Positions 1-64,000 of a stretch of 64,000 bases of DNA are shown in pieces. The stretch is taken from assembly GCA_964645705.1 (NCBI GenBank), contig CAZYAB010000001.1, positions 16,749 through 80,748 of the forward strand, in the 5' to 3' direction. Position 1 is the first letter of the stretch. Each line of letters starts with the position of its first letter. This DNA is from an uncultured Methanosarcinales archaeon (GTDB taxonomy: Archaea; Nanobdellota; Nanobdellia; Woesearchaeales; CAXGTL01). The notes beneath the pieces were generated by a model. It was given only the letters and a program-made list of their open reading frames with translations, searched no databases and had not been told where the DNA came from. The translations under genes and the position numbers were made by a program.

Positions 1-348
1 ATTACTCTAAAAATAGGTGAATTAACACCTGAAAACAGCATAATTCTTACTGTTGCAAAGAATTCATTTTATGTTCATTATTTTGCAAACAGAAAAACAA
101 TAAGCGACATTCATAATCCTAATGAGGATGAAAATGTTATATTTGGTTCGAGAGAATTTTTAACAGTTACTAATTTACTGGATAAAAATAAAGTAGATTA
201 TATCTACATTTCTCCTGATATGAGACAAGAACTTTGGACCTCTGATGAAGACGGACTATTATTCTTACTTCCTTTTGAAGAAAGATTTAGAATGAGATAT
301 AGACAAAAAGGTCACGAAATTTGGAAAGTAATTGACAATAAGAAATAA
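1..348 (+). CDS. 3'-terminal part of a hypothetical protein (5' end outside window)
   Basis: Frame 1 is open from base 1 to TAA at 346-348 (…RFRMRYRQKGHEIWKVIDNKK*). No start codon lies in the window, so the ORF track misses it. No recognisable domain. Confidence 0.35.
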   Translation: MTLKIGELTPENSIILTVAKNSFYVHYFANRKTISDIHNPNEDENVIFGSREFLTVTNLLDKNKVDYIYISPDMRQELWTSDEDGLLFLLPFEERFRMRYRQKGHEIWKVIDNKK

Positions 349-382
349 AAAACTAAAGACTATATATTATCAAAAAACTTAA

Positions 383-1285
383 TCATTTTATTTCTTCTAA
401 GAAATCACTCATAATCTTATTAACTTGTTTAGAATTTAATTTGATTATAAAATGTTCTGCATTTTTCACAATTTTAAGTTTAGAACCTTTAATATATTTG
501 TTCATTTTTATTGACCTTTTTTTTGAAACTAACCAGTCAAATCTCCCCGCAATTATTATTGTAGAAACTTTGATCTTGCTCAATACCTCGGTCCCATTAT
601 AATTAACAGCATATGGAAACATCCTAACAATAGTAAGCCAATGATTTCTAAACTCATAGCATTTTTTTAAAATTTTTGACATTTTATAAGGATTATATTT
701 TATTTCTCTTTTAAATATCCCTTTCAAAAGGTCAAGTAAAAATAATGTTGGTTTTCTTAAAAAATGAGTATTAATATTATACATACTTTTTAACACATGT
801 GCATAATCAGCAGAACAAAATATAAAAGCTTTCACTTTTTTAGAAAACATTTTATAGAATTCCAATGCAACAAGACTTCCATAACAATGTGTGACAAAAA
901 CAATTTGTTCAATTTTTTCCTTTTTTATTATTTCATTTATATCTTTTGCACATGCCACATAACTATAATCTTTTGGAAACCTTTCTGAAGAAAAATGTCC
1001 TCTTAAGTCAGGCGCAATTATCCCAAATCCTTCATCAACCATTTTAGGTATGATTTGATCCCATGAATTATAACTTCCAGTTAAACCATGAATAAACACT
1101 AAATATTTTTTTTTCTTCCTTTTTCCCCTTTTTCTTTTCTTTTGTTTTTCTCTTTTTTCCCAACCTATTTCTTTTCTTTCTTTTTCATTTGGTTTACTAA
1201 ATAAATAAGAAATCTTAGTATTATCAAAACTGATTATTTCTTTTTTACTTATTAAAGATCCCAAATCTATATTTGAATAAATCAT
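383..1285 (-). CDS. alpha/beta-fold hydrolase with Lys-rich N-terminal low-complexity segment
   Basis: YLVFIHGLTGS (HG oxyanion region), HCYGSLVA nucleophile-elbow-like motif, ~250 aa core. The N-terminus is K/R/E-rich and overlaps the 3' end of the neighbouring GT2 gene, so the true start may be internal. Confidence 0.5.
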   Translation of the reverse strand: MIYSNIDLGSLISKKEIISFDNTKISYLFSKPNEKERKEIGWEKREKQKKRKRGKRKKKKYLVFIHGLTGSYNSWDQIIPKMVDEGFGIIAPDLRGHFSSERFPKDYSYVACAKDINEIIKKEKIEQIVFVTHCYGSLVALEFYKMFSKKVKAFIFCSADYAHVLKSMYNINTHFLRKPTLFLLDLLKGIFKREIKYNPYKMSKILKKCYEFRNHWLTIVRMFPYAVNYNGTEVLSKIKVSTIIIAGRFDWLVSKKRSIKMNKYIKGSKLKIVKNAEHFIIKLNSKQVNKIMSDFLEEIK

Positions 1286-1955
1286 TTTTTATATCCCCAA
1301 CAAAGACTCTGTACAAACCCGCACACATTAATTTTAAAGGCAAAATCACTTTACCGTCATGATTAAATCTTCTAATGGAAGTTTTTACTTTAATGTTTGT
1401 TATTAATTTAAAATTAGATGCTTTTAATAATCTTTTAGTATATTCATAATCTTCTGCAAGTATAACTTTTTCATTAAAACCATTTATTTCTTCATGAACT
1501 TTCTTTTTGCTAAAAATAAAGCAGCCATTAACACCATCTAACCTATAAAATACAGTTGTAAATATTCTAAATATTGCATAATATAACTTATACAATGATT
1601 CATTGCTTAATGGATATGTGTGTGATGCACCAGATTCAATCCCTTTACCAAAAACCTGAGAAATCTTGAACAAAACATCTTTTTCAAGTGCAGAGTCAGC
1701 ATCAATAAAAACAATATTGTCATATGATGCCTTTTTCACGCCTAAATTTCTTTGATAAGAAACATTATTTTTTGACTTAAATATTTTTATTTTAAAAAAC
1801 TTAGAAAACTTCTTAAGTATATTTATTGTTTTGTTATTATCACTAGCATCAACTACTATAACTTCATATTTTTTAAAACTCTGATCTTTGATTGAGTTTA
1901 ATAAATTATGAATATATTTTTCTTCATTATATGTTGGCACTATTATTGAAATCAA
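1245..1955 (-). CDS. glycosyltransferase family 2
   Basis: ISIIVPTYNEE...VIVVDASDNNKT...FIDADS are GT2 motifs. The ORF track starts at 2000, but AGGAG sits 7 nt upstream of an in-frame TTG (MISIIVPTYN), so I trim the start to 1955. Confidence 0.7.
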   Translation of the reverse strand: MISIIVPTYNEEKYIHNLLNSIKDQSFKKYEVIVVDASDNNKTINILKKFSKFFKIKIFKSKNNVSYQRNLGVKKASYDNIVFIDADSALEKDVLFKISQVFGKGIESGASHTYPLSNESLYKLYYAIFRIFTTVFYRLDGVNGCFIFSKKKVHEEINGFNEKVILAEDYEYTKRLLKASNFKLITNIKVKTSIRRFNHDGKVILPLKLMCAGLYRVFVGDIKNDLFKYRFGIFNK

Positions 1956-2099
1956 AATGCAGCTCCTAAAATATATTTTCCAATATATATTTTCGCACAA
2001 CCTTTTTGTTTATTTTAATACACATAATAACAAAGTACTTATATAGATTTATGTAACAAACTTTATATATTAATTAAAATCCTTTTCACAAATATAAAA

Positions 2100-3341
2100 A
2101 TGGAAATCATAACTATAGTCTATTTATCTTTTATATTAGTATCTTTGTATTTATCATTTATTTTTCTAATTCTATTTTTTCAAAGAAAGAAAGATCTGTT
2201 CAGAGATCCAATTCCTAAGAAAGAATTACCAAAGATAAGCACATTAACAGCAGCTTATAATGAACAAGACACAATTATTGGAACTATAAAGAACATTCTT
2301 TCAAACAATTATCCTAAGAATAAATTAGAAATAATAGTTGTGGATGACGGATCAACAGATAAAACATTAGAACGAGTAAAAAAATTAAAAAAAGAATTAG
2401 GAATTAGAACATTAAAGATCATATCAAAAAAAAATTCAGGAAAAGCAGATTCATTGAATCAAGCAGCAAAAGTTGCAAAAGGTAAGATATTAGCAGTAAT
2501 AGACGCAGATTCATATATTGATAAAAATGCCTTCCAGAAAATGGCACCATATTTTGAAGATCCTACTGTTGCAGCTGTAACAGCTTCTGTATTGGTTAAA
2601 AATAGGGCAAAGATTTTAGAACAATTACAAGCAATTGAATATACACTTATAGCGTGGGGCAGAAAATTATTACAATTTCTAAGCAGTGTTTACGTAACTC
2701 CTGGCGCACTAAGCATGTACAGAAAAACTACTTTTTTAGCAGTAGGCGGTTTTGATAGAAATAATATAACAGAAGATATTGAATTGGCTTGGCGTCTTCT
2801 AAGACAAGGTTATAAAATCAAAATGTGTTTAAGTGCTTTATCATTTACAGTTGTTCCAAATACATTCAAAAAATGGTGGAAACAAAGAATAAGATGGGAC
2901 ATAGGCGGTTTACAAACAGCATACAAACATAGAGACTTAATATTAAAAAAGATTTATGGAATGATGGGGATGTTTGTTGCCCCATTTTTTATAGGTTCAT
3001 TGATTCTTAGCATATTAGGTTTATCATTAATTGTTTATCTGTTTTCAATGAAAATATTATCTATTTATTTTTTAACAAAGCATTCGATAATAACAAGTAA
3101 CAACCCATTCAATATAAACAAGCTGTACATATTACCAAACAGTTTTACTTTCTTTGCAATCGTATTCATAATAATCACAATTATTATTCTGTATAATGCA
3201 TTGAAAACAATGAAGATTCATACAAAGATTCCTGTAATAAGCTTAAGTTTTTTGATATACCTTTTTATATATGTGACTCTTTTCCCTATCTTATTAATAC
3301 ATTCAATTTATAAGATAATAATAAAAGACATAAAATGGTGA
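2100..3341 (+). CDS. membrane-embedded processive-type GT2 glycosyltransferase (QxxRW)
   Basis: N-terminal TM, then LTAAYNEQD, VVDDGSTD, IDADS and QRIRW (Q-x-x-R-W), then several C-terminal TM helices. This is the cellulose/chitin-synthase-like GT2 architecture. Confidence 0.75.
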   Translation: MEIITIVYLSFILVSLYLSFIFLILFFQRKKDLFRDPIPKKELPKISTLTAAYNEQDTIIGTIKNILSNNYPKNKLEIIVVDDGSTDKTLERVKKLKKELGIRTLKIISKKNSGKADSLNQAAKVAKGKILAVIDADSYIDKNAFQKMAPYFEDPTVAAVTASVLVKNRAKILEQLQAIEYTLIAWGRKLLQFLSSVYVTPGALSMYRKTTFLAVGGFDRNNITEDIELAWRLLRQGYKIKMCLSALSFTVVPNTFKKWWKQRIRWDIGGLQTAYKHRDLILKKIYGMMGMFVAPFFIGSLILSILGLSLIVYLFSMKILSIYFLTKHSIITSNNPFNINKLYILPNSFTFFAIVFIIITIIILYNALKTMKIHTKIPVISLSFLIYLFIYVTLFPILLIHSIYKIIIKDIKW

Positions 3342-3350
3342 TGATTTAAT

Positions 3351-4049
3351 ATGGACATAAATACAAATAATAAAAACAATAATAAAAAAAGTGTTTTTTT
3401 AAAAGCTGCAATTTATACCTTAATAATATTTATGTTAGGTGTTTTTCTAGGATATACTTTGGAAGAATACAGAACTTCTTCTATTGAGGAAAGGTACCAA
3501 GAAATAGAATTTCAATGGCAAGACGCAAGAATTCAAAGTATGTATTTTCAAAATTTAGGATCAGAAGAATGTGAAATTGCTATAAAAGAAAACCTTGCAT
3601 TCTCAGATGAAATTTATGAATTAGGAAAAAACATTGAGGAATACGAACAAGTCAATGCTTTAACAGGAGAATTATTATTAGAAAAAAAAAGATATGCCTT
3701 ATTTAAATCACAGTTTTGGCTCAATAACATGATCTTGAAAAACAGATGTTCCCCAGATTATGTTAATCTTGTTTATTTTTTCAAGAACAAACCAAATCTT
3801 GAAGAAAGACAAAAACAAAATACACAGTCAGACATATTAAAAAAAATAAAAAATGATTATGGTCATAATGTGATGTTGATACCATTACCAATTGATATGA
3901 ACATCTCCATGATTAATATATTTAGAGATCAGTTTCAAATAAATATTGTCCCGACTATTCTTATTAATGAGAAAATAAAATTAGAAGATATAAAAAGTTA
4001 TGAAGAAATAGATAAAATAATTAATTCAACTTCTTTCAATTCTGATTAA
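3351..4049 (+). CDS. hypothetical protein with N-terminal signal anchor
   Basis: One hydrophobic helix (FLKAAIYTLIIFMLGVFLGY) after an N/K-rich start. No recognisable domain. Confidence 0.4.
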   Translation: MDINTNNKNNNKKSVFLKAAIYTLIIFMLGVFLGYTLEEYRTSSIEERYQEIEFQWQDARIQSMYFQNLGSEECEIAIKENLAFSDEIYELGKNIEEYEQVNALTGELLLEKKRYALFKSQFWLNNMILKNRCSPDYVNLVYFFKNKPNLEERQKQNTQSDILKKIKNDYGHNVMLIPLPIDMNISMINIFRDQFQINIVPTILINEKIKLEDIKSYEEIDKIINSTSFNSD

Positions 4050-4063
4050 GAACAATTTTCGAA

Positions 4064-4549
4064 TTAACTCTTTTTTCTTACTTTAATCATATCGCCTATT
4101 GTCAATCCTTCTGAATTACCTTTTGCTTCAATTGCATGATGAATCTCTTCATGTTCTTGAATAAGATCTATTCTGAAGAATCTTTCAAGTTTTTCAGCAA
4201 GTTTGATTGATGGTTTGAATGTTCCTGACTCTATTTTATGAATCACTGATTCTTTTTCATTTATAAGTTTTGCAACTTCTTTTTGTTTTAATCCTTTTCT
4301 TTCCCTTGCATTCTTCACAATATTACTAAAATTAGGGATAATCATTTGAATTATTTCTTTTTCAGGTTTAAGTTTAACTTTAGCAACTGACTCAACGTTT
4401 TTCTTCTTTTCTTTTTTCATAACAGGCATCACTATTTCTTTTACTTTACCAAACAAACTGCACGCTTTACAAACCTTTAGGTCACTCCCTTCTAAAGAAA
4501 TAACATACATTTTTCCAACGTCTGAGCCACACATATTGCATGATGTCAT
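4064..4549 (-). CDS. mbf1: archaeal multiprotein bridging factor 1 (aMBF1): zinc ribbon + HTH XRE-type
   Basis: C-x2-C...C-x2-C zinc ribbon (CNMCGSD...CKAC) followed by a helix-turn-helix (LKQKEVAKLINEKESVIHKIESG). The ORF-track extension to 4621 has no homology and overlaps the tRNA-like element, so the start is taken at MTSCNMCG. Confidence 0.7.
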   Translation of the reverse strand: MTSCNMCGSDVGKMYVISLEGSDLKVCKACSLFGKVKEIVMPVMKKEKKKNVESVAKVKLKPEKEIIQMIIPNFSNIVKNARERKGLKQKEVAKLINEKESVIHKIESGTFKPSIKLAEKLERFFRIDLIQEHEEIHHAIEAKGNSEGLTIGDMIKVRKKS

Positions 4550-4585
4550 TATTTCACCTATCATAAATACAAATATGAATAAAAA

Positions 4586-4761
4586 TGGGGCGGCAACCGA
4601 GACTTTCAAGACATTATCCATTTGAACTCGGCCTAGGGGATATCAACCCACCCATTATAACATAAATATTTGTATAAGTGAATGATAATTTCTAGATGGT
4701 CCACAGTCCCCCGTGCTGTTACCCACCTGTTTGGCAAGTTCCAGGCTACACCATTGCCGCC
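4586..4761 (-). tRNA. candidate tRNA-His(GUG) gene interrupted by up to three introns (D-loop, canonical 37/38, T-loop), encoded CCA
   Basis: GC-rich island in AT-rich DNA. On the minus strand, G-1 (4761) and acceptor GCGGCAA (4760-4754) pair with UUGCCGC (4596-4590), C73 (4589) and CCA (4588-4586). The anticodon stem GGGGA (4711-4707) / UCCCC (4640-4636) is 5/5 bp, and the loop CUGUGG|A holds anticodon GUG (4704-4702). A 59-nt insert follows G37. T-arm CCGAG-UUCAAAU (4631-4620) is completed by CUCGG (4601-4597) after an 18-nt insert. D-stem GUGU (4751-4748) / GCAC (4716-4713) encloses 31 nt. Confidence 0.55.
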
Positions 4762-4809
4762 ATTATTGTAATTATTCTAATTTTTTTATTCTTTTTTTAT
4801 TTTTGTTGT

Positions 4810-5331
4810 TTACTTCCTTTTCTTCATACCAAATGTATAAGGCAACAAAAATACTACTGCATACAATAAACTTATCACTGTTGGACTATGTTGAATGTTC
4901 AGATTAAATAATGCGTCTAATTTGTTTGCAACAACTGTCATCAAAAATAAGTTTATGATTGTTATTAGTGGTATAAATGCAACTGCAAGTATGTGGTGGC
5001 GTCTTTCTATATCAATATCTCTTATTATCAAGTTAAATAATAATCCAAACACCAAAGCAATTGACACAACCAACAAATACATAGGCCATTGAGACAATAT
5101 CATTAAAAACGGCACTAAGAACATTGCAACTAACAAGTTACAGGTTGTGATCACGACAAGTCCAATCCAATAAGTAACTCTGTTTGCTTGTTGTTTATAA
5201 TGTTTAAGCGGTTTCTTTTTAAGCTTAACATTAAAATCACTTTTTACTTTGAACGACTTTCCCATCTTTACTACTTTGGTCTTCTTGCTTTTTTTTTTAT
5301 TTTTCCTCTTTTTTTTTTTATTTTTTTTCAT
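4810..5331 (-). CDS. hypothetical small polytopic membrane protein with poly-Lys N-terminus
   Basis: About 4 TM helices after a K-rich N-terminus. The start may be the internal MGKSF. Confidence 0.4.
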   Translation of the reverse strand: MKKNKKKKRKNKKKSKKTKVVKMGKSFKVKSDFNVKLKKKPLKHYKQQANRVTYWIGLVVITTCNLLVAMFLVPFLMILSQWPMYLLVVSIALVFGLLFNLIIRDIDIERRHHILAVAFIPLITIINLFLMTVVANKLDALFNLNIQHSPTVISLLYAVVFLLPYTFGMKKRK

Positions 5332-5800
5332 TTTTCATCATTTCAAAAGTTATCTGCATATATCTTTTTATTTTCTGGGTATAAATTTCTTGCATATTAT
5401 CAATATCTAGAAGAACTCCTTCTTCTTCTCCATCTTTATTTTTAACTTTTGTAACTAAACCCACATGTCTTTTACCTTCATTAATTTTTTCATACTTCGC
5501 TCTTAAAACTCTTCTTAACCAAAGATAAAAATTACCCATCTCAACAATTTCTTCATTATCAGAAAATGTTTTAATAAGTAATTCTGCCTTAATTGCATTA
5601 TTTTTTGGAATTTCATCTTCAATTAATTTATTTTCTTTAGCATATTTTAATTGTGCATTTATCAAAAAATCTATACAATCAATCATTCTTTTAACAATAT
5701 TTCTTATTACTTCTACAATTCTTGTATATTTTAAAGAAACAAAGATAAGATGGTCTATTCTTTTTAATTCTTCATTCGCATCTGAAAACGATTCAATCAT
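5318..5800 (-). CDS. hypothetical protein (tandem paralog of 5813..6301)
   Basis: 160 aa, soluble, helical. It shares colinear motifs with its neighbour: DHLIF/DHILF, LRRVLRAKY/LFRRKCLLHY, and a basic patch followed by VxxVKxKD. Confidence 0.4.
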   Translation of the reverse strand: MIESFSDANEELKRIDHLIFVSLKYTRIVEVIRNIVKRMIDCIDFLINAQLKYAKENKLIEDEIPKNNAIKAELLIKTFSDNEEIVEMGNFYLWLRRVLRAKYEKINEGKRHVGLVTKVKNKDGEEEGVLLDIDNMQEIYTQKIKRYMQITFEMMKNEKK

Positions 5801-5812
5801 TTTATTATTTCC

Positions 5813-6301
5813 TCATATTTTTATGGTTTGTTTCTCTTTTATTATTATATTTTCTATTCTACCATAAAAAGCTTTTGTTTTTTTTAAGTAATTTTTAACA
5901 TCATCAGCCGTTATTGACCTCATCTTATAATCATTCGAACATATTATGAATTTATCCTTTTTCACGAATTCAACAGGACTTTTCCTGTGTTTTATTATTA
6001 TGTCTTTAACATCTAAAATAAAATTAATATAATTCGCATCAAAATTATAATGAAGCAAACATTTTCTTCTGAATAAGTCTAATTTCGACTCAAAATTATC
6101 TTTAAACTCAGGAACCCTGTTATTCTTTTTTTCATAATACAATAATGCAGCCATAGTATTTGTAATTGCTAAGAACACATTATCCATTATTTTTAATAAT
6201 AATTTAGGATCATTTACTAATGGAAATGTTTTAAATAAAATATGATCTGCTGATTTAATATATCTTCTTGCTTCCTCTTTATATTGCAGATGTTTTTCCA
6301 T
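5813..6301 (-). CDS. hypothetical protein (tandem paralog of 5318..5800)
   Basis: 162 aa. Weak colinear similarity to the downstream ORF. No known domain recognised. Confidence 0.4.
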   Translation of the reverse strand: MEKHLQYKEEARRYIKSADHILFKTFPLVNDPKLLLKIMDNVFLAITNTMAALLYYEKKNNRVPEFKDNFESKLDLFRRKCLLHYNFDANYINFILDVKDIIIKHRKSPVEFVKKDKFIICSNDYKMRSITADDVKNYLKKTKAFYGRIENIIIKEKQTIKI

Positions 6302-6319
6302 TATTCTTTCAACAATTTT

Positions 6320-6664
6320 TTAATTCTTAAGATTCATAATAGCTTTTGCAAGGTCGCCTTCTGCTTCTCTAATTGCATTCATTGCTTCTTCTTCACTACA
6401 ACCACATTGTTCAACAACAACCTTAATATCGTCTTTACTAATTTCTGGTTCAGTATCAATAGATCTTTCTTCAAAACTTCCTGCAACCTGAAAAGTTTCT
6501 TGCCCCATAGCATTGACCTTGCTTACACTAGGGTTTTGAAAAACCAATTCTTTATCTTCTAATCTAATGATAACTTCTTTTGCATCAATTTCTTCTTGCT
6601 TCATACCCATTTTTTTCATAGCTTGCTTCATCATCTTTGGGTTAATATTCATTCCTGGAAACAT
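6320..6664 (-). CDS. nac: nascent polypeptide-associated complex protein (archaeal NAC alpha; NAC domain + C-terminal UBA)
   Basis: MKQAMKKMGMKQEEID...EVIIRLEDKELVF (NAC domain) followed by DIKVVVEQCGCSEEEAMNAIREAEGDLAKAIMNL (UBA-like). The length (~114 aa) fits. Confidence 0.8.
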   Translation of the reverse strand: MFPGMNINPKMMKQAMKKMGMKQEEIDAKEVIIRLEDKELVFQNPSVSKVNAMGQETFQVAGSFEERSIDTEPEISKDDIKVVVEQCGCSEEEAMNAIREAEGDLAKAIMNLKN

Positions 6665-6934
6665 ACAATCATCCCCTCCATATATCTTTGTTTATAATTT
6701 GTATTTCTTTATATATTTTATATAAATTCATATATAGTCATATATAACATAATATAGTAGTTGTATCTTATATTTATAAATTTGCCTATATCTAACCACC
6801 AACATACTTATCCTGCAGTAGTAAAAATAGAAATATTTATATACTATATAATTTTCCTACTTATTGCTATAAAAAATAGGTTGATTTCTGTTAAAAAAAG
6901 GTGTAGACTAATTAATTTGTATAATTAATGTTTT
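6665..6934. promoter_or_regulatory. divergent AT-rich promoter region with multiple TATA-like boxes
   Basis: Intergenic between minus-strand nac and the plus-strand surface-protein block. It contains several TATATA / TTTATA elements and a GGAGGGG SD 6 nt upstream of ATG 6950. Confidence 0.3.
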
Positions 6935-6949
6935 GTGGAGGGGAAATAT

Positions 6950-9103
6950 ATGGCAAAAAAAAAACAAGGATTAGTACGAAGAATAGCTAGTGCAACAGCT
7001 CATAAAGTTGTTTCTTTAGCAAATGAATATGATAGTAGTGCACCAGCTCAAGAAGAAAAACCAAAGGAACCAGAAGAAGAATATGTTTTAAAACCTGAAG
7101 ATGTTTATTTCAAGATTGGCGATTCAGTTTATGGAACAACAGCTGCAACAAGAGATGTAAAGATAGGTTATGGAATGTGTATCAAAGGATTAGTTTATAC
7201 TGACGAGAGTATTGAACATATTAATGAATTAGAAGGTTCTCAAATTCTTAATGATCTAAAATCAAGTGTTATGTATAATTTTGTAGAAAATATTCTAAGA
7301 CATAAATTTTCAGGAGATAAATTAGATCCAACAGGAAGAGTACGTGCATTTCAATTACTAACTTATGGTACAAAAGTGGAAACTCCTTGTAAAGACTCAA
7401 AATTAGTTGATTTTTACAAAAATCAATTAAAGAAGAAAAAAGATACAGGACTTGTAATCATAGACGAAAGAACTGTTTATATGGATTTACTTAGAAAAAC
7501 TTACAGAGACGGATATGTAGAATTAGCTAGAGATAGATTAACAGAGATGTTAAAGGATACAGATTTATTAGATAATGAAGCATCTGTTGACGAAGCAGTT
7601 GCAATGGTCTATTCAGGACTTGATGACTCTCAAAAACAAAAATTAGCTAAAGGATTTAAAGAATCAGGAAAAGGACAAATAACTGAAATTACGCACGCTA
7701 TTGCAAGATTATTTTACATAGATCCTACAAAAGAATCAAAACCAACAAAAGAAATTGAAAGTAGAATAAAATCTAATCTTGTTAATGAAATGATAAGATC
7801 TTCAGTACAACCAACATTTAATGTAAAAGACAGATTACTGGCTCTTGCAAGTCTTTTCAAACAAGAAGAAGATAAAGCAGAGATTGATGCAAAAACATTG
7901 AAGAGATTTACTTCTGAAAAAGAATATCATATATTCGGTAATGAGGAACACTTTGATGCACCAACTTTAGAAGAAATGAGTAATGAAATTAATACTCACG
8001 TAAATCTAAAGATGATGCCTGTTGCAAGACAGATTGCATTACAGCAACAAGAACTCAAACAAAAATTGTTGTCTTATAGTGGAAAATCTGATGAACAATT
8101 GGGTGATCAAGAAAGAAAAGAAAAGCAAAGACTTGATGACGAAGCAAAGAAACTTAATGAACAACTTGAATTTGAAAAGGAAGCATATATTAAAACTCAT
8201 TTGGCTAGACTACAAACATTCATCAATGCAGAAGAAACAGTTGAAGTTAAAGATAAAGTAGAAAAAGGAAGAGCAGAATCAGCAATGGGTTTTAAAGATA
8301 CAAAAAGTAAGCTTAGAAGATACTCAGGACGTGCTGGTTTAGTAACTACATTGATATTATTGGGAGCAAGTGCTTGGTATTCTAAAACAGGCTTAGAATT
8401 AAATGAAACAAAATATATGAAAGGTCTTGGTCGTGCATCACCAACAGAAATCGCGTGGGCAATGTTTAGTGATCCTGAATTACCAGATACAATCAACCAA
8501 TACCTGTTACTTCAAGTTTCAGGCGCAACAGAAGCAATTGCAAGTAAAGTAGATGGTGTTACAACCACAATTGGAGACAAGGTTGACGGCGCAACAATAA
8601 CAATCGGTGAAAAGGTTGAAGGTGTAACAACTACAATTGGCGAGAAAGTAGAGGGTGTTACAACAACAATCGGTGAAAAGGTTGAAGGCGTTACAACCAC
8701 AATTGGAGACAAGGTTGATGGAGTTACAACAACAATCGGTGAAAAAGTTGATGGTGTCACAACTACAATTGGAAGTAAAGTTGATACAGCTGTTTCAGGC
8801 GTAGCAACATCAATTGGTGAAAAAGTAGATGGCGCTGTTTCAGGCGTAGCAACAACAATTGGAGATAAAGTTGATGAATATGCTGGAAGTGTTGAATCAA
8901 TCCAAGATAACATAGAAGCTGAAATACAAGCACAAATGAAAACAGTTGTTGACAGAATATCTGCTCTTGAATCAAAAGCACAATTAACACCTGCTGAAAA
9001 GAGTGAACTAGAAATGCTAAAACAGAATGTTGGTGGTCTTGTAAACACTGTAAACTATCTTAGAGACAAATTAAGACAAGTGAGAAAAGCCAACAGCAGA
9101 TAA
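6950..9103 (+). CDS. membrane-anchored coiled-coil protein with 11-residue tandem repeats (hypothetical)
   Basis: ATG at 6950 is preceded by GGAGGGG. A ~460-aa N-terminal soluble part is followed by one TM (GLVTTLILLGASAWY), then ~10 tandem 11-aa repeats (TIGEKVEGVTT) and a C-terminal coiled coil. No signal peptide. Confidence 0.6.
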   Translation: MAKKKQGLVRRIASATAHKVVSLANEYDSSAPAQEEKPKEPEEEYVLKPEDVYFKIGDSVYGTTAATRDVKIGYGMCIKGLVYTDESIEHINELEGSQILNDLKSSVMYNFVENILRHKFSGDKLDPTGRVRAFQLLTYGTKVETPCKDSKLVDFYKNQLKKKKDTGLVIIDERTVYMDLLRKTYRDGYVELARDRLTEMLKDTDLLDNEASVDEAVAMVYSGLDDSQKQKLAKGFKESGKGQITEITHAIARLFYIDPTKESKPTKEIESRIKSNLVNEMIRSSVQPTFNVKDRLLALASLFKQEEDKAEIDAKTLKRFTSEKEYHIFGNEEHFDAPTLEEMSNEINTHVNLKMMPVARQIALQQQELKQKLLSYSGKSDEQLGDQERKEKQRLDDEAKKLNEQLEFEKEAYIKTHLARLQTFINAEETVEVKDKVEKGRAESAMGFKDTKSKLRRYSGRAGLVTTLILLGASAWYSKTGLELNETKYMKGLGRASPTEIAWAMFSDPELPDTINQYLLLQVSGATEAIASKVDGVTTTIGDKVDGATITIGEKVEGVTTTIGEKVEGVTTTIGEKVEGVTTTIGDKVDGVTTTIGEKVDGVTTTIGSKVDTAVSGVATSIGEKVDGAVSGVATTIGDKVDEYAGSVESIQDNIEAEIQAQMKTVVDRISALESKAQLTPAEKSELEMLKQNVGGLVNTVNYLRDKLRQVRKANSR
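8553..8880 (+). repeat. 33-nt tandem repeat array (about 10 units) inside CDS
   Basis: Near-identical 33-nt units (acaac[at]acaattgg[ac]ga[ag]aa[ag]gt[at]ga[ag]gg[tc]gt…) encode the TIG[ED]KV[ED]GVTT repeats. Confidence 0.85.
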
Positions 9104-9172
9104 AATATTTTTTATTTTTCACTTTTTTATCTTTTTAATTTAAAAAAATGAGATCACCAAAAAACAAAAAAA

Positions 9173-11515
9173 ATGGAACAACAACAAGAACCAAAATTAG
9201 GTAAATATTTGGTTAGTTTTTTAGGTGATTACAAAATAGGGAAAAGTCTTCTTATGGTTTTACTTCTTTCAAAACTAGCACTCAAATCAAAACATCAAAT
9301 AGCAAACATATGTGATGAACATTCTTATTTGGAAAGCTATTATTATAAAGGAAGAAAAAAAATAAAAGAGGGCGCTTTTAAGTTCATTGGATGCGAGATA
9401 GATACTTCTCCTAGTTTTGCAAGATTATTTGGTAATTTCTATGAAAGGGGTAAAACATCAGAAGTAAATATTGAAGGAGCAAAGATTTACATAAATAAAG
9501 GATTAGAACAAGTATTAGACGAAATTGAAAACGGCGTTGTAATTACTAGTTTCAGTGGCGGAACTGCTTATGCAAATTATTTGAAAAAACCAGTCAATAC
9601 TATCAACTATGTTTTTTTAGATAGGGACGGTAAATCAGATGATGCACTTTTAGAATTATTAAATTTTCATTATGATGGTTTTTTGAATAAGATCTCAGAC
9701 ATCAATTCTTACGAACAAGAAGATAAAAAGAGTTTTATAAAGACAACACAAAGACTGATTCATCAAAAGTATGATGACACTTCTAATATAGGTTTTACCC
9801 AAACATTCAATGAAAGATCAAAAACATTGATTCAAGCATTTTTTATTTCAGAGATAAAGAATCATATGAAAATAAATAATAATCATGAACCTTTATCACA
9901 CATTATCAGAGATTATTTAGTAAATATTGATTCTAAAAATCTGAGTGAGAGTTCTGTTTTAACTCTGGACCAACTTCTTTTAAGAAAAGGATATGTGTCT
10001 GATGAATTCTTACATAGAACTTTGTCATCAATAAAAGAAATAAGAAAAAAAATAAAATGTAATGATTCTGTTGTTATAAAAGCGTTATTTGAAATGTCAA
10101 TGTCTCATTCATTATTAGAACAACATTTCGAAAACATATACTCTCATGATTTTAATAGAGTTATAGCAAGAAATACAGTTAGGTGTAATGAAAAATTTCA
10201 AAGATATAATGTGGATAATAGAACTAGAGTAAGTAGTAATGCACACAATCTTGCATTTTTCCTATTAGAAAAATTTCTTCCAAACAGAATTTCAGATATA
10301 TTTGAAATCATGAAACAAAAACATTATCATGATCATATAAAAAAGAATAATTATAATTTTTTAGTAGATGTATCAGAAGCAAATCAGGATTTAAGATATA
10401 TTTTTTCAAACACAATTCCTTTTTTATTAATAAGAGGATATTCAAAGAAAAACATAAGAGATATTGCTATGAAACTAAACATTGGTTTTGCAGATAATGA
10501 AAATAATGGATTTATAGATAAAGTAGGCATCATTAAAAAAAGATTATTTGAGGACCATGATTTTAGAAATCAATTGATTAGAGATTATGAATCACTTAGC
10601 GAAATTATAATGTCACAAATAAAACCATTTGGTGAAAATCAGTCTGCATTAGACCCTAAGTATAAGAAAATAGCCATTGATCATAATTCTTATAGCCTGA
10701 TCCAAACATTAGAATCGCCTGAACTAGAAGGTGAATTAGTATCAAACATCATGCACTTAAGATCTGTATTTGATCCCCACATATTCTTTTTTGGCGGAAA
10801 ATTAGATTTGTCTAAAGGTTCAAAAATCATGGCAAGAGATCTTCTGATTAGTCAATATTCAGAGATAGTGGATAAATTTGATTGGAAACCTAATTACATA
10901 GGAGAATTTGAATTCAATGAGGAATTAGAACTATTAACAGATGGACAAATTCCTATTTTTGAATGGTCGCCTGAGGAAAAAGACAATTTAGTTAAGAAAA
11001 TAGAAAATTACATGAAAACAATAAAGCAACAAGGTCATGAAAACCAAAAACAAGCAAATTATTCAGAAGAACAAAAGAAAACAAAATTAGTTTCTTTTCT
11101 AAAATCTTTTACAAAAAGAAACAAAGAAAAATTAAAACAACTTTCTCCTAGACAAAGGGAAGAAATTCGTATGAGGGCAATTAATCATTATAAAAATAAA
11201 TTAAAATCTATGTGTGATGAATATAAAAAGATTTTTATAGAACTAAATGACCAATTTGAAGAGTTATCTTTTATTCCTAATGTTGAGAATATTTTAGAAA
11301 TATTGTGTGGCACAATATATGAAATACACAATAGAAAAAATAAAATACAAAACCCTGAACAATTTGATTTTGAAACTTTTATTAAAGATCATTTAATAAA
11401 ATACAAAGAATTAGAAATGAGAATAAAACAACACTCTTATTCAAGATCACAAGAACAAAGAACAAAAGGAGTGTTAGGATATTTTAGAAAGACTGCTTCA
11501 CAACAAGCTCCATAA
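9173..11515 (+). CDS. large cytoplasmic hypothetical protein with N-terminal P-loop (Walker A) motif
   Basis: 780 aa, no TM. GDYKIGKS (G-x4-GKS) lies at residues ~18-25, and VFLDRDG could be a Walker B / G3 DxxG. The rest is helical with no known domain. Confidence 0.5.
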   Translation: MEQQQEPKLGKYLVSFLGDYKIGKSLLMVLLLSKLALKSKHQIANICDEHSYLESYYYKGRKKIKEGAFKFIGCEIDTSPSFARLFGNFYERGKTSEVNIEGAKIYINKGLEQVLDEIENGVVITSFSGGTAYANYLKKPVNTINYVFLDRDGKSDDALLELLNFHYDGFLNKISDINSYEQEDKKSFIKTTQRLIHQKYDDTSNIGFTQTFNERSKTLIQAFFISEIKNHMKINNNHEPLSHIIRDYLVNIDSKNLSESSVLTLDQLLLRKGYVSDEFLHRTLSSIKEIRKKIKCNDSVVIKALFEMSMSHSLLEQHFENIYSHDFNRVIARNTVRCNEKFQRYNVDNRTRVSSNAHNLAFFLLEKFLPNRISDIFEIMKQKHYHDHIKKNNYNFLVDVSEANQDLRYIFSNTIPFLLIRGYSKKNIRDIAMKLNIGFADNENNGFIDKVGIIKKRLFEDHDFRNQLIRDYESLSEIIMSQIKPFGENQSALDPKYKKIAIDHNSYSLIQTLESPELEGELVSNIMHLRSVFDPHIFFFGGKLDLSKGSKIMARDLLISQYSEIVDKFDWKPNYIGEFEFNEELELLTDGQIPIFEWSPEEKDNLVKKIENYMKTIKQQGHENQKQANYSEEQKKTKLVSFLKSFTKRNKEKLKQLSPRQREEIRMRAINHYKNKLKSMCDEYKKIFIELNDQFEELSFIPNVENILEILCGTIYEIHNRKNKIQNPEQFDFETFIKDHLIKYKELEMRIKQHSYSRSQEQRTKGVLGYFRKTASQQAP

Positions 11516-11529
11516 TAAGGTGAAAACAA

Positions 11530-12453
11530 ATGCATAAAACAAAAAACACAGATCAAAACAGCAATCAAAATAATAATCAAAACAGCAATCAAAATAATAA
11601 CCAAAATAATAACCAAAACCCTAATCAAAACAATTATTTTCATAAAATGTTGTTGTTAGCAGCAGGTATTGTTGCCGCAGGTTACATGTTTTTATGTCCT
11701 GTAAAATCATCAGCAGAAACAACTGAATCAAAAAAAACAATTGATGATGTTGTCAGAAGATTCACTGTAAAACAATCCCAAAAACAACAACCAAAAAAAC
11801 CAAATTATATTATTTTACGTGAACAAAGATATATTGAACTTTGCAATCTTATTTACCAAAGTTGGGATAAGATTTCAGAAAGAATAAATAGATTAGATAG
11901 AGAAAATAAAACAGATAAAAGAAATGATTCCGCAGCAGTTGATGAGTTGTCACAAGCAGAAGAGTATATTTCATTTGTTTCTAAAGAATCTGAACCAAAT
12001 TTTGATGATTTTAATCAAAGGGAATTAGTAAGAAGATTATTATTATTAGAAAAGGTTTACAATGCAAGACCCAAGGAAAAGAATTATTTTAGAGACAATT
12101 TTAGATTAGGTTATGGTGTTAAATGGAGAGAGGACCAAAATAGATGCATGATTACTTGGGGAAATGATGAATACAAATTCAAGTGGTCTGACAGAGACGG
12201 CAGTTATTTTATGAAGTGGGACACAGATGGCAACCCTATTTTTAGATTTTATAAAAAACAAAAAATTCATAGAAAACCAAAAACAGGATCATCATCTTCA
12301 TCTCAACAATCACAACAACAAGATCCTCAAAATCAAACACAAACACCTGAACAAGAGCCACAGCCAGAACAAGATCAAGAATTTCCTTCAGAAAATGGAT
12401 CAGGAGAAGGAAGTTCTGATGATTACACTGATTATTCGAATTTTGGTTTTTAA
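11530..12453 (+). CDS. secreted or membrane-anchored hypothetical protein with N/Q-rich N-terminus and acidic C-terminal motif
   Basis: AGGTGA lies 6 nt upstream of ATG. The N-terminus has (NQN) repeats, then a hydrophobic segment MLLLAAGIVAAGYMFLCPV. It ends …DQEFPSENGSGEGSSDDYTDYSNFGF. Confidence 0.5.
   Translation: MHKTKNTDQNSNQNNNQNSNQNNNQNNNQNPNQNNYFHKMLLLAAGIVAAGYMFLCPVKSSAETTESKKTIDDVVRRFTVKQSQKQQPKKPNYIILREQRYIELCNLIYQSWDKISERINRLDRENKTDKRNDSAAVDELSQAEEYISFVSKESEPNFDDFNQRELVRRLLLLEKVYNARPKEKNYFRDNFRLGYGVKWREDQNRCMITWGNDEYKFKWSDRDGSYFMKWDTDGNPIFRFYKKQKIHRKPKTGSSSSSQQSQQQDPQNQTQTPEQEPQPEQDQEFPSENGSGEGSSDDYTDYSNFGF
11563..11640 (+). repeat. short tandem nucleotide repeat (aatcaaaa[ct]a[gat]caat…) encoding NQN low-complexity
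   Basis: Repeats of caaaacagcaatcaaaataataa/ccaaaataataac are directly visible. Confidence 0.6.
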
Positions 12454-12671
12454 TCATTGAACCGAAAATATCACAAAAACAACAAAAAATTTAATGACCA
12501 CTATATAATACTAACATTGCGAAAGATTTATATATAATAATAGATTTACACAGTAAAAGTTTACCATAGTATAATAAAAGAGGTTCTAAAAGAGGTTTCA
12601 CAAATTTAATGTTATTAGGGGTGTTTAGATTTAGGTGATAGTGTAGATAGTATCATGTGGAGGGATATAAT

Positions 12672-13778
12672 ATGGAAAATAAAAAAACTTTTAGAACAAT
12701 AGGTGCTCTGGTTTTATCAGGAACAATGCTTTTTAATTCTGCTTTTGGATATGTGTCAAGAGCATTAGGTGTAGAACCATCTGGTGAAACTACAAGAACA
12801 GAACAAACAACTGAATATAGATTAAAAGGAAATGATAATATTGAATCATTTGTTAAAAATACTATAATGATTGAAGAATATAAGGAAACAAAGGATTTAA
12901 GTGGAATTTCTGTTGATTCATACATGGGCGCAATTCTTAATCAAGGTTTACTACCTTATCTTGAAGAAGGAGATGTTTCAGAAATGTATCTTGATGAGAA
13001 CTTAGATGCAACTGGTAATGGCAGATTAATTTTTGTTTCAGAAAGTGGAGCTCCAATATCTCCTATGCCAGTTAGTCCTGTATATTTCCCTGCTATTAGG
13101 CAAGGAATAATAGAATATGCAAAAAAAGCATTAGCACAAAATCAGAAACTAGATCCAGATGAAGCTATTAAAGATCCTAAATTTGTTGCAAAAGTGGAAC
13201 AAGATCTATTAGATTCAGTAGAAGAAACTAGAACAAATGAATCTGTGAAAACAAGACAAGCATTACTTAAAGAATACAATGAAGCTCTTGCTAGAGCAGA
13301 ACCAGTTATGTATAAAGGCGGAACAGCAGAAGAACCTGGAAAAGGTTCAACAAAACACAGAATCCTTAAATTAGATGGGGAAGGAAAACTGTATACAGAT
13401 AAAGCAAAAACACAATTAAATACAGATTATAGACAAGATGTAATTTCATTAGAAGATCTAGCAGATGCTGAAAAATTGATTGCAACAAAACCCAATCCAA
13501 ATAACATGAGTGATGAAGTACTTCAAGAAAACATCATTTTATTGAATGGTTCTCATGATGCAAGTGATACTGTTAATAAAATTTCTGCAGGTGCAATTGG
13601 AGGAGTACTAGGCGGTCTTTACTTCTTAACAAGAGACGGCGGATCAACACCAGGAACACCTGTAGAACAAGTTGATGAACCTCAAGGAGAAGATGATCAA
13701 GAATTCCCTGACAATACAGGAGAAGGAATTTCAGATGACGAAGACAGAACAACACTTGAAGAAGAAATTGGTTTTTAA
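12672..13778 (+). CDS. secreted hypothetical protein sharing a C-terminal motif with the upstream gene
   Basis: ATG 12672 is preceded by GGAGGG. Signal peptide MENKKTFRTIGALVLSGTMLFNSAFG. It ends …DDQEFPDNTGEGISDDEDRTTLEEEIGF. Confidence 0.55.
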   Translation: MENKKTFRTIGALVLSGTMLFNSAFGYVSRALGVEPSGETTRTEQTTEYRLKGNDNIESFVKNTIMIEEYKETKDLSGISVDSYMGAILNQGLLPYLEEGDVSEMYLDENLDATGNGRLIFVSESGAPISPMPVSPVYFPAIRQGIIEYAKKALAQNQKLDPDEAIKDPKFVAKVEQDLLDSVEETRTNESVKTRQALLKEYNEALARAEPVMYKGGTAEEPGKGSTKHRILKLDGEGKLYTDKAKTQLNTDYRQDVISLEDLADAEKLIATKPNPNNMSDEVLQENIILLNGSHDASDTVNKISAGAIGGVLGGLYFLTRDGGSTPGTPVEQVDEPQGEDDQEFPDNTGEGISDDEDRTTLEEEIGF

Positions 13779-13899
13779 TTTTTTTATTTTTTCATATTAA
13801 TAATACTATTATTATAATATAAGAAAAGAAAAAAAGAGGGAAAAAGAGGAAAAGCAAATCAAAATAAAAAATAAAACAAAATTCAGAGGTTATAAAAAA

Positions 13900-16800
13900 A
13901 TGAAAACAAAAAATATTTTATTTTTCATGTTCATAATGATCATGTTAGCATTAACTGCTTCTGGAGTCTTTGCAGCAGAATCAAGATTCACTGTTAAGAC
14001 AGCAGCAGTTGATAGAGATACAAGAGATTATATTAACCCTTGTAATATTAATCTTGGTGGTGTTGAAAAGATAGGTACACCTAATGCTAATTATGAAATC
14101 AATTCCAATACAGTTTATGCTGTTACACATTCAGCAGACGGTTATGAAACAGACACAGATTATATATTTCTTGATGAAAATTTAGATTCATGTGAAGGAG
14201 AAAACACAGGCGATATGTGTTATTTAACATCTTATAGTTCTTCTGATTCAGAATTCAATACTGTTTGCGAATTCAGTGCAGAATATCAAAGCTGGCTATG
14301 CGATGTAACAAATAATGGTAGAACAGAATCATACATCTATGCACAAGAACAAGGAGCTGTTGCATATGTTATCAATACATTATCACCAGTTGACCAAGAA
14401 AATCAACCACCTGTTGTTGATGTTGAAGCAACACCTTTAGAAGGAGAAGCACCTCTAGAAGTAACATTTACAATCGATGTAACAGATGATGAATCAATCA
14501 GCAGAGTAATGGTATTTTTTGGTGACGATACATCAACACTTGCACAAGAACAAAGCATTGTTATACACACTTATGAAAAACCAGGTATATATGAAGCACA
14601 AATAGTTGCTCATGATAATCAAGGTCTTCCAACAGAAGAAATAGTTGAAATAACTGTTTCAGAACAACCAGGAGCAGACACTTTCTTAGTAAAAACAGCT
14701 GCTGTTGATAGAGAAACAGACGAATACATAAATCCTTGTAATATTAATCTTGGAGGTGTTGAAAAAATAGGAACACCAAATGCTAATTATGAAGTAAATT
14801 CAAACACAGTTTACACTGTTACACACTCAGCTTCTGGTTATGAAACAGACACTGATTCTATTTATTTAGATTCTCATTTGATCTTATGTGAAGGAGAAAA
14901 TACAGGTGATGTATGTGAATTATCAAGTTATAGTTCTTCTGATATTAAGTTTGACACTGTTTGTGAATATAGTGCAGAAAGCCAAGGATGGTTATGTGAT
15001 GTAACAGATACAAGTAAGGACAAAACACAGTCATATATTTATGATCCATTCCAAGAAGGCAATGTTGTTTATGTCATAAATACATTAGCACCAGTTGATC
15101 CTGAAAATCAACCACCTGTGGTTAATGCTCAAGTACTTCCTTTAGAAGGAGATGCACCATTAAATGTTGGATTTACAATCGATGTAACAGACGACGAATC
15201 AATTAACCAAGTAATTGTATTTTTCGGAGATGGTTCATCTCAAGAAACAGATCCACAAGACTTTATAATACACACTTATACTCAACCAGGAACATATACA
15301 GCAGAAATAGTTGCTCATGACAATCAAGGTTTACCAACAATAGTTGAATATGAAATAACTGTAAATAGGGTTCAAGCATATCCTATTATTGTCAAAGCAG
15401 AAGCAAATCCGGCTATTGGAACAGCACCATTAGAAGTTACATTTTCAAATGAAGTAACAGATGATGGTTTTTTCAAAAAAGTAGAATGGGATCTTGGTGA
15501 TGGAACAAAAGTTATTGTTGATGCTGTTGCTGAATTCACTTATACTTATGAAAATGATGGAGATTATGTTGCGACTTTAACTGCAACTGATAATGAAGAT
15601 TTAACTGTTCAATCTGATGGAATATTTATTGAAGTTTTAGAATGGAATCCTCAAGCAAATGTTTATCCTTCTGTAACAATCCATTCACCACAACAAGGAG
15701 ATGTTGTGATTGGTGATCTTGATGTTAATGTGCAAATGTTAGATCCAGACGGAACAATTGATGAATATGCAATTGAATTATTAGATGAAAACGATGATTT
15801 TGTTAATTTATTATCTCATGGTCATCCTTATGAACAAGGTGTAATTTATTTTAATTCATTTGATTCAACAATTTTTGCAGATGGAAATTATAAAATAAAA
15901 GTTCATGCATGGGATAATGAAGGTGCACATACATCTGTTACATCAGGGTTGTTTGAGATAGACAATATAGCACCAAGTGAAAACACACCACCAGTACCTA
16001 AAATCTATGAACCTGATGAAGGTGAAGTATTTTCAGGAGATGAATCAATTGTTTTTGAAGTTTATGATGAACAAGGTGGAGACATAGAAATAGCATTAGT
16101 ATTAGAATATGAACCATCAGGTGAAAAAGATACATTATTACAAACAGTTGTAGAACTAGATCCTTATGAAGTTTTTGAATTTGATGAAGTATTCCAAACA
16201 GAATATTATCCAGATGGAATGTATACATTAAGATTATTTGCAACTGATGAAGATTATGAAAGAGAAGATCATGTTTTGTTTGAAATAGACAATTTCGAAG
16301 CAGAAGTTCATGTTGAATTCATACAACCACAAGATGGAGATGTAATCGATGGCATCTATGAAATACAATGGGATGCTTATGAGTATGAAGGAGCAGAACC
16401 AGTTGATGATGAACCTGCAAAAGAAGAAGATGAAGAAATAGATGAAGACGAAGTAGAAGAATTCTTAGAAGAATTAGCAGATGAATTAGAAGATGAATTA
16501 GATGATGAGTTTGGATTATTATTAACAGATGATTTCATAGAAGAAGTTGCAGAATATGTAGTAAATATTATGGAAGAAGTATTATATGATATAGATGATA
16601 TTGATGATCTAGAAGAAGTCTTAGAAGAATTTGCAGAAGAATTCTATGATGATCTAGAAGATGAGTTAGGAGATTTATTACCAGAAGAAACAATAGAAGA
16701 CATGACTAATTTAGTTATGGATGTGATTATTGATACACTTGATGATTATGAAGATATGTTTGATTATTTAGGAACATTTAATTCACCATCAACATATGCA

Positions 16801-17727
16801 ACTTCATCAGGAAGTGGATCAGGAGGATCATCTGGTGGAGGCGGATCAGGTGGTTCAACAATTGATAATTTAAAGATTAGCATATTTTATGTTAACATAG
16901 ACAAAGGACAATGGGGAATGCTTGCTACTGAACTTGATAACACAGGATCATATATCTTTGATACAAATGATTTAATAGATGGTCGTTATATTTTTGAGAT
17001 CTATGCAGAAAGCCCAGAAACTCTTGAGTGGGATTATGATTCAGTTGGTTTAATATATATAGATAATTATGAAAATGAACCAATTGCACATGCTGGTTAT
17101 GATACAGCAGCAGTTGTAGGCGAAACAGTTATTTTAGATGGTTCAAGATCATATGATGTTGACCCATATGATGATCTTAATTTTTATTGGCAACAAATAA
17201 CAGGACCAGTTCCATCTGCAATTATGAACCAATATAGTAGGTTTGCATCATTTGTACCAGCAGCACCAGGAACTTATTTGTTTAATTTATGTGTTGATGA
17301 TGGATATTATGGAGATTGTGATGAAGTTATAATAACAGTAACAGGCGAACCAATGCCTCAAGCATTAAAAATAATGAAACCACAAGAAGAAGAAAAAGAA
17401 CCATTAGTAAGAGACATATTTGTTAGCAGTGTAGAAGCAGATGACAACAAGGTTTATTATGAACCTGGTGAAAGAATGCATCTTAGTGTTTCATTTGCAA
17501 ATGAATTAGAAGAAGACATTGAACAAGCAACTGTTCAAATAATTGCACCAAAACTAAGATTATTAAGAGAATTTGGTCCATTTGAACTAGAAGAAGAAGA
17601 GATGGTTACTAAAGAAGTAGTATTCACAATACCCGAAGATGCAAAACCAGGAACTTATGAAGTAAGGGTAATAATCACAACACCAGAAGATCAAAGAGTA
17701 AAAATAAGAAAGATCAAGATATTATAA
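13900..17727 (+). CDS. large secreted cell-surface protein with PKD-like domains, internal ~230-aa duplication, acidic and Gly/Ser linkers
   Basis: Signal peptide MKTKNILFFMFIMIMLALTASGVFA. Two PKD-like signatures (APLEVTF…DDxxI…HTY, WDLGDGT) and a third Ig-like module near the C-terminus. Also a D/E-rich stretch and an SSGSGSGGSSGGGGSGGS linker. Confidence 0.7.
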   Translation: MKTKNILFFMFIMIMLALTASGVFAAESRFTVKTAAVDRDTRDYINPCNINLGGVEKIGTPNANYEINSNTVYAVTHSADGYETDTDYIFLDENLDSCEGENTGDMCYLTSYSSSDSEFNTVCEFSAEYQSWLCDVTNNGRTESYIYAQEQGAVAYVINTLSPVDQENQPPVVDVEATPLEGEAPLEVTFTIDVTDDESISRVMVFFGDDTSTLAQEQSIVIHTYEKPGIYEAQIVAHDNQGLPTEEIVEITVSEQPGADTFLVKTAAVDRETDEYINPCNINLGGVEKIGTPNANYEVNSNTVYTVTHSASGYETDTDSIYLDSHLILCEGENTGDVCELSSYSSSDIKFDTVCEYSAESQGWLCDVTDTSKDKTQSYIYDPFQEGNVVYVINTLAPVDPENQPPVVNAQVLPLEGDAPLNVGFTIDVTDDESINQVIVFFGDGSSQETDPQDFIIHTYTQPGTYTAEIVAHDNQGLPTIVEYEITVNRVQAYPIIVKAEANPAIGTAPLEVTFSNEVTDDGFFKKVEWDLGDGTKVIVDAVAEFTYTYENDGDYVATLTATDNEDLTVQSDGIFIEVLEWNPQANVYPSVTIHSPQQGDVVIGDLDVNVQMLDPDGTIDEYAIELLDENDDFVNLLSHGHPYEQGVIYFNSFDSTIFADGNYKIKVHAWDNEGAHTSVTSGLFEIDNIAPSENTPPVPKIYEPDEGEVFSGDESIVFEVYDEQGGDIEIALVLEYEPSGEKDTLLQTVVELDPYEVFEFDEVFQTEYYPDGMYTLRLFATDEDYEREDHVLFEIDNFEAEVHVEFIQPQDGDVIDGIYEIQWDAYEYEGAEPVDDEPAKEEDEEIDEDEVEEFLEELADELEDELDDEFGLLLTDDFIEEVAEYVVNIMEEVLYDIDDIDDLEEVLEEFAEEFYDDLEDELGDLLPEETIEDMTNLVMDVIIDTLDDYEDMFDYLGTFNSPSTYATSSGSGSGGSSGGGGSGGSTIDNLKISIFYVNIDKGQWGMLATELDNTGSYIFDTNDLIDGRYIFEIYAESPETLEWDYDSVGLIYIDNYENEPIAHAGYDTAAVVGETVILDGSRSYDVDPYDDLNFYWQQITGPVPSAIMNQYSRFASFVPAAPGTYLFNLCVDDGYYGDCDEVIITVTGEPMPQALKIMKPQEEEKEPLVRDIFVSSVEADDNKVYYEPGERMHLSVSFANELEEDIEQATVQIIAPKLRLLREFGPFELEEEEMVTKEVVFTIPEDAKPGTYEVRVIITTPEDQRVKIRKIKIL
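13978..15364 (+). repeat. intragenic tandem duplication (two ~690-nt copies)
   Basis: Protein segments FTVKTAAVDRDTRDYINPCNINLGGVEKIGTPNANYE… and FLVKTAAVDRETDEYINPCNINLGGVEKIGTPNANYE… are ~70% identical over ~230 aa. Confidence 0.7.
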
Positions 17728-18050
17728 TAATGTCATGATCTTATTTTTTTATTATTTTTACGATAAGATTATCCTAACATTTAAAAAATAATGCTCATTA
17801 TTCATGGAAAACATTAAAAAAAGAGGCAAAATGTGACAAAAATGTCGCACGTGTGTCGTATATAGCCAGGGAGTGATTTATTGACCCTTATAGATAGTAA
17901 AATTTATATATCAATTGTGACTCCCAAATGGTTATTAAAAGTAGTCACTCCAAAATAGAAAACTTTAAATATTGGAACAGATTACTTTGATCATATATGG
18001 CTCGTAAGAGAACCTAAAAATCTTAAAACAATGTAGGAGGGATATTAAAA

Positions 18051-19553
18051 ATGGTTATGAAAAAATTTTTAGGATTAACACTATTAGTTGTACTGATGTT
18101 TAGTGCTTTTGTATCAGCATCTGCATTAGACGAACTAAGATGGGAACAAGAGTATATGCATGAGAGAGGAAGAAAGGTTTTAGTTGTTGACAGAATCGAA
18201 GTAGAAGGCACAGATGTTCTAGAATTTCATCCTGAAAACAGACCTGTTATCGACCTTAATAGAGGAGAAGAATTAGAAGTTGAAGTAACTCTAATGAATA
18301 AGATGACAGATGTTGAAGATGAAGAAGTTTGGGACCCTATCGAAGGATGGGAAACTCAATATGTAGACATCGATGTTGAAGACGCAACAATGTATGTTTC
18401 TTTTTGGTATGAAGATGCAGAAGAAGAAGGTACAATGGATAGAGTAGAAGTTGATCTTGATGCTGGAGCATCAGATTCATATACTGCTAAACTAAAGCTA
18501 CCAAAAGATATGCCACAAGAAGAAGCACAACTATACATAGAAGTAAGAGACAAGTCAGGACAAGTATGGTTAATGTCACACGTATTTGATCCAATGTATG
18601 AAGAACCTGATGATGATTGGTATGAATATGGTGAATGGGTTTATCTGAATGACTTCTTTGATGGTGGAATTCCTCTAACAATAAGAGCTCAAAGTGAACA
18701 CTTAATAGACATTAAGGATATCATGCTACACCCAGAATCTAGAGTTACAGCTGGTGATTTATTAACAGCTCAAGTAAGGCTAGAAAATATTGGTGAAGTG
18801 GATATTGAAGAAGATGATGTTAAGGTTACAGCAAGAGTGCTAGGATTAGACGATGCAATGGATTCAACATATCTATTAAAAGAATTAGAATATGAAGATG
18901 AAGCATCAACAGAACCACTTAGCTTTTACATACCGCTTTGTGCAAAACCAGGAGAATATACTTTAGAAGTTACTGTTGAATATGATGATGGCGACGAAAA
19001 GCAAACTGCAGAAAGAAAAATAACTGTTGTTGGGTCTGGTTCAGACATGTGTGCTGAAAAAGCTCAATCAGGAGAAACATCAGTTAACATAATTAGTGGA
19101 ATGCAAGTTTTAAGTGAAAGTCAAAAAATGGCAACATTCCCAGTTGTAATAACAAACAATGCAGACACATCAAAAGCATTTGTTGTTAGTGCTGACGCAC
19201 TAGGCGATTGGGCATCTGAAGTAAAAGTTCAAGAAACTTCAGTAGTTATTGACGCAGGAAAACAAAAAACAGTTTTAGTACTTGCAACTGCTAAAGATGA
19301 CGCACAAGCTGGTAAACAATTAGTTTCAATAAAAGTTAAAGACTCAGAAGGAAACACAGTTCAAGAAGAAGCAGCTGAACTAAGCATTGCTGGTTCAACA
19401 GGCGGATTTGGAAAGATGTCCTTTAGAAGAGTTTTAGAAGTTGGACTGATTGTATTAGTAATATTGTTAGTGCTTTTAGGCTTAATCATAGGTTTTAACA
19501 AATTAAAAGAAGATGAAGAAGACCTAGAAGAAGAAGACAAAAGCTATTACTAA
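18051..19553 (+). CDS. secreted acidic protein with C-terminal TM anchor (hypothetical)
   Basis: TAGGAGGG SD. Signal peptide MVMKKFLGLTLLVVLMFSAFVSASA. A C-terminal hydrophobic helix VGLIVLVILLVLLGLIIGF is followed by an acidic tail. Confidence 0.55.
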   Translation: MVMKKFLGLTLLVVLMFSAFVSASALDELRWEQEYMHERGRKVLVVDRIEVEGTDVLEFHPENRPVIDLNRGEELEVEVTLMNKMTDVEDEEVWDPIEGWETQYVDIDVEDATMYVSFWYEDAEEEGTMDRVEVDLDAGASDSYTAKLKLPKDMPQEEAQLYIEVRDKSGQVWLMSHVFDPMYEEPDDDWYEYGEWVYLNDFFDGGIPLTIRAQSEHLIDIKDIMLHPESRVTAGDLLTAQVRLENIGEVDIEEDDVKVTARVLGLDDAMDSTYLLKELEYEDEASTEPLSFYIPLCAKPGEYTLEVTVEYDDGDEKQTAERKITVVGSGSDMCAEKAQSGETSVNIISGMQVLSESQKMATFPVVITNNADTSKAFVVSADALGDWASEVKVQETSVVIDAGKQKTVLVLATAKDDAQAGKQLVSIKVKDSEGNTVQEEAAELSIAGSTGGFGKMSFRRVLEVGLIVLVILLVLLGLIIGFNKLKEDEEDLEEEDKSYY

Positions 19554-19661
19554 ACCTTTTTTAATTTAATTTTTTTTCTTTATTTTTTTAACAACAAACA
19601 TAGCAAAAATTAATCAATGAATAAAAAGGGGGATAACAAAAAATAGAAGGTATTGTAAAAA

Positions 19662-22613
19662 ATGCATATAAAGGTTGATAGATCTGAAAAAAAATCAATT
19701 TATGTTTCTCATGTTTCTATAATTTTATTTTTTACGTTCCTATTTATTGTTCTATTGTCATCAAATGTTTTATCAGTAGAGGATTTCACAGCTTACACAG
19801 CAAATCCAGATGATATTTCATTTGATCTTTGTCAATGTTCGCCAAGAATATTAGAATTTAAGATAAAAAACATAGGTTATTTAGATCATTCTTATAATAT
19901 TCATTTTGAAAACACAGCAAAGAACTTTGTCCAACCAAGCAAATCTTCAATATCAGTTGGATCTGGACAAGAAAAAGTATTTTATGCTTTAGTAGGTGCT
20001 CCTTGCAATGAAAAAGGAACATATGTCTTAGACACAATGATAATAGATGATCAGGGCCTTGCAAAAAAGATAACTCATACAATGAACATAAAAAGATGCA
20101 TTAATATTGATGTAGTACCTATTAATCAGAACCAAACAACTTCATCATGTAAAGCATTGGTTTATGAATATAAAATAAAAAATACAGGTGATTTTCAAGA
20201 AACATATGATATAAAAATTAAGCCAGAGTCAAGAAAAATCAAGAAATTTATATCAACTAACAAAAAATCTTTTGTATTAAAGCCAAAAACAGAAGAATCT
20301 TTACTTGTTTATTTTACTCCTGATTGTAATTATTTTGGTCATACTATGAATAAATTGATTATTTATACTGATAATACAGATCTAAAAGCTACTACTTATT
20401 TTGAGATCAATGTTTTGCCTAAATTCGACTTCTTAGCAAATATAGACGAAGAATTCAACCTTTGTGAACAAAAAGATTATATTAAAAACATTTACATAAA
20501 AAATCAAGAAGATAAAGCACAAAAATTTTTATTATCAATTCAGGAACCAAGCTTCGCAGATCTTTCAGCTAAATCAATTACATTAGGCCCTGATACAGAA
20601 TACGACTTGAATTTCACTTTATCTCCTGGAAAAGATTCTAAAGGAGACTATCCTTTATTATTAAAAATTAAGCTAGAAGATGGGCCAGCATTAAAAACAC
20701 TTAGTTCAAATATTACTGTAAATGAATGTTATGATTTTGATATAACTTTGCCTGATAGTCCTAAAGCATGCAATAAGGAACAGTCAAAAATACCAATTAC
20801 TATTATTAATAATGCCGAAACAGATGAAGAATTTGAATTAGAATTTGAATCAGATGATGAAAAGTACAATTCAACTAAATTTGAACAAGAAACAATAACA
20901 GTAACAAAAGATTCTGAAAACAACGCATTTTTATTGATAACTCCTGATGATGATATATTTGTAAGGGGAACTATCATTGCAAGACCAAAATCAAATCCTG
21001 ATTTAGAAATAGAAAAAACAATATTAATAAGAACTGTTTCAGAAGACAAATGTTATGAGATTATAACTTTAGAAGATGAGTTTGTTTTGCCAAAGAATGA
21101 TTCCAGGAAATCTATTGAATTAACATTAAAAAACACAGGCGTCTTAAAAACAGATTATGATCTTGCAATAGAGGACACAGAACAATTATTTTCATTAGAT
21201 ATAGATAAATTAACACTAGAACCAGGTGAAGAATCATCAATTAACTTAAATTATGATATTCCTGAAAATATAAGTAAAATTAGATTTGAAGCACTTTTAT
21301 TAGCTAGCGTCAGTACAGAAAATTACACCTATTCTTCAAAACTAATTCTAAGAAAACAAACCACATTCTCAGATTTATTTAAATATAATAACTTACGTAT
21401 TTTAGGTATATTAATAATATTTATACTTTTAGTTATTATTGCATTTATAATTTACATTCAGAAAACAGAAGGCGCATTTAAATCTAAGAAAAAGAAAGAT
21501 AAAAAAACAAAAGAAAAGGTTAAAAAGAAAGGAGTTAAACACAAAGCAGAGAAAAAAGTAAAAAAAAAGAAAAAGAAAAAGAAGAAAAAACCAAAGAAAT
21601 TCTTTGATGTTGATCTTAAGTTTTCAGATAAACATCTTGAAAAAGGCTATGTGTTTGATTTTGATAGAAAACCTAAAAAAACAACTTCGTTTTGGAAATA
21701 TTTCTGGATAATAATTTGCATTTTAGTGATTATTTTGTTAATAATAGGTGCTTATTATTATATGCCGACTATTAAAACAAAAGTCTCTACAAGTTTTAAT
21801 ATTACATTAGGCGATAAATTGAATAATAAGTTACTTAGTGCTTTTAATTTTTCGTCACTTATTCAGCCAATAGATATAATAACTGATCAACAAGAACCAG
21901 ACCAAACAGATACGCAGGATTTTGTAGAGGAAATAGATGAAGAAGAAAAAATAAAGGATGATGAAGTGGAAGAGGATAAAGATGATGAAGAAGAAATGGA
22001 TGAAGACGAAGAAGAGCCAGAAAAAGTAGAAGAAGAACACACAGATATTGGTAAAGAAATAATGCAAGAATTTGAAAGAAAAAGACAAGAATTAGATAAA
22101 CCAAATAAAACAATTGAACCTAAATTTGATCCGTTATTAATAAAGAGCACAATTCTAAGCTATGGTTCATCTTATTTATATTATTTTTACTATCTTATTT
22201 TTGCTATATTAATATTATTCATTTTAATATTAGTGATAAATCGTTTAAAAAAGGGGGGAGAGAACAAAAAGCCAGAAAAAAAAGCAAAAAAACACAAAGT
22301 AAAAGTAAAAACAAAAAAAGTAAAAGCATCCAAAACCATAAGAAAAGCAAAAAGCAAAAAAACAAGACCCAAATCTAAAAAAGATAAGAAAGTCTCACAA
22401 GAGAGCAAAACAAAGTTTTGGAAAATTCTTTTATGGATTTTATTGATTATGGTGATTGCTTTCCTAATAGTTTATTACATAAACATGATAAGAGAATATC
22501 TTTACTATGTTTTAATAGGAGTAATTATTTTGATAATATTGATAATAATTGATAAAAAAAGGCAAAAACAAGATAACAACACCAATAAAAAGAGTACTAA
22601 TAAAAAGAAATGA
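19662..22613 (+). CDS. large multi-pass membrane protein with alternating poly-Lys and poly-Asp/Glu linkers (hypothetical)
   Basis: N-terminal TM, a ~520-aa Cys-containing ectodomain, then 5 further TM helices. These are separated by K-rich (KKKKDKKTKEKVKKKG…) and D/E-rich (EEIDEEEKIKDDEVEEDKDDEEE…) segments. Confidence 0.5.
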   Translation: MHIKVDRSEKKSIYVSHVSIILFFTFLFIVLLSSNVLSVEDFTAYTANPDDISFDLCQCSPRILEFKIKNIGYLDHSYNIHFENTAKNFVQPSKSSISVGSGQEKVFYALVGAPCNEKGTYVLDTMIIDDQGLAKKITHTMNIKRCINIDVVPINQNQTTSSCKALVYEYKIKNTGDFQETYDIKIKPESRKIKKFISTNKKSFVLKPKTEESLLVYFTPDCNYFGHTMNKLIIYTDNTDLKATTYFEINVLPKFDFLANIDEEFNLCEQKDYIKNIYIKNQEDKAQKFLLSIQEPSFADLSAKSITLGPDTEYDLNFTLSPGKDSKGDYPLLLKIKLEDGPALKTLSSNITVNECYDFDITLPDSPKACNKEQSKIPITIINNAETDEEFELEFESDDEKYNSTKFEQETITVTKDSENNAFLLITPDDDIFVRGTIIARPKSNPDLEIEKTILIRTVSEDKCYEIITLEDEFVLPKNDSRKSIELTLKNTGVLKTDYDLAIEDTEQLFSLDIDKLTLEPGEESSINLNYDIPENISKIRFEALLLASVSTENYTYSSKLILRKQTTFSDLFKYNNLRILGILIIFILLVIIAFIIYIQKTEGAFKSKKKKDKKTKEKVKKKGVKHKAEKKVKKKKKKKKKKPKKFFDVDLKFSDKHLEKGYVFDFDRKPKKTTSFWKYFWIIICILVIILLIIGAYYYMPTIKTKVSTSFNITLGDKLNNKLLSAFNFSSLIQPIDIITDQQEPDQTDTQDFVEEIDEEEKIKDDEVEEDKDDEEEMDEDEEEPEKVEEEHTDIGKEIMQEFERKRQELDKPNKTIEPKFDPLLIKSTILSYGSSYLYYFYYLIFAILILFILILVINRLKKGGENKKPEKKAKKHKVKVKTKKVKASKTIRKAKSKKTRPKSKKDKKVSQESKTKFWKILLWILLIMVIAFLIVYYINMIREYLYYVLIGVIILIILIIIDKKRQKQDNNTNKKSTNKKK

Positions 22614-22642
22614 TTATATACTTTTTCTTTATCCCTTATATT

Positions 22643-23809
22643 ATGCATAAAAATAAAACCAAAAACAAGAAAAACAAGAACATTGCAATAATCGGAGCAG
22701 GACCTGCGGGTTTGTATTCTGCGTACTTATTAGCAAAAAATGATAATAATCTTAACATCATAGTTTTTGAAGAGCATAATAAAATAGGAATTCCTGTAAA
22801 ATGTACTGGCTTAGTGACGAATTCTATCCAAAAAATAATGAAAATTCCAAAAAACATAATTAAAAATAAGATTGAATTTGCAAACATAATTTCACCAAAC
22901 AACCAAACCATTACAATTAAATTAAAAGATCCGAATTTGGTGCTAGATCGTGCTAAATTTGATCAATTCTTAGAGAGAAAAGCCAAAGATTCTGGTGTAA
23001 AAATACAAACAAATCACATATTTTACCGTCTTAAAAATAACAATTCTAATACAATCATTCTAAAGAATAAAAACAAAAATATAGAATATAGAACCCACTT
23101 TCTTATTGGTGCTGATGGACCACAAAGTATGGTCAATAAGTTGATCAATCCAAATACGAGGAATAAATTCTTAGTAGGAATACAAACACGCATTAAAGTA
23201 AAAATAAAGAACAAAAATATATTAGAGTTCTATCCAGTAAAACAAGGTTTTTGCTGGTTTGTTCCTGAATCAGACACAATTGCAAGAATAGGAATAGCTT
23301 GTTACAAAGATCAAAAAAAAACATTCAATGATTTCATAAAAAGAATTGAATCCGCACACAAGATTAAAGTAAGTAAAAAAAACAAGATAGATTATCAAGC
23401 AGGCCTTATTCCAATATATAATTCTAAGATAAAGACATATAAGAAAATCAATAATTTGCCGATTTATATAGTCGGTGATGCAGCAACGCAAGTCAAAGCA
23501 ACAACTGCAGGCGGAATAATACAATCATTATTAGCAGCACAGGCATTATACAGATCAATCAAATATAATGAAAATTATAAAAAACACTTAAGACAAATAT
23601 TAAATAAAGATCTTTTTATTCATTTTCTGATAAGAAAAATACTTGATAATTTTACAAATAAAGATCATGATTACTTATTTAAACTAACAAATCAGAAGAA
23701 AATTAAGAAATTTTTATCAAAAATAGACAGAGACAACATATTGAGATTATCATTTAAAATGCTACTAAATGAGCCAAGATATTTATATTTCATTAAAAGA
23801 ATACTCTAA
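22643..23809 (+). CDS. FAD-dependent geranylgeranyl reductase family oxidoreductase
   Basis: IAIIGAGPAGLYSAYLLA (dinucleotide-binding GxGxxG) and GADGPQSMV. Size ~390 aa. Start taken at MHKNK, inside the longer ORF-track call. Confidence 0.65.
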   Translation: MHKNKTKNKKNKNIAIIGAGPAGLYSAYLLAKNDNNLNIIVFEEHNKIGIPVKCTGLVTNSIQKIMKIPKNIIKNKIEFANIISPNNQTITIKLKDPNLVLDRAKFDQFLERKAKDSGVKIQTNHIFYRLKNNNSNTIILKNKNKNIEYRTHFLIGADGPQSMVNKLINPNTRNKFLVGIQTRIKVKIKNKNILEFYPVKQGFCWFVPESDTIARIGIACYKDQKKTFNDFIKRIESAHKIKVSKKNKIDYQAGLIPIYNSKIKTYKKINNLPIYIVGDAATQVKATTAGGIIQSLLAAQALYRSIKYNENYKKHLRQILNKDLFIHFLIRKILDNFTNKDHDYLFKLTNQKKIKKFLSKIDRDNILRLSFKMLLNEPRYLYFIKRIL

Positions 23810-23866
23810 AAAGCAAACTTTATAAATAAACATCACTTTCATCAGGATAATTTTGGGGGAAAAAAT

Positions 23867-24436
23867 TTGGGAAAAAAAAGATTGATTTTAAGAAAAGAAA
23901 ATGTTGCATTATTTATTCTAATTATAATGGTGTTTAGTGTATTTGGTATGTGGAAAGCTTCTCAAGCAAATACAGTTGAATACAATGGTTTCGAGTTTAT
24001 TTTGACACAAAATGGGTGGCTTACTACAATAAACGATAAACAATATTTTTTCAATTTTCTTCCTAATGAACTTGAACAAATTAATTCAACACCAATTGAT
24101 TTGAATGGACCCAAAGTATACATTGCTTATGATTCTAAGGATAAGGGACTAGAAAAAACAAATACAATTAATTATTTGGGTTCTATTATATTTCAAAAAG
24201 GAATAAGGGTTGTTTTATCTTGTACAGATGAGGAAAATTGTCCTGATGATGAATGGCCCATTGTTAAATGCGATGACGCTTCTGCTGATGTAATTCTACT
24301 TAAAGCTAATCACGAAGATAATGAATCAAAGATATTTAAACAAGATAAATGTTATGTAATTCAAGCAGGCAATAATTTCGATCTTAGTTTATTAAGAGAG
24401 AAATTTGCTTATAGTCTTTTAAAAATAATAGAATAA
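23867..24436 (+). CDS. hypothetical membrane-anchored protein
   Basis: Single N-terminal TM (VALFILIIMVFSVFGMW), then ~160 aa with several Cys. No domain recognised. Confidence 0.4.
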   Translation: MGKKRLILRKENVALFILIIMVFSVFGMWKASQANTVEYNGFEFILTQNGWLTTINDKQYFFNFLPNELEQINSTPIDLNGPKVYIAYDSKDKGLEKTNTINYLGSIIFQKGIRVVLSCTDEENCPDDEWPIVKCDDASADVILLKANHEDNESKIFKQDKCYVIQAGNNFDLSLLREKFAYSLLKIIE

Positions 24437-24451
24437 ATAAAATAATATGAA

Positions 24452-24487
24452 TAATAAATATATAAATATATAAATATATAAATATAT
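24452..24487 (+). promoter_or_regulatory. (TAAATATA)x4 tandem TATA-like repeat upstream of aglB
   Basis: ataaatatataaatatataaatatataaatatat ends 15 nt before the aglB ATG. Confidence 0.3.
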
Positions 24488-24501
24488 GGTGAAAAGATAA
24501 A

Positions 24502-27500
24502 ATGCAAGAACAATCAAATTCAAATGAAAAGATTCAAACGAATCAAATTAAAACAGAACAGACAAAACAGACAGAACAGGTAATACAGCAAACTAATAAA
24601 GAGATTAATAAAGAAACTGATGAACAAAAAATAGATAAGAAAAGAAAAAAAATAATTGAAACATTGAAGAACTTCTTTACACAAGAAGTAGAAGAGGAAA
24701 AACAGAAAACAGAAGATAAAACAAAAACAAGTAAGAAAATAGAAGAGAATAAAATAATAGGCGAAAAAAAAGAAGAGCAGAAAGAAAAATCAGAAGAACA
24801 AATCGAAATAGATATGCAAAGAAAAAGACAAGAATTTATTAATTTTATTAAAAAAAAACCAATTAATTTGCTTTACATTTTATTCATCTTATTAATACCT
24901 ATAGGTTATCTTATGTATAAATCAGGAACAAGCAGTTTCTTTCTTTTAGACATTTTTATACCATTCCCAATTAATAAATATGGGTTTGTTTCATTTTTTT
25001 TAATACTGCCCATAGTTTCATGCACATTATTATATTATAAAAAACAAGCATATATTGCTCTATTGTATATTATTAATTCAGGTTTTGCAATTAGACTACA
25101 AAATTTACCATTATTAAAAGATATTACAACTGGAAAATATGTGCCTCTTGCCTTAGACCCGCATGTTTTTTTAAGATATGCGAAGTATCTTTTAGAGCAT
25201 GGAAAATTTTATGCCATAGATTCTTTGAGGTATCAACCATTTGGAGCTAATATGGAGGGTTATAATTCAACAACGTTTTTGTCAAGATTTATTGTTTTCT
25301 TGCACAAAATATTTAGAATTTTCAACTCAAATCAAACTATTGAATTTACAGATGTAATCTATCCTCCTGTTTGTTTTGCTATTAGTCTAATATTTTTCTT
25401 TTTAATTGTTAAAAATTTATTTAATAAAAAAATAGCAATCATTTCAACTTTTATCCTATGTGTTGTTCCTACTTATTTATATAGAACAATGGCTGGTTTT
25501 TCAGATAAAGAATCATTAGGTCTTATGTTCATGTTTATTACTTTTTATTTTTTTATTTTGAGTTGGAAATCAGAAAAGATTAGAGAGGTAATTTTATTTG
25601 GGTTAATCTCAGGAATAGCGACAGGTTTAATGGGTTTAACTTGGGGTGGTGTAACTTTTGTTTTATTAATATTTGGAATTTTTACATTTACTGAAATACT
25701 TTTAAAGAAATTCAGAAAAACAGACTATTTTTTCTACATTTCTTGGATTATGCCAATGACTTATATTATGGCTTTCACTACAAACCAATTTGGCGGAATA
25801 ATTCCTTTATTAAAATCATTTACCTCTGGGATAGCTTATCTTGCTTTTTTAGTTGCTACGTTTGATTTTTTATTTTTTAAATTAAAGATTTTTAAGTTTA
25901 GGGACAATCTTAGTAAAAAATTACCATTAGGAATTACTAGTACTCTTCTCTCATTATTTTTTGCTTTTATTGGTATATCAATATTCTTTGGTCCATCTTT
26001 TATTCTTAAAAAGATCTCTAGTGTTTTTTCAGATATGATAAATCCTTTTGGAAAAACAAGATGGGCATTAACAGTGGCAGAATCTCACCAACCTTATTTT
26101 ACTAATTGGATTAGTGATTTTCAATGGTCATTTATTATTTTCTTTTTTATAGGTTCAATAATTTTATTTTATTATGCATTAAGGCCTTTATCCAAGAAAG
26201 AGTCATTTTCAACTAATTTAGGAATTTATTCTGCAATTTTTGCATTATTTTTAATATTTTTTTCAATGAGTAGATACAGCAGAGGTAATGCTGTTTGGAA
26301 TGGAGAGACAATCTTATCAAAAACAATTTATATTGGATCTTTTATTTTTTTCCTTTTGGTAATGTTTTTATCATACTTATATCTATTTTATTTTGATAAA
26401 AATACTTTTAGAAAAATTGAATCAATAGAAAAAAAATATATTTTTATCTTGATTTGGTTTATTATTATGCTTGTTGCAGCAAGAAGTGCTTTAAGATTGA
26501 TTTTAATGCTTGCACCAATAACAAGTATACTTACAAGTTATTTTATTGTTTTTTCAATCAAAAAGACACAGAAATTTAGTTTAGTAATGAAAGATAAAGT
26601 ATATAAATATTCTTTGATAGTTTTGATGGTTTTTATCTTAATCATCGCATTCTGGCCTTTTGCATCATTAGTTAATGCAACTCCTTTAATAAATAAAGTA
26701 CCTTTTATTAATAGAAATGGTTTTATCATTAACTATGCTGCTTTAAGTATGAGCCAAGCAAAATATACTGGACCTAGTTATGATCAACAATGGCAATTAG
26801 CAGGTAAATGGATTCGTGAAAATACTTCAGAAGATGCTGTATTTGGTCATTGGTGGGATTATGGTTATTGGGTTCAAACAGGTGGTGAAAGAGCAACAGT
26901 TGGTGATGGTGGTAATTGGATAGGTTATTGGAATCATTTAATGGGCAGACATGCTTTGATGGGTGAAAATCAAACAGAAGCTTTAGAATTTTTAAATATG
27001 CATAATGTAACTCATTTTCTAATTATTGCAGATGAGATTGGAAAAATAGGTGCTTATTCTTCTATTGGTTCTGATGAGAATTATGATAGATATACTTTTA
27101 TTCCAACATTTTCATTAAACAATCAATTAACAAAAGAAACAAGAGAAGGCATGATCCTTATTTATGAAGGCGTAACCCCTGTTGATGAGGATTTTGAATT
27201 TAATGGTGTTAAATATTATGCAAGACAAGCAGCTGTTAAAGATGTTTATATTCCAATTAAGAAAATAACAATAAATATAGGAGAAAATAAAACAAGACAA
27301 GACATGCAAATCATGCAACCATATACTTTGCTTTTCCAACAAAATCAACAACCACTTGAAGTTCCTCTTAAATGTTTATATTACCAAGATCAATTCATTG
27401 AATTTGATAAACCGGGGTTAAACAATTGTTTTATGGTTATTCCAACCATAAATAATCAAGGCTTTGATCCTAACGGAGCAGGTTTATATCTTGGTAATGA

Positions 27501-27783
27501 TGCTATAAATTCTGTGTGGGTTAATTTATTCTTATTTGAACAAAAAAATACAAATTATAAAACAAACAATTTTAAATTGGCCTTAAGTCAACAACATCCT
27601 ATTTTAGATGATGTAGGTAAACAAATAGGTTTTAACATAAACAACGTTGCTTTATACAATGGAAGATTATTTGGTCCTTTGAAAGTATGGGAAGTTAATT
27701 ATCCTGAGAATTTAACATTGTATCCAGAATATCTTCATAAGAGTTATCAAGAGGCAAATATGAGCCATGTTACTGTGATTTGA
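24502..27783 (+). CDS. aglB: archaeal oligosaccharyltransferase AglB (STT3 family) with ~130-aa K/E/Q-rich N-terminal extension
   Basis: WWDYGYW catalytic-site motif (GHWWDYGYWVQTGGERATVGDGGNW). About 13 TM helices precede a large C-terminal soluble domain. Total length 1093 aa. Confidence 0.85.
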   Translation: MQEQSNSNEKIQTNQIKTEQTKQTEQVIQQTNKEINKETDEQKIDKKRKKIIETLKNFFTQEVEEEKQKTEDKTKTSKKIEENKIIGEKKEEQKEKSEEQIEIDMQRKRQEFINFIKKKPINLLYILFILLIPIGYLMYKSGTSSFFLLDIFIPFPINKYGFVSFFLILPIVSCTLLYYKKQAYIALLYIINSGFAIRLQNLPLLKDITTGKYVPLALDPHVFLRYAKYLLEHGKFYAIDSLRYQPFGANMEGYNSTTFLSRFIVFLHKIFRIFNSNQTIEFTDVIYPPVCFAISLIFFFLIVKNLFNKKIAIISTFILCVVPTYLYRTMAGFSDKESLGLMFMFITFYFFILSWKSEKIREVILFGLISGIATGLMGLTWGGVTFVLLIFGIFTFTEILLKKFRKTDYFFYISWIMPMTYIMAFTTNQFGGIIPLLKSFTSGIAYLAFLVATFDFLFFKLKIFKFRDNLSKKLPLGITSTLLSLFFAFIGISIFFGPSFILKKISSVFSDMINPFGKTRWALTVAESHQPYFTNWISDFQWSFIIFFFIGSIILFYYALRPLSKKESFSTNLGIYSAIFALFLIFFSMSRYSRGNAVWNGETILSKTIYIGSFIFFLLVMFLSYLYLFYFDKNTFRKIESIEKKYIFILIWFIIMLVAARSALRLILMLAPITSILTSYFIVFSIKKTQKFSLVMKDKVYKYSLIVLMVFILIIAFWPFASLVNATPLINKVPFINRNGFIINYAALSMSQAKYTGPSYDQQWQLAGKWIRENTSEDAVFGHWWDYGYWVQTGGERATVGDGGNWIGYWNHLMGRHALMGENQTEALEFLNMHNVTHFLIIADEIGKIGAYSSIGSDENYDRYTFIPTFSLNNQLTKETREGMILIYEGVTPVDEDFEFNGVKYYARQAAVKDVYIPIKKITINIGENKTRQDMQIMQPYTLLFQQNQQPLEVPLKCLYYQDQFIEFDKPGLNNCFMVIPTINNQGFDPNGAGLYLGNDAINSVWVNLFLFEQKNTNYKTNNFKLALSQQHPILDDVGKQIGFNINNVALYNGRLFGPLKVWEVNYPENLTLYPEYLHKSYQEANMSHVTVI

Positions 27784-27834
27784 ATAAACATCGTTTTATT
27801 AATAGTAGATATTATTAAATAATAGGTATAAAAA

Positions 27835-28782
27835 ATGCCACATATATCAATTGTAATTCCAGTATATGATGAAGAAAAGAATATATCTCTTTTGTATTCT
27901 TCATTAAAAGACATACTTAAAAAGATAAAAAGGACACATGAAATAATCTTTGTAGATGATGGAAGTAGAGATCAAACATTAGGGAATTTGATAGAAATTA
28001 AAAAAAAAGATAAAAATGTTAAAATTATTAAATTTAGAAGAAACTTTGGTCAATCAGCTGCAATGGATGCTGGATTTAAGCTTGCAAGAGGAAGTATAAT
28101 AATCGCAATGGACGCAGATTTACAGAATGATCCTAATGATATCCCAAGACTAATTACAAAAATAGATCAAGGTTATGATGTTGTGAGTGGTTGGAGATAT
28201 AATAGAAAGGATTCTTTTTCAAAAAGAATGTTTTCAAAATTTGCTAACAAATTATATCGAAAATTGACAGGAATAAGAATACATGATAGTGGTTGTTCAT
28301 TAAAAGCATATAAAAAACAGGCAATAGGAACAATCAATTTGTATGGTGAAATGCACAGACATATTCCTGCATTATTATGTGCACAAGGTTTTAAGATTGG
28401 AGAAATAAAAGTAAAACATAAAAAAAGAAAATTTGGAAAAACAAAATATGGTTATTCGAGATTGTTGAAAGGATTTCTTGATTTACTTTATGTATATTTC
28501 TGGATTAGATATTCGCATAAACCATTGCATTTTTTTGGAAAATGGGGCATTGTACAAATAATCATGGGTGGAGTTATTGGGATATTTAAAGCAATTAATC
28601 TATTTATTAAAATACTTATACAAGATCAGGTTGTATTTGTTGGCCCTCTTTTATTACTTGCTGTATTATTAATAATAAGTGGGACATTATTTATTTTATT
28701 TGGTTTTCTTGCCGAAATGAAAATAAGATTATTTTTCACACAATCAAAAAAAACTTATTATAATATTGAAAAAATAATCTAA
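27835..28782 (+). CDS. dolichyl-phosphate sugar synthase-like GT2 (DPM1/AglD/AglJ-like) with C-terminal TM helices
   Basis: ISIVIPVYDEEKNI, FVDDGSRDQT, AMDADLQNDP, then two C-terminal TM helices. Confidence 0.75.
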   Translation: MPHISIVIPVYDEEKNISLLYSSLKDILKKIKRTHEIIFVDDGSRDQTLGNLIEIKKKDKNVKIIKFRRNFGQSAAMDAGFKLARGSIIIAMDADLQNDPNDIPRLITKIDQGYDVVSGWRYNRKDSFSKRMFSKFANKLYRKLTGIRIHDSGCSLKAYKKQAIGTINLYGEMHRHIPALLCAQGFKIGEIKVKHKKRKFGKTKYGYSRLLKGFLDLLYVYFWIRYSHKPLHFFGKWGIVQIIMGGVIGIFKAINLFIKILIQDQVVFVGPLLLLAVLLIISGTLFILFGFLAEMKIRLFFTQSKKTYYNIEKII

Positions 28783-28814
28783 AAAAAGAGGATTAATTAT
28801 TAATTATTTATTAT

Positions 28815-30140
28815 TTGGGTTTTATTATGTTAAAAAATAGAGTAGTAATACTAGGAGGAGGAATTTGTGGTTTAGCCTTAGCTCATCAATTAAATAAATT
28901 TAATATCAAAAATGTAATTATTGAGAAGAATAAAGAAATAGGCGGTATTGCTGGAAGCTATTTAATAAATGATTTTTATATAGAAAAATGTTATCATCAT
29001 TTGTTTGCAACTGATAAGACATTCTTAAGATTGACAAAAGAGTTAGAGATATATAATAATATAAAATGGTATAAAAGTAGTAACTCATTTTATCACAAAA
29101 ATAAATTTTATAAATTTTCATCACCTATAGATCTTTTATTATTTAAACCACTAAAATTTATAGATAGAATTAGACTTGGTTTTAGTTTACTTAGCATAAA
29201 AAAAACAAAAAATTGGATCATGCTTGATAAAATAGATGCAAAAAGTTGGTTAATAAAAAATTTAGGTAAGAATGCATTTAAAATAATATTTAAGCCATTG
29301 CTTGAAACAAAATTTGGAGTAAATATTAATAAAGCAAGTGCAGCTTTTGTTTTTGGTAGATTAAGTGCGAGGGTTCAATCCAGAACAGGAAATAATACTA
29401 GTGAGAAATTAGGATATTATGATCATGGTTTCCATTATTTTATAAAAACATGGTTCAATAATATTAAACAAAATGGATCTATTATAAAAACAAGTTCTAA
29501 TATAATAAATATCAGAAGATCAAAAAATAAGAAATATATAGTAGAATATAAAGAAAATGGTAAGATAAAATCTATTGAATCAAAATATGTGATAAGCACA
29601 ATTCCTTTAGAATTGTTATCTCAAATTTGTAAGTTTAATTTAAATAGAAAGGTAAAAAATATAAAATATGCATCTGCAATCTGTACTGTGTTTGGGATTA
29701 AGAGAAAATTATCCGATTTTTACTGGACTAATATAATAAATAAGAACAAAATATTTGGAGCATTAATTGAACACACTAATTTAGTGCCTAAAAAATATTA
29801 TAATAATAATCATATTATTTATCTAATTAATTATCTGGATACAAAACATGCTTATTGGAAATTAATGGATAAAAGATTACTTGAGATTTATGTTTCAGAG
29901 TTAAAAAAAATGTTTAAATATTTTAATTACAACGACATAATCTGGTATAAAATTTACAAAGAGCAGTTTGCAACACCTATTTTCTCAATTAATTATAATG
30001 ATAACATCCCTCCATTAGAATGTGCAAAGAATTTCTTTGTTTGCGGAAGTTTTCAAATATACCCTTATAGCAGAAATATGAATAATATTATTAAAATAGG
30101 ACTTAATGTGGCAAAAACATTACAAAATAGGTTAAAATAA
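28815..30140 (+). CDS. FAD/NAD(P)-binding oxidoreductase, UDP-galactopyranose mutase / amine-oxidase-like
   Basis: VVILGGGICGLALA Rossmann motif at the N-terminus. C-terminal CGSFQIYPYSRNMNNII resembles the GRxGxYxYxNMD box of UGM-like flavoenzymes. Confidence 0.45.
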   Translation: MGFIMLKNRVVILGGGICGLALAHQLNKFNIKNVIIEKNKEIGGIAGSYLINDFYIEKCYHHLFATDKTFLRLTKELEIYNNIKWYKSSNSFYHKNKFYKFSSPIDLLLFKPLKFIDRIRLGFSLLSIKKTKNWIMLDKIDAKSWLIKNLGKNAFKIIFKPLLETKFGVNINKASAAFVFGRLSARVQSRTGNNTSEKLGYYDHGFHYFIKTWFNNIKQNGSIIKTSSNIINIRRSKNKKYIVEYKENGKIKSIESKYVISTIPLELLSQICKFNLNRKVKNIKYASAICTVFGIKRKLSDFYWTNIINKNKIFGALIEHTNLVPKKYYNNNHIIYLINYLDTKHAYWKLMDKRLLEIYVSELKKMFKYFNYNDIIWYKIYKEQFATPIFSINYNDNIPPLECAKNFFVCGSFQIYPYSRNMNNIIKIGLNVAKTLQNRLK

Positions 30141-30171
30141 TAAGAAATAGGAAAAAAATAAAAATTTAAAA

Positions 30172-32484
30172 ATGGAAAACATAAAAATAAAAGGAACAAA
30201 AAAAAGAAAAAAAAGAAAAAAAGGAAACAGAACATTACAGTTTATTTTTTTATTATTACTTTTAAGTTTAATCTTCTTTTATAAAATCCCTTTTAATTAT
30301 GATGAAATTTTATATAGTGACCATTCTGATCTTATTGGACAATATTCATACTGGAAATATTTTATTAAATCTTCATTTGAACAATATAAGGAAATTCCTT
30401 TGTGGAATCCTTACAGTTTTTCAGGGCAACCTTTTTTAGGTAATTTACATTATCAGGTTTTTTATCCTCCATTCACATTATTTTTATTAATTAATCCTGA
30501 TTTATTATTTGGATATATGTTTATTTTTCATTGTTTTTTAGCAGGCACCTTTATGTTTTTTCTATTGAGAGAATTCAAACTGAATAATTTTAGTTCATTT
30601 ATAGGTGCTATAACTTATATGATTTCATTTAGATTTATCATGCATGTTTATAGTGGTCATTTAAGTATTCTTCCAACTGTAGTTTGTTTGCCTTTGGCAT
30701 TTTTCTTTACAGAAAAGGCAATTAAAAACAAGAGAATTTATTGGGCATCATTATCCGGATTAACATTAGGAATACAATTTTTAGGTGCACACACACAATA
30801 TTTTTTTTATACTTGTTTTTTTATTTCATGTTATATAATTTTTTCATCACTAACAAGACTTAAAATTAAAAAAATAATTCTATTACTATTAACAACATTT
30901 ATTATAACCACCCTCATAGCTTCTATACAATTAATACCATCATATGAATTTTCAAGATATAGTACAAGGAGCAGTGGTCTTGATACAGAATCAAGTATAA
31001 AATTTTCTCTACCTCCGTATGAGATAATATCTTTTATAATACCCAAATTCTTTGGTGATCCAAGAAATAATACTTATTTTGGTAGGTGGAATATAACCGA
31101 AACTGCGGCATATATTGGCGTCCTTCCTTTTATATTTGCATTGGTTACTATTTTTATTATCAATAGAAAAAATCATTATCAATATAAGGATTATAGAATT
31201 TATAAATATTTCTTCACGTTTTCTACAATTTTTTCATTATTATTTGCATTTGGTAAGTATACTCCATTATTTTGGTTTTTCTATAAATTTATTCCAGGAT
31301 TTAATTTCTTTAGAGGGCCATCTAAGATGTTGTTTTTTTATGTCTTTTTTATGATAATTCTTGCATCAATAGGTTTTGATTGGTTCTTGAAACATAGAAA
31401 TAGTAATCAAATTAAAAGAATAAAAAAGGTTTTAGCAACTATCCTTATTATATCATTATTATGCATTACTGTTTCATTTATATTAAGAGATAGAATAATA
31501 AATTTGGGTGAGGAGCTTGTTTCAAATCTTTATCTAAATAATCCTCAAAGTAACAGAATAGTTGGGGAAAATCTAGATTTTTTTATTAGTAAAGTTCCTC
31601 AAATTTATTACCATATTCTTGTTCAGTTAATTCTTTTTACAATATTACTAATTTTATCGTTTTTAGTTTTTTATAATGCTCTAAAAAATAAGAAGATCTT
31701 TTTTTTGCTTATTTTATTTGTAATTTTATTCGATTTAACATTATTTAGTGCAACATTTATACAAACAAAACCAATAATAGATGTTTTTAAATCAAATGGA
31801 CATTTAAATACAATAAAAATTGATATGGTGGACAATGGTCAAATATTCAGGATATTGGATTTATCTGGTTTATTACCACAGCACATCACCATTAGACATA
31901 ATATACAAAAGACACTTGGCTATGACCCGATGATATTAAATGATTATTATAATTATATTCATGAATTGGGAAATGGTCCTAATAGAAATTTAGAAGTGAT
32001 AAATATAAATAAAGTGAGCAATCATACAATGTTGAATTGGCTTAATGTTAAATATATTATAGATAAAGATAGTAAATTAGTTATGAACAAAGGTTATTTG
32101 CCAAGAGCATTTTTTTCAGAGGATGGATCTAAAGCTGAAATAGAATTTTATTCACCAAATAAAATAATAGTCAATACAAGTGGTAGAATAGGTGAATTAA
32201 TATTGTGCGAAAACTATTTCCCTGGTTGGAAAGCTTATATTAATAATGAATCAGAAAAGAATAATAAAATAAATGTATATAAAGTAAATAGAATTTTTAG
32301 AGCAGTAAACGTAAACAAACCAACTAATAAAGTAATATTTGTTTATGATCCTTTAAGTTATAAAATTGGGAAAATTCTTTCTTTAATAGGAATTATTATT
32401 GTTCTCTTCATCTTTTTTTTAGATAGAAAAAAAATTAAAGAAGCAAATTCAAATGAAATTAAAAAGAAAAATCAAGAAAAGTAG
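30172..32484 (+). CDS. YfhO-like polytopic membrane protein (putative GT-C glycosyltransferase)
   Basis: About 12 N-terminal TM helices, a ~200-aa extracytoplasmic C-domain, a final TM and a K-rich tail. This topology is typical of the YfhO family. Confidence 0.45.
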   Translation: MENIKIKGTKKRKKRKKGNRTLQFIFLLLLLSLIFFYKIPFNYDEILYSDHSDLIGQYSYWKYFIKSSFEQYKEIPLWNPYSFSGQPFLGNLHYQVFYPPFTLFLLINPDLLFGYMFIFHCFLAGTFMFFLLREFKLNNFSSFIGAITYMISFRFIMHVYSGHLSILPTVVCLPLAFFFTEKAIKNKRIYWASLSGLTLGIQFLGAHTQYFFYTCFFISCYIIFSSLTRLKIKKIILLLLTTFIITTLIASIQLIPSYEFSRYSTRSSGLDTESSIKFSLPPYEIISFIIPKFFGDPRNNTYFGRWNITETAAYIGVLPFIFALVTIFIINRKNHYQYKDYRIYKYFFTFSTIFSLLFAFGKYTPLFWFFYKFIPGFNFFRGPSKMLFFYVFFMIILASIGFDWFLKHRNSNQIKRIKKVLATILIISLLCITVSFILRDRIINLGEELVSNLYLNNPQSNRIVGENLDFFISKVPQIYYHILVQLILFTILLILSFLVFYNALKNKKIFFLLILFVILFDLTLFSATFIQTKPIIDVFKSNGHLNTIKIDMVDNGQIFRILDLSGLLPQHITIRHNIQKTLGYDPMILNDYYNYIHELGNGPNRNLEVININKVSNHTMLNWLNVKYIIDKDSKLVMNKGYLPRAFFSEDGSKAEIEFYSPNKIIVNTSGRIGELILCENYFPGWKAYINNESEKNNKINVYKVNRIFRAVNVNKPTNKVIFVYDPLSYKIGKILSLIGIIIVLFIFFLDRKKIKEANSNEIKKKNQEK

Positions 32485-34237
32485 AATTTTAATAGTGTTA
32501 ATTTTATTATCTTTTTTGTTAGGTATATTATTAATCCCCAATTCCCCTACAGAAGGGGATTCTATTGGTTATGCTAATGAACTTAGGTCATTTGTTGAAG
32601 GAAATTATCTTCTTTCAAGTTTCTCATATCATAAACCTCTTTTTATGTTTTTTAATTATATCTCATACAAATTTCTAAACGCTTTTAATAATGTTTCATT
32701 TTTATTTGCCATTGCGTTTACGTCTGTCGTTTTTGGTAGTCTTTCTATTCTTTTGGTGTTTAATTTTGTTAAACATTTAACAAAAAGAGATGATGTTGCA
32801 TTAGTTTCTGTATTTTTATTCTCATTTTCACCTTTTGTTTTGTGGTTTAAGTCTTTTCCACTTAGTGAAATAACTTCACTTTTTTTTGTTCTGTTAAGTT
32901 TTGTTTTGCTCTTCTTTTATGAAGATAATTCCAAAATGATTTATTTAGTTTTATCTTTATTTGTTTGTGGACTTAGCCTTCTTGTAAGATTTTCAAATAT
33001 CTTTTTTATTCCTATGTATTCATTATATTTCTTTTATATTCTCTATATAAAAAAGAAATTAAAACTCTTTCCTTTAATTATTTGTTTTTTATTGCCTATT
33101 GGAATTTACGTGTTTGTAATTAGTACATTTATACGGCCAGATTTTCAAATTATTAATTTTTTTTCAGTCTCTTCCCAGCACATCTCTGGTTTAAAAAATA
33201 TGTTTAATTTTGAAATTTGGATAGCACATTTATTCCAAATTATTAATGGTTTTACATTAACATCTTTTGTATTGGTTTTTGGGGGATTTTTTATTTTATT
33301 AAAAAATGCATTTTACAAAAACACACAAAAAGGAATGCTAACAAAGGAGGATTCTTTAAAGTTAATTTTCTTCTCTTTATTTTGGTGTTTTCCTTCTTTA
33401 TTTTATTATGCTGCTATTATGAATCCTCTCTTAAGATATGAAATTAACCTATTACCAATTTTAATTTTGCTAGCTTCATTATCTATTTTTCATTTTAGAC
33501 AGTTTAATCGTATTTATCTTTATATTCTCTTTTCTTTGTCTATATTATTTGATTTATTAATTAATTACTTACCAATTTCTGAGTATTATTATGGTGGCAG
33601 CACATTACATTCTATATTCTCTTTTTTTGTTTATTTTGATTTAGTTTATGTCATTTTCTCCCTTATTATTATTTTTGTAGTGTATACATATGTTAAAAAG
33701 AAAGTAAAGAAAATAAAAAAGTTATCTTTTATAGTAATTATAATTATTATAATGATTCTTCATGCTTTGCCTGTGTCAATGTTACTAATTAAACAAACAC
33801 ATTATATGCATTCAATAGCTTCATGGTATGGAGAAAATGTGCCATCAGATTCAACCATAATTGCTGGTAAAGAAGCTTCTTTTGACTATTTTTTTATGCC
33901 ATCATCTAATATTATTGAATACAGGGGACTTTTTTATAAATATAGCAGTTCATCTGAAACAGATTTAGAGAAATCTATTGTAATTCAAAATATCTCTTCA
34001 AGTTTAGATTCTAATAAATCAGTTTACATTTCAACAGATGTCTATCTTAAAGATTTAGTTGAGTACCTTAAAAGTAAAAATAATTTTAATTTAAATTTAA
34101 AAAAGATCATTCCTTCTGAGAAAATCAGAAGCCAATACGATCCAGCCGGAGTTTTTATGAATTATGCTAGCTTAATTAAATCAGAAGATATATACATCTA
34201 TGAAATAAATAAAAATGTTAATATAGAAAATATTTGA
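32453..34237 (+). CDS. GT-C fold glycosyltransferase (ArnT/PMT-like) polytopic membrane protein
   Basis: An acidic motif in the first loop (EGDSIGYAN) and HKPLFMF (cf. the (H/K)PPL box of GT39/GT83), with more than 10 TM helices. Overlaps the upstream gene by 32 nt, suggesting an operon. Confidence 0.5.
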   Translation: MKLKRKIKKSRILIVLILLSFLLGILLIPNSPTEGDSIGYANELRSFVEGNYLLSSFSYHKPLFMFFNYISYKFLNAFNNVSFLFAIAFTSVVFGSLSILLVFNFVKHLTKRDDVALVSVFLFSFSPFVLWFKSFPLSEITSLFFVLLSFVLLFFYEDNSKMIYLVLSLFVCGLSLLVRFSNIFFIPMYSLYFFYILYIKKKLKLFPLIICFLLPIGIYVFVISTFIRPDFQIINFFSVSSQHISGLKNMFNFEIWIAHLFQIINGFTLTSFVLVFGGFFILLKNAFYKNTQKGMLTKEDSLKLIFFSLFWCFPSLFYYAAIMNPLLRYEINLLPILILLASLSIFHFRQFNRIYLYILFSLSILFDLLINYLPISEYYYGGSTLHSIFSFFVYFDLVYVIFSLIIIFVVYTYVKKKVKKIKKLSFIVIIIIIMILHALPVSMLLIKQTHYMHSIASWYGENVPSDSTIIAGKEASFDYFFMPSSNIIEYRGLFYKYSSSSETDLEKSIVIQNISSSLDSNKSVYISTDVYLKDLVEYLKSKNNFNLNLKKIIPSEKIRSQYDPAGVFMNYASLIKSEDIYIYEINKNVNIENI

Positions 34238-34259
34238 TTTGTTTTTTTTTAAATTATCT

Positions 34260-34811
34260 TTATTTGTAAGCGATGGTTAAAGTGTTAAATCCTAATTGGA
34301 AGTGTTTTATTTTTATATTTCTAAACTTTGCTTTTTTCAATATTCTATGGAGATGTTTTTTTGAGAAATAGTTTTGATGATCAAAAACAAAATTAGGATC
34401 TACTAATCCTAAAAACGCTAATGTTTCTAAGATAGGTTTTGCTTGTTTTGATGGGGTGGTTATAATTACTTTCCCCTCCTTTTTTAATATTCTATATAGT
34501 TCATTAATTACTTCTTGTGGATAAAACATGTGCTCTAAAACTGCCAACAATATAAAAACTTCAACAGAATTAGATTTTAGAGGAATCTTTTTCTTTATTT
34601 TTTTATTAATTAAAATTAATTTATTATCTTTGTAATTCTCAACTTCTTGATCAATACCAATTCCCTTTTTAATTATATTTTTAAGTTTCTTGAGATATCT
34701 TGCATGGAACCCACAACCTATGTCACATAATATGCAATTTTTAGGGATTTCATTCTTTATAGTTCTTTCCCTTAGTTCTTCAAATAGTCTAACTAAAAAA
34801 GTTTCCTCCAT
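34260..34811 (-). CDS. class I SAM-dependent methyltransferase
   Basis: ILCDIGCGFHARYL (motif I) and a VIITTP motif II-like segment. Confidence 0.6.
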   Translation of the reverse strand: MEETFLVRLFEELRERTIKNEIPKNCILCDIGCGFHARYLKKLKNIIKKGIGIDQEVENYKDNKLILINKKIKKKIPLKSNSVEVFILLAVLEHMFYPQEVINELYRILKKEGKVIITTPSKQAKPILETLAFLGLVDPNFVFDHQNYFSKKHLHRILKKAKFRNIKIKHFQLGFNTLTIAYK

Positions 34812-34829
34812 ATAAGGGGGTATTTATTA

Positions 34830-35486
34830 TTACTTTATAAATCTCTCTTTTATTATTCTAGATAGAATTAGAAATCCATCACTAATTTTAATTTTTGATT
34901 TTCCACCATGCCTTTCCATAAAATTTATTGGCACTTCTTTTATCTTATAATCTTTTTTTAATGCTCTTATTGATATTTGTGCCTCTAAATCAAAGCCTTC
35001 TGCATCAAGCAATCCATAGAATTTATTAACTTTAAGCAATCTCATACCTGAATTAATATCTTTTAATCTTCCATTGAAAATCAAATTTGTTAAGAACGTA
35101 AGAATTTTATTTGGAAATCTATGCAAAGATCTGACTTTTTTGATGCTTCTTTTTCCAGAAATTACATCGTATTCAGGAATGTATTTTAGAAGTTTAGGGA
35201 TTTCTTCAGGAGGGTATGAACCATCACAATCAACTCTAATAACATATTCATATCCTAAATCTTTTGCTATATTAATTGCAGTAATAACTCCTACACCAAA
35301 ACCTTTTCCTTCTCTTTGATAAACAGGAATATTAAGATTTTTTGCTATCTCAGCAGTTCTATCTTCAGATTCTTCATCCACAACAAATATATTACTAAGA
35401 CTAACTTTTCTTAGTTTTGTGATCATGTACTCTACATTTGCCTCTTCATTTTTTGCAACTAATGCAACACATATTTTTTTGTACAT
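34830..35486 (-). CDS. small GT2 glycosyltransferase (dolichyl-phosphate sugar synthase-like)
   Basis: ICVALVAKNEEANV…VVDEESEDRT…VDCDGSY. Confidence 0.65.
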   Translation of the reverse strand: MYKKICVALVAKNEEANVEYMITKLRKVSLSNIFVVDEESEDRTAEIAKNLNIPVYQREGKGFGVGVITAINIAKDLGYEYVIRVDCDGSYPPEEIPKLLKYIPEYDVISGKRSIKKVRSLHRFPNKILTFLTNLIFNGRLKDINSGMRLLKVNKFYGLLDAEGFDLEAQISIRALKKDYKIKEVPINFMERHGGKSKIKISDGFLILSRIIKERFIK

Positions 35487-35527
35487 TTTTTATTTATTTT
35501 TTGCTTATTCTATTCATTATCTATTTT

Positions 35528-36472
35528 TTATTTCCTATTCCTATATACTTCAATTGTTTTTATCAAACCTTTTTCTAGTGAAGTTTTTGTTCTCCATTTT
35601 AATAATTTAAATGCTTTTTTTGTATCTGCTTGATATTCCATTAATTCATTTTTTCTATATGGTAAGGATGTAATTATTTTAGATTTACTTTTAGTTAATT
35701 TAATCACGTTTTCAGCAACATCTATAAGTTTGTGCTGTTTTCCACTACCAATATTTATTATTTCAAAATTGCTTTTTTTATTTTTCAATGTTTTTATAAT
35801 GGCATCAACAGCATCATTTACATAAGTAAATTCTCTTTTTTGTTCGCCTTTTGTCATTATAATATCTTTATTTTTTAGGGCATTGTTTATTATGGCGTGT
35901 ATAAATGTATTTGTATTTTGATTTGGTCCATAAATTAAGAAGAATCTTAATGTTGTTATTGGTTTGTTATATGTTCTTGAGAATAAATTGCAATAAGTTT
36001 CACTACATATTTTAGAAGCTGAATAAGGTGAAACGGGATTTGGTTTCATACCCTCTTTAAAAGGAACCTTATGGCTTGAATATACTTCTGCCGTACTTAT
36101 ATTTATGAATTTATCATAGTTTATATCTTTTGAAGCCACGAGTAAATTTAACGTACCAATAACATTGTTTTCAAAAGTTTCTTCTAAATTTTTAATATCT
36201 CTAGAAGGATCAGCCAAAGCAGCGAGATGGATAATATACTTTGGTTTTATTCTTCTTAATGCTCTAGATAATCTTTTAAAATTTGTAATATCTATTTTTA
36301 GAATTCTCTTAGAATCTAATAATTTTATGTATTTTTTTATTTTTTTTATTTCTTTTCTATTTTTCACAATCCCATAAATTATATAGTCTTCTTTTAGAAG
36401 TTTTTTTATTAGATTTTTACCTATGAACCCCGAGATTCCAGTTATAAGAATTTTTTTACTTGATTTCTCCAT
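35528..36472 (-). CDS. NAD-dependent epimerase/dehydratase (extended SDR)
   Basis: KILITGISGFIGKNL (GxxGxxG) and YSASKICSETYC (YxxxK). Confidence 0.7.
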   Translation of the reverse strand: MEKSSKKILITGISGFIGKNLIKKLLKEDYIIYGIVKNRKEIKKIKKYIKLLDSKRILKIDITNFKRLSRALRRIKPKYIIHLAALADPSRDIKNLEETFENNVIGTLNLLVASKDINYDKFINISTAEVYSSHKVPFKEGMKPNPVSPYSASKICSETYCNLFSRTYNKPITTLRFFLIYGPNQNTNTFIHAIINNALKNKDIIMTKGEQKREFTYVNDAVDAIIKTLKNKKSNFEIINIGSGKQHKLIDVAENVIKLTKSKSKIITSLPYRKNELMEYQADTKKAFKLLKWRTKTSLEKGLIKTIEVYRNRK

Positions 36473-36497
36473 TTGACACTAAACCCCTTATATAATT

Positions 36498-37577
36498 TTA
36501 TTGATTAATATTCTCATAATCTTCTATCTGTTCTATGCATAAATTATAAACTTCTTCATTTTCACTTCTCTTGTACCACTCTGCTGTTTTTTTCATTGTT
36601 TGTTCTATGTTAAATTTATTATACCAATTTAATAGGTTCTTTGATTTTGTATTATCTAGAGAGAGTAATTTTGTTTCTTTCATTTTTTCATTAGGATCAC
36701 TTTTGTCTATCCATTGTCCACTTCCCCAATATTGTATTGCAAAATCTGCTATTTTGTTTACTTGTACGATTGCTTCTTTATCAGGCCCAAAATTCCAAGC
36801 TTCTGCAAATTTATTTTTATTTTGTAATAATTTCACCCCTAATAATAAATATCCATAATTACATTCTAATACGTGTTGCCATGGTCTTACTGCGGAAGGA
36901 TTTCTAATTTCAATAGGGTTATTTTGTTTTAAACGTCTTATACAATCAGGGATCAACCTATCTTTTGACCAATCTCCACCGCCAATAACATTTCCAGCTC
37001 TTGCTGAAGCAACAAGTTTGTTTGAATGATTAAAGAATGATTTCCTGTATGAGTTAATTATTATTTCAGCACAAGCTTTGCTTGCACTATATGGGTCAGA
37101 TCCCCCTAATTCATCAGTTTCTTTGTACCCTTGTTCTTGTTCTTTATTTTTATAACATTTATCAGTTGTAATTATGACTCCTGCTTTAACAAAATCAAAT
37201 ATTTTAATGCATTCAAGAATATTTACTGTTCCAATTATGTTTGTTTTTAATGTATTGACAGGGTCTACAAACGACGTCCTCACTATTGGCTGAGCAGCTA
37301 AATGAAAAACAATCTCTGGTCTATGCTCTTCAAATACTTTTTTTAATTTATTTAGGTCAGTAATATCCCCTCTTATATCAATTACTGAATTCAGTCTAGA
37401 TTTAGAATTTTTAAATATATAATCATTATCCCATTCTGGAAGAGAATAACCAATAACATTTGCACCAAGTTTATCTAACCATATTAAAAGCCAACTACCT
37501 TTAAATCCTGTGTGGCCTGTTATTAAAACTTTTTTTCCCTTGTAAACATCATTTAGTTGGCTATTCATATTAATCAC
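36498..37577 (-). CDS. rfbG: CDP-glucose 4,6-dehydratase
   Basis: KVLITGHTGFKGSWLLIWLDKLGANVIGYSL is the RfbG N-terminal signature. YSASKACAE provides the YxxxK. Length 359 aa. Confidence 0.8.
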   Translation of the reverse strand: MINMNSQLNDVYKGKKVLITGHTGFKGSWLLIWLDKLGANVIGYSLPEWDNDYIFKNSKSRLNSVIDIRGDITDLNKLKKVFEEHRPEIVFHLAAQPIVRTSFVDPVNTLKTNIIGTVNILECIKIFDFVKAGVIITTDKCYKNKEQEQGYKETDELGGSDPYSASKACAEIIINSYRKSFFNHSNKLVASARAGNVIGGGDWSKDRLIPDCIRRLKQNNPIEIRNPSAVRPWQHVLECNYGYLLLGVKLLQNKNKFAEAWNFGPDKEAIVQVNKIADFAIQYWGSGQWIDKSDPNEKMKETKLLSLDNTKSKNLLNWYNKFNIEQTMKKTAEWYKRSENEEVYNLCIEQIEDYENINQ

Positions 37578-37601
37578 ACATATTGTATATTAATCCTAAA
37601 C

Positions 37602-38381
37602 TTAATCCCACATTTTCCACGGCGCGTTTTTTGATTTATAAAGTTCATTTAATAAATTAACTTGACGAATAGTGTCCATACATTGCCAGAAACCATCGTG
37701 TTTATATGCTGTAAATTGTCCGTCTTTTGATAATTTTTTTAATGGTTCTGCTTCAAGCTCACACTTTTCATCAAAACTTAAATAATCAAAAAAATCTTTT
37801 TTAAATGTAAAAAATCCCCCATCAATTCTTCCATTATGAACCAAGTTTTTTTTAGTAAAATCAGTAATCTGATGTCCTTTTTTTTCTATATCTAATAAAC
37901 CAAACCTTGCCACAGGCCTTACAGCAGTAACTGTTCCTATTTTATGGTGCGCTTTGTGAAAGTCTAATAGACTTTTTATGTTAATGTCACTTACCCCATC
38001 CCCATAAGTTAAAAAGAAATTATCTTCATTTACATATTTTTCAATTCTTTTAATTCTGCTTCCTGTAAGTGTATTAAGCCCTGTTTCTGCAAAAATTATA
38101 TTCCAATCTTCAACATTTGAATTATGAATTGTAATTTGTTTTCTTTTTAAATTAAGTGTAAAATCACTACTTTTTTGTTCATAGTTTAAAAAGAAATCCT
38201 TAATCATGTCTCCTTTATAACCTAAACACAAAACAAAATCATTGAATCCATAATGTGAGTATATCTTCATTATATGCCATAAAATAGGCATGCCACCAAC
38301 TCTAACTAAAGGTTTAGGAATAAATTCAGTATGTTCTCTTAACCTTGTTCCGCGTCCACCGCATAAAATTACAGTTTTCAT
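37602..38381 (-). CDS. rfbF: glucose-1-phosphate cytidylyltransferase
   Basis: MKTVILCGGRGTRLREHTEFIPKPLVRVGGMPILWHIMKIYSHYGFNDFVLCLGYKG closely matches the RfbF consensus. Length 259 aa. Confidence 0.85.
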   Translation of the reverse strand: MKTVILCGGRGTRLREHTEFIPKPLVRVGGMPILWHIMKIYSHYGFNDFVLCLGYKGDMIKDFFLNYEQKSSDFTLNLKRKQITIHNSNVEDWNIIFAETGLNTLTGSRIKRIEKYVNEDNFFLTYGDGVSDINIKSLLDFHKAHHKIGTVTAVRPVARFGLLDIEKKGHQITDFTKKNLVHNGRIDGGFFTFKKDFFDYLSFDEKCELEAEPLKKLSKDGQFTAYKHDGFWQCMDTIRQVNLLNELYKSKNAPWKMWD

Positions 38382-38630
38382 TTTTACACCTACGCTCTTA
38401 TTTTTTTAAATCTTTTGAATTTATTTTTTTCTAAGTATTATTTTTTGAAGTACTAATTTATTTATAAATGTTTGCAGATTTTCTGAATTAGTTTTTTATC
38501 AAAAGTTATTTCTATTATGGGACTAAAATTCCATTATTCAATAATAATATTAAATAAATCTAAAATATGGAAAATGGACTAATATTTATAAAGATAAATA
38601 TTTATAAAGAAATAAGTTTTTCTTAAGATT

Positions 38631-40163
38631 ATGAAAGATATTAAAGAAGAGAATAAAGCAGCTGAAGTAATTGTAAAAGGAGCAGGTTATGTGTTTGTGG
38701 GTATGATTGTTTCTAAGTTGTTAACATATATTTATCGGATAATTATTGCAAGAATTGGAACTGAGGAATATGGCATTTTATCTTTAGGCTTAGCTATTTT
38801 AGGAATTATTAGTATTTTCCCTATTTTTGGTCTTGATAGTGGTGTTTTGAGATTTGTATCGGATTGCGTAACTAAAGACAATAAGAACAAAGCAAAACAA
38901 ATTATAATAAATTGTTTAGCAATCATTATACCAATAAGTCTTTTGATTAGTATTTTTTTATTTTTATTTTCTGAAAATATCTCTTACTTTTTTAATGAAC
39001 CAAGGTTAATTAATGTAATAAAATTATTAGCTATTTGTTTACCATTTATAGGGATAGGAAATATCTTTTTGTCAACAATTAGTTCATTTAAAAATACAAA
39101 ACATTTTGTTTTAATAAAAAATATATTAGAAAATATTATTAAAATCTTAGTTACAGCATTTCTTGTTTTTTTGGGATTGAATTATATTGGCGCAACAATA
39201 GGTTATGTTATTTCAATAGTATCTACAGGGATAATAGCATTCTTATTTGTTAATAAAAATATGTTAAGATTTACTTTTTCAAATATTAAAGTACATTTGA
39301 TTGATAAGGCAATTCTAGTTTATTCTGTACCTTTAATGTTTAATATGTTAATCTCACAAGTAATTGGTTGGACAGACGTAATTATGATTGGATTCTTTAG
39401 AACAGGTTCAGAAGTAGGAATTTATAATGCTGCTTTACCAACATCAACACTTATTTATATTATTCCTTCTGGTTTAATTGCTCTTTTTATTCCTGTGATG
39501 AGTAGTTTGTTTCTAAATAAAAATTTTGAACAATTTAGAAGCACTAGCAAAGATATAACAAAGTGGATTTTTTATATTAATTTACCAGTTACTTTATTAA
39601 TTATTGTATTCTCTAAACACATCTTAAAATTCCTTTTTGGAACAGATTATGTTGTAGGTTATTCCTCTTTAATCATATTGGTAGTAGGTTTTTTTATTTA
39701 TCATCTCTTTTTAACTTCATCCAGAACATTAAATATAATTAAAAAATCAGAAATAATAATGTCAAATATGATGATTGCAGCGATATTGAATATAATAATT
39801 AATTTCATATTAATTCCCAAAATAGGAATTCTTGGAGGGGCAATAGCAACAGCATTAAGTATGATAGTGCATGGTTTACTTAATGGTATATATTCTTTTT
39901 ATTATACTAAAATAATTCCTTTTAGTCTAAGCTATTTTAAAGCATTTTTTGCAGCTATTATTTCACTTTTTATTATGGTCTTTATTATTAAAATCTTTTA
40001 TATAGAATCAATTTATTTTCTTTTAGTTTTGGCTTTATTATTTCTTGTCGTATACACAATTTTGATTATTATCTTTAAGTGTTTAAATGATAGGGATTAT
40101 CATTTAATCAATTTAATGAGATTAAAAGCATTTAATAATGTTAGTAAATATTTTAGAAAATAA
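38631..40163 (+). CDS. oligosaccharide flippase, MOP/Wzx (AglR-like) polysaccharide biosynthesis protein
   Basis: 510 aa with ~14 TM helices, typical Wzx size and topology. It sits divergent from the rfb operon. Confidence 0.65.
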   Translation: MKDIKEENKAAEVIVKGAGYVFVGMIVSKLLTYIYRIIIARIGTEEYGILSLGLAILGIISIFPIFGLDSGVLRFVSDCVTKDNKNKAKQIIINCLAIIIPISLLISIFLFLFSENISYFFNEPRLINVIKLLAICLPFIGIGNIFLSTISSFKNTKHFVLIKNILENIIKILVTAFLVFLGLNYIGATIGYVISIVSTGIIAFLFVNKNMLRFTFSNIKVHLIDKAILVYSVPLMFNMLISQVIGWTDVIMIGFFRTGSEVGIYNAALPTSTLIYIIPSGLIALFIPVMSSLFLNKNFEQFRSTSKDITKWIFYINLPVTLLIIVFSKHILKFLFGTDYVVGYSSLIILVVGFFIYHLFLTSSRTLNIIKKSEIIMSNMMIAAILNIIINFILIPKIGILGGAIATALSMIVHGLLNGIYSFYYTKIIPFSLSYFKAFFAAIISLFIMVFIIKIFYIESIYFLLVLALLFLVVYTILIIIFKCLNDRDYHLINLMRLKAFNNVSKYFRK

Positions 40164-40226
40164 ACATTTTGAATGTAAAATGTGAACAAATACTGTTAAT
40201 GTACTACTTATTTAAATAAGTTTAAT

Positions 40227-41039
40227 TTAGTAATAATGTTCTTTACTTATTATTCTTGCTGCTTCTTTTTCTTGATAATCCATAAATCTTTCAAGTCCCC
40301 CATAATATATATTAATTAAACTAAATACAAATATGCTAGGAAACAAAATTCCATACAAATAAAGAATAATGTCCAATCTATTAATAATGGCAAATACACA
40401 AATAACATTCATCATTGCTGGGGTTTTAGTTATGATAAATATTTTCCTTAATATTTGCATCAATTTATCAGATAAAATCCCTTTTGTTTTTTCTTTACCA
40501 GTCTCTTTAGTTTTCTTTTTTTGTTTAATAGTATAATTCATTTTTCTTTTAATGACTCTGTAATCTGTGAAAGATGCATATTTAGTATACATTGTTACTA
40601 AATTTAAACCTTGGAATGCAATAGCAGATAACCCAAAATATAATAGTGTTTTATCTCCTGTGGAATTAAATACGCCAATGGTTAATCCAACAAATACAAG
40701 TACACTCATTGTAAAGTTATTCATGTTGTCAATATAACTCCCTCTTGGAGATGATTGTTTTTTAAATCTTGCAATATTCCCATCTACCGAGTCAAAAATA
40801 TGCCAAAGTTGATAAAATACTACGGCTAATAGAGAATAATAATAGTTCCCTAATGAGAACAAAAATATATAGATCACTCCTATTATCATAGCAAAGAGGG
40901 TTGCTTGTGTTGCCGTAATTGAGGTGTGTAATAATAACCATGCAATTCTTATTGCAATTCTTCTAGTAACTAAATAAGAATAATAAGGTCTTTTGTTCTT
41001 TTTAACACTTATTTCTTTAAGTTCTTTGAATTTGATCAT
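40227..41039 (-). CDS. CDP-alcohol phosphatidyltransferase family protein
   Basis: DSVDGNIARFKKQSSPRGSYIDNMNNF matches D-x2-DG-x2-AR…G…D. About 6 TM helices. Confidence 0.65.
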   Translation of the reverse strand: MIKFKELKEISVKKNKRPYYSYLVTRRIAIRIAWLLLHTSITATQATLFAMIIGVIYIFLFSLGNYYYSLLAVVFYQLWHIFDSVDGNIARFKKQSSPRGSYIDNMNNFTMSVLVFVGLTIGVFNSTGDKTLLYFGLSAIAFQGLNLVTMYTKYASFTDYRVIKRKMNYTIKQKKKTKETGKEKTKGILSDKLMQILRKIFIITKTPAMMNVICVFAIINRLDIILYLYGILFPSIFVFSLINIYYGGLERFMDYQEKEAARIISKEHYY

Positions 41040-41041
41040 TT

Positions 41042-41875
41042 TTACATTCTTATACTATGCATAGCATTATTATTATAATTATTATTTTTACTATTGTTAT
41101 TTGGAGTATCATTTTCCTCTTTCTCAATCATTTTTATTTTAACTTGTGCATCCCTGTAGTCCCCCAAATCATCTACTTCACACCACAACATAGTTGAAGA
41201 AACAACTTTATAATCATGATCTTTTATCATTCTTTGCAATGCTTTTAAATAAAATACATTTATGACATTATCATCAACTAATTTCTTAATTTCACTAAAG
41301 AATCTTTGTGAACCTAGTTTACCAAATTTGTATATTCCTATTGCATCACCGTGTGTTTGTTCATCTTCGATTGTCTTTCCTATATCTATTATTTTATCAT
41401 TGCTAATACTTACTCTCATTGCATCTCCTCTATCTTTAGTTGTTTTATCAATTATTGCTGCGTCTTCATGAGGTGATATAATCAAGTTATGCAATATTTT
41501 ATAATTAAATATATCATCACCATTAATTAAAATAAATTCATTACCATCTAAATGCTCTTTAGCAAGCCATACAGAATATATATTATTTGTGGAGTTATAT
41601 ACAGGACTATGCACATAAGTTATTTGTAGACCTTTATAGTTATTACCTATTAACTGTCTTACTGCACCGGCAGCATGACCTGTAACAAGCACAGCTTCAT
41701 TTATAATTTGATTATGTACATTACATCTTATGATTCTATCAAGTATGTGTTCTATTATACTTTTTCCACCTACAGTCAAGAGTCCTTTAGGTATATTCTC
41801 AGTTAATGGGTGTAATCTTTTTCCCTGTCCTGCTAATAATATTAATGCTTTCATTGATTTTCCCTCAATAGGCAA
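41042..41875 (-). CDS. sugar/alcohol-phosphate nucleotidyl(cytidylyl)transferase (LicC/IPCT-like)
   Basis: MKALILLAGQGKRLHPLTENIPKGLLTVGGKSII is an NTP-transferase G-rich loop. It lies 3 nt upstream of the CDP-alcohol PT gene. The C-terminus is N-rich low complexity. Confidence 0.65.
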   Translation of the reverse strand: MPIEGKSMKALILLAGQGKRLHPLTENIPKGLLTVGGKSIIEHILDRIIRCNVHNQIINEAVLVTGHAAGAVRQLIGNNYKGLQITYVHSPVYNSTNNIYSVWLAKEHLDGNEFILINGDDIFNYKILHNLIISPHEDAAIIDKTTKDRGDAMRVSISNDKIIDIGKTIEDEQTHGDAIGIYKFGKLGSQRFFSEIKKLVDDNVINVFYLKALQRMIKDHDYKVVSSTMLWCEVDDLGDYRDAQVKIKMIEKEENDTPNNNSKNNNYNNNAMHSIRM

Positions 41876-41895
41876 AAGAGTTGGATAACTATTTA

Positions 41896-43767
41896 TTAAT
41901 TTTTCGTTTTATCTATAAATATTCTAAACCAAAGCTCTAAATTTATCAATCTCCAGACATATTCTGTTTTTGAATAAGGTGATTCTATAAGTTTGATTAT
42001 TTCATTTTTATTAAAATATCCTCTATTAAGACATTTTTTACTTAATAAAATCTTCCTTGCATAATCTTTTAAAGGCCCTTCAATCCATTTTTCTATGGGT
42101 GTTCTAAAACCTACTTTTTTTCTATTTATTATTTTCTTTGGGATAATACCTTTTAAAGATTCTTTTAAAAGATATTTATTTGTCCTGTATCTCTTTTTAT
42201 AATTATAGGGCATTTGTGTTATAAATTCAAAAACTTCATGATCAAGAAAAGGGACTCTTCCTTCTACAGAGGCGGCCATCGTCATTTTATCAATTCTCAT
42301 AAGAAGAGATACAAGATGATTTTTCGCATCATAATAAAGCAGTCTATCAATTACTTTCATTTGATTTAGCTTTTTGAAGGAATTAAGAAAATCTTTTTTG
42401 ATAGGGGATTCTTTTATGATATGTTTCATTTTATTTGTCAATAATCTTAAAGTAATATCATCATTGAAATATAAATGATAAAAAAATTCACTTGATTTGT
42501 TATTTAGTAGGTTTTCAATTACTCTTGAAAAAGTATGTCCTCTTCCAGTTTTTTTTGATATTAATTTTATAGATCTGAGAACTATCTTATTAGGTAAAAA
42601 TCTAAGTAATTTATTTAGAATGTAATATAATTTATATCTATCATATTTAGGATATCCTGCAAATAGTTCATCAGCCCCTTCTCCAGATAAAACAACAGTA
42701 AAATATTTTTTTAATTCTTTTGACATAAAATAAATAGCAATTTCATTAGGAACTTCTAAAGGTCCATCTCTATGCCAAATGAGTTTTTTTATTGTGTTTG
42801 TATAATCTTTTATATTTAAAATAGATTCATGATGATCTGTTTTAAATTTCTTTACGATTAAGTTAGCATATTTTCGTTCGTCATATTTATTTCCTTCTGA
42901 AAATGCAATGGTGAATGTTTTTACTTTCTTGTTATATTTACTTAAAAAAGCAACAATAGCACTAGAATCAAGTCCGCCACTTAAAAAAGCACCAATTGCA
43001 ACATCTGAAATCATTCTTTTTTTAATTGAACTATCAAGTATAAAATTAAACTTTTTTTTTGCACTTGAAAAAGAAATTCTTTTCTTTTGTGTAGACAAAC
43101 TCCAATATCTCTTTTTAATTATCTTTTTTTCAGAGATAATCATATATGTTCCTGGCAATATCTTTTTTACATTTGATAAGAGAGTTTTTTCACTAAGAGT
43201 ATACCTTAAAGAAATGTATTCATATACTGCAATTTTTTCTATTGATTTATCTATTTTTGGGTATTCTAATATAGATTTTATTTCAGATGCAAAGACTAAT
43301 TTTTTTTTATCTAAATAATAATAAAGTGGTTTTATACCTAATCTATCTCTTGCTAAAAATAATCTTTTTTTATTCGAATCATAAACACAAAAAGCAAACA
43401 TACCATTAAATAGTTTCAAACATTTTTCTCCAAACTCTTCATAAGCATGGATTATAACCTCAGAATCAGTATTGGATCTGAATTTATGTCCTTTAAATTC
43501 TAGTTGTTTTTTAATATCTTTATAATTATATATTTCTCCATTATAAGTAATCCATATTGTTTTATCTTCATTACACATTGGTTGTTTTGCTTTTTTACTT
43601 AGATCAATAATACTTAATCTTCTATGACCCAGTCCCACATTCTTATCGATAAAAATACCTCTATCATCTGGACCTCTATGTTTCATTATGTCAGTTATTT
43701 TATTGAGGATTTTTCTATTAATTTTTTTATTTTTATCAAATTTATATATCCCACAGATTCCACACAT
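41896..43767 (-). CDS. asnB: asparagine synthetase (glutamine-hydrolysing), AsnB family amidotransferase
   Basis: MCGICGIY (Ntn Cys2), SGGLDSS PP-loop. Length 623 aa. Confidence 0.85.
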   Translation of the reverse strand: MCGICGIYKFDKNKKINRKILNKITDIMKHRGPDDRGIFIDKNVGLGHRRLSIIDLSKKAKQPMCNEDKTIWITYNGEIYNYKDIKKQLEFKGHKFRSNTDSEVIIHAYEEFGEKCLKLFNGMFAFCVYDSNKKRLFLARDRLGIKPLYYYLDKKKLVFASEIKSILEYPKIDKSIEKIAVYEYISLRYTLSEKTLLSNVKKILPGTYMIISEKKIIKKRYWSLSTQKKRISFSSAKKKFNFILDSSIKKRMISDVAIGAFLSGGLDSSAIVAFLSKYNKKVKTFTIAFSEGNKYDERKYANLIVKKFKTDHHESILNIKDYTNTIKKLIWHRDGPLEVPNEIAIYFMSKELKKYFTVVLSGEGADELFAGYPKYDRYKLYYILNKLLRFLPNKIVLRSIKLISKKTGRGHTFSRVIENLLNNKSSEFFYHLYFNDDITLRLLTNKMKHIIKESPIKKDFLNSFKKLNQMKVIDRLLYYDAKNHLVSLLMRIDKMTMAASVEGRVPFLDHEVFEFITQMPYNYKKRYRTNKYLLKESLKGIIPKKIINRKKVGFRTPIEKWIEGPLKDYARKILLSKKCLNRGYFNKNEIIKLIESPYSKTEYVWRLINLELWFRIFIDKTKN

Positions 43768-43792
43768 TTTATCTTTTCCCTTTTATGTTTTC

Positions 43793-44407
43793 TTATATTT
43801 TATCTTCGTTTAATTTATAACAATGATAAATTAATCTACCATTTCTATTTTTTAAATTCTTAATTTTTTTCTCATTTAAATCTGCATAATGCCATGGTTT
43901 TTCAATTAAGTCTTTAGGAAATGTTTTAGGGTAAGAAAGAACCCCTTTCTTAAGATTTTTTAACCAGTTACGTATGTAAATTAATTTATTCCATTTTTTC
44001 AATTGCTTCTCTTGAATTGATGAGTCGAATAATCCATATTTTACTAATATTTTTAATTGATTATTTCTAAAACTTAAACCAGGAAATCTCCAACCAACAA
44101 TCTTTATTCTATGTTTGTTGAATACATCTATTGTTTTTTTTATTATTTTTTTGGCTTTTCTATAATTCAGTTTTGCAAAATCCTCATGATAATAACCATG
44201 CCCCCCAATAATATGTCCTAATTTTTCAATTTGTTTAACCTTTTCAGGATATTTCTCAACTAAATAACCACAAATATAGAACTCACCAATCACTTGTTTC
44301 TTAATTAATAACTTTGCGAATTTAACACCATTATCAATACGTTTTTCAACATCCATTGTAAAGATCTTTTCATTTTTGTTTGTAATTTTATTTTTCATCT
44401 TAATCAT
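43793..44407 (-). CDS. polysaccharide deacetylase (CE4)-like protein
   Basis: TMDVE (cf. TFDDG), HGYYHED (HxxxH) and WRFPG (RxPY-like), in the order expected for CE4. The match is weak. Confidence 0.4.
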   Translation of the reverse strand: MIKMKNKITNKNEKIFTMDVEKRIDNGVKFAKLLIKKQVIGEFYICGYLVEKYPEKVKQIEKLGHIIGGHGYYHEDFAKLNYRKAKKIIKKTIDVFNKHRIKIVGWRFPGLSFRNNQLKILVKYGLFDSSIQEKQLKKWNKLIYIRNWLKNLKKGVLSYPKTFPKDLIEKPWHYADLNEKKIKNLKNRNGRLIYHCYKLNEDKI

Positions 44408-44505
44408 CTTATTTAAAATATATTTTCCATCACTTGCTTATTTAAATCAATCATCATCAAATTTAGTAATATTTTTAAAGATATTGGTGTTTCTTAACAA
44501 CCTAG

Positions 44506-45177
44506 GTGGAAAAAATGTCTAAATTCAAAAAGCATTATGAAGGATTTTATAGTGAGTTTACAGATATAGATAAAAAAGAATTTAAAAGAATGTTTAAAAA
44601 TGGGATTCTTAAGAACAGATTGATTAAAAATATATTAAGAATTTTTAAAGAAAGGAACATAAAGACAATCTGTGATATTGGTTGTGGTTATGGATATATT
44701 ACTTCATTTTTTAGTAAAAAAGGTTTTAATGTAGATGGTTTAGATATTTGCGAAGTTAGAATTAAAAGAGCTAAAAAATTGAACCCAGGCCCTAATTATT
44801 ATTTACACGATGCTGAAAATAAGAAACTTAAGAAAAAATACGATGCAATATATGCTTTTAATTTGATAGAACATATATATGAATACGATGAGTTTTTAAA
44901 AAATATATATAAACATCTTAATAAAAATGGTTTAGTTATAATTTCAACACCCAATGCTTTAGCACCAAGAATAAGATTTAGAGTTCTTTTTGGTATTGAG
45001 AAATGTTTTGTCTCTAAAACTCACATCCATTTCTTTACAATTAAGAATTTAAAGGAAATATTTCATAATAATGGATTTAAAATATATCGAATTTTTGGTT
45101 ATGGGAAGCTAGCATTTCTAAGTAAAAATTTATCTGGTAATTTATGCATGATTGGAATAAAGAATAAGTTAGATTAA
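44506..45177 (+). CDS. class I SAM-dependent methyltransferase
   Basis: ICDIGCGYGYITSFF (motif I), IYAFNLIEHI, LVIISTPN. Confidence 0.65.
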   Translation: MEKMSKFKKHYEGFYSEFTDIDKKEFKRMFKNGILKNRLIKNILRIFKERNIKTICDIGCGYGYITSFFSKKGFNVDGLDICEVRIKRAKKLNPGPNYYLHDAENKKLKKKYDAIYAFNLIEHIYEYDEFLKNIYKHLNKNGLVIISTPNALAPRIRFRVLFGIEKCFVSKTHIHFFTIKNLKEIFHNNGFKIYRIFGYGKLAFLSKNLSGNLCMIGIKNKLD

Positions 45178-46059
45178 TCAAAGTTTATGTTCTATTTTTT
45201 TGTTTTCCAAATATTTTTCCAATACCTTCAAATATTTTTTAGATTGTTCTTCCCAAGTTCCTGAATTTTTTTTATACCATTTATAACAATCATTTGCAAC
45301 TTTATCTGCTATTTTTTTATTTTTCAACAAAAACCTAATTCCTTTTCCTAAATCTTTGGAATAATAAGCAGGATAACCAATATCTTGTGAGTAATTTGGT
45401 TTGATTGCAACAACTGGTTTTTTCATTGCTGCATAATCATACATTTTTATGCTTGAATCCCATGAAATAGGATAAACACATAATTTTGATTTAGCAATCA
45501 TCTCTGGTAATTGTTCAACACGTAATCCAGACATAATTTTTAATTTGATATTATCTCTTTTACATTCCTTAACAAGTTTTGGAAGATTATATATGGGGTG
45601 AACTTGCCCGATATAACAAACATCATATTCAAATTCATTATTCCCAACTTTAATCGGTAGAAAGTTGCTTCCATTGCAAATATAATCATCACAACCATAC
45701 TTTCTAAAATTACAATAACTAGATGAAGTCATATAATCGTGATTATTTCTAAAGAACCAAATTATCCTTTCTAATTTATACAAAGCAAAATGATCAGTTA
45801 AATCATGCACAAAAATACATTTGCCAGAATAGACTATGTGGTGCAAACTAGTTATAATACCAGCAATTTTTCCTATAGAAATAATAATGTCGGGTTTAAA
45901 TTTTGCAAATATATACAAATATTTCCACCAATCTTGTTTATAGATATATTTAACATTGTGGCCTAATGTTTTAAATAAATAAGGTAACCTAGTCCACCTA
46001 TGTTTAGATTTATGTAAATGATAAGGTACAGAATCATGACTTATAATTAATATTTTCAT
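45178..46059 (-). CDS. putative GT-B fold glycosyltransferase (divergent)
   Basis: MKILIISHDS start and a C-terminal region typical of GT4-like enzymes (KLCVYPIS…KPVVA), but no clean E-x7-E. Confidence 0.35.
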   Translation of the reverse strand: MKILIISHDSVPYHLHKSKHRWTRLPYLFKTLGHNVKYIYKQDWWKYLYIFAKFKPDIIISIGKIAGIITSLHHIVYSGKCIFVHDLTDHFALYKLERIIWFFRNNHDYMTSSSYCNFRKYGCDDYICNGSNFLPIKVGNNEFEYDVCYIGQVHPIYNLPKLVKECKRDNIKLKIMSGLRVEQLPEMIAKSKLCVYPISWDSSIKMYDYAAMKKPVVAIKPNYSQDIGYPAYYSKDLGKGIRFLLKNKKIADKVANDCYKWYKKNSGTWEEQSKKYLKVLEKYLENKKIEHKL

Positions 46060-46251
46060 TTTGGATTCAACGATTTCAAATTAGTTTCAAAATGGAAACT
46101 ACAAACAATAGTGAGCATGTTTTCATTTTGCCCCCTATAAACTATAGTTTTTATTATCTCTTTTTAAAAATACAATTATCAAAATTATTATACTGGAACA
46201 AAGCAATATTTTTAAACATATTGGTATTCCTTTATATAGGTGTGATTAACA

Positions 46252-47388
46252 ATGAACAATAATAAAGAAATGAAAAGAAATATACAAAATACAAAAAAAC
46301 CAAGAATCTTGATTATCACACGTTTTTTTCCACAAGATTATAAAGGTGGGGGGGAATATGTTATTTACAATATTTGGAAAAATGCTAGCTTATATTACGA
46401 TGTAAAGCTTGTTTCTGGTTGGGTCAATGATCTTAAATTACTTCCACCAGGAACTCATGCTGTTGACCTAAGATCAAAAAATAGGTTTATTAGGTACTTA
46501 AAACTATATTTTGCAGTAAAGAGATATGCAAATAAGATTAAACCAGACCTAATACACAGCAATGCAATAGAAGTTCCTAAATTAAGATATCCTATGATTG
46601 TTACATCACATCATCTAGGTCATTTGCTAGGTAGATTAAAAGAAAATCCACTCAATCGAATTAGAGCAAAAATACAAAAGATTTTATTAAAAAGAAGATA
46701 TAAACAATTTAAAAAAATACTTGCAGTTAGTAATTCAACAAAAAATGATCTTATAGAGCTTGGTATTAATCCAAAGAAGATAAAAGTAATATACAATGGA
46801 ATTGAAACAAACAAATTCACAACAAAATCAAAAAAAACAAAACAAGAAAAAAACAAGTTTATAATTCTTTATCAATCAAGAATAAGCAAAGAAAAAGGTC
46901 AACATATTGCAATAAAAGCTTTGGCCCACTTACCTAAAGAAATGCTAGATAAAATAAAATTATACTTAGTTGGGTTTATGTCTGATAAAAAATATTTTAA
47001 TTATTTAAAGAATATATCAAAAGGTCTTCCTGTCGAATTTCATATTAATGTTCCAAATAAAGAAGAATATTTTCATAGATGTGATTTATTTGTATTCCCA
47101 ACACTTATGACAGAAGGTTTTGGTTTAGTATCAGCAGAAGCTTTTTGTTGTAATGTACCAGTTATTGCATCAGATTTTCCAGCAATAAGAGAAGTTGTAA
47201 GAGATAATGGAATACTTATTCCGTCGAATAATGCAAAATTATTAGCAGATGCAATAATAAAGCTTTACAAAAATCCAAAATTAAGAAAAAAAATGGGAAT
47301 AAATGGTAGAAAGTTTGTTCTAAATAATTTTACATGGGAAATTGCTTTTAAGAAGTATAAAGAAGTTTATGATTGCATTCTTAAATAA
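46252..47388 (+). CDS. glycosyltransferase family 4
   Basis: EGFGLVSAEAFCCNVPVIASD (E-x7-E GT4 motif). Confidence 0.8.
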   Translation: MNNNKEMKRNIQNTKKPRILIITRFFPQDYKGGGEYVIYNIWKNASLYYDVKLVSGWVNDLKLLPPGTHAVDLRSKNRFIRYLKLYFAVKRYANKIKPDLIHSNAIEVPKLRYPMIVTSHHLGHLLGRLKENPLNRIRAKIQKILLKRRYKQFKKILAVSNSTKNDLIELGINPKKIKVIYNGIETNKFTTKSKKTKQEKNKFIILYQSRISKEKGQHIAIKALAHLPKEMLDKIKLYLVGFMSDKKYFNYLKNISKGLPVEFHINVPNKEEYFHRCDLFVFPTLMTEGFGLVSAEAFCCNVPVIASDFPAIREVVRDNGILIPSNNAKLLADAIIKLYKNPKLRKKMGINGRKFVLNNFTWEIAFKKYKEVYDCILK

Positions 47389-47419
47389 TAATTAAAAAAT
47401 AATTAATGAGTAATAAACT

Positions 47420-48457
47420 TTAAAAAAGTCTGTCTTTCCAAGTTCTAGGAGTTTGATCATTTATGATTTCCAAAGCTAAGTGATATCTAAATGGTCTTAC
47501 TCCTCTATTCCTTATATACCCTATTATTTGCTTTAGACCATCTGTCAAAGAAATTTGAGTGTTGTATCCTAATAATTTCCTTGCCCTATTTGCAGAGCAT
47601 GTTGCGAGTTTTACTTCTTTAGGTCTATCTGCCATGTGAATAGGTTTAACATTGAAATTAAGAATATCACCAATTTTATAAGCAAGCTCATTGATAGTTA
47701 TGAATTCTTCATCAGGACCCACGTTTATAACTTTTCCAACGACATTATCTCTGAACGCTAGTTTTTCCATTGGATTTAGGACATCTTGTACAAATGAAAA
47801 ACATCTTTTCTGTTCACCATCACCATATATTACTGGTTGTCTTTTTTGCATCATTAGATTAGCAAATATGCTCGCAACATTTCTATATGGGTCATCATAT
47901 TTTTGTCTTGGTCCTACTATATTGTGTGGCACAGCTATAACAAACTCCATTCCGTGAGCTTCTGCTAAACATTTTAATAATTGTTCACCGCATACTTTAC
48001 CAATGCCATATGGGTCTTCTGGTTTGGGTTTCATATCTTCTGTAAAAGGCACTTCTTGTGCACCATATCTTGCCATGCTTGAACAGTATACAAATCTTTT
48101 TACGCCTGCATCAATTGCAGCAGTTATAGTAGAGACTGATGCTTGCACAATATTTTCAGTTACAAGATGTGGTGAAAACACAGACAAACCTTCATATGCA
48201 GTTGCAGCACAATGATAAACAATATCGTGCCCTGCAATTTGTTTTTTCATAGTATTTAAAAATTTACAATCTGTTTGAATAAAATCTACTCTATGATTAA
48301 TATTATCTTCATAACCACCAATCATGTTGTCACAACCACTAACCTTATGTCCTTTATCTAGAAATCTATCTGCTAAATGACTACCTAAAAAACCGGCAGC
48401 ACCAGTAATATATATTTTTTTTTTATCTTTAGATCCATCATCAATTTTCATTTTCAA
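47420..48457 (-). CDS. NAD-dependent sugar-nucleotide epimerase/dehydratase (extended SDR)
   Basis: KIYITGAAGFLGSHLADRFL (GxxGxxG) and YGIGKVCGEQ (YxxxK). Confidence 0.7.
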   Translation of the reverse strand: MKMKIDDGSKDKKKIYITGAAGFLGSHLADRFLDKGHKVSGCDNMIGGYEDNINHRVDFIQTDCKFLNTMKKQIAGHDIVYHCAATAYEGLSVFSPHLVTENIVQASVSTITAAIDAGVKRFVYCSSMARYGAQEVPFTEDMKPKPEDPYGIGKVCGEQLLKCLAEAHGMEFVIAVPHNIVGPRQKYDDPYRNVASIFANLMMQKRQPVIYGDGEQKRCFSFVQDVLNPMEKLAFRDNVVGKVINVGPDEEFITINELAYKIGDILNFNVKPIHMADRPKEVKLATCSANRARKLLGYNTQISLTDGLKQIIGYIRNRGVRPFRYHLALEIINDQTPRTWKDRLF

Positions 48458-48630
48458 TCACCTTTCTTTTTTTGATATCAACCCAGGCCTATTTATAAAA
48501 CTTTCTATGTTGTAAAGTATGCCTTTTTGTTATATAATGCTAATTGATCATTATTAATTATTATAAATCAATAATTATATTAGAGTTTAGTTAATTATAT
48601 AAAAGTAATAAAAATCTTAAATTTAAAATC

Positions 48631-49800
48631 TTGTTAATGAATATGAAAAAGCTAAAAATCATTCAAATGACACCATTCTTTTTTCCAGTCCAAGGGGGAA
48701 TGGAGATTCATGTATTTGAAACATCTAAGATGTTGAAAAAATTAGGATATGGTGTAGAAGTATTTTCATCAAATAAATTAAGAAAAGGAAAAATAAAAAA
48801 CAAAACAGATATGTATGATGGAATTCCTGTAAGACGTTTTAATTCATTATTTCATGTAACTAAATTAGCACCAATATGGCCCGGAGTATTGTTCAGAATA
48901 ATGTTTGAGAAATTTGATATCTTGCACATGCATTCATACAGACACCAACATAATCTGTGCGGGCTAATTGCAAAATTAAGAAGAAAAAAAGTAATCCTTA
49001 CACCACATTGGCCAGAATATCCTATGGAATTAAGAAATAAAATTGTGAGGAACATAATACCTCTATTTGATAAAGTGCTTGGCAAACTAATCTTTGCATC
49101 ATGCGACATGATATTTGCAGATACTGGTTCAGAAAAAAAATGGCTAATAAAAAGATTCAATATTAACTCAAATAAAATAAAAGTTATTACACCAGGAATA
49201 TCAAAAACTGAATTTAGAAAAGTAAATTCTGAAAGTTTTAAAAAAAAATATAAAATAGGAAAAAATAAATTAGTGGTATCAGTTGGAAGATTACATAGAA
49301 GCAAAGGGCATGAACAAATAGTAAAAATAGCTAACAAGTTTCCAAACACTAAGTTCGTGTTTGTGGGCAATGACGGCGGTGAAAAAAAGTATTTAGTAAA
49401 ATTAATAAAAAAATTAAATGCAAAAAATGTCATAATAGCAGAAAATGTGCCTGATTCAGAAAGACCAAAAGCATTAAAAGCAGCAGACGTGTTTTGTTCA
49501 GGAACCCAGTATGAGGGTTTTGGTATAATGTTTGCAGAAGCAATGGCACAAGGCACGCCAGTAGTAGCCACTGATGTTGCAGCAGTATCATGGGTAATAA
49601 AAGGCTGCGGTTATACATTTAAGAATCATGATTCAAAAGATTTAGAAAATAAGCTAAGAAATATATTAAACAATCCAAAACTTAAAAAAGAATTAGGAAA
49701 CAATGCTTTAAAAAGAGCAAAACTTTTTACTTTTGACAATATAATAAAAGAATTGAAAAAATCATATAAAGAATTATTGAGGGGCAATAAGCGAGAATGA
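48631..49800 (+). CDS. glycosyltransferase family 4
   Basis: EGFGIMFAEAMAQGTPVVATD (E-x7-E). Confidence 0.8.
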   Translation: MLMNMKKLKIIQMTPFFFPVQGGMEIHVFETSKMLKKLGYGVEVFSSNKLRKGKIKNKTDMYDGIPVRRFNSLFHVTKLAPIWPGVLFRIMFEKFDILHMHSYRHQHNLCGLIAKLRRKKVILTPHWPEYPMELRNKIVRNIIPLFDKVLGKLIFASCDMIFADTGSEKKWLIKRFNINSNKIKVITPGISKTEFRKVNSESFKKKYKIGKNKLVVSVGRLHRSKGHEQIVKIANKFPNTKFVFVGNDGGEKKYLVKLIKKLNAKNVIIAENVPDSERPKALKAADVFCSGTQYEGFGIMFAEAMAQGTPVVATDVAAVSWVIKGCGYTFKNHDSKDLENKLRNILNNPKLKKELGNNALKRAKLFTFDNIIKELKKSYKELLRGNKRE

Positions 49801-50432
49801 AAAAAGGCGTTTATGAAGGAAGAATAAGTGCTGTTGAAGATATGCTTAGAAAAACCAAGCCCGGTTTTGTGCTAGATGTTGGTTGCAGAGCAGGTTTACA
49901 AGATAAATTGTATAAATATATTAAAAAAGTTATAGGATTGGATGTTGATTTAGAAACACTAAAAAAAGCAAAAACCAATTCAACTATTCTTTACAAAGTT
50001 GGTGGCGATGGTTGTAGATTATGTTTTAAAAAAAATAGATTTGATGCAATAATAAACACAGAAGTAATTGAACATGTTCAAGATCCTGTTGCTATGTTAA
50101 AAGAATTTAGTTTTGTTTTGAAAAAGGGTGGTTATCTTATGTTAACAACACCTAATAGGAATAGAATAGCGAATTATATAAGAAAGACAATTGGAAAAGA
50201 ATTTAAATTTCCTTATTATATTCATTCAGGTCCTGGTGGATATCATTTACGAGAATACACAAGGCAAGAATTAACAGATGATTTGAAAAAAGCAGGATTC
50301 AATGTTATAAAATTTTATCCTACTTATTTAGGAATAAGTTTTCATGATAAATTGCCTATAGGCACAAACACATATGCAAAATTGTTTCCTAAGTATCAAG
50401 TTAGTCTAGCTGTATTAGCACAAAAAATATGA
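49797..50432 (+). CDS. class I SAM-dependent methyltransferase
   Basis: VLDVGCRAG (motif I), INTEVIEHVQDP, YLMLTTPN. The start overlaps the upstream GT4 stop (ATGA). Confidence 0.65.
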   Translation: MKKGVYEGRISAVEDMLRKTKPGFVLDVGCRAGLQDKLYKYIKKVIGLDVDLETLKKAKTNSTILYKVGGDGCRLCFKKNRFDAIINTEVIEHVQDPVAMLKEFSFVLKKGGYLMLTTPNRNRIANYIRKTIGKEFKFPYYIHSGPGGYHLREYTRQELTDDLKKAGFNVIKFYPTYLGISFHDKLPIGTNTYAKLFPKYQVSLAVLAQKI

Positions 50433-50447
50433 TTAGGTGAAAAATAT

Positions 50448-51857
50448 ATGACAAAGATACTTTTAATCTATCCAAACATTGTAGAATCCCCTAAAGATAT
50501 ATCATTAGGTTTAGCCACAATATCAGCACTGCTTAAAAAACATAAACATGATGTGCAGCTTCTTGACTCAACGTTCTCGCCAATAACAAAAAATCAAATA
50601 AAACAAAAACTATATTCATTCAGACCAGATTTAGTAGGAATAACAGCTGCAACTAATGATTTTCATTATGCAATACACATTTGTAAACAAATAAAGCACA
50701 TAAATCCTAAAATATCAATCATATGCGGCGGATATCATGCAACTATTGCGCCTGATGATATTATTAAACAGGACTGTTTTGACATGTGTTGTATTGGTGA
50801 AGGTGAATATCCTTTTCTTGAATTAGCTAATAGTATTAGTAGGGGAAAAGTGAATAAAAATATTAAGAATATTTGGTTTAAAGTTGGTAATAGAATAAAA
50901 AAAAATAAACTACGTCCACTAGTAAAAGATCTAGACAAATTACCTTTTCCAGATAGAGTATTATTTGATTTCAGCACATATCTTGATTATAATAAAGGAA
51001 TTGCAACATTTATGGCTTCAAAAGGATGTCCTTTTGCATGTGCACATTGTATTAATAATTTTTTGATTAAAAAGTATAAAGGTTTAGGAAAATATTTAAG
51101 GTTTAGAACAGCTGATTCAATAATTAAAGAGATCAAACAAGTGCTTCAAAAATTTGGTGGAATTATAAAAGAAATAGAATTTTATGATGATACTTTTACT
51201 CTGAATAAACGACTTGTAAAAGAATTTAGTAAAAAATATAAAAATGAAATTGGAATTCCATTTAATATTAATATTAGGGCAGGAAGTGTTACAAAAAAAG
51301 ACCTTATCCATCTAAAGCAAGCTGGTTGTGTTCGCGTTTCTATTGGTTTGGAATCCGGTGACGGATTCATAAGAAATAAAATATTAAAAAGATACCAAAC
51401 AGAAAATCAAATAATAGATACATTTAAATGGGCACGTGAATCCGGATTACAAACATATTCTTTTAATATGGTTGGTATTCCTTATGAAACAAAAGAAACA
51501 ATAAAAAGAACAATAGAGTTGAATAAAAAATGCAAACCCGATTTTGTTGGTGTTTCAATATTCAATGCATATAAAGGAACAGAACTTTATGATTTGTGTG
51601 AAAAGAATGGTTGGTTAATAAAAGACATTGCTGCAAAGTCTTATTTCCAATCAACAAATGTAAAACTGCCAACAGTTTCTATAAAGCAATTAAAAAAAAT
51701 AAGAGATAAATTTGGATTTTTAGTATACAAAGATTCAAGACCACTCAGAGCATATTTAGATTTATTTGACAAAACCTTTATAAAAATACCAGGATATCTG
51801 AAATCAAGATCCTTCATAACAAAATTAGGCATGAAAAAATTATTAAAAAAATTATAA
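50448..51857 (+). CDS. B12-binding domain radical SAM protein (class B radical SAM)
   Basis: N-terminal B12-binding domain (ILLIYPN…VGITAATND…CGGYHAT) and CPFACAHC (CxxxCxxC). Confidence 0.8.
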   Translation: MTKILLIYPNIVESPKDISLGLATISALLKKHKHDVQLLDSTFSPITKNQIKQKLYSFRPDLVGITAATNDFHYAIHICKQIKHINPKISIICGGYHATIAPDDIIKQDCFDMCCIGEGEYPFLELANSISRGKVNKNIKNIWFKVGNRIKKNKLRPLVKDLDKLPFPDRVLFDFSTYLDYNKGIATFMASKGCPFACAHCINNFLIKKYKGLGKYLRFRTADSIIKEIKQVLQKFGGIIKEIEFYDDTFTLNKRLVKEFSKKYKNEIGIPFNINIRAGSVTKKDLIHLKQAGCVRVSIGLESGDGFIRNKILKRYQTENQIIDTFKWARESGLQTYSFNMVGIPYETKETIKRTIELNKKCKPDFVGVSIFNAYKGTELYDLCEKNGWLIKDIAAKSYFQSTNVKLPTVSIKQLKKIRDKFGFLVYKDSRPLRAYLDLFDKTFIKIPGYLKSRSFITKLGMKKLLKKL

Positions 51858-51858
51858 G

Positions 51859-54252
51859 GTGGTAAAAATTCAAGAAAATAATGGAAATATCCAAGAAGAT
51901 AAAAATATAGATACTCAAAAGGAACCAGGTGAGTCTATTGATAAATCTAAAGAATTTGAAAATAAAGTAAAAAAAGAAGAAATAGAACAAAAAATTGAAA
52001 CAACAGACTCAAAACAAAAAAAACTAAAATTTAATTTAAATTCATTTAAAAGAGTAACTATAGCTTGGTTTAAAAATCCTTGGAATTTAGCTTTTTTATT
52101 TTTGCTTATTGTTGTGTTTTTTATTTATTGGAATAATTTATTTGTTGATAGTATTTGGTTAGATGAAACTGCTTATGATTGGGATGCTCAGTTGCTTAAA
52201 CATGATTTATCACATTTTTCAAATATAAAAAATTGGGGCTCTATATTCCCAGTTACTGTTATTTCATTCTTTAATATTTTTACAACAAGCTTTAATGCAG
52301 GAAGGTTAATGGCTTTATTTTTTGGTCTTTTAGGCATAGTATTTACATATTTTGTTGGAAAAGAGATAAAAAATGAATTTGTTGGTTTATCTGCAGCATT
52401 TTTATTAGGGATACATCATTGGTATCGGTTTTTATCAATGAAAGCTTTATTAGATGTCCCATTAGCAACCATGACTATTATTTCTGCCTTTTTTTTAATT
52501 AAATGTTTTAATGATTTTAATTTTAAATGGTTAATCTTATTATTAATTTCAGCAACATTAGCAACTCTTACAAAGTTATCAGGATTTATTATTTGGTTAA
52601 TGATTTTTATTTGTTTAGTGGTATTTTTAATAGTACATAAACTCTCATTAATAAAAAAATATTCAAAAACTAAATATTTGGTTCCTGGTTTAATATTATT
52701 AATCATTTTGACATTTTTAATAATAAAAAGCCCTATAGGGGAATTTGTAATCTTTTCATTTTTAACAAGAGTAACTTTTCAATATGTTATTGCGACATAT
52801 AAAACAATGGGCGGTTTTTTAAGTGGGATTATTGTTTTATTAATGATTATTGGTTCTTTACTAACTTTTTTTTATAATAAGATAGAATATTATGTTTTAT
52901 TTATTATGAGTCATTTATATTTATTTTTATCAGCAATTTCAGGACAAAGTTTGGGTGTTCCTGAATTGAGATATTTGCTCCCTGTTTTGCCTTTCTTTTA
53001 TATTCTTTCAGTTGTATCTCTGGAAGAAATAAAACATTTTATTTTAATTTTTTTTAAAGATAGAAAAATGATAAAAATTTCATTAGTTGTGTTACAAATA
53101 ATAATTTTACTTTTTGTTGCAAACACATATTACAAGACTGGTAGTATGATTCTAGACCAAAAGAATGTTGCATATTCTGGTTATGTTGAAGCTATGGATT
53201 GGGTCAATGAAAATATACCTCCCGGTAATAATAATATCACTGGTTATCATGCTAAGGATTATTCATATGATCCAGATAATTATGTGGATGATCTTTATAT
53301 TAAGAATTATTTTTCATGCTGTAGTTATAATGTTGGTTTAAATAATGATGATATAAGAAGAGTAACAAGTTTTAATAAATTTAAAACAATAGACAATTTT
53401 ACAGACCATATATCTTCTAATAATTTTTCTGTAGTATTTCTTAATCCAGATATGTGGGAACCTGGTCAACCAAAATGGGTTAATATGGGTACATGGCCTT
53501 TTTTGATATTGTTTGACCCAAACACACAGCAAGCAATACAACAAATAGATTATAAACAATTTCCTCAATATAAAGCAATCATTGATTTAGGATTTGAAGA
53601 AGTAAGAGTAATAAAGAGAAAAGCACTTCTTCCTGTTATAGACATAACAAATAATAATTTCCTTGGTCAACAATATATGGATGATGTTCCTGTTAATATC
53701 CTTTTTAAGATGGAAATAGAAAAACAAGAACAAGGTAAAAACATGAAAGAAGAATTAAAAGATGAAATAAAAGAAGAAAATAAAGTAACCAATAAATTAT
53801 CTATAATTGAAACGAACTTAGGAAATATAACAATTGAACTAGCACAAGATAAAGCACCAATAACAACAAAGAATTTTATAAATTTAATAGAAAAAGATTT
53901 TTACAATAATTTAACATTTCATAGAGTTATCAAAGATTTTATGATACAAGGTGGCGATCCTAATGGCGACGGAACTGGTGGTCCTGGTTATACAATAGAA
54001 GATGAATTTCATCCAGATCTTAAGCATGATAAAGGCGTTATATCAATGGCAAATTCAGGGCCAAATACTGGTGGAAGTCAATTTTTTATCACTGTTGTTG
54101 AAACACCTTGGTTAGATAATAAGCACAGTGTATTTGGGAAAGTTGTTGAAGGAATTGGTGTTGTAGAGAATATATCAAAAATTGAAACTGGTGCAAATGA
54201 TAAACCTATTGAAGATGTTGTAATTAAATCAATAAAAATATTAGATAAGTAA
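51859..54252 (+). CDS. fusion protein: GT-C (PMT/ArnT-like) polytopic membrane glycosyltransferase + C-terminal cyclophilin-type peptidyl-prolyl isomerase
   Basis: N-terminal ~550 aa with more than 10 TM helices and SIWLDETAYDWD (first-loop DE motif). C-terminal ~165 aa: FHRVIKDFMIQGGDP…GGPGYTIEDEF…ISMANSGPNTGGSQFFIT…HSVFGKV is a cyclophilin signature. Confidence 0.75.
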   Translation: MVKIQENNGNIQEDKNIDTQKEPGESIDKSKEFENKVKKEEIEQKIETTDSKQKKLKFNLNSFKRVTIAWFKNPWNLAFLFLLIVVFFIYWNNLFVDSIWLDETAYDWDAQLLKHDLSHFSNIKNWGSIFPVTVISFFNIFTTSFNAGRLMALFFGLLGIVFTYFVGKEIKNEFVGLSAAFLLGIHHWYRFLSMKALLDVPLATMTIISAFFLIKCFNDFNFKWLILLLISATLATLTKLSGFIIWLMIFICLVVFLIVHKLSLIKKYSKTKYLVPGLILLIILTFLIIKSPIGEFVIFSFLTRVTFQYVIATYKTMGGFLSGIIVLLMIIGSLLTFFYNKIEYYVLFIMSHLYLFLSAISGQSLGVPELRYLLPVLPFFYILSVVSLEEIKHFILIFFKDRKMIKISLVVLQIIILLFVANTYYKTGSMILDQKNVAYSGYVEAMDWVNENIPPGNNNITGYHAKDYSYDPDNYVDDLYIKNYFSCCSYNVGLNNDDIRRVTSFNKFKTIDNFTDHISSNNFSVVFLNPDMWEPGQPKWVNMGTWPFLILFDPNTQQAIQQIDYKQFPQYKAIIDLGFEEVRVIKRKALLPVIDITNNNFLGQQYMDDVPVNILFKMEIEKQEQGKNMKEELKDEIKEENKVTNKLSIIETNLGNITIELAQDKAPITTKNFINLIEKDFYNNLTFHRVIKDFMIQGGDPNGDGTGGPGYTIEDEFHPDLKHDKGVISMANSGPNTGGSQFFITVVETPWLDNKHSVFGKVVEGIGVVENISKIETGANDKPIEDVVIKSIKILDK

Positions 54253-54264
54253 TTATTAGGTAGA

Positions 54265-55170
54265 ATGGATATGAAAAATAAAATATCAATTTTAATAGCA
54301 GCATACAGAGAACCTAAAACAATTGGAAAAGCTATAGAATCATTTCTTTCTCAGTTAACTAATTTAAAATGGGAAATGTTATTGATTGCGCCTGATAAAG
54401 AAACATTGGAAGTGATGAAATCGTATTCGAAAAAAGACAGGAACATAAAAGTATTCAAAGACCCAAGAAAAGGAAAACCTGTTGCTCTTAATATTCTTTT
54501 TAAAAAAGCAAAAGGGGATATTTTTATTTTAAGTGATGGTGACGTTTATGTTAGTAAAAATGCCATATTTGAATTATTAAAAAAATTAGAAAATCCTAAA
54601 ATAGGGGCAGTCACAGGAAGACCTGTTTCTATTTCACAAAAAAACAAGATGCTTGGTTATTGGTCACATCTTTTGACAGATGTTGGCGCACATAAAACTA
54701 GATTAATAAGAACAAAGCAAGGCAAGTTCATACTTGTATCTGGTTATTTATTTGCAATGCGAAAACTATTCACAAAAATCCCCGAAGATGCACTTAGTGA
54801 TGATGCTGTTATGGCTCATATGGTGTGGCAGAGAGGATACAAAATCGACTATGCACCAAAAGCAAAGGTTTTTGTCAAATATCCAACAACATTTGATGAT
54901 TGGATATTACAAAAAAGGAGATCAACTGGTGGTTACGTACAAATAGAACACTATTTTAAGGATCCTCCAAGAATGAGAACATTTTTCAGGGAATTATTAT
55001 ATGGTAGCATGTGGGTTTGGTTTTATCCAAATAGTATAAGAGAAATATGGTATACATTGATGTTGTTTCCTGCAAAACTTTATCTCTGGTATAAGATCAA
55101 AAAAGAGGTAAAAAAAGATCAAACAAAGACATTGTTAGAAATCTGGAAACCTATTGAGAGCACTAAGTAA
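54265..55170 (+). CDS. glycosyltransferase family 2
   Basis: ISILIAAYREPKTI…LIAPDKE…LSDGDVYV. A QKRRSTGG region sits where QxxRW is expected. Confidence 0.7.
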   Translation: MDMKNKISILIAAYREPKTIGKAIESFLSQLTNLKWEMLLIAPDKETLEVMKSYSKKDRNIKVFKDPRKGKPVALNILFKKAKGDIFILSDGDVYVSKNAIFELLKKLENPKIGAVTGRPVSISQKNKMLGYWSHLLTDVGAHKTRLIRTKQGKFILVSGYLFAMRKLFTKIPEDALSDDAVMAHMVWQRGYKIDYAPKAKVFVKYPTTFDDWILQKRRSTGGYVQIEHYFKDPPRMRTFFRELLYGSMWVWFYPNSIREIWYTLMLFPAKLYLWYKIKKEVKKDQTKTLLEIWKPIESTK

Positions 55171-56673
55171 ATTTTTTGATCCTTTTTAAAGATTGTGAAG
55201 TTAATAATAATAATCTAGTTGTTAGTTTGTTATCAAAGGTTGTTAGAAACAAATCACAACTTAAAATTTTAAATATAATTAAAACAATTTGTTTTGGTAA
55301 TTTTTTATTTAAATTATAAATAAAATATAAAAGGAATGTTGCATAATTATTTTCAACCCATCTATTACTTGACCAGGTTTTCAAATAAACATCTTTGATA
55401 TCATTTCTTATTAAACCATTGTTTTTTCCACGTTCATATAATTTTGTTCCTGGATATAATACTAGAGGGAAATAAATTATTTGAAAAGGTTTTGGCAATT
55501 TAAGTATGAGGTCTATTGTTTCAATAATATTTTTATTTTTTTCAAAGGGATTATTAACAATAATATGATATATTGGAGGTATTTGAAGATATTTTGTGAA
55601 TGAATTAATAATCTCGGCTGCTTCTAATATTTTTTTATTACTTGTGTATCTTTCATAAATTTTAAAATTAGTAGATTCACTTCCACTTTGAATTCCCATA
55701 CTTACTTCAATAAGACCCGTTTCTATTAATATTTTGAGCTTTTCTTTGTTTATAATTAGAGGACTTATAGATGCTTTGAATGGCAATCCTATTTTCTTTT
55801 TATATTCACTGCTAAATTTCTTAAGATCGTCTATACTACGTATTAAGAATTCCTCATCAGTAAAACGTATTAATCTTATAAAATCATATTGTTTAGTAAT
55901 GTTAACTAATTCATCAATAATGTGCTTTATACTTCTTTTTCTTATATATGTCCCCTTGTTTTTGTATAATTGTCTTAGTTTAAAATTACAACAAAAAGTG
56001 CATTTATAAGGACAACCTCTTGTTGTATGGATGTAATATTCGTATATTCTTTTTCCATTAGAATCAACTCTATAGGGCATTATCTTTTTTAATATTTTGG
56101 GAGTTACTTTTACTATTCTTCCTTCATCAATAACATAATGTGTTTTTATATCATAATCTTGCGTCGGATACTTATCAAGATTACTTGTTAAGTTTTTTAT
56201 AGGGTTTATGATAATTTTGTTATTTTTCTTAAAACCTAAATTATTAATTTTATGTAACCTTTCCTTTTTTTCTAATTTATTTATAAAATCAAGAAGAGAC
56301 TCCTCACATTCACCGATCATAATATAATCAGCATATTTTAAACACTCTTCTGGCCTCATTGTCGGATGACTCCCCCCCACATGATTGGGATCTTTAAATG
56401 ATGTTTTAAATACTGGGTGATCTGTACACTCTTCATGAAATAGTTAGTCATAAGAGAAATACCAATTAATTTTGAATCTTTACATATTTGCATTAGATCT
56501 TTAAGAATATTTTTATTATATTTTTCATCATAGTTTTGTTTATATGTACCAGGAGACAAAAATACTAAGTTAACTTTGTGCCCTTTTGATTTTAAATAAG
56601 AAGATAATTTTCTTAATCCATATGCTACGTTTAAATCATATGGAGATATTAGAGTTATTTTTATTTTAAACAC
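55163..56673 (-). pseudogene. B12-binding radical SAM gene split by a frameshift in a C7/G7 homopolymer (56372-56378)
   Basis: Upstream ORF (56356..56673) encodes the B12-binding N-domain ending …IPIMWGGVIRQ*. Downstream ORF (55163..56380) starts (GTG)GGSHPTM… and contains CPYKCTFC (CxxxCxxC). One extra G would give a continuous …IMWGGGSHPTMRPEE with the GGxHxT box. Confidence 0.65.
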
Positions 56674-56814
56674 CTTTTTTATTTATTATCTTTTTAAATA
56701 GGAAATTCACATTTTATAAGCTTTTGTATACTTAAAGATAATAGTTTTATTAATAGGTAATAATTAACTATAATATAATAATATTTATATAATGATGTTT
56801 ATTCCCAGATACTC

Positions 56815-57771
56815 ATGGCTAAAAATAGAGTTAAGGAAAAACAAAATAAAAGTGAGAAAAAAAAGAATAAAAGTAGATCATTTATAGTAAAGTTTATTAT
56901 AACAATTCTTATCTTCACATTTATCTTTATGAAGATAGATTTTCACAAAATTTTAAGTATTATAAAAAATATAAATTTGTTTATTTTATTTCTCTCTGCG
57001 CCATTTTTATTTCTTTTTTATGGAATTAAAACCACAAAATGGAATTTATTACTTAGAGCATTAGATGAGAAAACAGATTTTATTAAAAATTATGTAATTA
57101 TAATAATTTCAACTTTTTATTGTTTAGTAACTCCTGGTAAAGCTGGTGAATTAACAAGAGCTTTGTACTTGAAAGCAGATAAAGCAAAGATTGTTTCAAC
57201 TGTTATTTGGGATAAAATAATTGATGTATTTGTATTAATTGTACTATCAGATATATTGGTTTTTACACTTTTTAGAAATATAATCTTACAATTCTTAATG
57301 CTTATAATTTCTTTTGGATTTATTGTATTTGTTTTTATACTGTTTAATGAAAAAATAACACATTTTGTATTAAAATTAATAAAAATAAAAGAGGATACAA
57401 TATCTAATTATATCATTAATTTGAACAAAATTAAAAAAAATAAGAAAATTGTTATTAAGAATACAATTTATACTTTTCTCTTCTACACTGTTGGGTTTAT
57501 TATCACCTATTTTGTGTTAATTTCATTGCAAAAAAACGCAAGTTATATTTTCTCTTTAAGTTATCCATTATTTGCACTCTTAGGGAACATTCCTATAACT
57601 TTGTCAGGGTTAGGAACAAGGGAATATGTAAACATGGTTTGTTTTGAAACATTGGGATCTAGTCCAGATTTAGGTTTCACAGTTTCATTTGTCTTTTTTA
57701 TAATATCTGTATTAATTCCAGGAATTTTGGGAGGGATTTTAAGTCTTAAGGCTAAAATAAGAATAAAATAA
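56815..57771 (+). CDS. polytopic membrane protein, UPF0104/LPG-synthase-TM-like (putative flippase partner of GT2)
   Basis: About 8 TM helices, a K-rich N-terminus, and a GKAGELTRAL loop. Immediately upstream of a DPM-like GT2. Confidence 0.4.
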   Translation: MAKNRVKEKQNKSEKKKNKSRSFIVKFIITILIFTFIFMKIDFHKILSIIKNINLFILFLSAPFLFLFYGIKTTKWNLLLRALDEKTDFIKNYVIIIISTFYCLVTPGKAGELTRALYLKADKAKIVSTVIWDKIIDVFVLIVLSDILVFTLFRNIILQFLMLIISFGFIVFVFILFNEKITHFVLKLIKIKEDTISNYIINLNKIKKNKKIVIKNTIYTFLFYTVGFIITYFVLISLQKNASYIFSLSYPLFALLGNIPITLSGLGTREYVNMVCFETLGSSPDLGFTVSFVFFIISVLIPGILGGILSLKAKIRIK

Positions 57772-57778
57772 AAATAAA

Positions 57779-58639
57779 ATGAATAAAGTATCAGTATTAA
57801 TACCAGCATATAATGAAGAAAAATCAATAGTAGATACTATTAAAAGGATAAAAAAAGTATTTCTTGAAATTAAAGAAAGTTATGAAATCATTGTAATAAA
57901 TGATGGAAGCAAAGACAATACTAATTATTTATTGAGTAAGATTAAAGGAATCAAAGTAATAAATAATCCTTATAATTTAGGATATGGAGCTTCATTAAAA
58001 AGAGGTTTAATTGAATCAAATGGGGAATTTATATTAATTACTGATGCAGATGGGACTTATCCTATAGATGATATACCAAGATTATTGAAACACATAAATA
58101 ATTATGATATGGTTATTGGTGCAAGAATAGGGAAAAATACATATATTCCTTTATTAAGAAGACCTGCGAAGAAAATATTAGGTATTTTTGCAAACCTTTT
58201 GACTAAGAGAAAAATTTATGATTTAAATTCAGGGTTAAGAGTCTTTAGAAAAGATATGGCGATGAAATTCTATAGACTATATCCTTCTGGGTTTTCTTTT
58301 ACAACAACAATTACTTTAGCAGCATTAACTAATGATTATACTGTTAAGCATATTTCCATTAATTATTTTAAAAGAAAAGGTAAATCAACTATTCACCCTA
58401 TAAAGGATTTTATTGGATTCAATGCATTAATACTCAGGATTGTTTTATATTTTAAACCACTTAAATTTTTTTTAACACCAGGGATAATCTTAATCTTATC
58501 TGGTTTTATTTTCGGTTTGTATCAGATTATGTCAACTGGGATGGGTTTAGGTCAACTTCCAATAATATTAATTTTAGGAGGAATTCAAATTTGTTTTATT
58601 GGTTTATTAGCTGAAGTTATTATACATAAGGATAAATAA
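57779..58639 (+). CDS. dolichyl-phosphate sugar synthase-like GT2 with C-terminal TM helices
   Basis: VSVLIPAYNEEKSI, VINDGSKDNT, ITDADGTY, plus two C-terminal TM helices. Confidence 0.75.
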   Translation: MNKVSVLIPAYNEEKSIVDTIKRIKKVFLEIKESYEIIVINDGSKDNTNYLLSKIKGIKVINNPYNLGYGASLKRGLIESNGEFILITDADGTYPIDDIPRLLKHINNYDMVIGARIGKNTYIPLLRRPAKKILGIFANLLTKRKIYDLNSGLRVFRKDMAMKFYRLYPSGFSFTTTITLAALTNDYTVKHISINYFKRKGKSTIHPIKDFIGFNALILRIVLYFKPLKFFLTPGIILILSGFIFGLYQIMSTGMGLGQLPIILILGGIQICFIGLLAEVIIHKDK

Positions 58640-58697
58640 AAAAACAAGTAAATAAAAAATAAAAAGTAAAAAATAAAAAATTTATATAAATAAAAAT

Positions 58698-59342
58698 ATG
58701 GATTTAGATAAAGCTATAAAAGGAAGAAGAAGTATAAGAAAATTTTCTGATAAAAAAGTAGATGAAAAAACAATAAAATTGATTATTGAAGCAGGAATTT
58801 GGGCACCAAGCGCATGTAATTTTCAGGATTGGAAATTTATTGTGTTGGACAATAAAAAGTTAATTAACAAAATTATAGATTTAGGAGGATCAGTTGTGAT
58901 TGGTAATGCTCCTGTAGGAATCTTGGTTCTTTACAATAACCAAACTGATAATTTAGAGTATTTAGACTATATACAGAGTGCTTCTGCATGTATCCAAAAT
59001 ATGTTACTTAAAATTTATTCATTAAGATTAGGTGGTTGTTGGTTGTGTCATTTACCTGATAAAAAAGATCTTAGGAAATTATTAAAAATTCCTAATCATT
59101 ATGATCCTATTGCTTATATCGCTTTAGGTTATCCTCTGGTCCAACCTAAACCAAATAAAAGAAAGGCCCCTTTACAGGAATTAATCTTTTATAATAGGTT
59201 TAATTTTATAACAAAAAAAAAGGATAATTTAAGATTAATATTTAGAAGAATGTTGCGCAGATTATATTTCAAAATACCTTTATCAATAAAAAAAATTTTA
59301 AGATCATATATTGAGAAAAAACATGTAAAAAAATTTAATTAA
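58698..59342 (+). CDS. nitroreductase family protein
   Basis: RRSIRKFSDKKVDEKTIKLIIEAGIWAPSACNFQDWKFIV is the canonical nitroreductase N-terminal signature. Confidence 0.75.
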   Translation: MDLDKAIKGRRSIRKFSDKKVDEKTIKLIIEAGIWAPSACNFQDWKFIVLDNKKLINKIIDLGGSVVIGNAPVGILVLYNNQTDNLEYLDYIQSASACIQNMLLKIYSLRLGGCWLCHLPDKKDLRKLLKIPNHYDPIAYIALGYPLVQPKPNKRKAPLQELIFYNRFNFITKKKDNLRLIFRRMLRRLYFKIPLSIKKILRSYIEKKHVKKFN

Positions 59343-59344
59343 AA

Positions 59345-60136
59345 ATGTCGGCAACTTTATTTAGAAAATTTAAAAAGGAAATTAATTATGTAACTAGAAA
59401 GGATTGGAATTTTGAAGATGTGGGGAAATTTTGGAATACTGTTAAAGATTATGATGAGATAGATGATGAAACATATGCATACAAAAGGAGATTTTATGAT
59501 AGTATGAGGATGTTTGATAGTATAAGAATGTCAAATCTTCCTAAAAAAGGTAGGTGTTTAGATATAGATTGTAGAACTGGAAATGGGACTGTTTTTTATA
59601 GTAAAAACAAAAAAATAAACAAAGCAGTTTGTATTACTCCTTCTTCAGATTTTCTTAATGTTTGCAAAAAGAGATTAAAGAAATATAATATTAAAGCAAA
59701 AGTAATGCTTTTAAGAGAACTTCCTTTAAAATTAAAATCAAATTATTTTGATCTTATACTTTGTTTAGAAACAATTGAACACATTTCACCTAAAAGGCGT
59801 TTAGATTTTTTAAAAGAATTAAATAGATTAATAAAAGATAGAGGAAAAATGGTTCTAAGTATGCCTAATATTTTATGGGAACCAGTTCATTGGGGTGTTG
59901 CAATTTTTGGAATCCACCATAGCGAGGGACCACATAAGTTTTTATCAAGAAGAGAGATAAAAAGATTATTTGAACAATCAAATTTCAAGATAATCAAACA
60001 GGAAACAACAGTTTTAATTCCTGTTGGATCTAAATGGTTAACATCGTTTGGTGAAATTCTAGAAAAGTCTTTTAAAAACACATTGATGCCTTTGATTGGA
60101 TTAAGAAGGATATATATTTGTGAAAAAATTAAGTAA
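59345..60136 (+). CDS. putative SAM-dependent methyltransferase
   Basis: GRCLDIDCRTGNG is a degenerate motif I. DLILCLETIEHI and MVLSMPN motifs follow. Confidence 0.5.
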   Translation: MSATLFRKFKKEINYVTRKDWNFEDVGKFWNTVKDYDEIDDETYAYKRRFYDSMRMFDSIRMSNLPKKGRCLDIDCRTGNGTVFYSKNKKINKAVCITPSSDFLNVCKKRLKKYNIKAKVMLLRELPLKLKSNYFDLILCLETIEHISPKRRLDFLKELNRLIKDRGKMVLSMPNILWEPVHWGVAIFGIHHSEGPHKFLSRREIKRLFEQSNFKIIKQETTVLIPVGSKWLTSFGEILEKSFKNTLMPLIGLRRIYICEKIK

Positions 60137-60195
60137 GTTCATTTTCTTTTTTAGTTAAGACACTTATTATTGATTCTTATTTTAATTAACAATTT

Positions 60196-61677
60196 TTATT
60201 CTAATTTATATATCCTTAGGAGATAAGGTTCATTTGCTTCGTATAATATAGAATGTTTATATTTATTTAGTATTTTATTTTCAAATTCAGAAAAATCTTT
60301 ACTAACATATGAATCATCTGGTTTGTGATTAGCAAATAGTCCATAGTCTGGTTTTCCTGCTAATTCAAGATAATCAATCCATGTAGGCTCATTATAATTA
60401 ATAAATTTTTTATTCCCTAAGTATTCATTAAAATAAATAAGATTAAAACCATCACCTATAACTATGGTATCTTCTTCTATTCTTTTGTGTATATTGCTTG
60501 CAACTCCATATAAATTATTAGTATAATCATTTTGGATTTTTGATAAACAAATAGTAGAAAAACAGAGAATTATTATTATAATCAACATTAGTACCTTATA
60601 ATTTAATTTGAATCTTTTTATTATTTTTTCAATCAACGAGGAATAAGGAATTATTAAAAATGGAACTAAGGGAAACAAATATCTTGCTCCTATTAATAAA
60701 TTTCTTATAAAATCATAATGGAATATTTTTGGGTTAAGATAACTAAAAGCAGGAAACAAAAGAGCTACCAATATTATTATTTCTAATTTTAATTTCTTTT
60801 TATATGTTATTGGGGAAATTAGCAATCCAGGATAGACAATAAGAAATATTATTATGTAATAAATAAATGTTTTACTAATTTGAACAATTCCTCTATTTAA
60901 ATTAATCATATTTCCATAACCAGTACTAAATAAATTACCATATATGAAAAAATTAAGTAGAAAGATGATTATTGCTATAGGAACAAAACCTAATATTAAA
61001 TTATAAAATCTTTTTCTATTTTTAAAAAGAGAAACAATTAAAAAGGGGCCAAAAAATAAAACATTTGTATATCTTATCATGCAAGAAATACTAAAAAAAA
61101 TCCCAGAATAAATACTATTCTTTTCTATTCCAATAATATTCTTTTTTTCATATCCTTGTTTATTTTTGTTCTCATTTGCTAAAATATAGTAATATAATCC
61201 TAATAAAATAAAAGTAATTGATGATACTTCAGTCATTATAGTCCTACTGTAAAATACTAATCCAGGATAAAATAAGTAAAGTATTGAATAGATGGGTTTA
61301 ATTTTTAGTTTAACCAATACTTTTGCAATTACTAGAACATTAATTAAGTGGAAAACTAAACCAAATAAAAAAATAGATTTCAAACCTAAAAAAATAAATG
61401 GGAATAATAAAAGATTTTGTCCAATTGGATAATATGGTGCAAAATTTTCATCTATTTTAACATATTTATAAGACATCAATGGATCATCTATAAATAATTT
61501 ACCTTTAGATAAAAGATAGGTAGTTCTAAAATATTCATTTTCATCAGAATATGTGAAATATTTTGGATAAAAAATTAAATAAAGTATTATAAAGAATATA
61601 ACACTAATTAATATTATATTTATATTGAATTTCGCAATATTCTTCTTAATTTTTCTACTTTTGATATTGTTTTTCAT
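60196..61677 (-). CDS. polytopic membrane protein, probable GT-C glycosyltransferase
   Basis: More than 11 TM helices. First loop has YSDENEY and YYPIGQ (DE and PPL-like). Confidence 0.45.
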   Translation of the reverse strand: MKNNIKSRKIKKNIAKFNINIILISVIFFIILYLIFYPKYFTYSDENEYFRTTYLLSKGKLFIDDPLMSYKYVKIDENFAPYYPIGQNLLLFPFIFLGLKSIFLFGLVFHLINVLVIAKVLVKLKIKPIYSILYLFYPGLVFYSRTIMTEVSSITFILLGLYYYILANENKNKQGYEKKNIIGIEKNSIYSGIFFSISCMIRYTNVLFFGPFLIVSLFKNRKRFYNLILGFVPIAIIIFLLNFFIYGNLFSTGYGNMINLNRGIVQISKTFIYYIIIFLIVYPGLLISPITYKKKLKLEIIILVALLFPAFSYLNPKIFHYDFIRNLLIGARYLFPLVPFLIIPYSSLIEKIIKRFKLNYKVLMLIIIIILCFSTICLSKIQNDYTNNLYGVASNIHKRIEEDTIVIGDGFNLIYFNEYLGNKKFINYNEPTWIDYLELAGKPDYGLFANHKPDDSYVSKDFSEFENKILNKYKHSILYEANEPYLLRIYKLE

Positions 61678-61822
61678 ATTAACTTCTTAATTATGTAGTT
61701 TACATAATATAATTTGAATAATATATTTTATATAAAGGGTCTCTAAATATTTTAACTCAAATTAATATTTTTTTACTGGTTAAACAGTTAACTATTTAAA
61801 TTATTTGTATTTTTACATTTAA

Positions 61823-63541
61823 ATGAAATTTATTAATAAGAAAAAAGATTTAATAGTATTGTTTTTATTCTTATTTGTAATTGTAACTAGATTTATTCCA
61901 ATAAATAATCTATATAGTGAGGATGAAATGAACATACCATTGATTCTTGAAAGTAATCCTGATTATTTTGTAAATACTAAGTTACACGCACATCCACCGT
62001 TAGGAGAAATAATCTTTTATTTTCATTCATACATCTTTGGTACATCTTTGGTGTTTATAAGACTTTTACCAATTTTATTTTCTATTTTTAATATATTTTT
62101 TCTATATTACATAACGAAGAAGTTTTATGGTGAAAAAGTTGCATTCTTTTCATTATTATTGTCCTCAATTTCATTTCATTGGTTAGTTACATCTGCCATA
62201 GTTTCTATAGATCAATTCGCAGTAACAATTTTCTTACTTTTTTTATATCTAATATTAAATAAAGAAAACATAAAAGAGAGATTTTCTATTTATATGGGAA
62301 TATTGTTGGGTATATCTATTTTATTAAAATACCAGTTTATTATTTTATACTTGATCTTATTCATATATTTGTTAATAACTTCATATAGATTAAAATATAC
62401 ACTTATTTCCTTTTTTAAATCTTGTATTGTTTCTTTAATACTTTTTTCTTTTTATCCTGTTTTTTCATATTTCACTGATTTTAATTTATTTTTAGATACA
62501 TTAAGATTCATAATGGATTATGCAAGCACTGTTAATGGTGTTAATTTGCCATTCGGGACAATATTTACCATCTTAGCATTGTATAGTACACCATTACTGA
62601 TAGGATTAGCTTTTTTAAGATTAATAAGTTTTATGAAACTAAAAAAACAAAAACAGAATTTTAGACAAAAAGAGGTTGTAGGACAAGATATTATTCACAT
62701 TATAATTATAATAATAAATCTCTTATTTTTCTTATTTGTAGTAAAACGTGGGGACTATAGCAGGTATTTAATGATAATATTGCCTTCTTTAACTATTCTT
62801 TCATCTCAATATCTTTCTAAAATAAAATTTAATAAAGCTTTATTATTTTTAACTTCTTTCTTTGCTCTCATTGTCTTTTCATTTAGTCATGTTTTTTCTT
62901 ATATTAAACTCTCCGAGGATATTTTTGTTTTACAAAATGTTAATTTTTATATGCAATCTATAAAAAATCTAAATTTCAATTTCTTTTTTCCATTTCATAT
63001 AGATCATGGCCACTGGGTTGGAGCTAATTTTCTATTAATCTTTTTAATTTATTTGTTTTCTTTGGTAATCTTCATTTCTTTATTTTTAATTAAAAATAAA
63101 AAATTACAATTGTTAGTTATTGTTTTATTTATTGGTTTTGGTTTTGGTTATAATTCTTATCTTAGTTCAGAGCATTTGTTTCATCTATCTCAACCTGACC
63201 CAAACCCTGTTATAAATGAAATGATTGATTTTTTTAATGATAATAATTTGGATAGGCCTATTTATGTAACAGACAAGGCTTTCTTATATAAACTGAATAC
63301 TTTTGATATTCCTCATGGGAAAAATGAGAAATTAATTATAAGGGATGAGTCATTTAGAATAGATGATATTGATTTTCTTAAAAAAAAGATTTCTCAAAAT
63401 GGTGGCACAATAATTTTCTTAAACTTTGGACCACACGTTGAAAAGGATAAAATAATTAGCCTGGAAAATTGTAATTTGATCAAACGTTTCAGTTCAAAAG
63501 AGATAGAAATGGGCTATATTTTAACTTGTGAATCAGATTAA
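61823..63541 (+). CDS. GT-C glycosyltransferase (PMT/ArnT-like, GT39/GT83-type)
   Basis: First loop has YSEDEMN and HAHPPLGE (DE and HPPL boxes). About 12 TM helices, then a ~150-aa C-terminal soluble domain. Confidence 0.55.
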   Translation: MKFINKKKDLIVLFLFLFVIVTRFIPINNLYSEDEMNIPLILESNPDYFVNTKLHAHPPLGEIIFYFHSYIFGTSLVFIRLLPILFSIFNIFFLYYITKKFYGEKVAFFSLLLSSISFHWLVTSAIVSIDQFAVTIFLLFLYLILNKENIKERFSIYMGILLGISILLKYQFIILYLILFIYLLITSYRLKYTLISFFKSCIVSLILFSFYPVFSYFTDFNLFLDTLRFIMDYASTVNGVNLPFGTIFTILALYSTPLLIGLAFLRLISFMKLKKQKQNFRQKEVVGQDIIHIIIIIINLLFFLFVVKRGDYSRYLMIILPSLTILSSQYLSKIKFNKALLFLTSFFALIVFSFSHVFSYIKLSEDIFVLQNVNFYMQSIKNLNFNFFFPFHIDHGHWVGANFLLIFLIYLFSLVIFISLFLIKNKKLQLLVIVLFIGFGFGYNSYLSSEHLFHLSQPDPNPVINEMIDFFNDNNLDRPIYVTDKAFLYKLNTFDIPHGKNEKLIIRDESFRIDDIDFLKKKISQNGGTIIFLNFGPHVEKDKIISLENCNLIKRFSSKEIEMGYILTCESD

Positions 63542-63579
63542 AGTAATTGTTTAATCCAAATTAATTTTTTAATCCATAT

Positions 63580-63984
63580 TCAATCCACTATTCTATACTC
63601 ATTGAATTTATTCTTTACTTTCTTCCATTCATTCATAGAGCCTTTATTTAAGAAGTGTTTTGCAAATAATTTCCCCATATCCATACAATGATCTATATTA
63701 TTGTAATTGAATAATCCAAACCGCCCTAAGGTTATAATTCCTTTATTTTCTATAAAGTTGATAATTTGATTTAAATTTGCTTTATAATCTAGATCATATA
63801 TTGGGTAAATTCCTTTTAATTTAATAAAATGCTTTTTTATGATTAAATTTGCATCAGTTTTAGAGATTATTTTTGCTTTAATAAGATCTTTTATTGCGAT
63901 TTCGATTATATCATGTTCATTTAATCCATTAATTTTAGGATTAGTTATTTCAAGACAAAGTACTGTTTTATTTTTAGGGATCAT
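63580..63984 (-). CDS. short ORF resembling the C-terminal region of UGM-like FAD oxidoreductases (possible gene remnant)
   Basis: GRFGLFNYNNIDHCMDMG matches the GRxGxYxYxNMD box. Only 134 aa, with in-frame stops (TAA, TAG) immediately upstream of the ATG. The full-length paralog is at 28815..30140. Confidence 0.4.
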   Translation of the reverse strand: MIPKNKTVLCLEITNPKINGLNEHDIIEIAIKDLIKAKIISKTDANLIIKKHFIKLKGIYPIYDLDYKANLNQIINFIENKGIITLGRFGLFNYNNIDHCMDMGKLFAKHFLNKGSMNEWKKVKNKFNEYRIVD

Positions 63985-64000
63985 ATATTTACTAAAACCT

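Follow-up and report, generated by a model that had tools for sequence, protein, structure and literature searches.

A G7 homopolymer divides a B12-binding radical-SAM gene in an archaeal surface-glycosylation island, probably through a young frameshift

Introduction

Poly-G/C contingency loci are found in the glycan genes of AT-rich bacteria, such as the capsule, LOS and flagellar-glycan genes of Campylobacter jejuni, and further examples are known from Neisseria (pgtA/lgt) and from the fucosyltransferases of Helicobacter pylori. Bacterial phase variation also occurs at G/C tracts of 7 nt, one example being the 7C tract of Mycobacterium tuberculosis glpK. We are not aware of any demonstration of homopolymer phase variation in archaea, or of switching of the poly-G/C contingency kind in DPANN.

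Young pseudogenes caused by homopolymer frameshifts occur in reduced or host-dependent genomes, and in some of them, as at poly-A in Buchnera and Blochmannia, transcriptional slippage provides a partial rescue. As a rule, slippage of this kind requires A/T runs of at least 9. Two overlapping reading frames can also be joined by the ribosome, as in the alpha-L-fucosidase gene fucA1 of Sulfolobus solfataricus, in which expression of two ORFs by -1 frameshifting on the heptamer A_AAA_AAT was shown experimentally; G-only heptamers are poor shifters in the systems tested.

Here, we compare with these systems a B12-binding radical-SAM gene that is interrupted at a run of seven G. The gene sits in a large surface-glycosylation island, together with genes for AglB/STT3, PMT_2, glycosyltransferases of the GT1/2/4 families, a flippase and methyltransferases, in a genome with a GC content of 27%.

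Results

The run of seven C on the plus strand at positions 56372-56378 of the window (the whole 64-kb stretch of DNA that was analysed) is a G7 on the coding minus strand, where positions 56380-56371 read GTGGGGGGGA and the G7 occupies 56378-56372. The run encodes the end of Trp99 and Gly100-Gly101 and is the site of the frame break, splitting the gene into a 105-aa ORF and a 405/398-aa ORF. The two ORFs overlap at the run, as the original prediction had described. The N-terminal ORF (56356..56673, minus strand) starts with GTG, spans about three quarters of the B12-binding Rossmann domain and ends ...IPIMWGGVIRQ*, with VIRQ directly before the stop. The C-terminal ORF (55163..56380, minus strand) is 405 aa long from a GTG at 56380, reading (M)GGSHPTMRPEE, or 398 aa from an ATG at 56359, which is the start chosen by gene callers. 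In it, the remainder of the B12 domain is joined to the radical-SAM core and to a hydrophobic tail at the C terminus. Each ORF is intact and was called as a gene in all assemblies, the exact 105-aa protein being found in JGI, ENA and Logan contigs and the C-terminal fragment being identical (100%) to the database protein P0001.

When one G was added (G8), a continuous frame of 503 aa was obtained, reading ...IPIMWGGSHPTMRPEE. The claim that a one-base insertion restores the frame was therefore correct, but the restored text across the junction is IMWGGSHPTMRPEE, with two Gly, and not IMWGGGSHPT as had been proposed. When other tract lengths were tried, G5 likewise restored the frame, minus one invariant Gly, and G6 and G9 did not restore it. 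No second stop or frameshift was present in the 503 codons. An ORF that is perfect but for one clean lesion would also be expected of a gene that is recoded, or of a phase variant in its OFF state.

Read from the bases, the TGA of the 105-aa ORF overlaps the ATG of the 398-aa ORF as ATGA (56356..56359, minus strand), and a GGAG is located at 56373-56370, 10 nt upstream of this ATG. This geometry could permit termination-reinitiation, but it is probably fortuitous. Met106 falls in a variable column of the family alignment (A1). About 20-25 nt upstream of the GTG start, a putative TATA-box-like archaeal element, TTTAAAAA (56691..56698, minus strand), was judged by eye, which suggests that the promoter is still present; a scan for sigma-70 promoters was uninformative in DNA this rich in AT. 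That the promoter-like element and the start codon remain speaks against reading the gene as dead.

In the restored protein, Pfam recognised a B12-binding domain at residues 16-127 (42.1 bits, cut-off 32.1) and Radical_SAM (PF04055) at residues 216-390 (60.4 bits, cut-off 29.5). By itself, the 105-aa piece scored 20.9 bits for B12-binding, under the cut-off of 32.1, and the C-terminal fragment scored 58.5 bits for Radical_SAM. As encoded, there is no complete B12-binding domain (PF02310) on the radical-SAM polypeptide, as the break comes at residue 101 in a domain that extends to 127, and a complete N-terminal domain on that polypeptide was obtained only after one G was added. The frame is lost after W99-G100-G101, which are invariant across 36 aligned family members, and thus inside the B12 domain (16-127) and not between domains. 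The CxxxCxxC motif for the [4Fe-4S]/SAM cluster (55991..56014, minus strand) is intact and reads C221-P-Y-K-C225-T-F-C228 in the restored numbering, with C221, C225 and C228 invariant in alignment A1. At columns that are at least 90% conserved, the restored protein departs from the family in 6 out of 59, compared with a mean of 2.0 and a maximum of 7 for other members, which would be compatible with slight relaxation or simply with a divergent member of the family.

The search of 5.8 billion proteins with the restored 503-aa sequence returned the 398-aa fragment as the closest match and sole near-identical protein, and no fused near-identical protein was found. All further matches had at most 45% identity, and nearly all of the 120 listed were fused proteins of about 500 aa, with which the restored protein aligns across the junction without a gap. 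The split arrangement was present in none of about 200 homologues, a weak comparison since no relative exceeds 45% identity. The nearest homologue is 44-45% identical, and there is none closer that could show whether the split predates the clone. Searching with the first 202 aa gave one distant match and also missed the exact fragments, so it is uninformative as a test of the junction. In GTDB genomes, the family alignment found only relatives with at most 39% identity, spread over many phyla and none close enough to date the lesion. For AglB, relatives with 63-65% identity were found (P0125-P0127). NCBIfam gave 21 matches, all far under the equivalog cut-offs (best TIGR04072, 106 bits against 360), and the nearest solved structures are remote (AprD4, 6fd2, E=1.6e-17). 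This B12-binding radical-SAM protein is un-named; it presumably acts as a C-methylase, or modifies glycans or lipids in a similar way.

A second B12-binding radical-SAM gene, intact and encoding 469 aa, is present in the same island (50448..51857, plus strand). Its product aligns straight across the junction (IPIMWGGSHPTMRPEE in the restored protein, ISIICGGYHATIAPDD in the paralogue). The gene had been put forward as an intact paralogue, and it is intact; with 29% identity to the restored protein, it is a distant family member and not a recent duplicate, and a role as functional back-up is possible. Elsewhere in the island, the PMT_2 gene (61823..63541) is split in ENA scaffold_286 and was considered as a second ON/OFF difference; it was rejected as an artefact of an N-gap in the scaffold.

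The G7 site was spanned by nine contigs, which came from three pipelines (JGI, SPIRE/ENA and Logan) and at least seven read sets: three JGI samples (3300009405, 3300009374 and 3300009375), four ENA BioSamples (SAMN10231901, SAMN10231903, SAMN10231904 and SAMN11854489) and two Logan runs (SRR8062333 and SRR9166048). In all nine, the run is exactly seven G long and the sequence there agrees 100% with the window, so no tract-length variant was found among them at the assembly level. The study label 'SUTE22-1' might stand for the Cariaco Basin BioProject PRJNA326482, and no paper was found to cite the run or sample accessions. A search of metagenome_contigs and genome_contigs with the variable-gap pattern CCCAATCATGT N{3,14} AGTCATCCGACAATG, which matches the window itself, gave no hit; these collections are evidently without this organism and blind to length variants. 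Three Logan contigs have an end at or near the site. One from SRR8062331 (L004) starts at the first C of the run, with exactly seven C, and two others (L017 and L018) both end at 56329, 43 nt before the run. Contig breaks also recur at several other coordinates of the island. The G7 in the GT4 gene offered no control for the Logan breaks, as no Logan contig retrieved reaches that tract.

The window contains two G7/C7 runs where 0.53 are expected, and two or more were seen in 15 out of 100 dinucleotide shuffles, so there is no excess of such tracts within its 64 kb. GGG makes up 10% of the Gly codons here, GGG-GGG pairs account for 3 out of 65 Gly-Gly pairs (0.66 expected), and G7 is also present at 2 out of 20 homologous WGG sites elsewhere. 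Shorter G6/C6 runs lie at 22253 and 44201. Chance could account for such a tract; the non-random feature is the exact coincidence of the frame break with the run.

Discussion

We consider it most probable (about 0.6) that the split is a genuine one-base frameshift that has become fixed in the natural population, which makes the gene a young pseudogene or, equivalently, an OFF allele, whose enzyme is most likely inactive. Of the options that the original prediction had left side by side, the evidence supports a pseudogene, or an OFF allele, created at a tract that is prone to slippage. The codons for the invariant Trp-Gly-Gly of the 'GG' motif, which binds cobalamin, were most probably TGG GGG GGG in the ancestral gene. 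This G8 is the likeliest ancestral state, because the lost base would be the third position of Gly101, where only G gives a homopolymer hotspot. Replication slippage from G8 to G7 could then have removed one G. Translation from the GTG would leave the correct frame after Gly101, read VIRQ and stop, giving a truncated Rossmann fragment of 105 aa, and the radical-SAM core would be deprived of its own start and of about 100 N-terminal residues of the B12 domain. It is because of these two defects that the enzyme is most likely inactive.

The frameshift appears young because no second lesion has accumulated in 503 codons; with 6.3% of possible substitutions creating a stop, fewer than about 0.03 substitutions per site would have occurred since inactivation. 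The host is a tiny, uncultured DPANN (Woesearchaeota-like) archaeon, and the enzyme is probably an accessory one that modifies glycans or lipids, whose loss may be tolerated given this accessory role and the second B12 radical-SAM gene 3.3 kb away. A +1 slip in the G7 run that holds the lesion could restore the gene. Gene loss or switch-off of this kind is an ordinary event.

The locus could instead be a phase-variable contingency locus, in which slipped-strand mispairing between G7 and G8 toggles a glycan-modifying enzyme and all of the sampled consensuses happen to be OFF. We regard this as unlikely, although several features point towards it: a G/C tract of at least 7 nt lies inside a coding region of a 27% GC genome, in a surface-glycosylation island, in an ORF that is otherwise pristine; the tract needed two successive rare GGG codons, a pair more frequent among the Gly-Gly pairs here than expected; and tracts of this length do phase-vary in bacteria, as in glpK. 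Against this, no length variant was seen in the nine assemblies and no ON allele among the 5.8 billion proteins. The window is not enriched for G7 runs, a W-G-G motif is inevitably G-rich, as the other WGG sites with G7 illustrate, and homopolymer switching is without a demonstrated archaeal case. The contig breaks can be read in two ways. A contig that starts at exactly seven C is the expected product of a de Bruijn branch between C7 and C8 or longer, and the Logan breaks could reflect a co-existing allele; however, breaks occur at other coordinates of the island, and the one in L004 may stem from strain mosaicism and not from heterogeneity of the tract. The fuller proposal, that G7/G8 is a working switch of B12/radical-SAM modification of surface glycans or lipids, with the ON allele in a minority or sister haplotype of the same water-column samples, is more doubtful again; persistence of such an ON haplotype would explain the Logan breaks both at the run and 43 nt beside it.

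It is improbable that full-length enzyme is made, at a reduced level, from the G7 allele, either by -1 ribosomal frameshifting or by RNA polymerase slippage that adds a G. The upstream-frame codons TGG GGG GGA do form an X_XXY_YYZ slippery heptamer, G_GGG_GGA, at 56377-56371, on which a -1 slip gives exactly ...IMWGGSHPT... with no residue gained or lost; the zero-frame stop follows four codons on, and fucA1 provides an archaeal precedent. However, both the heptamer and the exact product arise automatically from a one-base deletion in a homopolymer and are not independent evidence. There is no significant downstream structure (fold z-scores +1.14 for 42 nt, then -0.19, -1.16 and -1.47), the first stable helix lying about 20 nt after the site compared with the usual 5-9 nt. 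Furthermore, none of the 200 or so homologues found shares the split, G-only heptamers shift poorly in the systems tested, and the run falls short of the A/T runs that transcriptional slippage normally needs.

Chances are very slim that the true genome has G8 and an intact gene, with the G7 produced by sequencing or assembly. Homopolymers are classic sites of indel errors, every dataset is a metagenomic assembly and one contig breaks at the run. However, the lesion is not a sequencing error, because all nine contigs, from three assembly pipelines, carry the G7, and the G8 version is absent from the protein database. Nor is G7 systematically miscalled, because the second G7 of the window (46348-46354, in the GT4 gene) was assembled in frame in nine contigs. 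Error is thus effectively ruled out at the assembly level. It had been offered as an option to be dropped if seven C proved uniform, which is essentially what was found, with assemblies in place of read pile-ups.

It is barely credible that the two products, of 105 and 398 aa, come together in an active non-covalent complex, as the ATGA overlap, the upstream GGAG and the two intact, called ORFs would allow. The cut is made at the invariant WGG, where the GG motif binds cobalamin, and so within the Rossmann-type B12 domain and not at a domain boundary; S102-T105 (including H103 and T105, at least 90% conserved) are missing from both products; and none of the homologues found is divided here.

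In annotations, the two ORFs belong under a single entry and not two, as a B12-binding radical-SAM pseudogene with a frameshift that is to be left in place and not 'corrected' as an error. With the genuine frameshift as the preferred reading, the glycosylation island of a DPANN archaeon would be evolving through gene inactivation in an otherwise clonal population. If G7/G8 heterogeneity were true, it would be, as far as we know, an early case of homopolymer phase variation in archaea, and the affected surface structure may matter for host attachment of the episymbiont or for evasion of viruses.

Compared with cobalamin-dependent, class B-like radical-SAM enzymes (TokK, CysS, TsrM, OxsB, HpnJ/HpnR and BchE), the restored protein has the same N-terminal B12 Rossmann domain with a GG motif followed by a CxxxCxxC core; unlike them, it reaches no NCBIfam equivalog cut-off and its gene is interrupted. 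As in fucA1, two overlapping ORFs in -1 relation, with a homopolymeric slippery heptamer, together encode a carbohydrate-related enzyme of an archaeon; frameshifting in fucA1 (A_AAA_AAT) is experimentally proven, whereas the present locus has neither a stimulatory structure nor conservation.

The bacterial poly-G/C loci differ in that, here, no tract-length polymorphism is seen at the assembly level, the tract is at the short end (7), G-tracts are not enriched in the window and the host is a DPANN archaeon. What is shared with them is a G/C homopolymer of at least 7 nt in the coding region of a gene that modifies surface glycans, in an AT-rich genome, where a change in length of one base switches the frame and leaves the OFF allele otherwise intact. 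Finally, in Buchnera and Blochmannia the tract is a long poly-A and not a G7; like those cases, the present one combines a single homopolymer indel, an otherwise intact gene, a small AT-rich genome and the apparent loss of an accessory function.

Results

The gene is interrupted at a run of seven G (minus strand, 56378-56372; C7 at 56372-56378 on the plus strand), where the coding strand reads ...ATC ATG TGG GGG GGA GTC ATC CGA CAA TGA. The upstream ORF (56356..56673, minus strand) encodes 105 aa ending in IPIMWGGVIRQ*, and the downstream ORF (55163..56380, minus strand) encodes 405 aa starting with (GTG)GGSHPTMRPEE..., for which gene callers report 398 aa from the ATG at 56359. These sequences and coordinates bear out the original prediction that the run splits the gene and that one inserted G gives a continuous frame, as G8 yielded an unbroken 503-aa protein. 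The predicted restored sequence, however, had one Gly too many, and the actual junction is IMWGGSHPTMRPEE. When other run lengths were tried, G5 also restored the frame, minus one Gly, and G6 and G9 did not.

In the restored protein, Pfam domains were found for B12-binding (residues 16-127) and Radical_SAM (216-390), so the break lies within the B12 domain rather than at a domain boundary; by itself, the 105-aa piece fell under the Pfam B12-binding cut-off. In an alignment with 35 homologues, the restored protein required no indel at the junction, and W99, G100 and G101 were invariant, as were the cluster cysteines C221, C225 and C228. The gene at 50448..51857 (plus strand), previously put forward as an intact paralog, is an intact family member that aligns straight across the junction, but it is only 29% identical. 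No NCBIfam equivalog cut-off was reached (top model TIGR04072, 106 bits vs 360) and the closest solved structures were all remote (AprD4 6fd2, CysS 9n1b, TokK 7kdx, OxsB 5ul2 and TsrM 6wte), therefore the product is predicted to be a generic B12-binding radical-SAM enzyme. Judging from family and context, it may carry out C-methylation or a like modification of a glycan or lipid.

The split gene sits in a glycosylation island of about 60 kb, which includes an AglB/STT3 oligosaccharyltransferase (24502..27783, plus strand, 1093 aa), several PMT_2 genes, GT1, GT2 and GT4 glycosyltransferases, a Wzx-like flippase, sugar epimerases and dehydratases, nucleotidyltransferases, SAM methyltransferases and an asparagine synthase. 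One PMT_2 gene (51859..54252, plus strand, 797 aa) joins an N-terminal PMT_2-type membrane glycosyltransferase region to a C-terminal cyclophilin-type peptidyl-prolyl isomerase (PF00160, E=3e-54), a fusion that looks uncommon. Upstream of the glycosylation genes, three very large proteins predicted to be at the surface or in the membrane (13900..17727, 19662..22613 and 6935..11515, plus strand), with PKD or Ig-like repeats or without a Pfam match, probably serve as glycoprotein substrates of the S-layer or adhesin type. The closest relatives of AglB were only 63-65% identical (P0125-P0127), the query's own sequence being absent from the matches, and the named homologues, lower in the match list, were all from Woesearchaeota or Nanoarchaeota. 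Together with the G+C content of the window (27%), this points to a DPANN archaeon as the host.

The same locus was retrieved from other assemblies by exact-protein look-up of both fragments and their neighbours, from JGI (3300009405, 3300009374 and 3300009375), ENA/SPIRE (assemblies of SAMN10231901, SAMN10231903, SAMN10231904 and SAMN11854489) and Logan (assemblies of SRR8062333 and SRR9166048). All nine contigs spanning the site carried exactly G7 and were 100% identical to the window there. Over 13 kb, ENA scaffold_286 differed from the window only by a scaffold N-gap and one SNP (63254). In that scaffold (L002:~12230-12320, window 63048-63066), the apparent split of the PMT_2 gene at 61823..63541 into 431 and 143 aa is an artefact of the scaffolding N run. 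When 5.8 billion proteins were searched with the restored sequence, the 398-aa fragment was matched with 100% identity, and a fused protein of near-identical sequence was not found; the next matches were at most 45% identical and nearly all fused proteins of about 500 aa.

A second G7 run (46348-46354) lies in frame (GGT GGG GGG GAA, codons 32-35) in an intact GT4 glycosyltransferase gene (46252..47388, plus strand). Slippage could occur at this glycan-gene run as well, and the run can be used as a homopolymer-error control: nine contigs of other assemblies have it in frame, showing that G7 is not systematically miscalled. At the assembly level we conclude, with little residual doubt, that a clonal natural population carries the frameshift in its DNA.

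Discussion

We consider that a recent, slippage-generated frameshift inactivated an accessory B12 radical-SAM gene, leaving a young pseudogene or an OFF allele (probability about 0.6). No second stop or indel was present across the 503 codons and, with 6.3% of all single substitutions in the gene giving a stop codon, this limits neutral drift after inactivation to less than about 0.03 substitutions per site (95% level). The restored protein deviates at 6 of 59 columns with at least 90% conservation, which is on the high side yet within the family range (mean of other members 2.0, maximum 7). The missing base is codon position three of Gly101, and the site would have been a homopolymer hotspot only with a G there, so a slip from G8 to G7 would be the most probable inactivating event.

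A true phase-variable switch at the tract is doubtful. In its favour, the run is long enough by the standard commonly applied to bacteria (at least 7 G/C), it lies in a surface-glycan gene of an AT-rich genome, and the ORF of this gene is pristine apart from the frameshift. However, all assemblies spanning the tract had it at the same length, and the window shows no enrichment of G-tracts: the two G7/C7 runs (0.53 expected) are not a significant excess, with two or more in 15 of 100 dinucleotide shuffles. GGG accounts for 10% of Gly codons, and GGG-GGG pairs are in weak excess (3 of 65 Gly-Gly pairs vs 0.66 expected). Trp-Gly-Gly imposes at minimum TGGGGNGG; at 20 WGG sites in 80 related loci of GTDB genomes, the G-run was 4 nt in 18, 7 nt in two and 8 nt in none.

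A Logan contig (L004, SRR8062331) begins exactly at the run's first C; a de Bruijn graph that branches between C7 and C8 or more would yield such a start with exactly seven C. Two others, L017 (SRR8062331) and L018 (SRR9166041), share an end at 56329, 43 nt short of the run, next to a third-codon position (56330, Ala115). Breaks also recur across assemblies elsewhere in the island, at 55501 (twice), at 57586 (twice), at the ends of L107 and L108 and at an end common to L111 and L112. Contig ends from different samples and assemblers thus coincide in unremarkable sequence (56329/56330, 56372, 55501, 57586 and ~48807; L004, L006-L009, L017, L018, L107, L108, L111 and L112), which suggests that a co-occurring variant haplotype made the assembly graphs branch and that the glycosylation island is mosaic at strain level. 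In L014 (ENA ERZ23499040, SAMN10231904), nt 1-122 are unmatched in the window, encode an unrelated peptide on the opposite strand (ETVGLSKQSSEFEEYPTLGGK...) and join at 56411, inside the ORF of the B12 domain; the contig is either chimeric or represents a structural variant lacking the 5' end of this gene. Given the recurrence elsewhere and the L014 junction, strain-level mosaicism explains the breaks at or near the run as well as a C7/C8 branch does.

A functional split gene, with both pieces translated, is unlikely. The 105-aa ORF stops at a TGA that shares bases with the start ATG of the 398-aa ORF (ATGA, 56356-56359, minus strand), and GGAG (56370-56373, minus strand) lies 10 nt 5' of that ATG, making translation of both pieces possible in a geometry that favours termination-reinitiation. 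This geometry is probably coincidental, because Met106 is variable in the family. The cut falls inside the Rossmann fold, at the GG motif, which is invariant; both products lack residues 102-105, among them the conserved H103 and T105, and none of the homologues is split here.

Recoding, by programmed -1 frameshifting or transcriptional slippage, is improbable. Although G_GGG_GGA formally qualifies as a slippery heptamer and slipping by -1 gives the exact conserved sequence, both follow automatically from a one-base homopolymer deletion and therefore add no support. Downstream structure was not significant (fold z-scores +1.14 to -1.47, first helix about 20 nt off), and the split arrangement was conserved in no relative.

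Among the original alternatives of error, pseudogene or slippage-prone switch, a sequencing or assembly error is very improbable and is rejected at the assembly level by the uniform G7, leaving a pseudogene or OFF allele as most likely.

A phase-variable switch, if true, would be the interesting reading, since we know of no archaeon in which phase variation at a homopolymer has been demonstrated. As a slippage-generated inactivation, the frameshift described here is a further case of a well-known kind of event.
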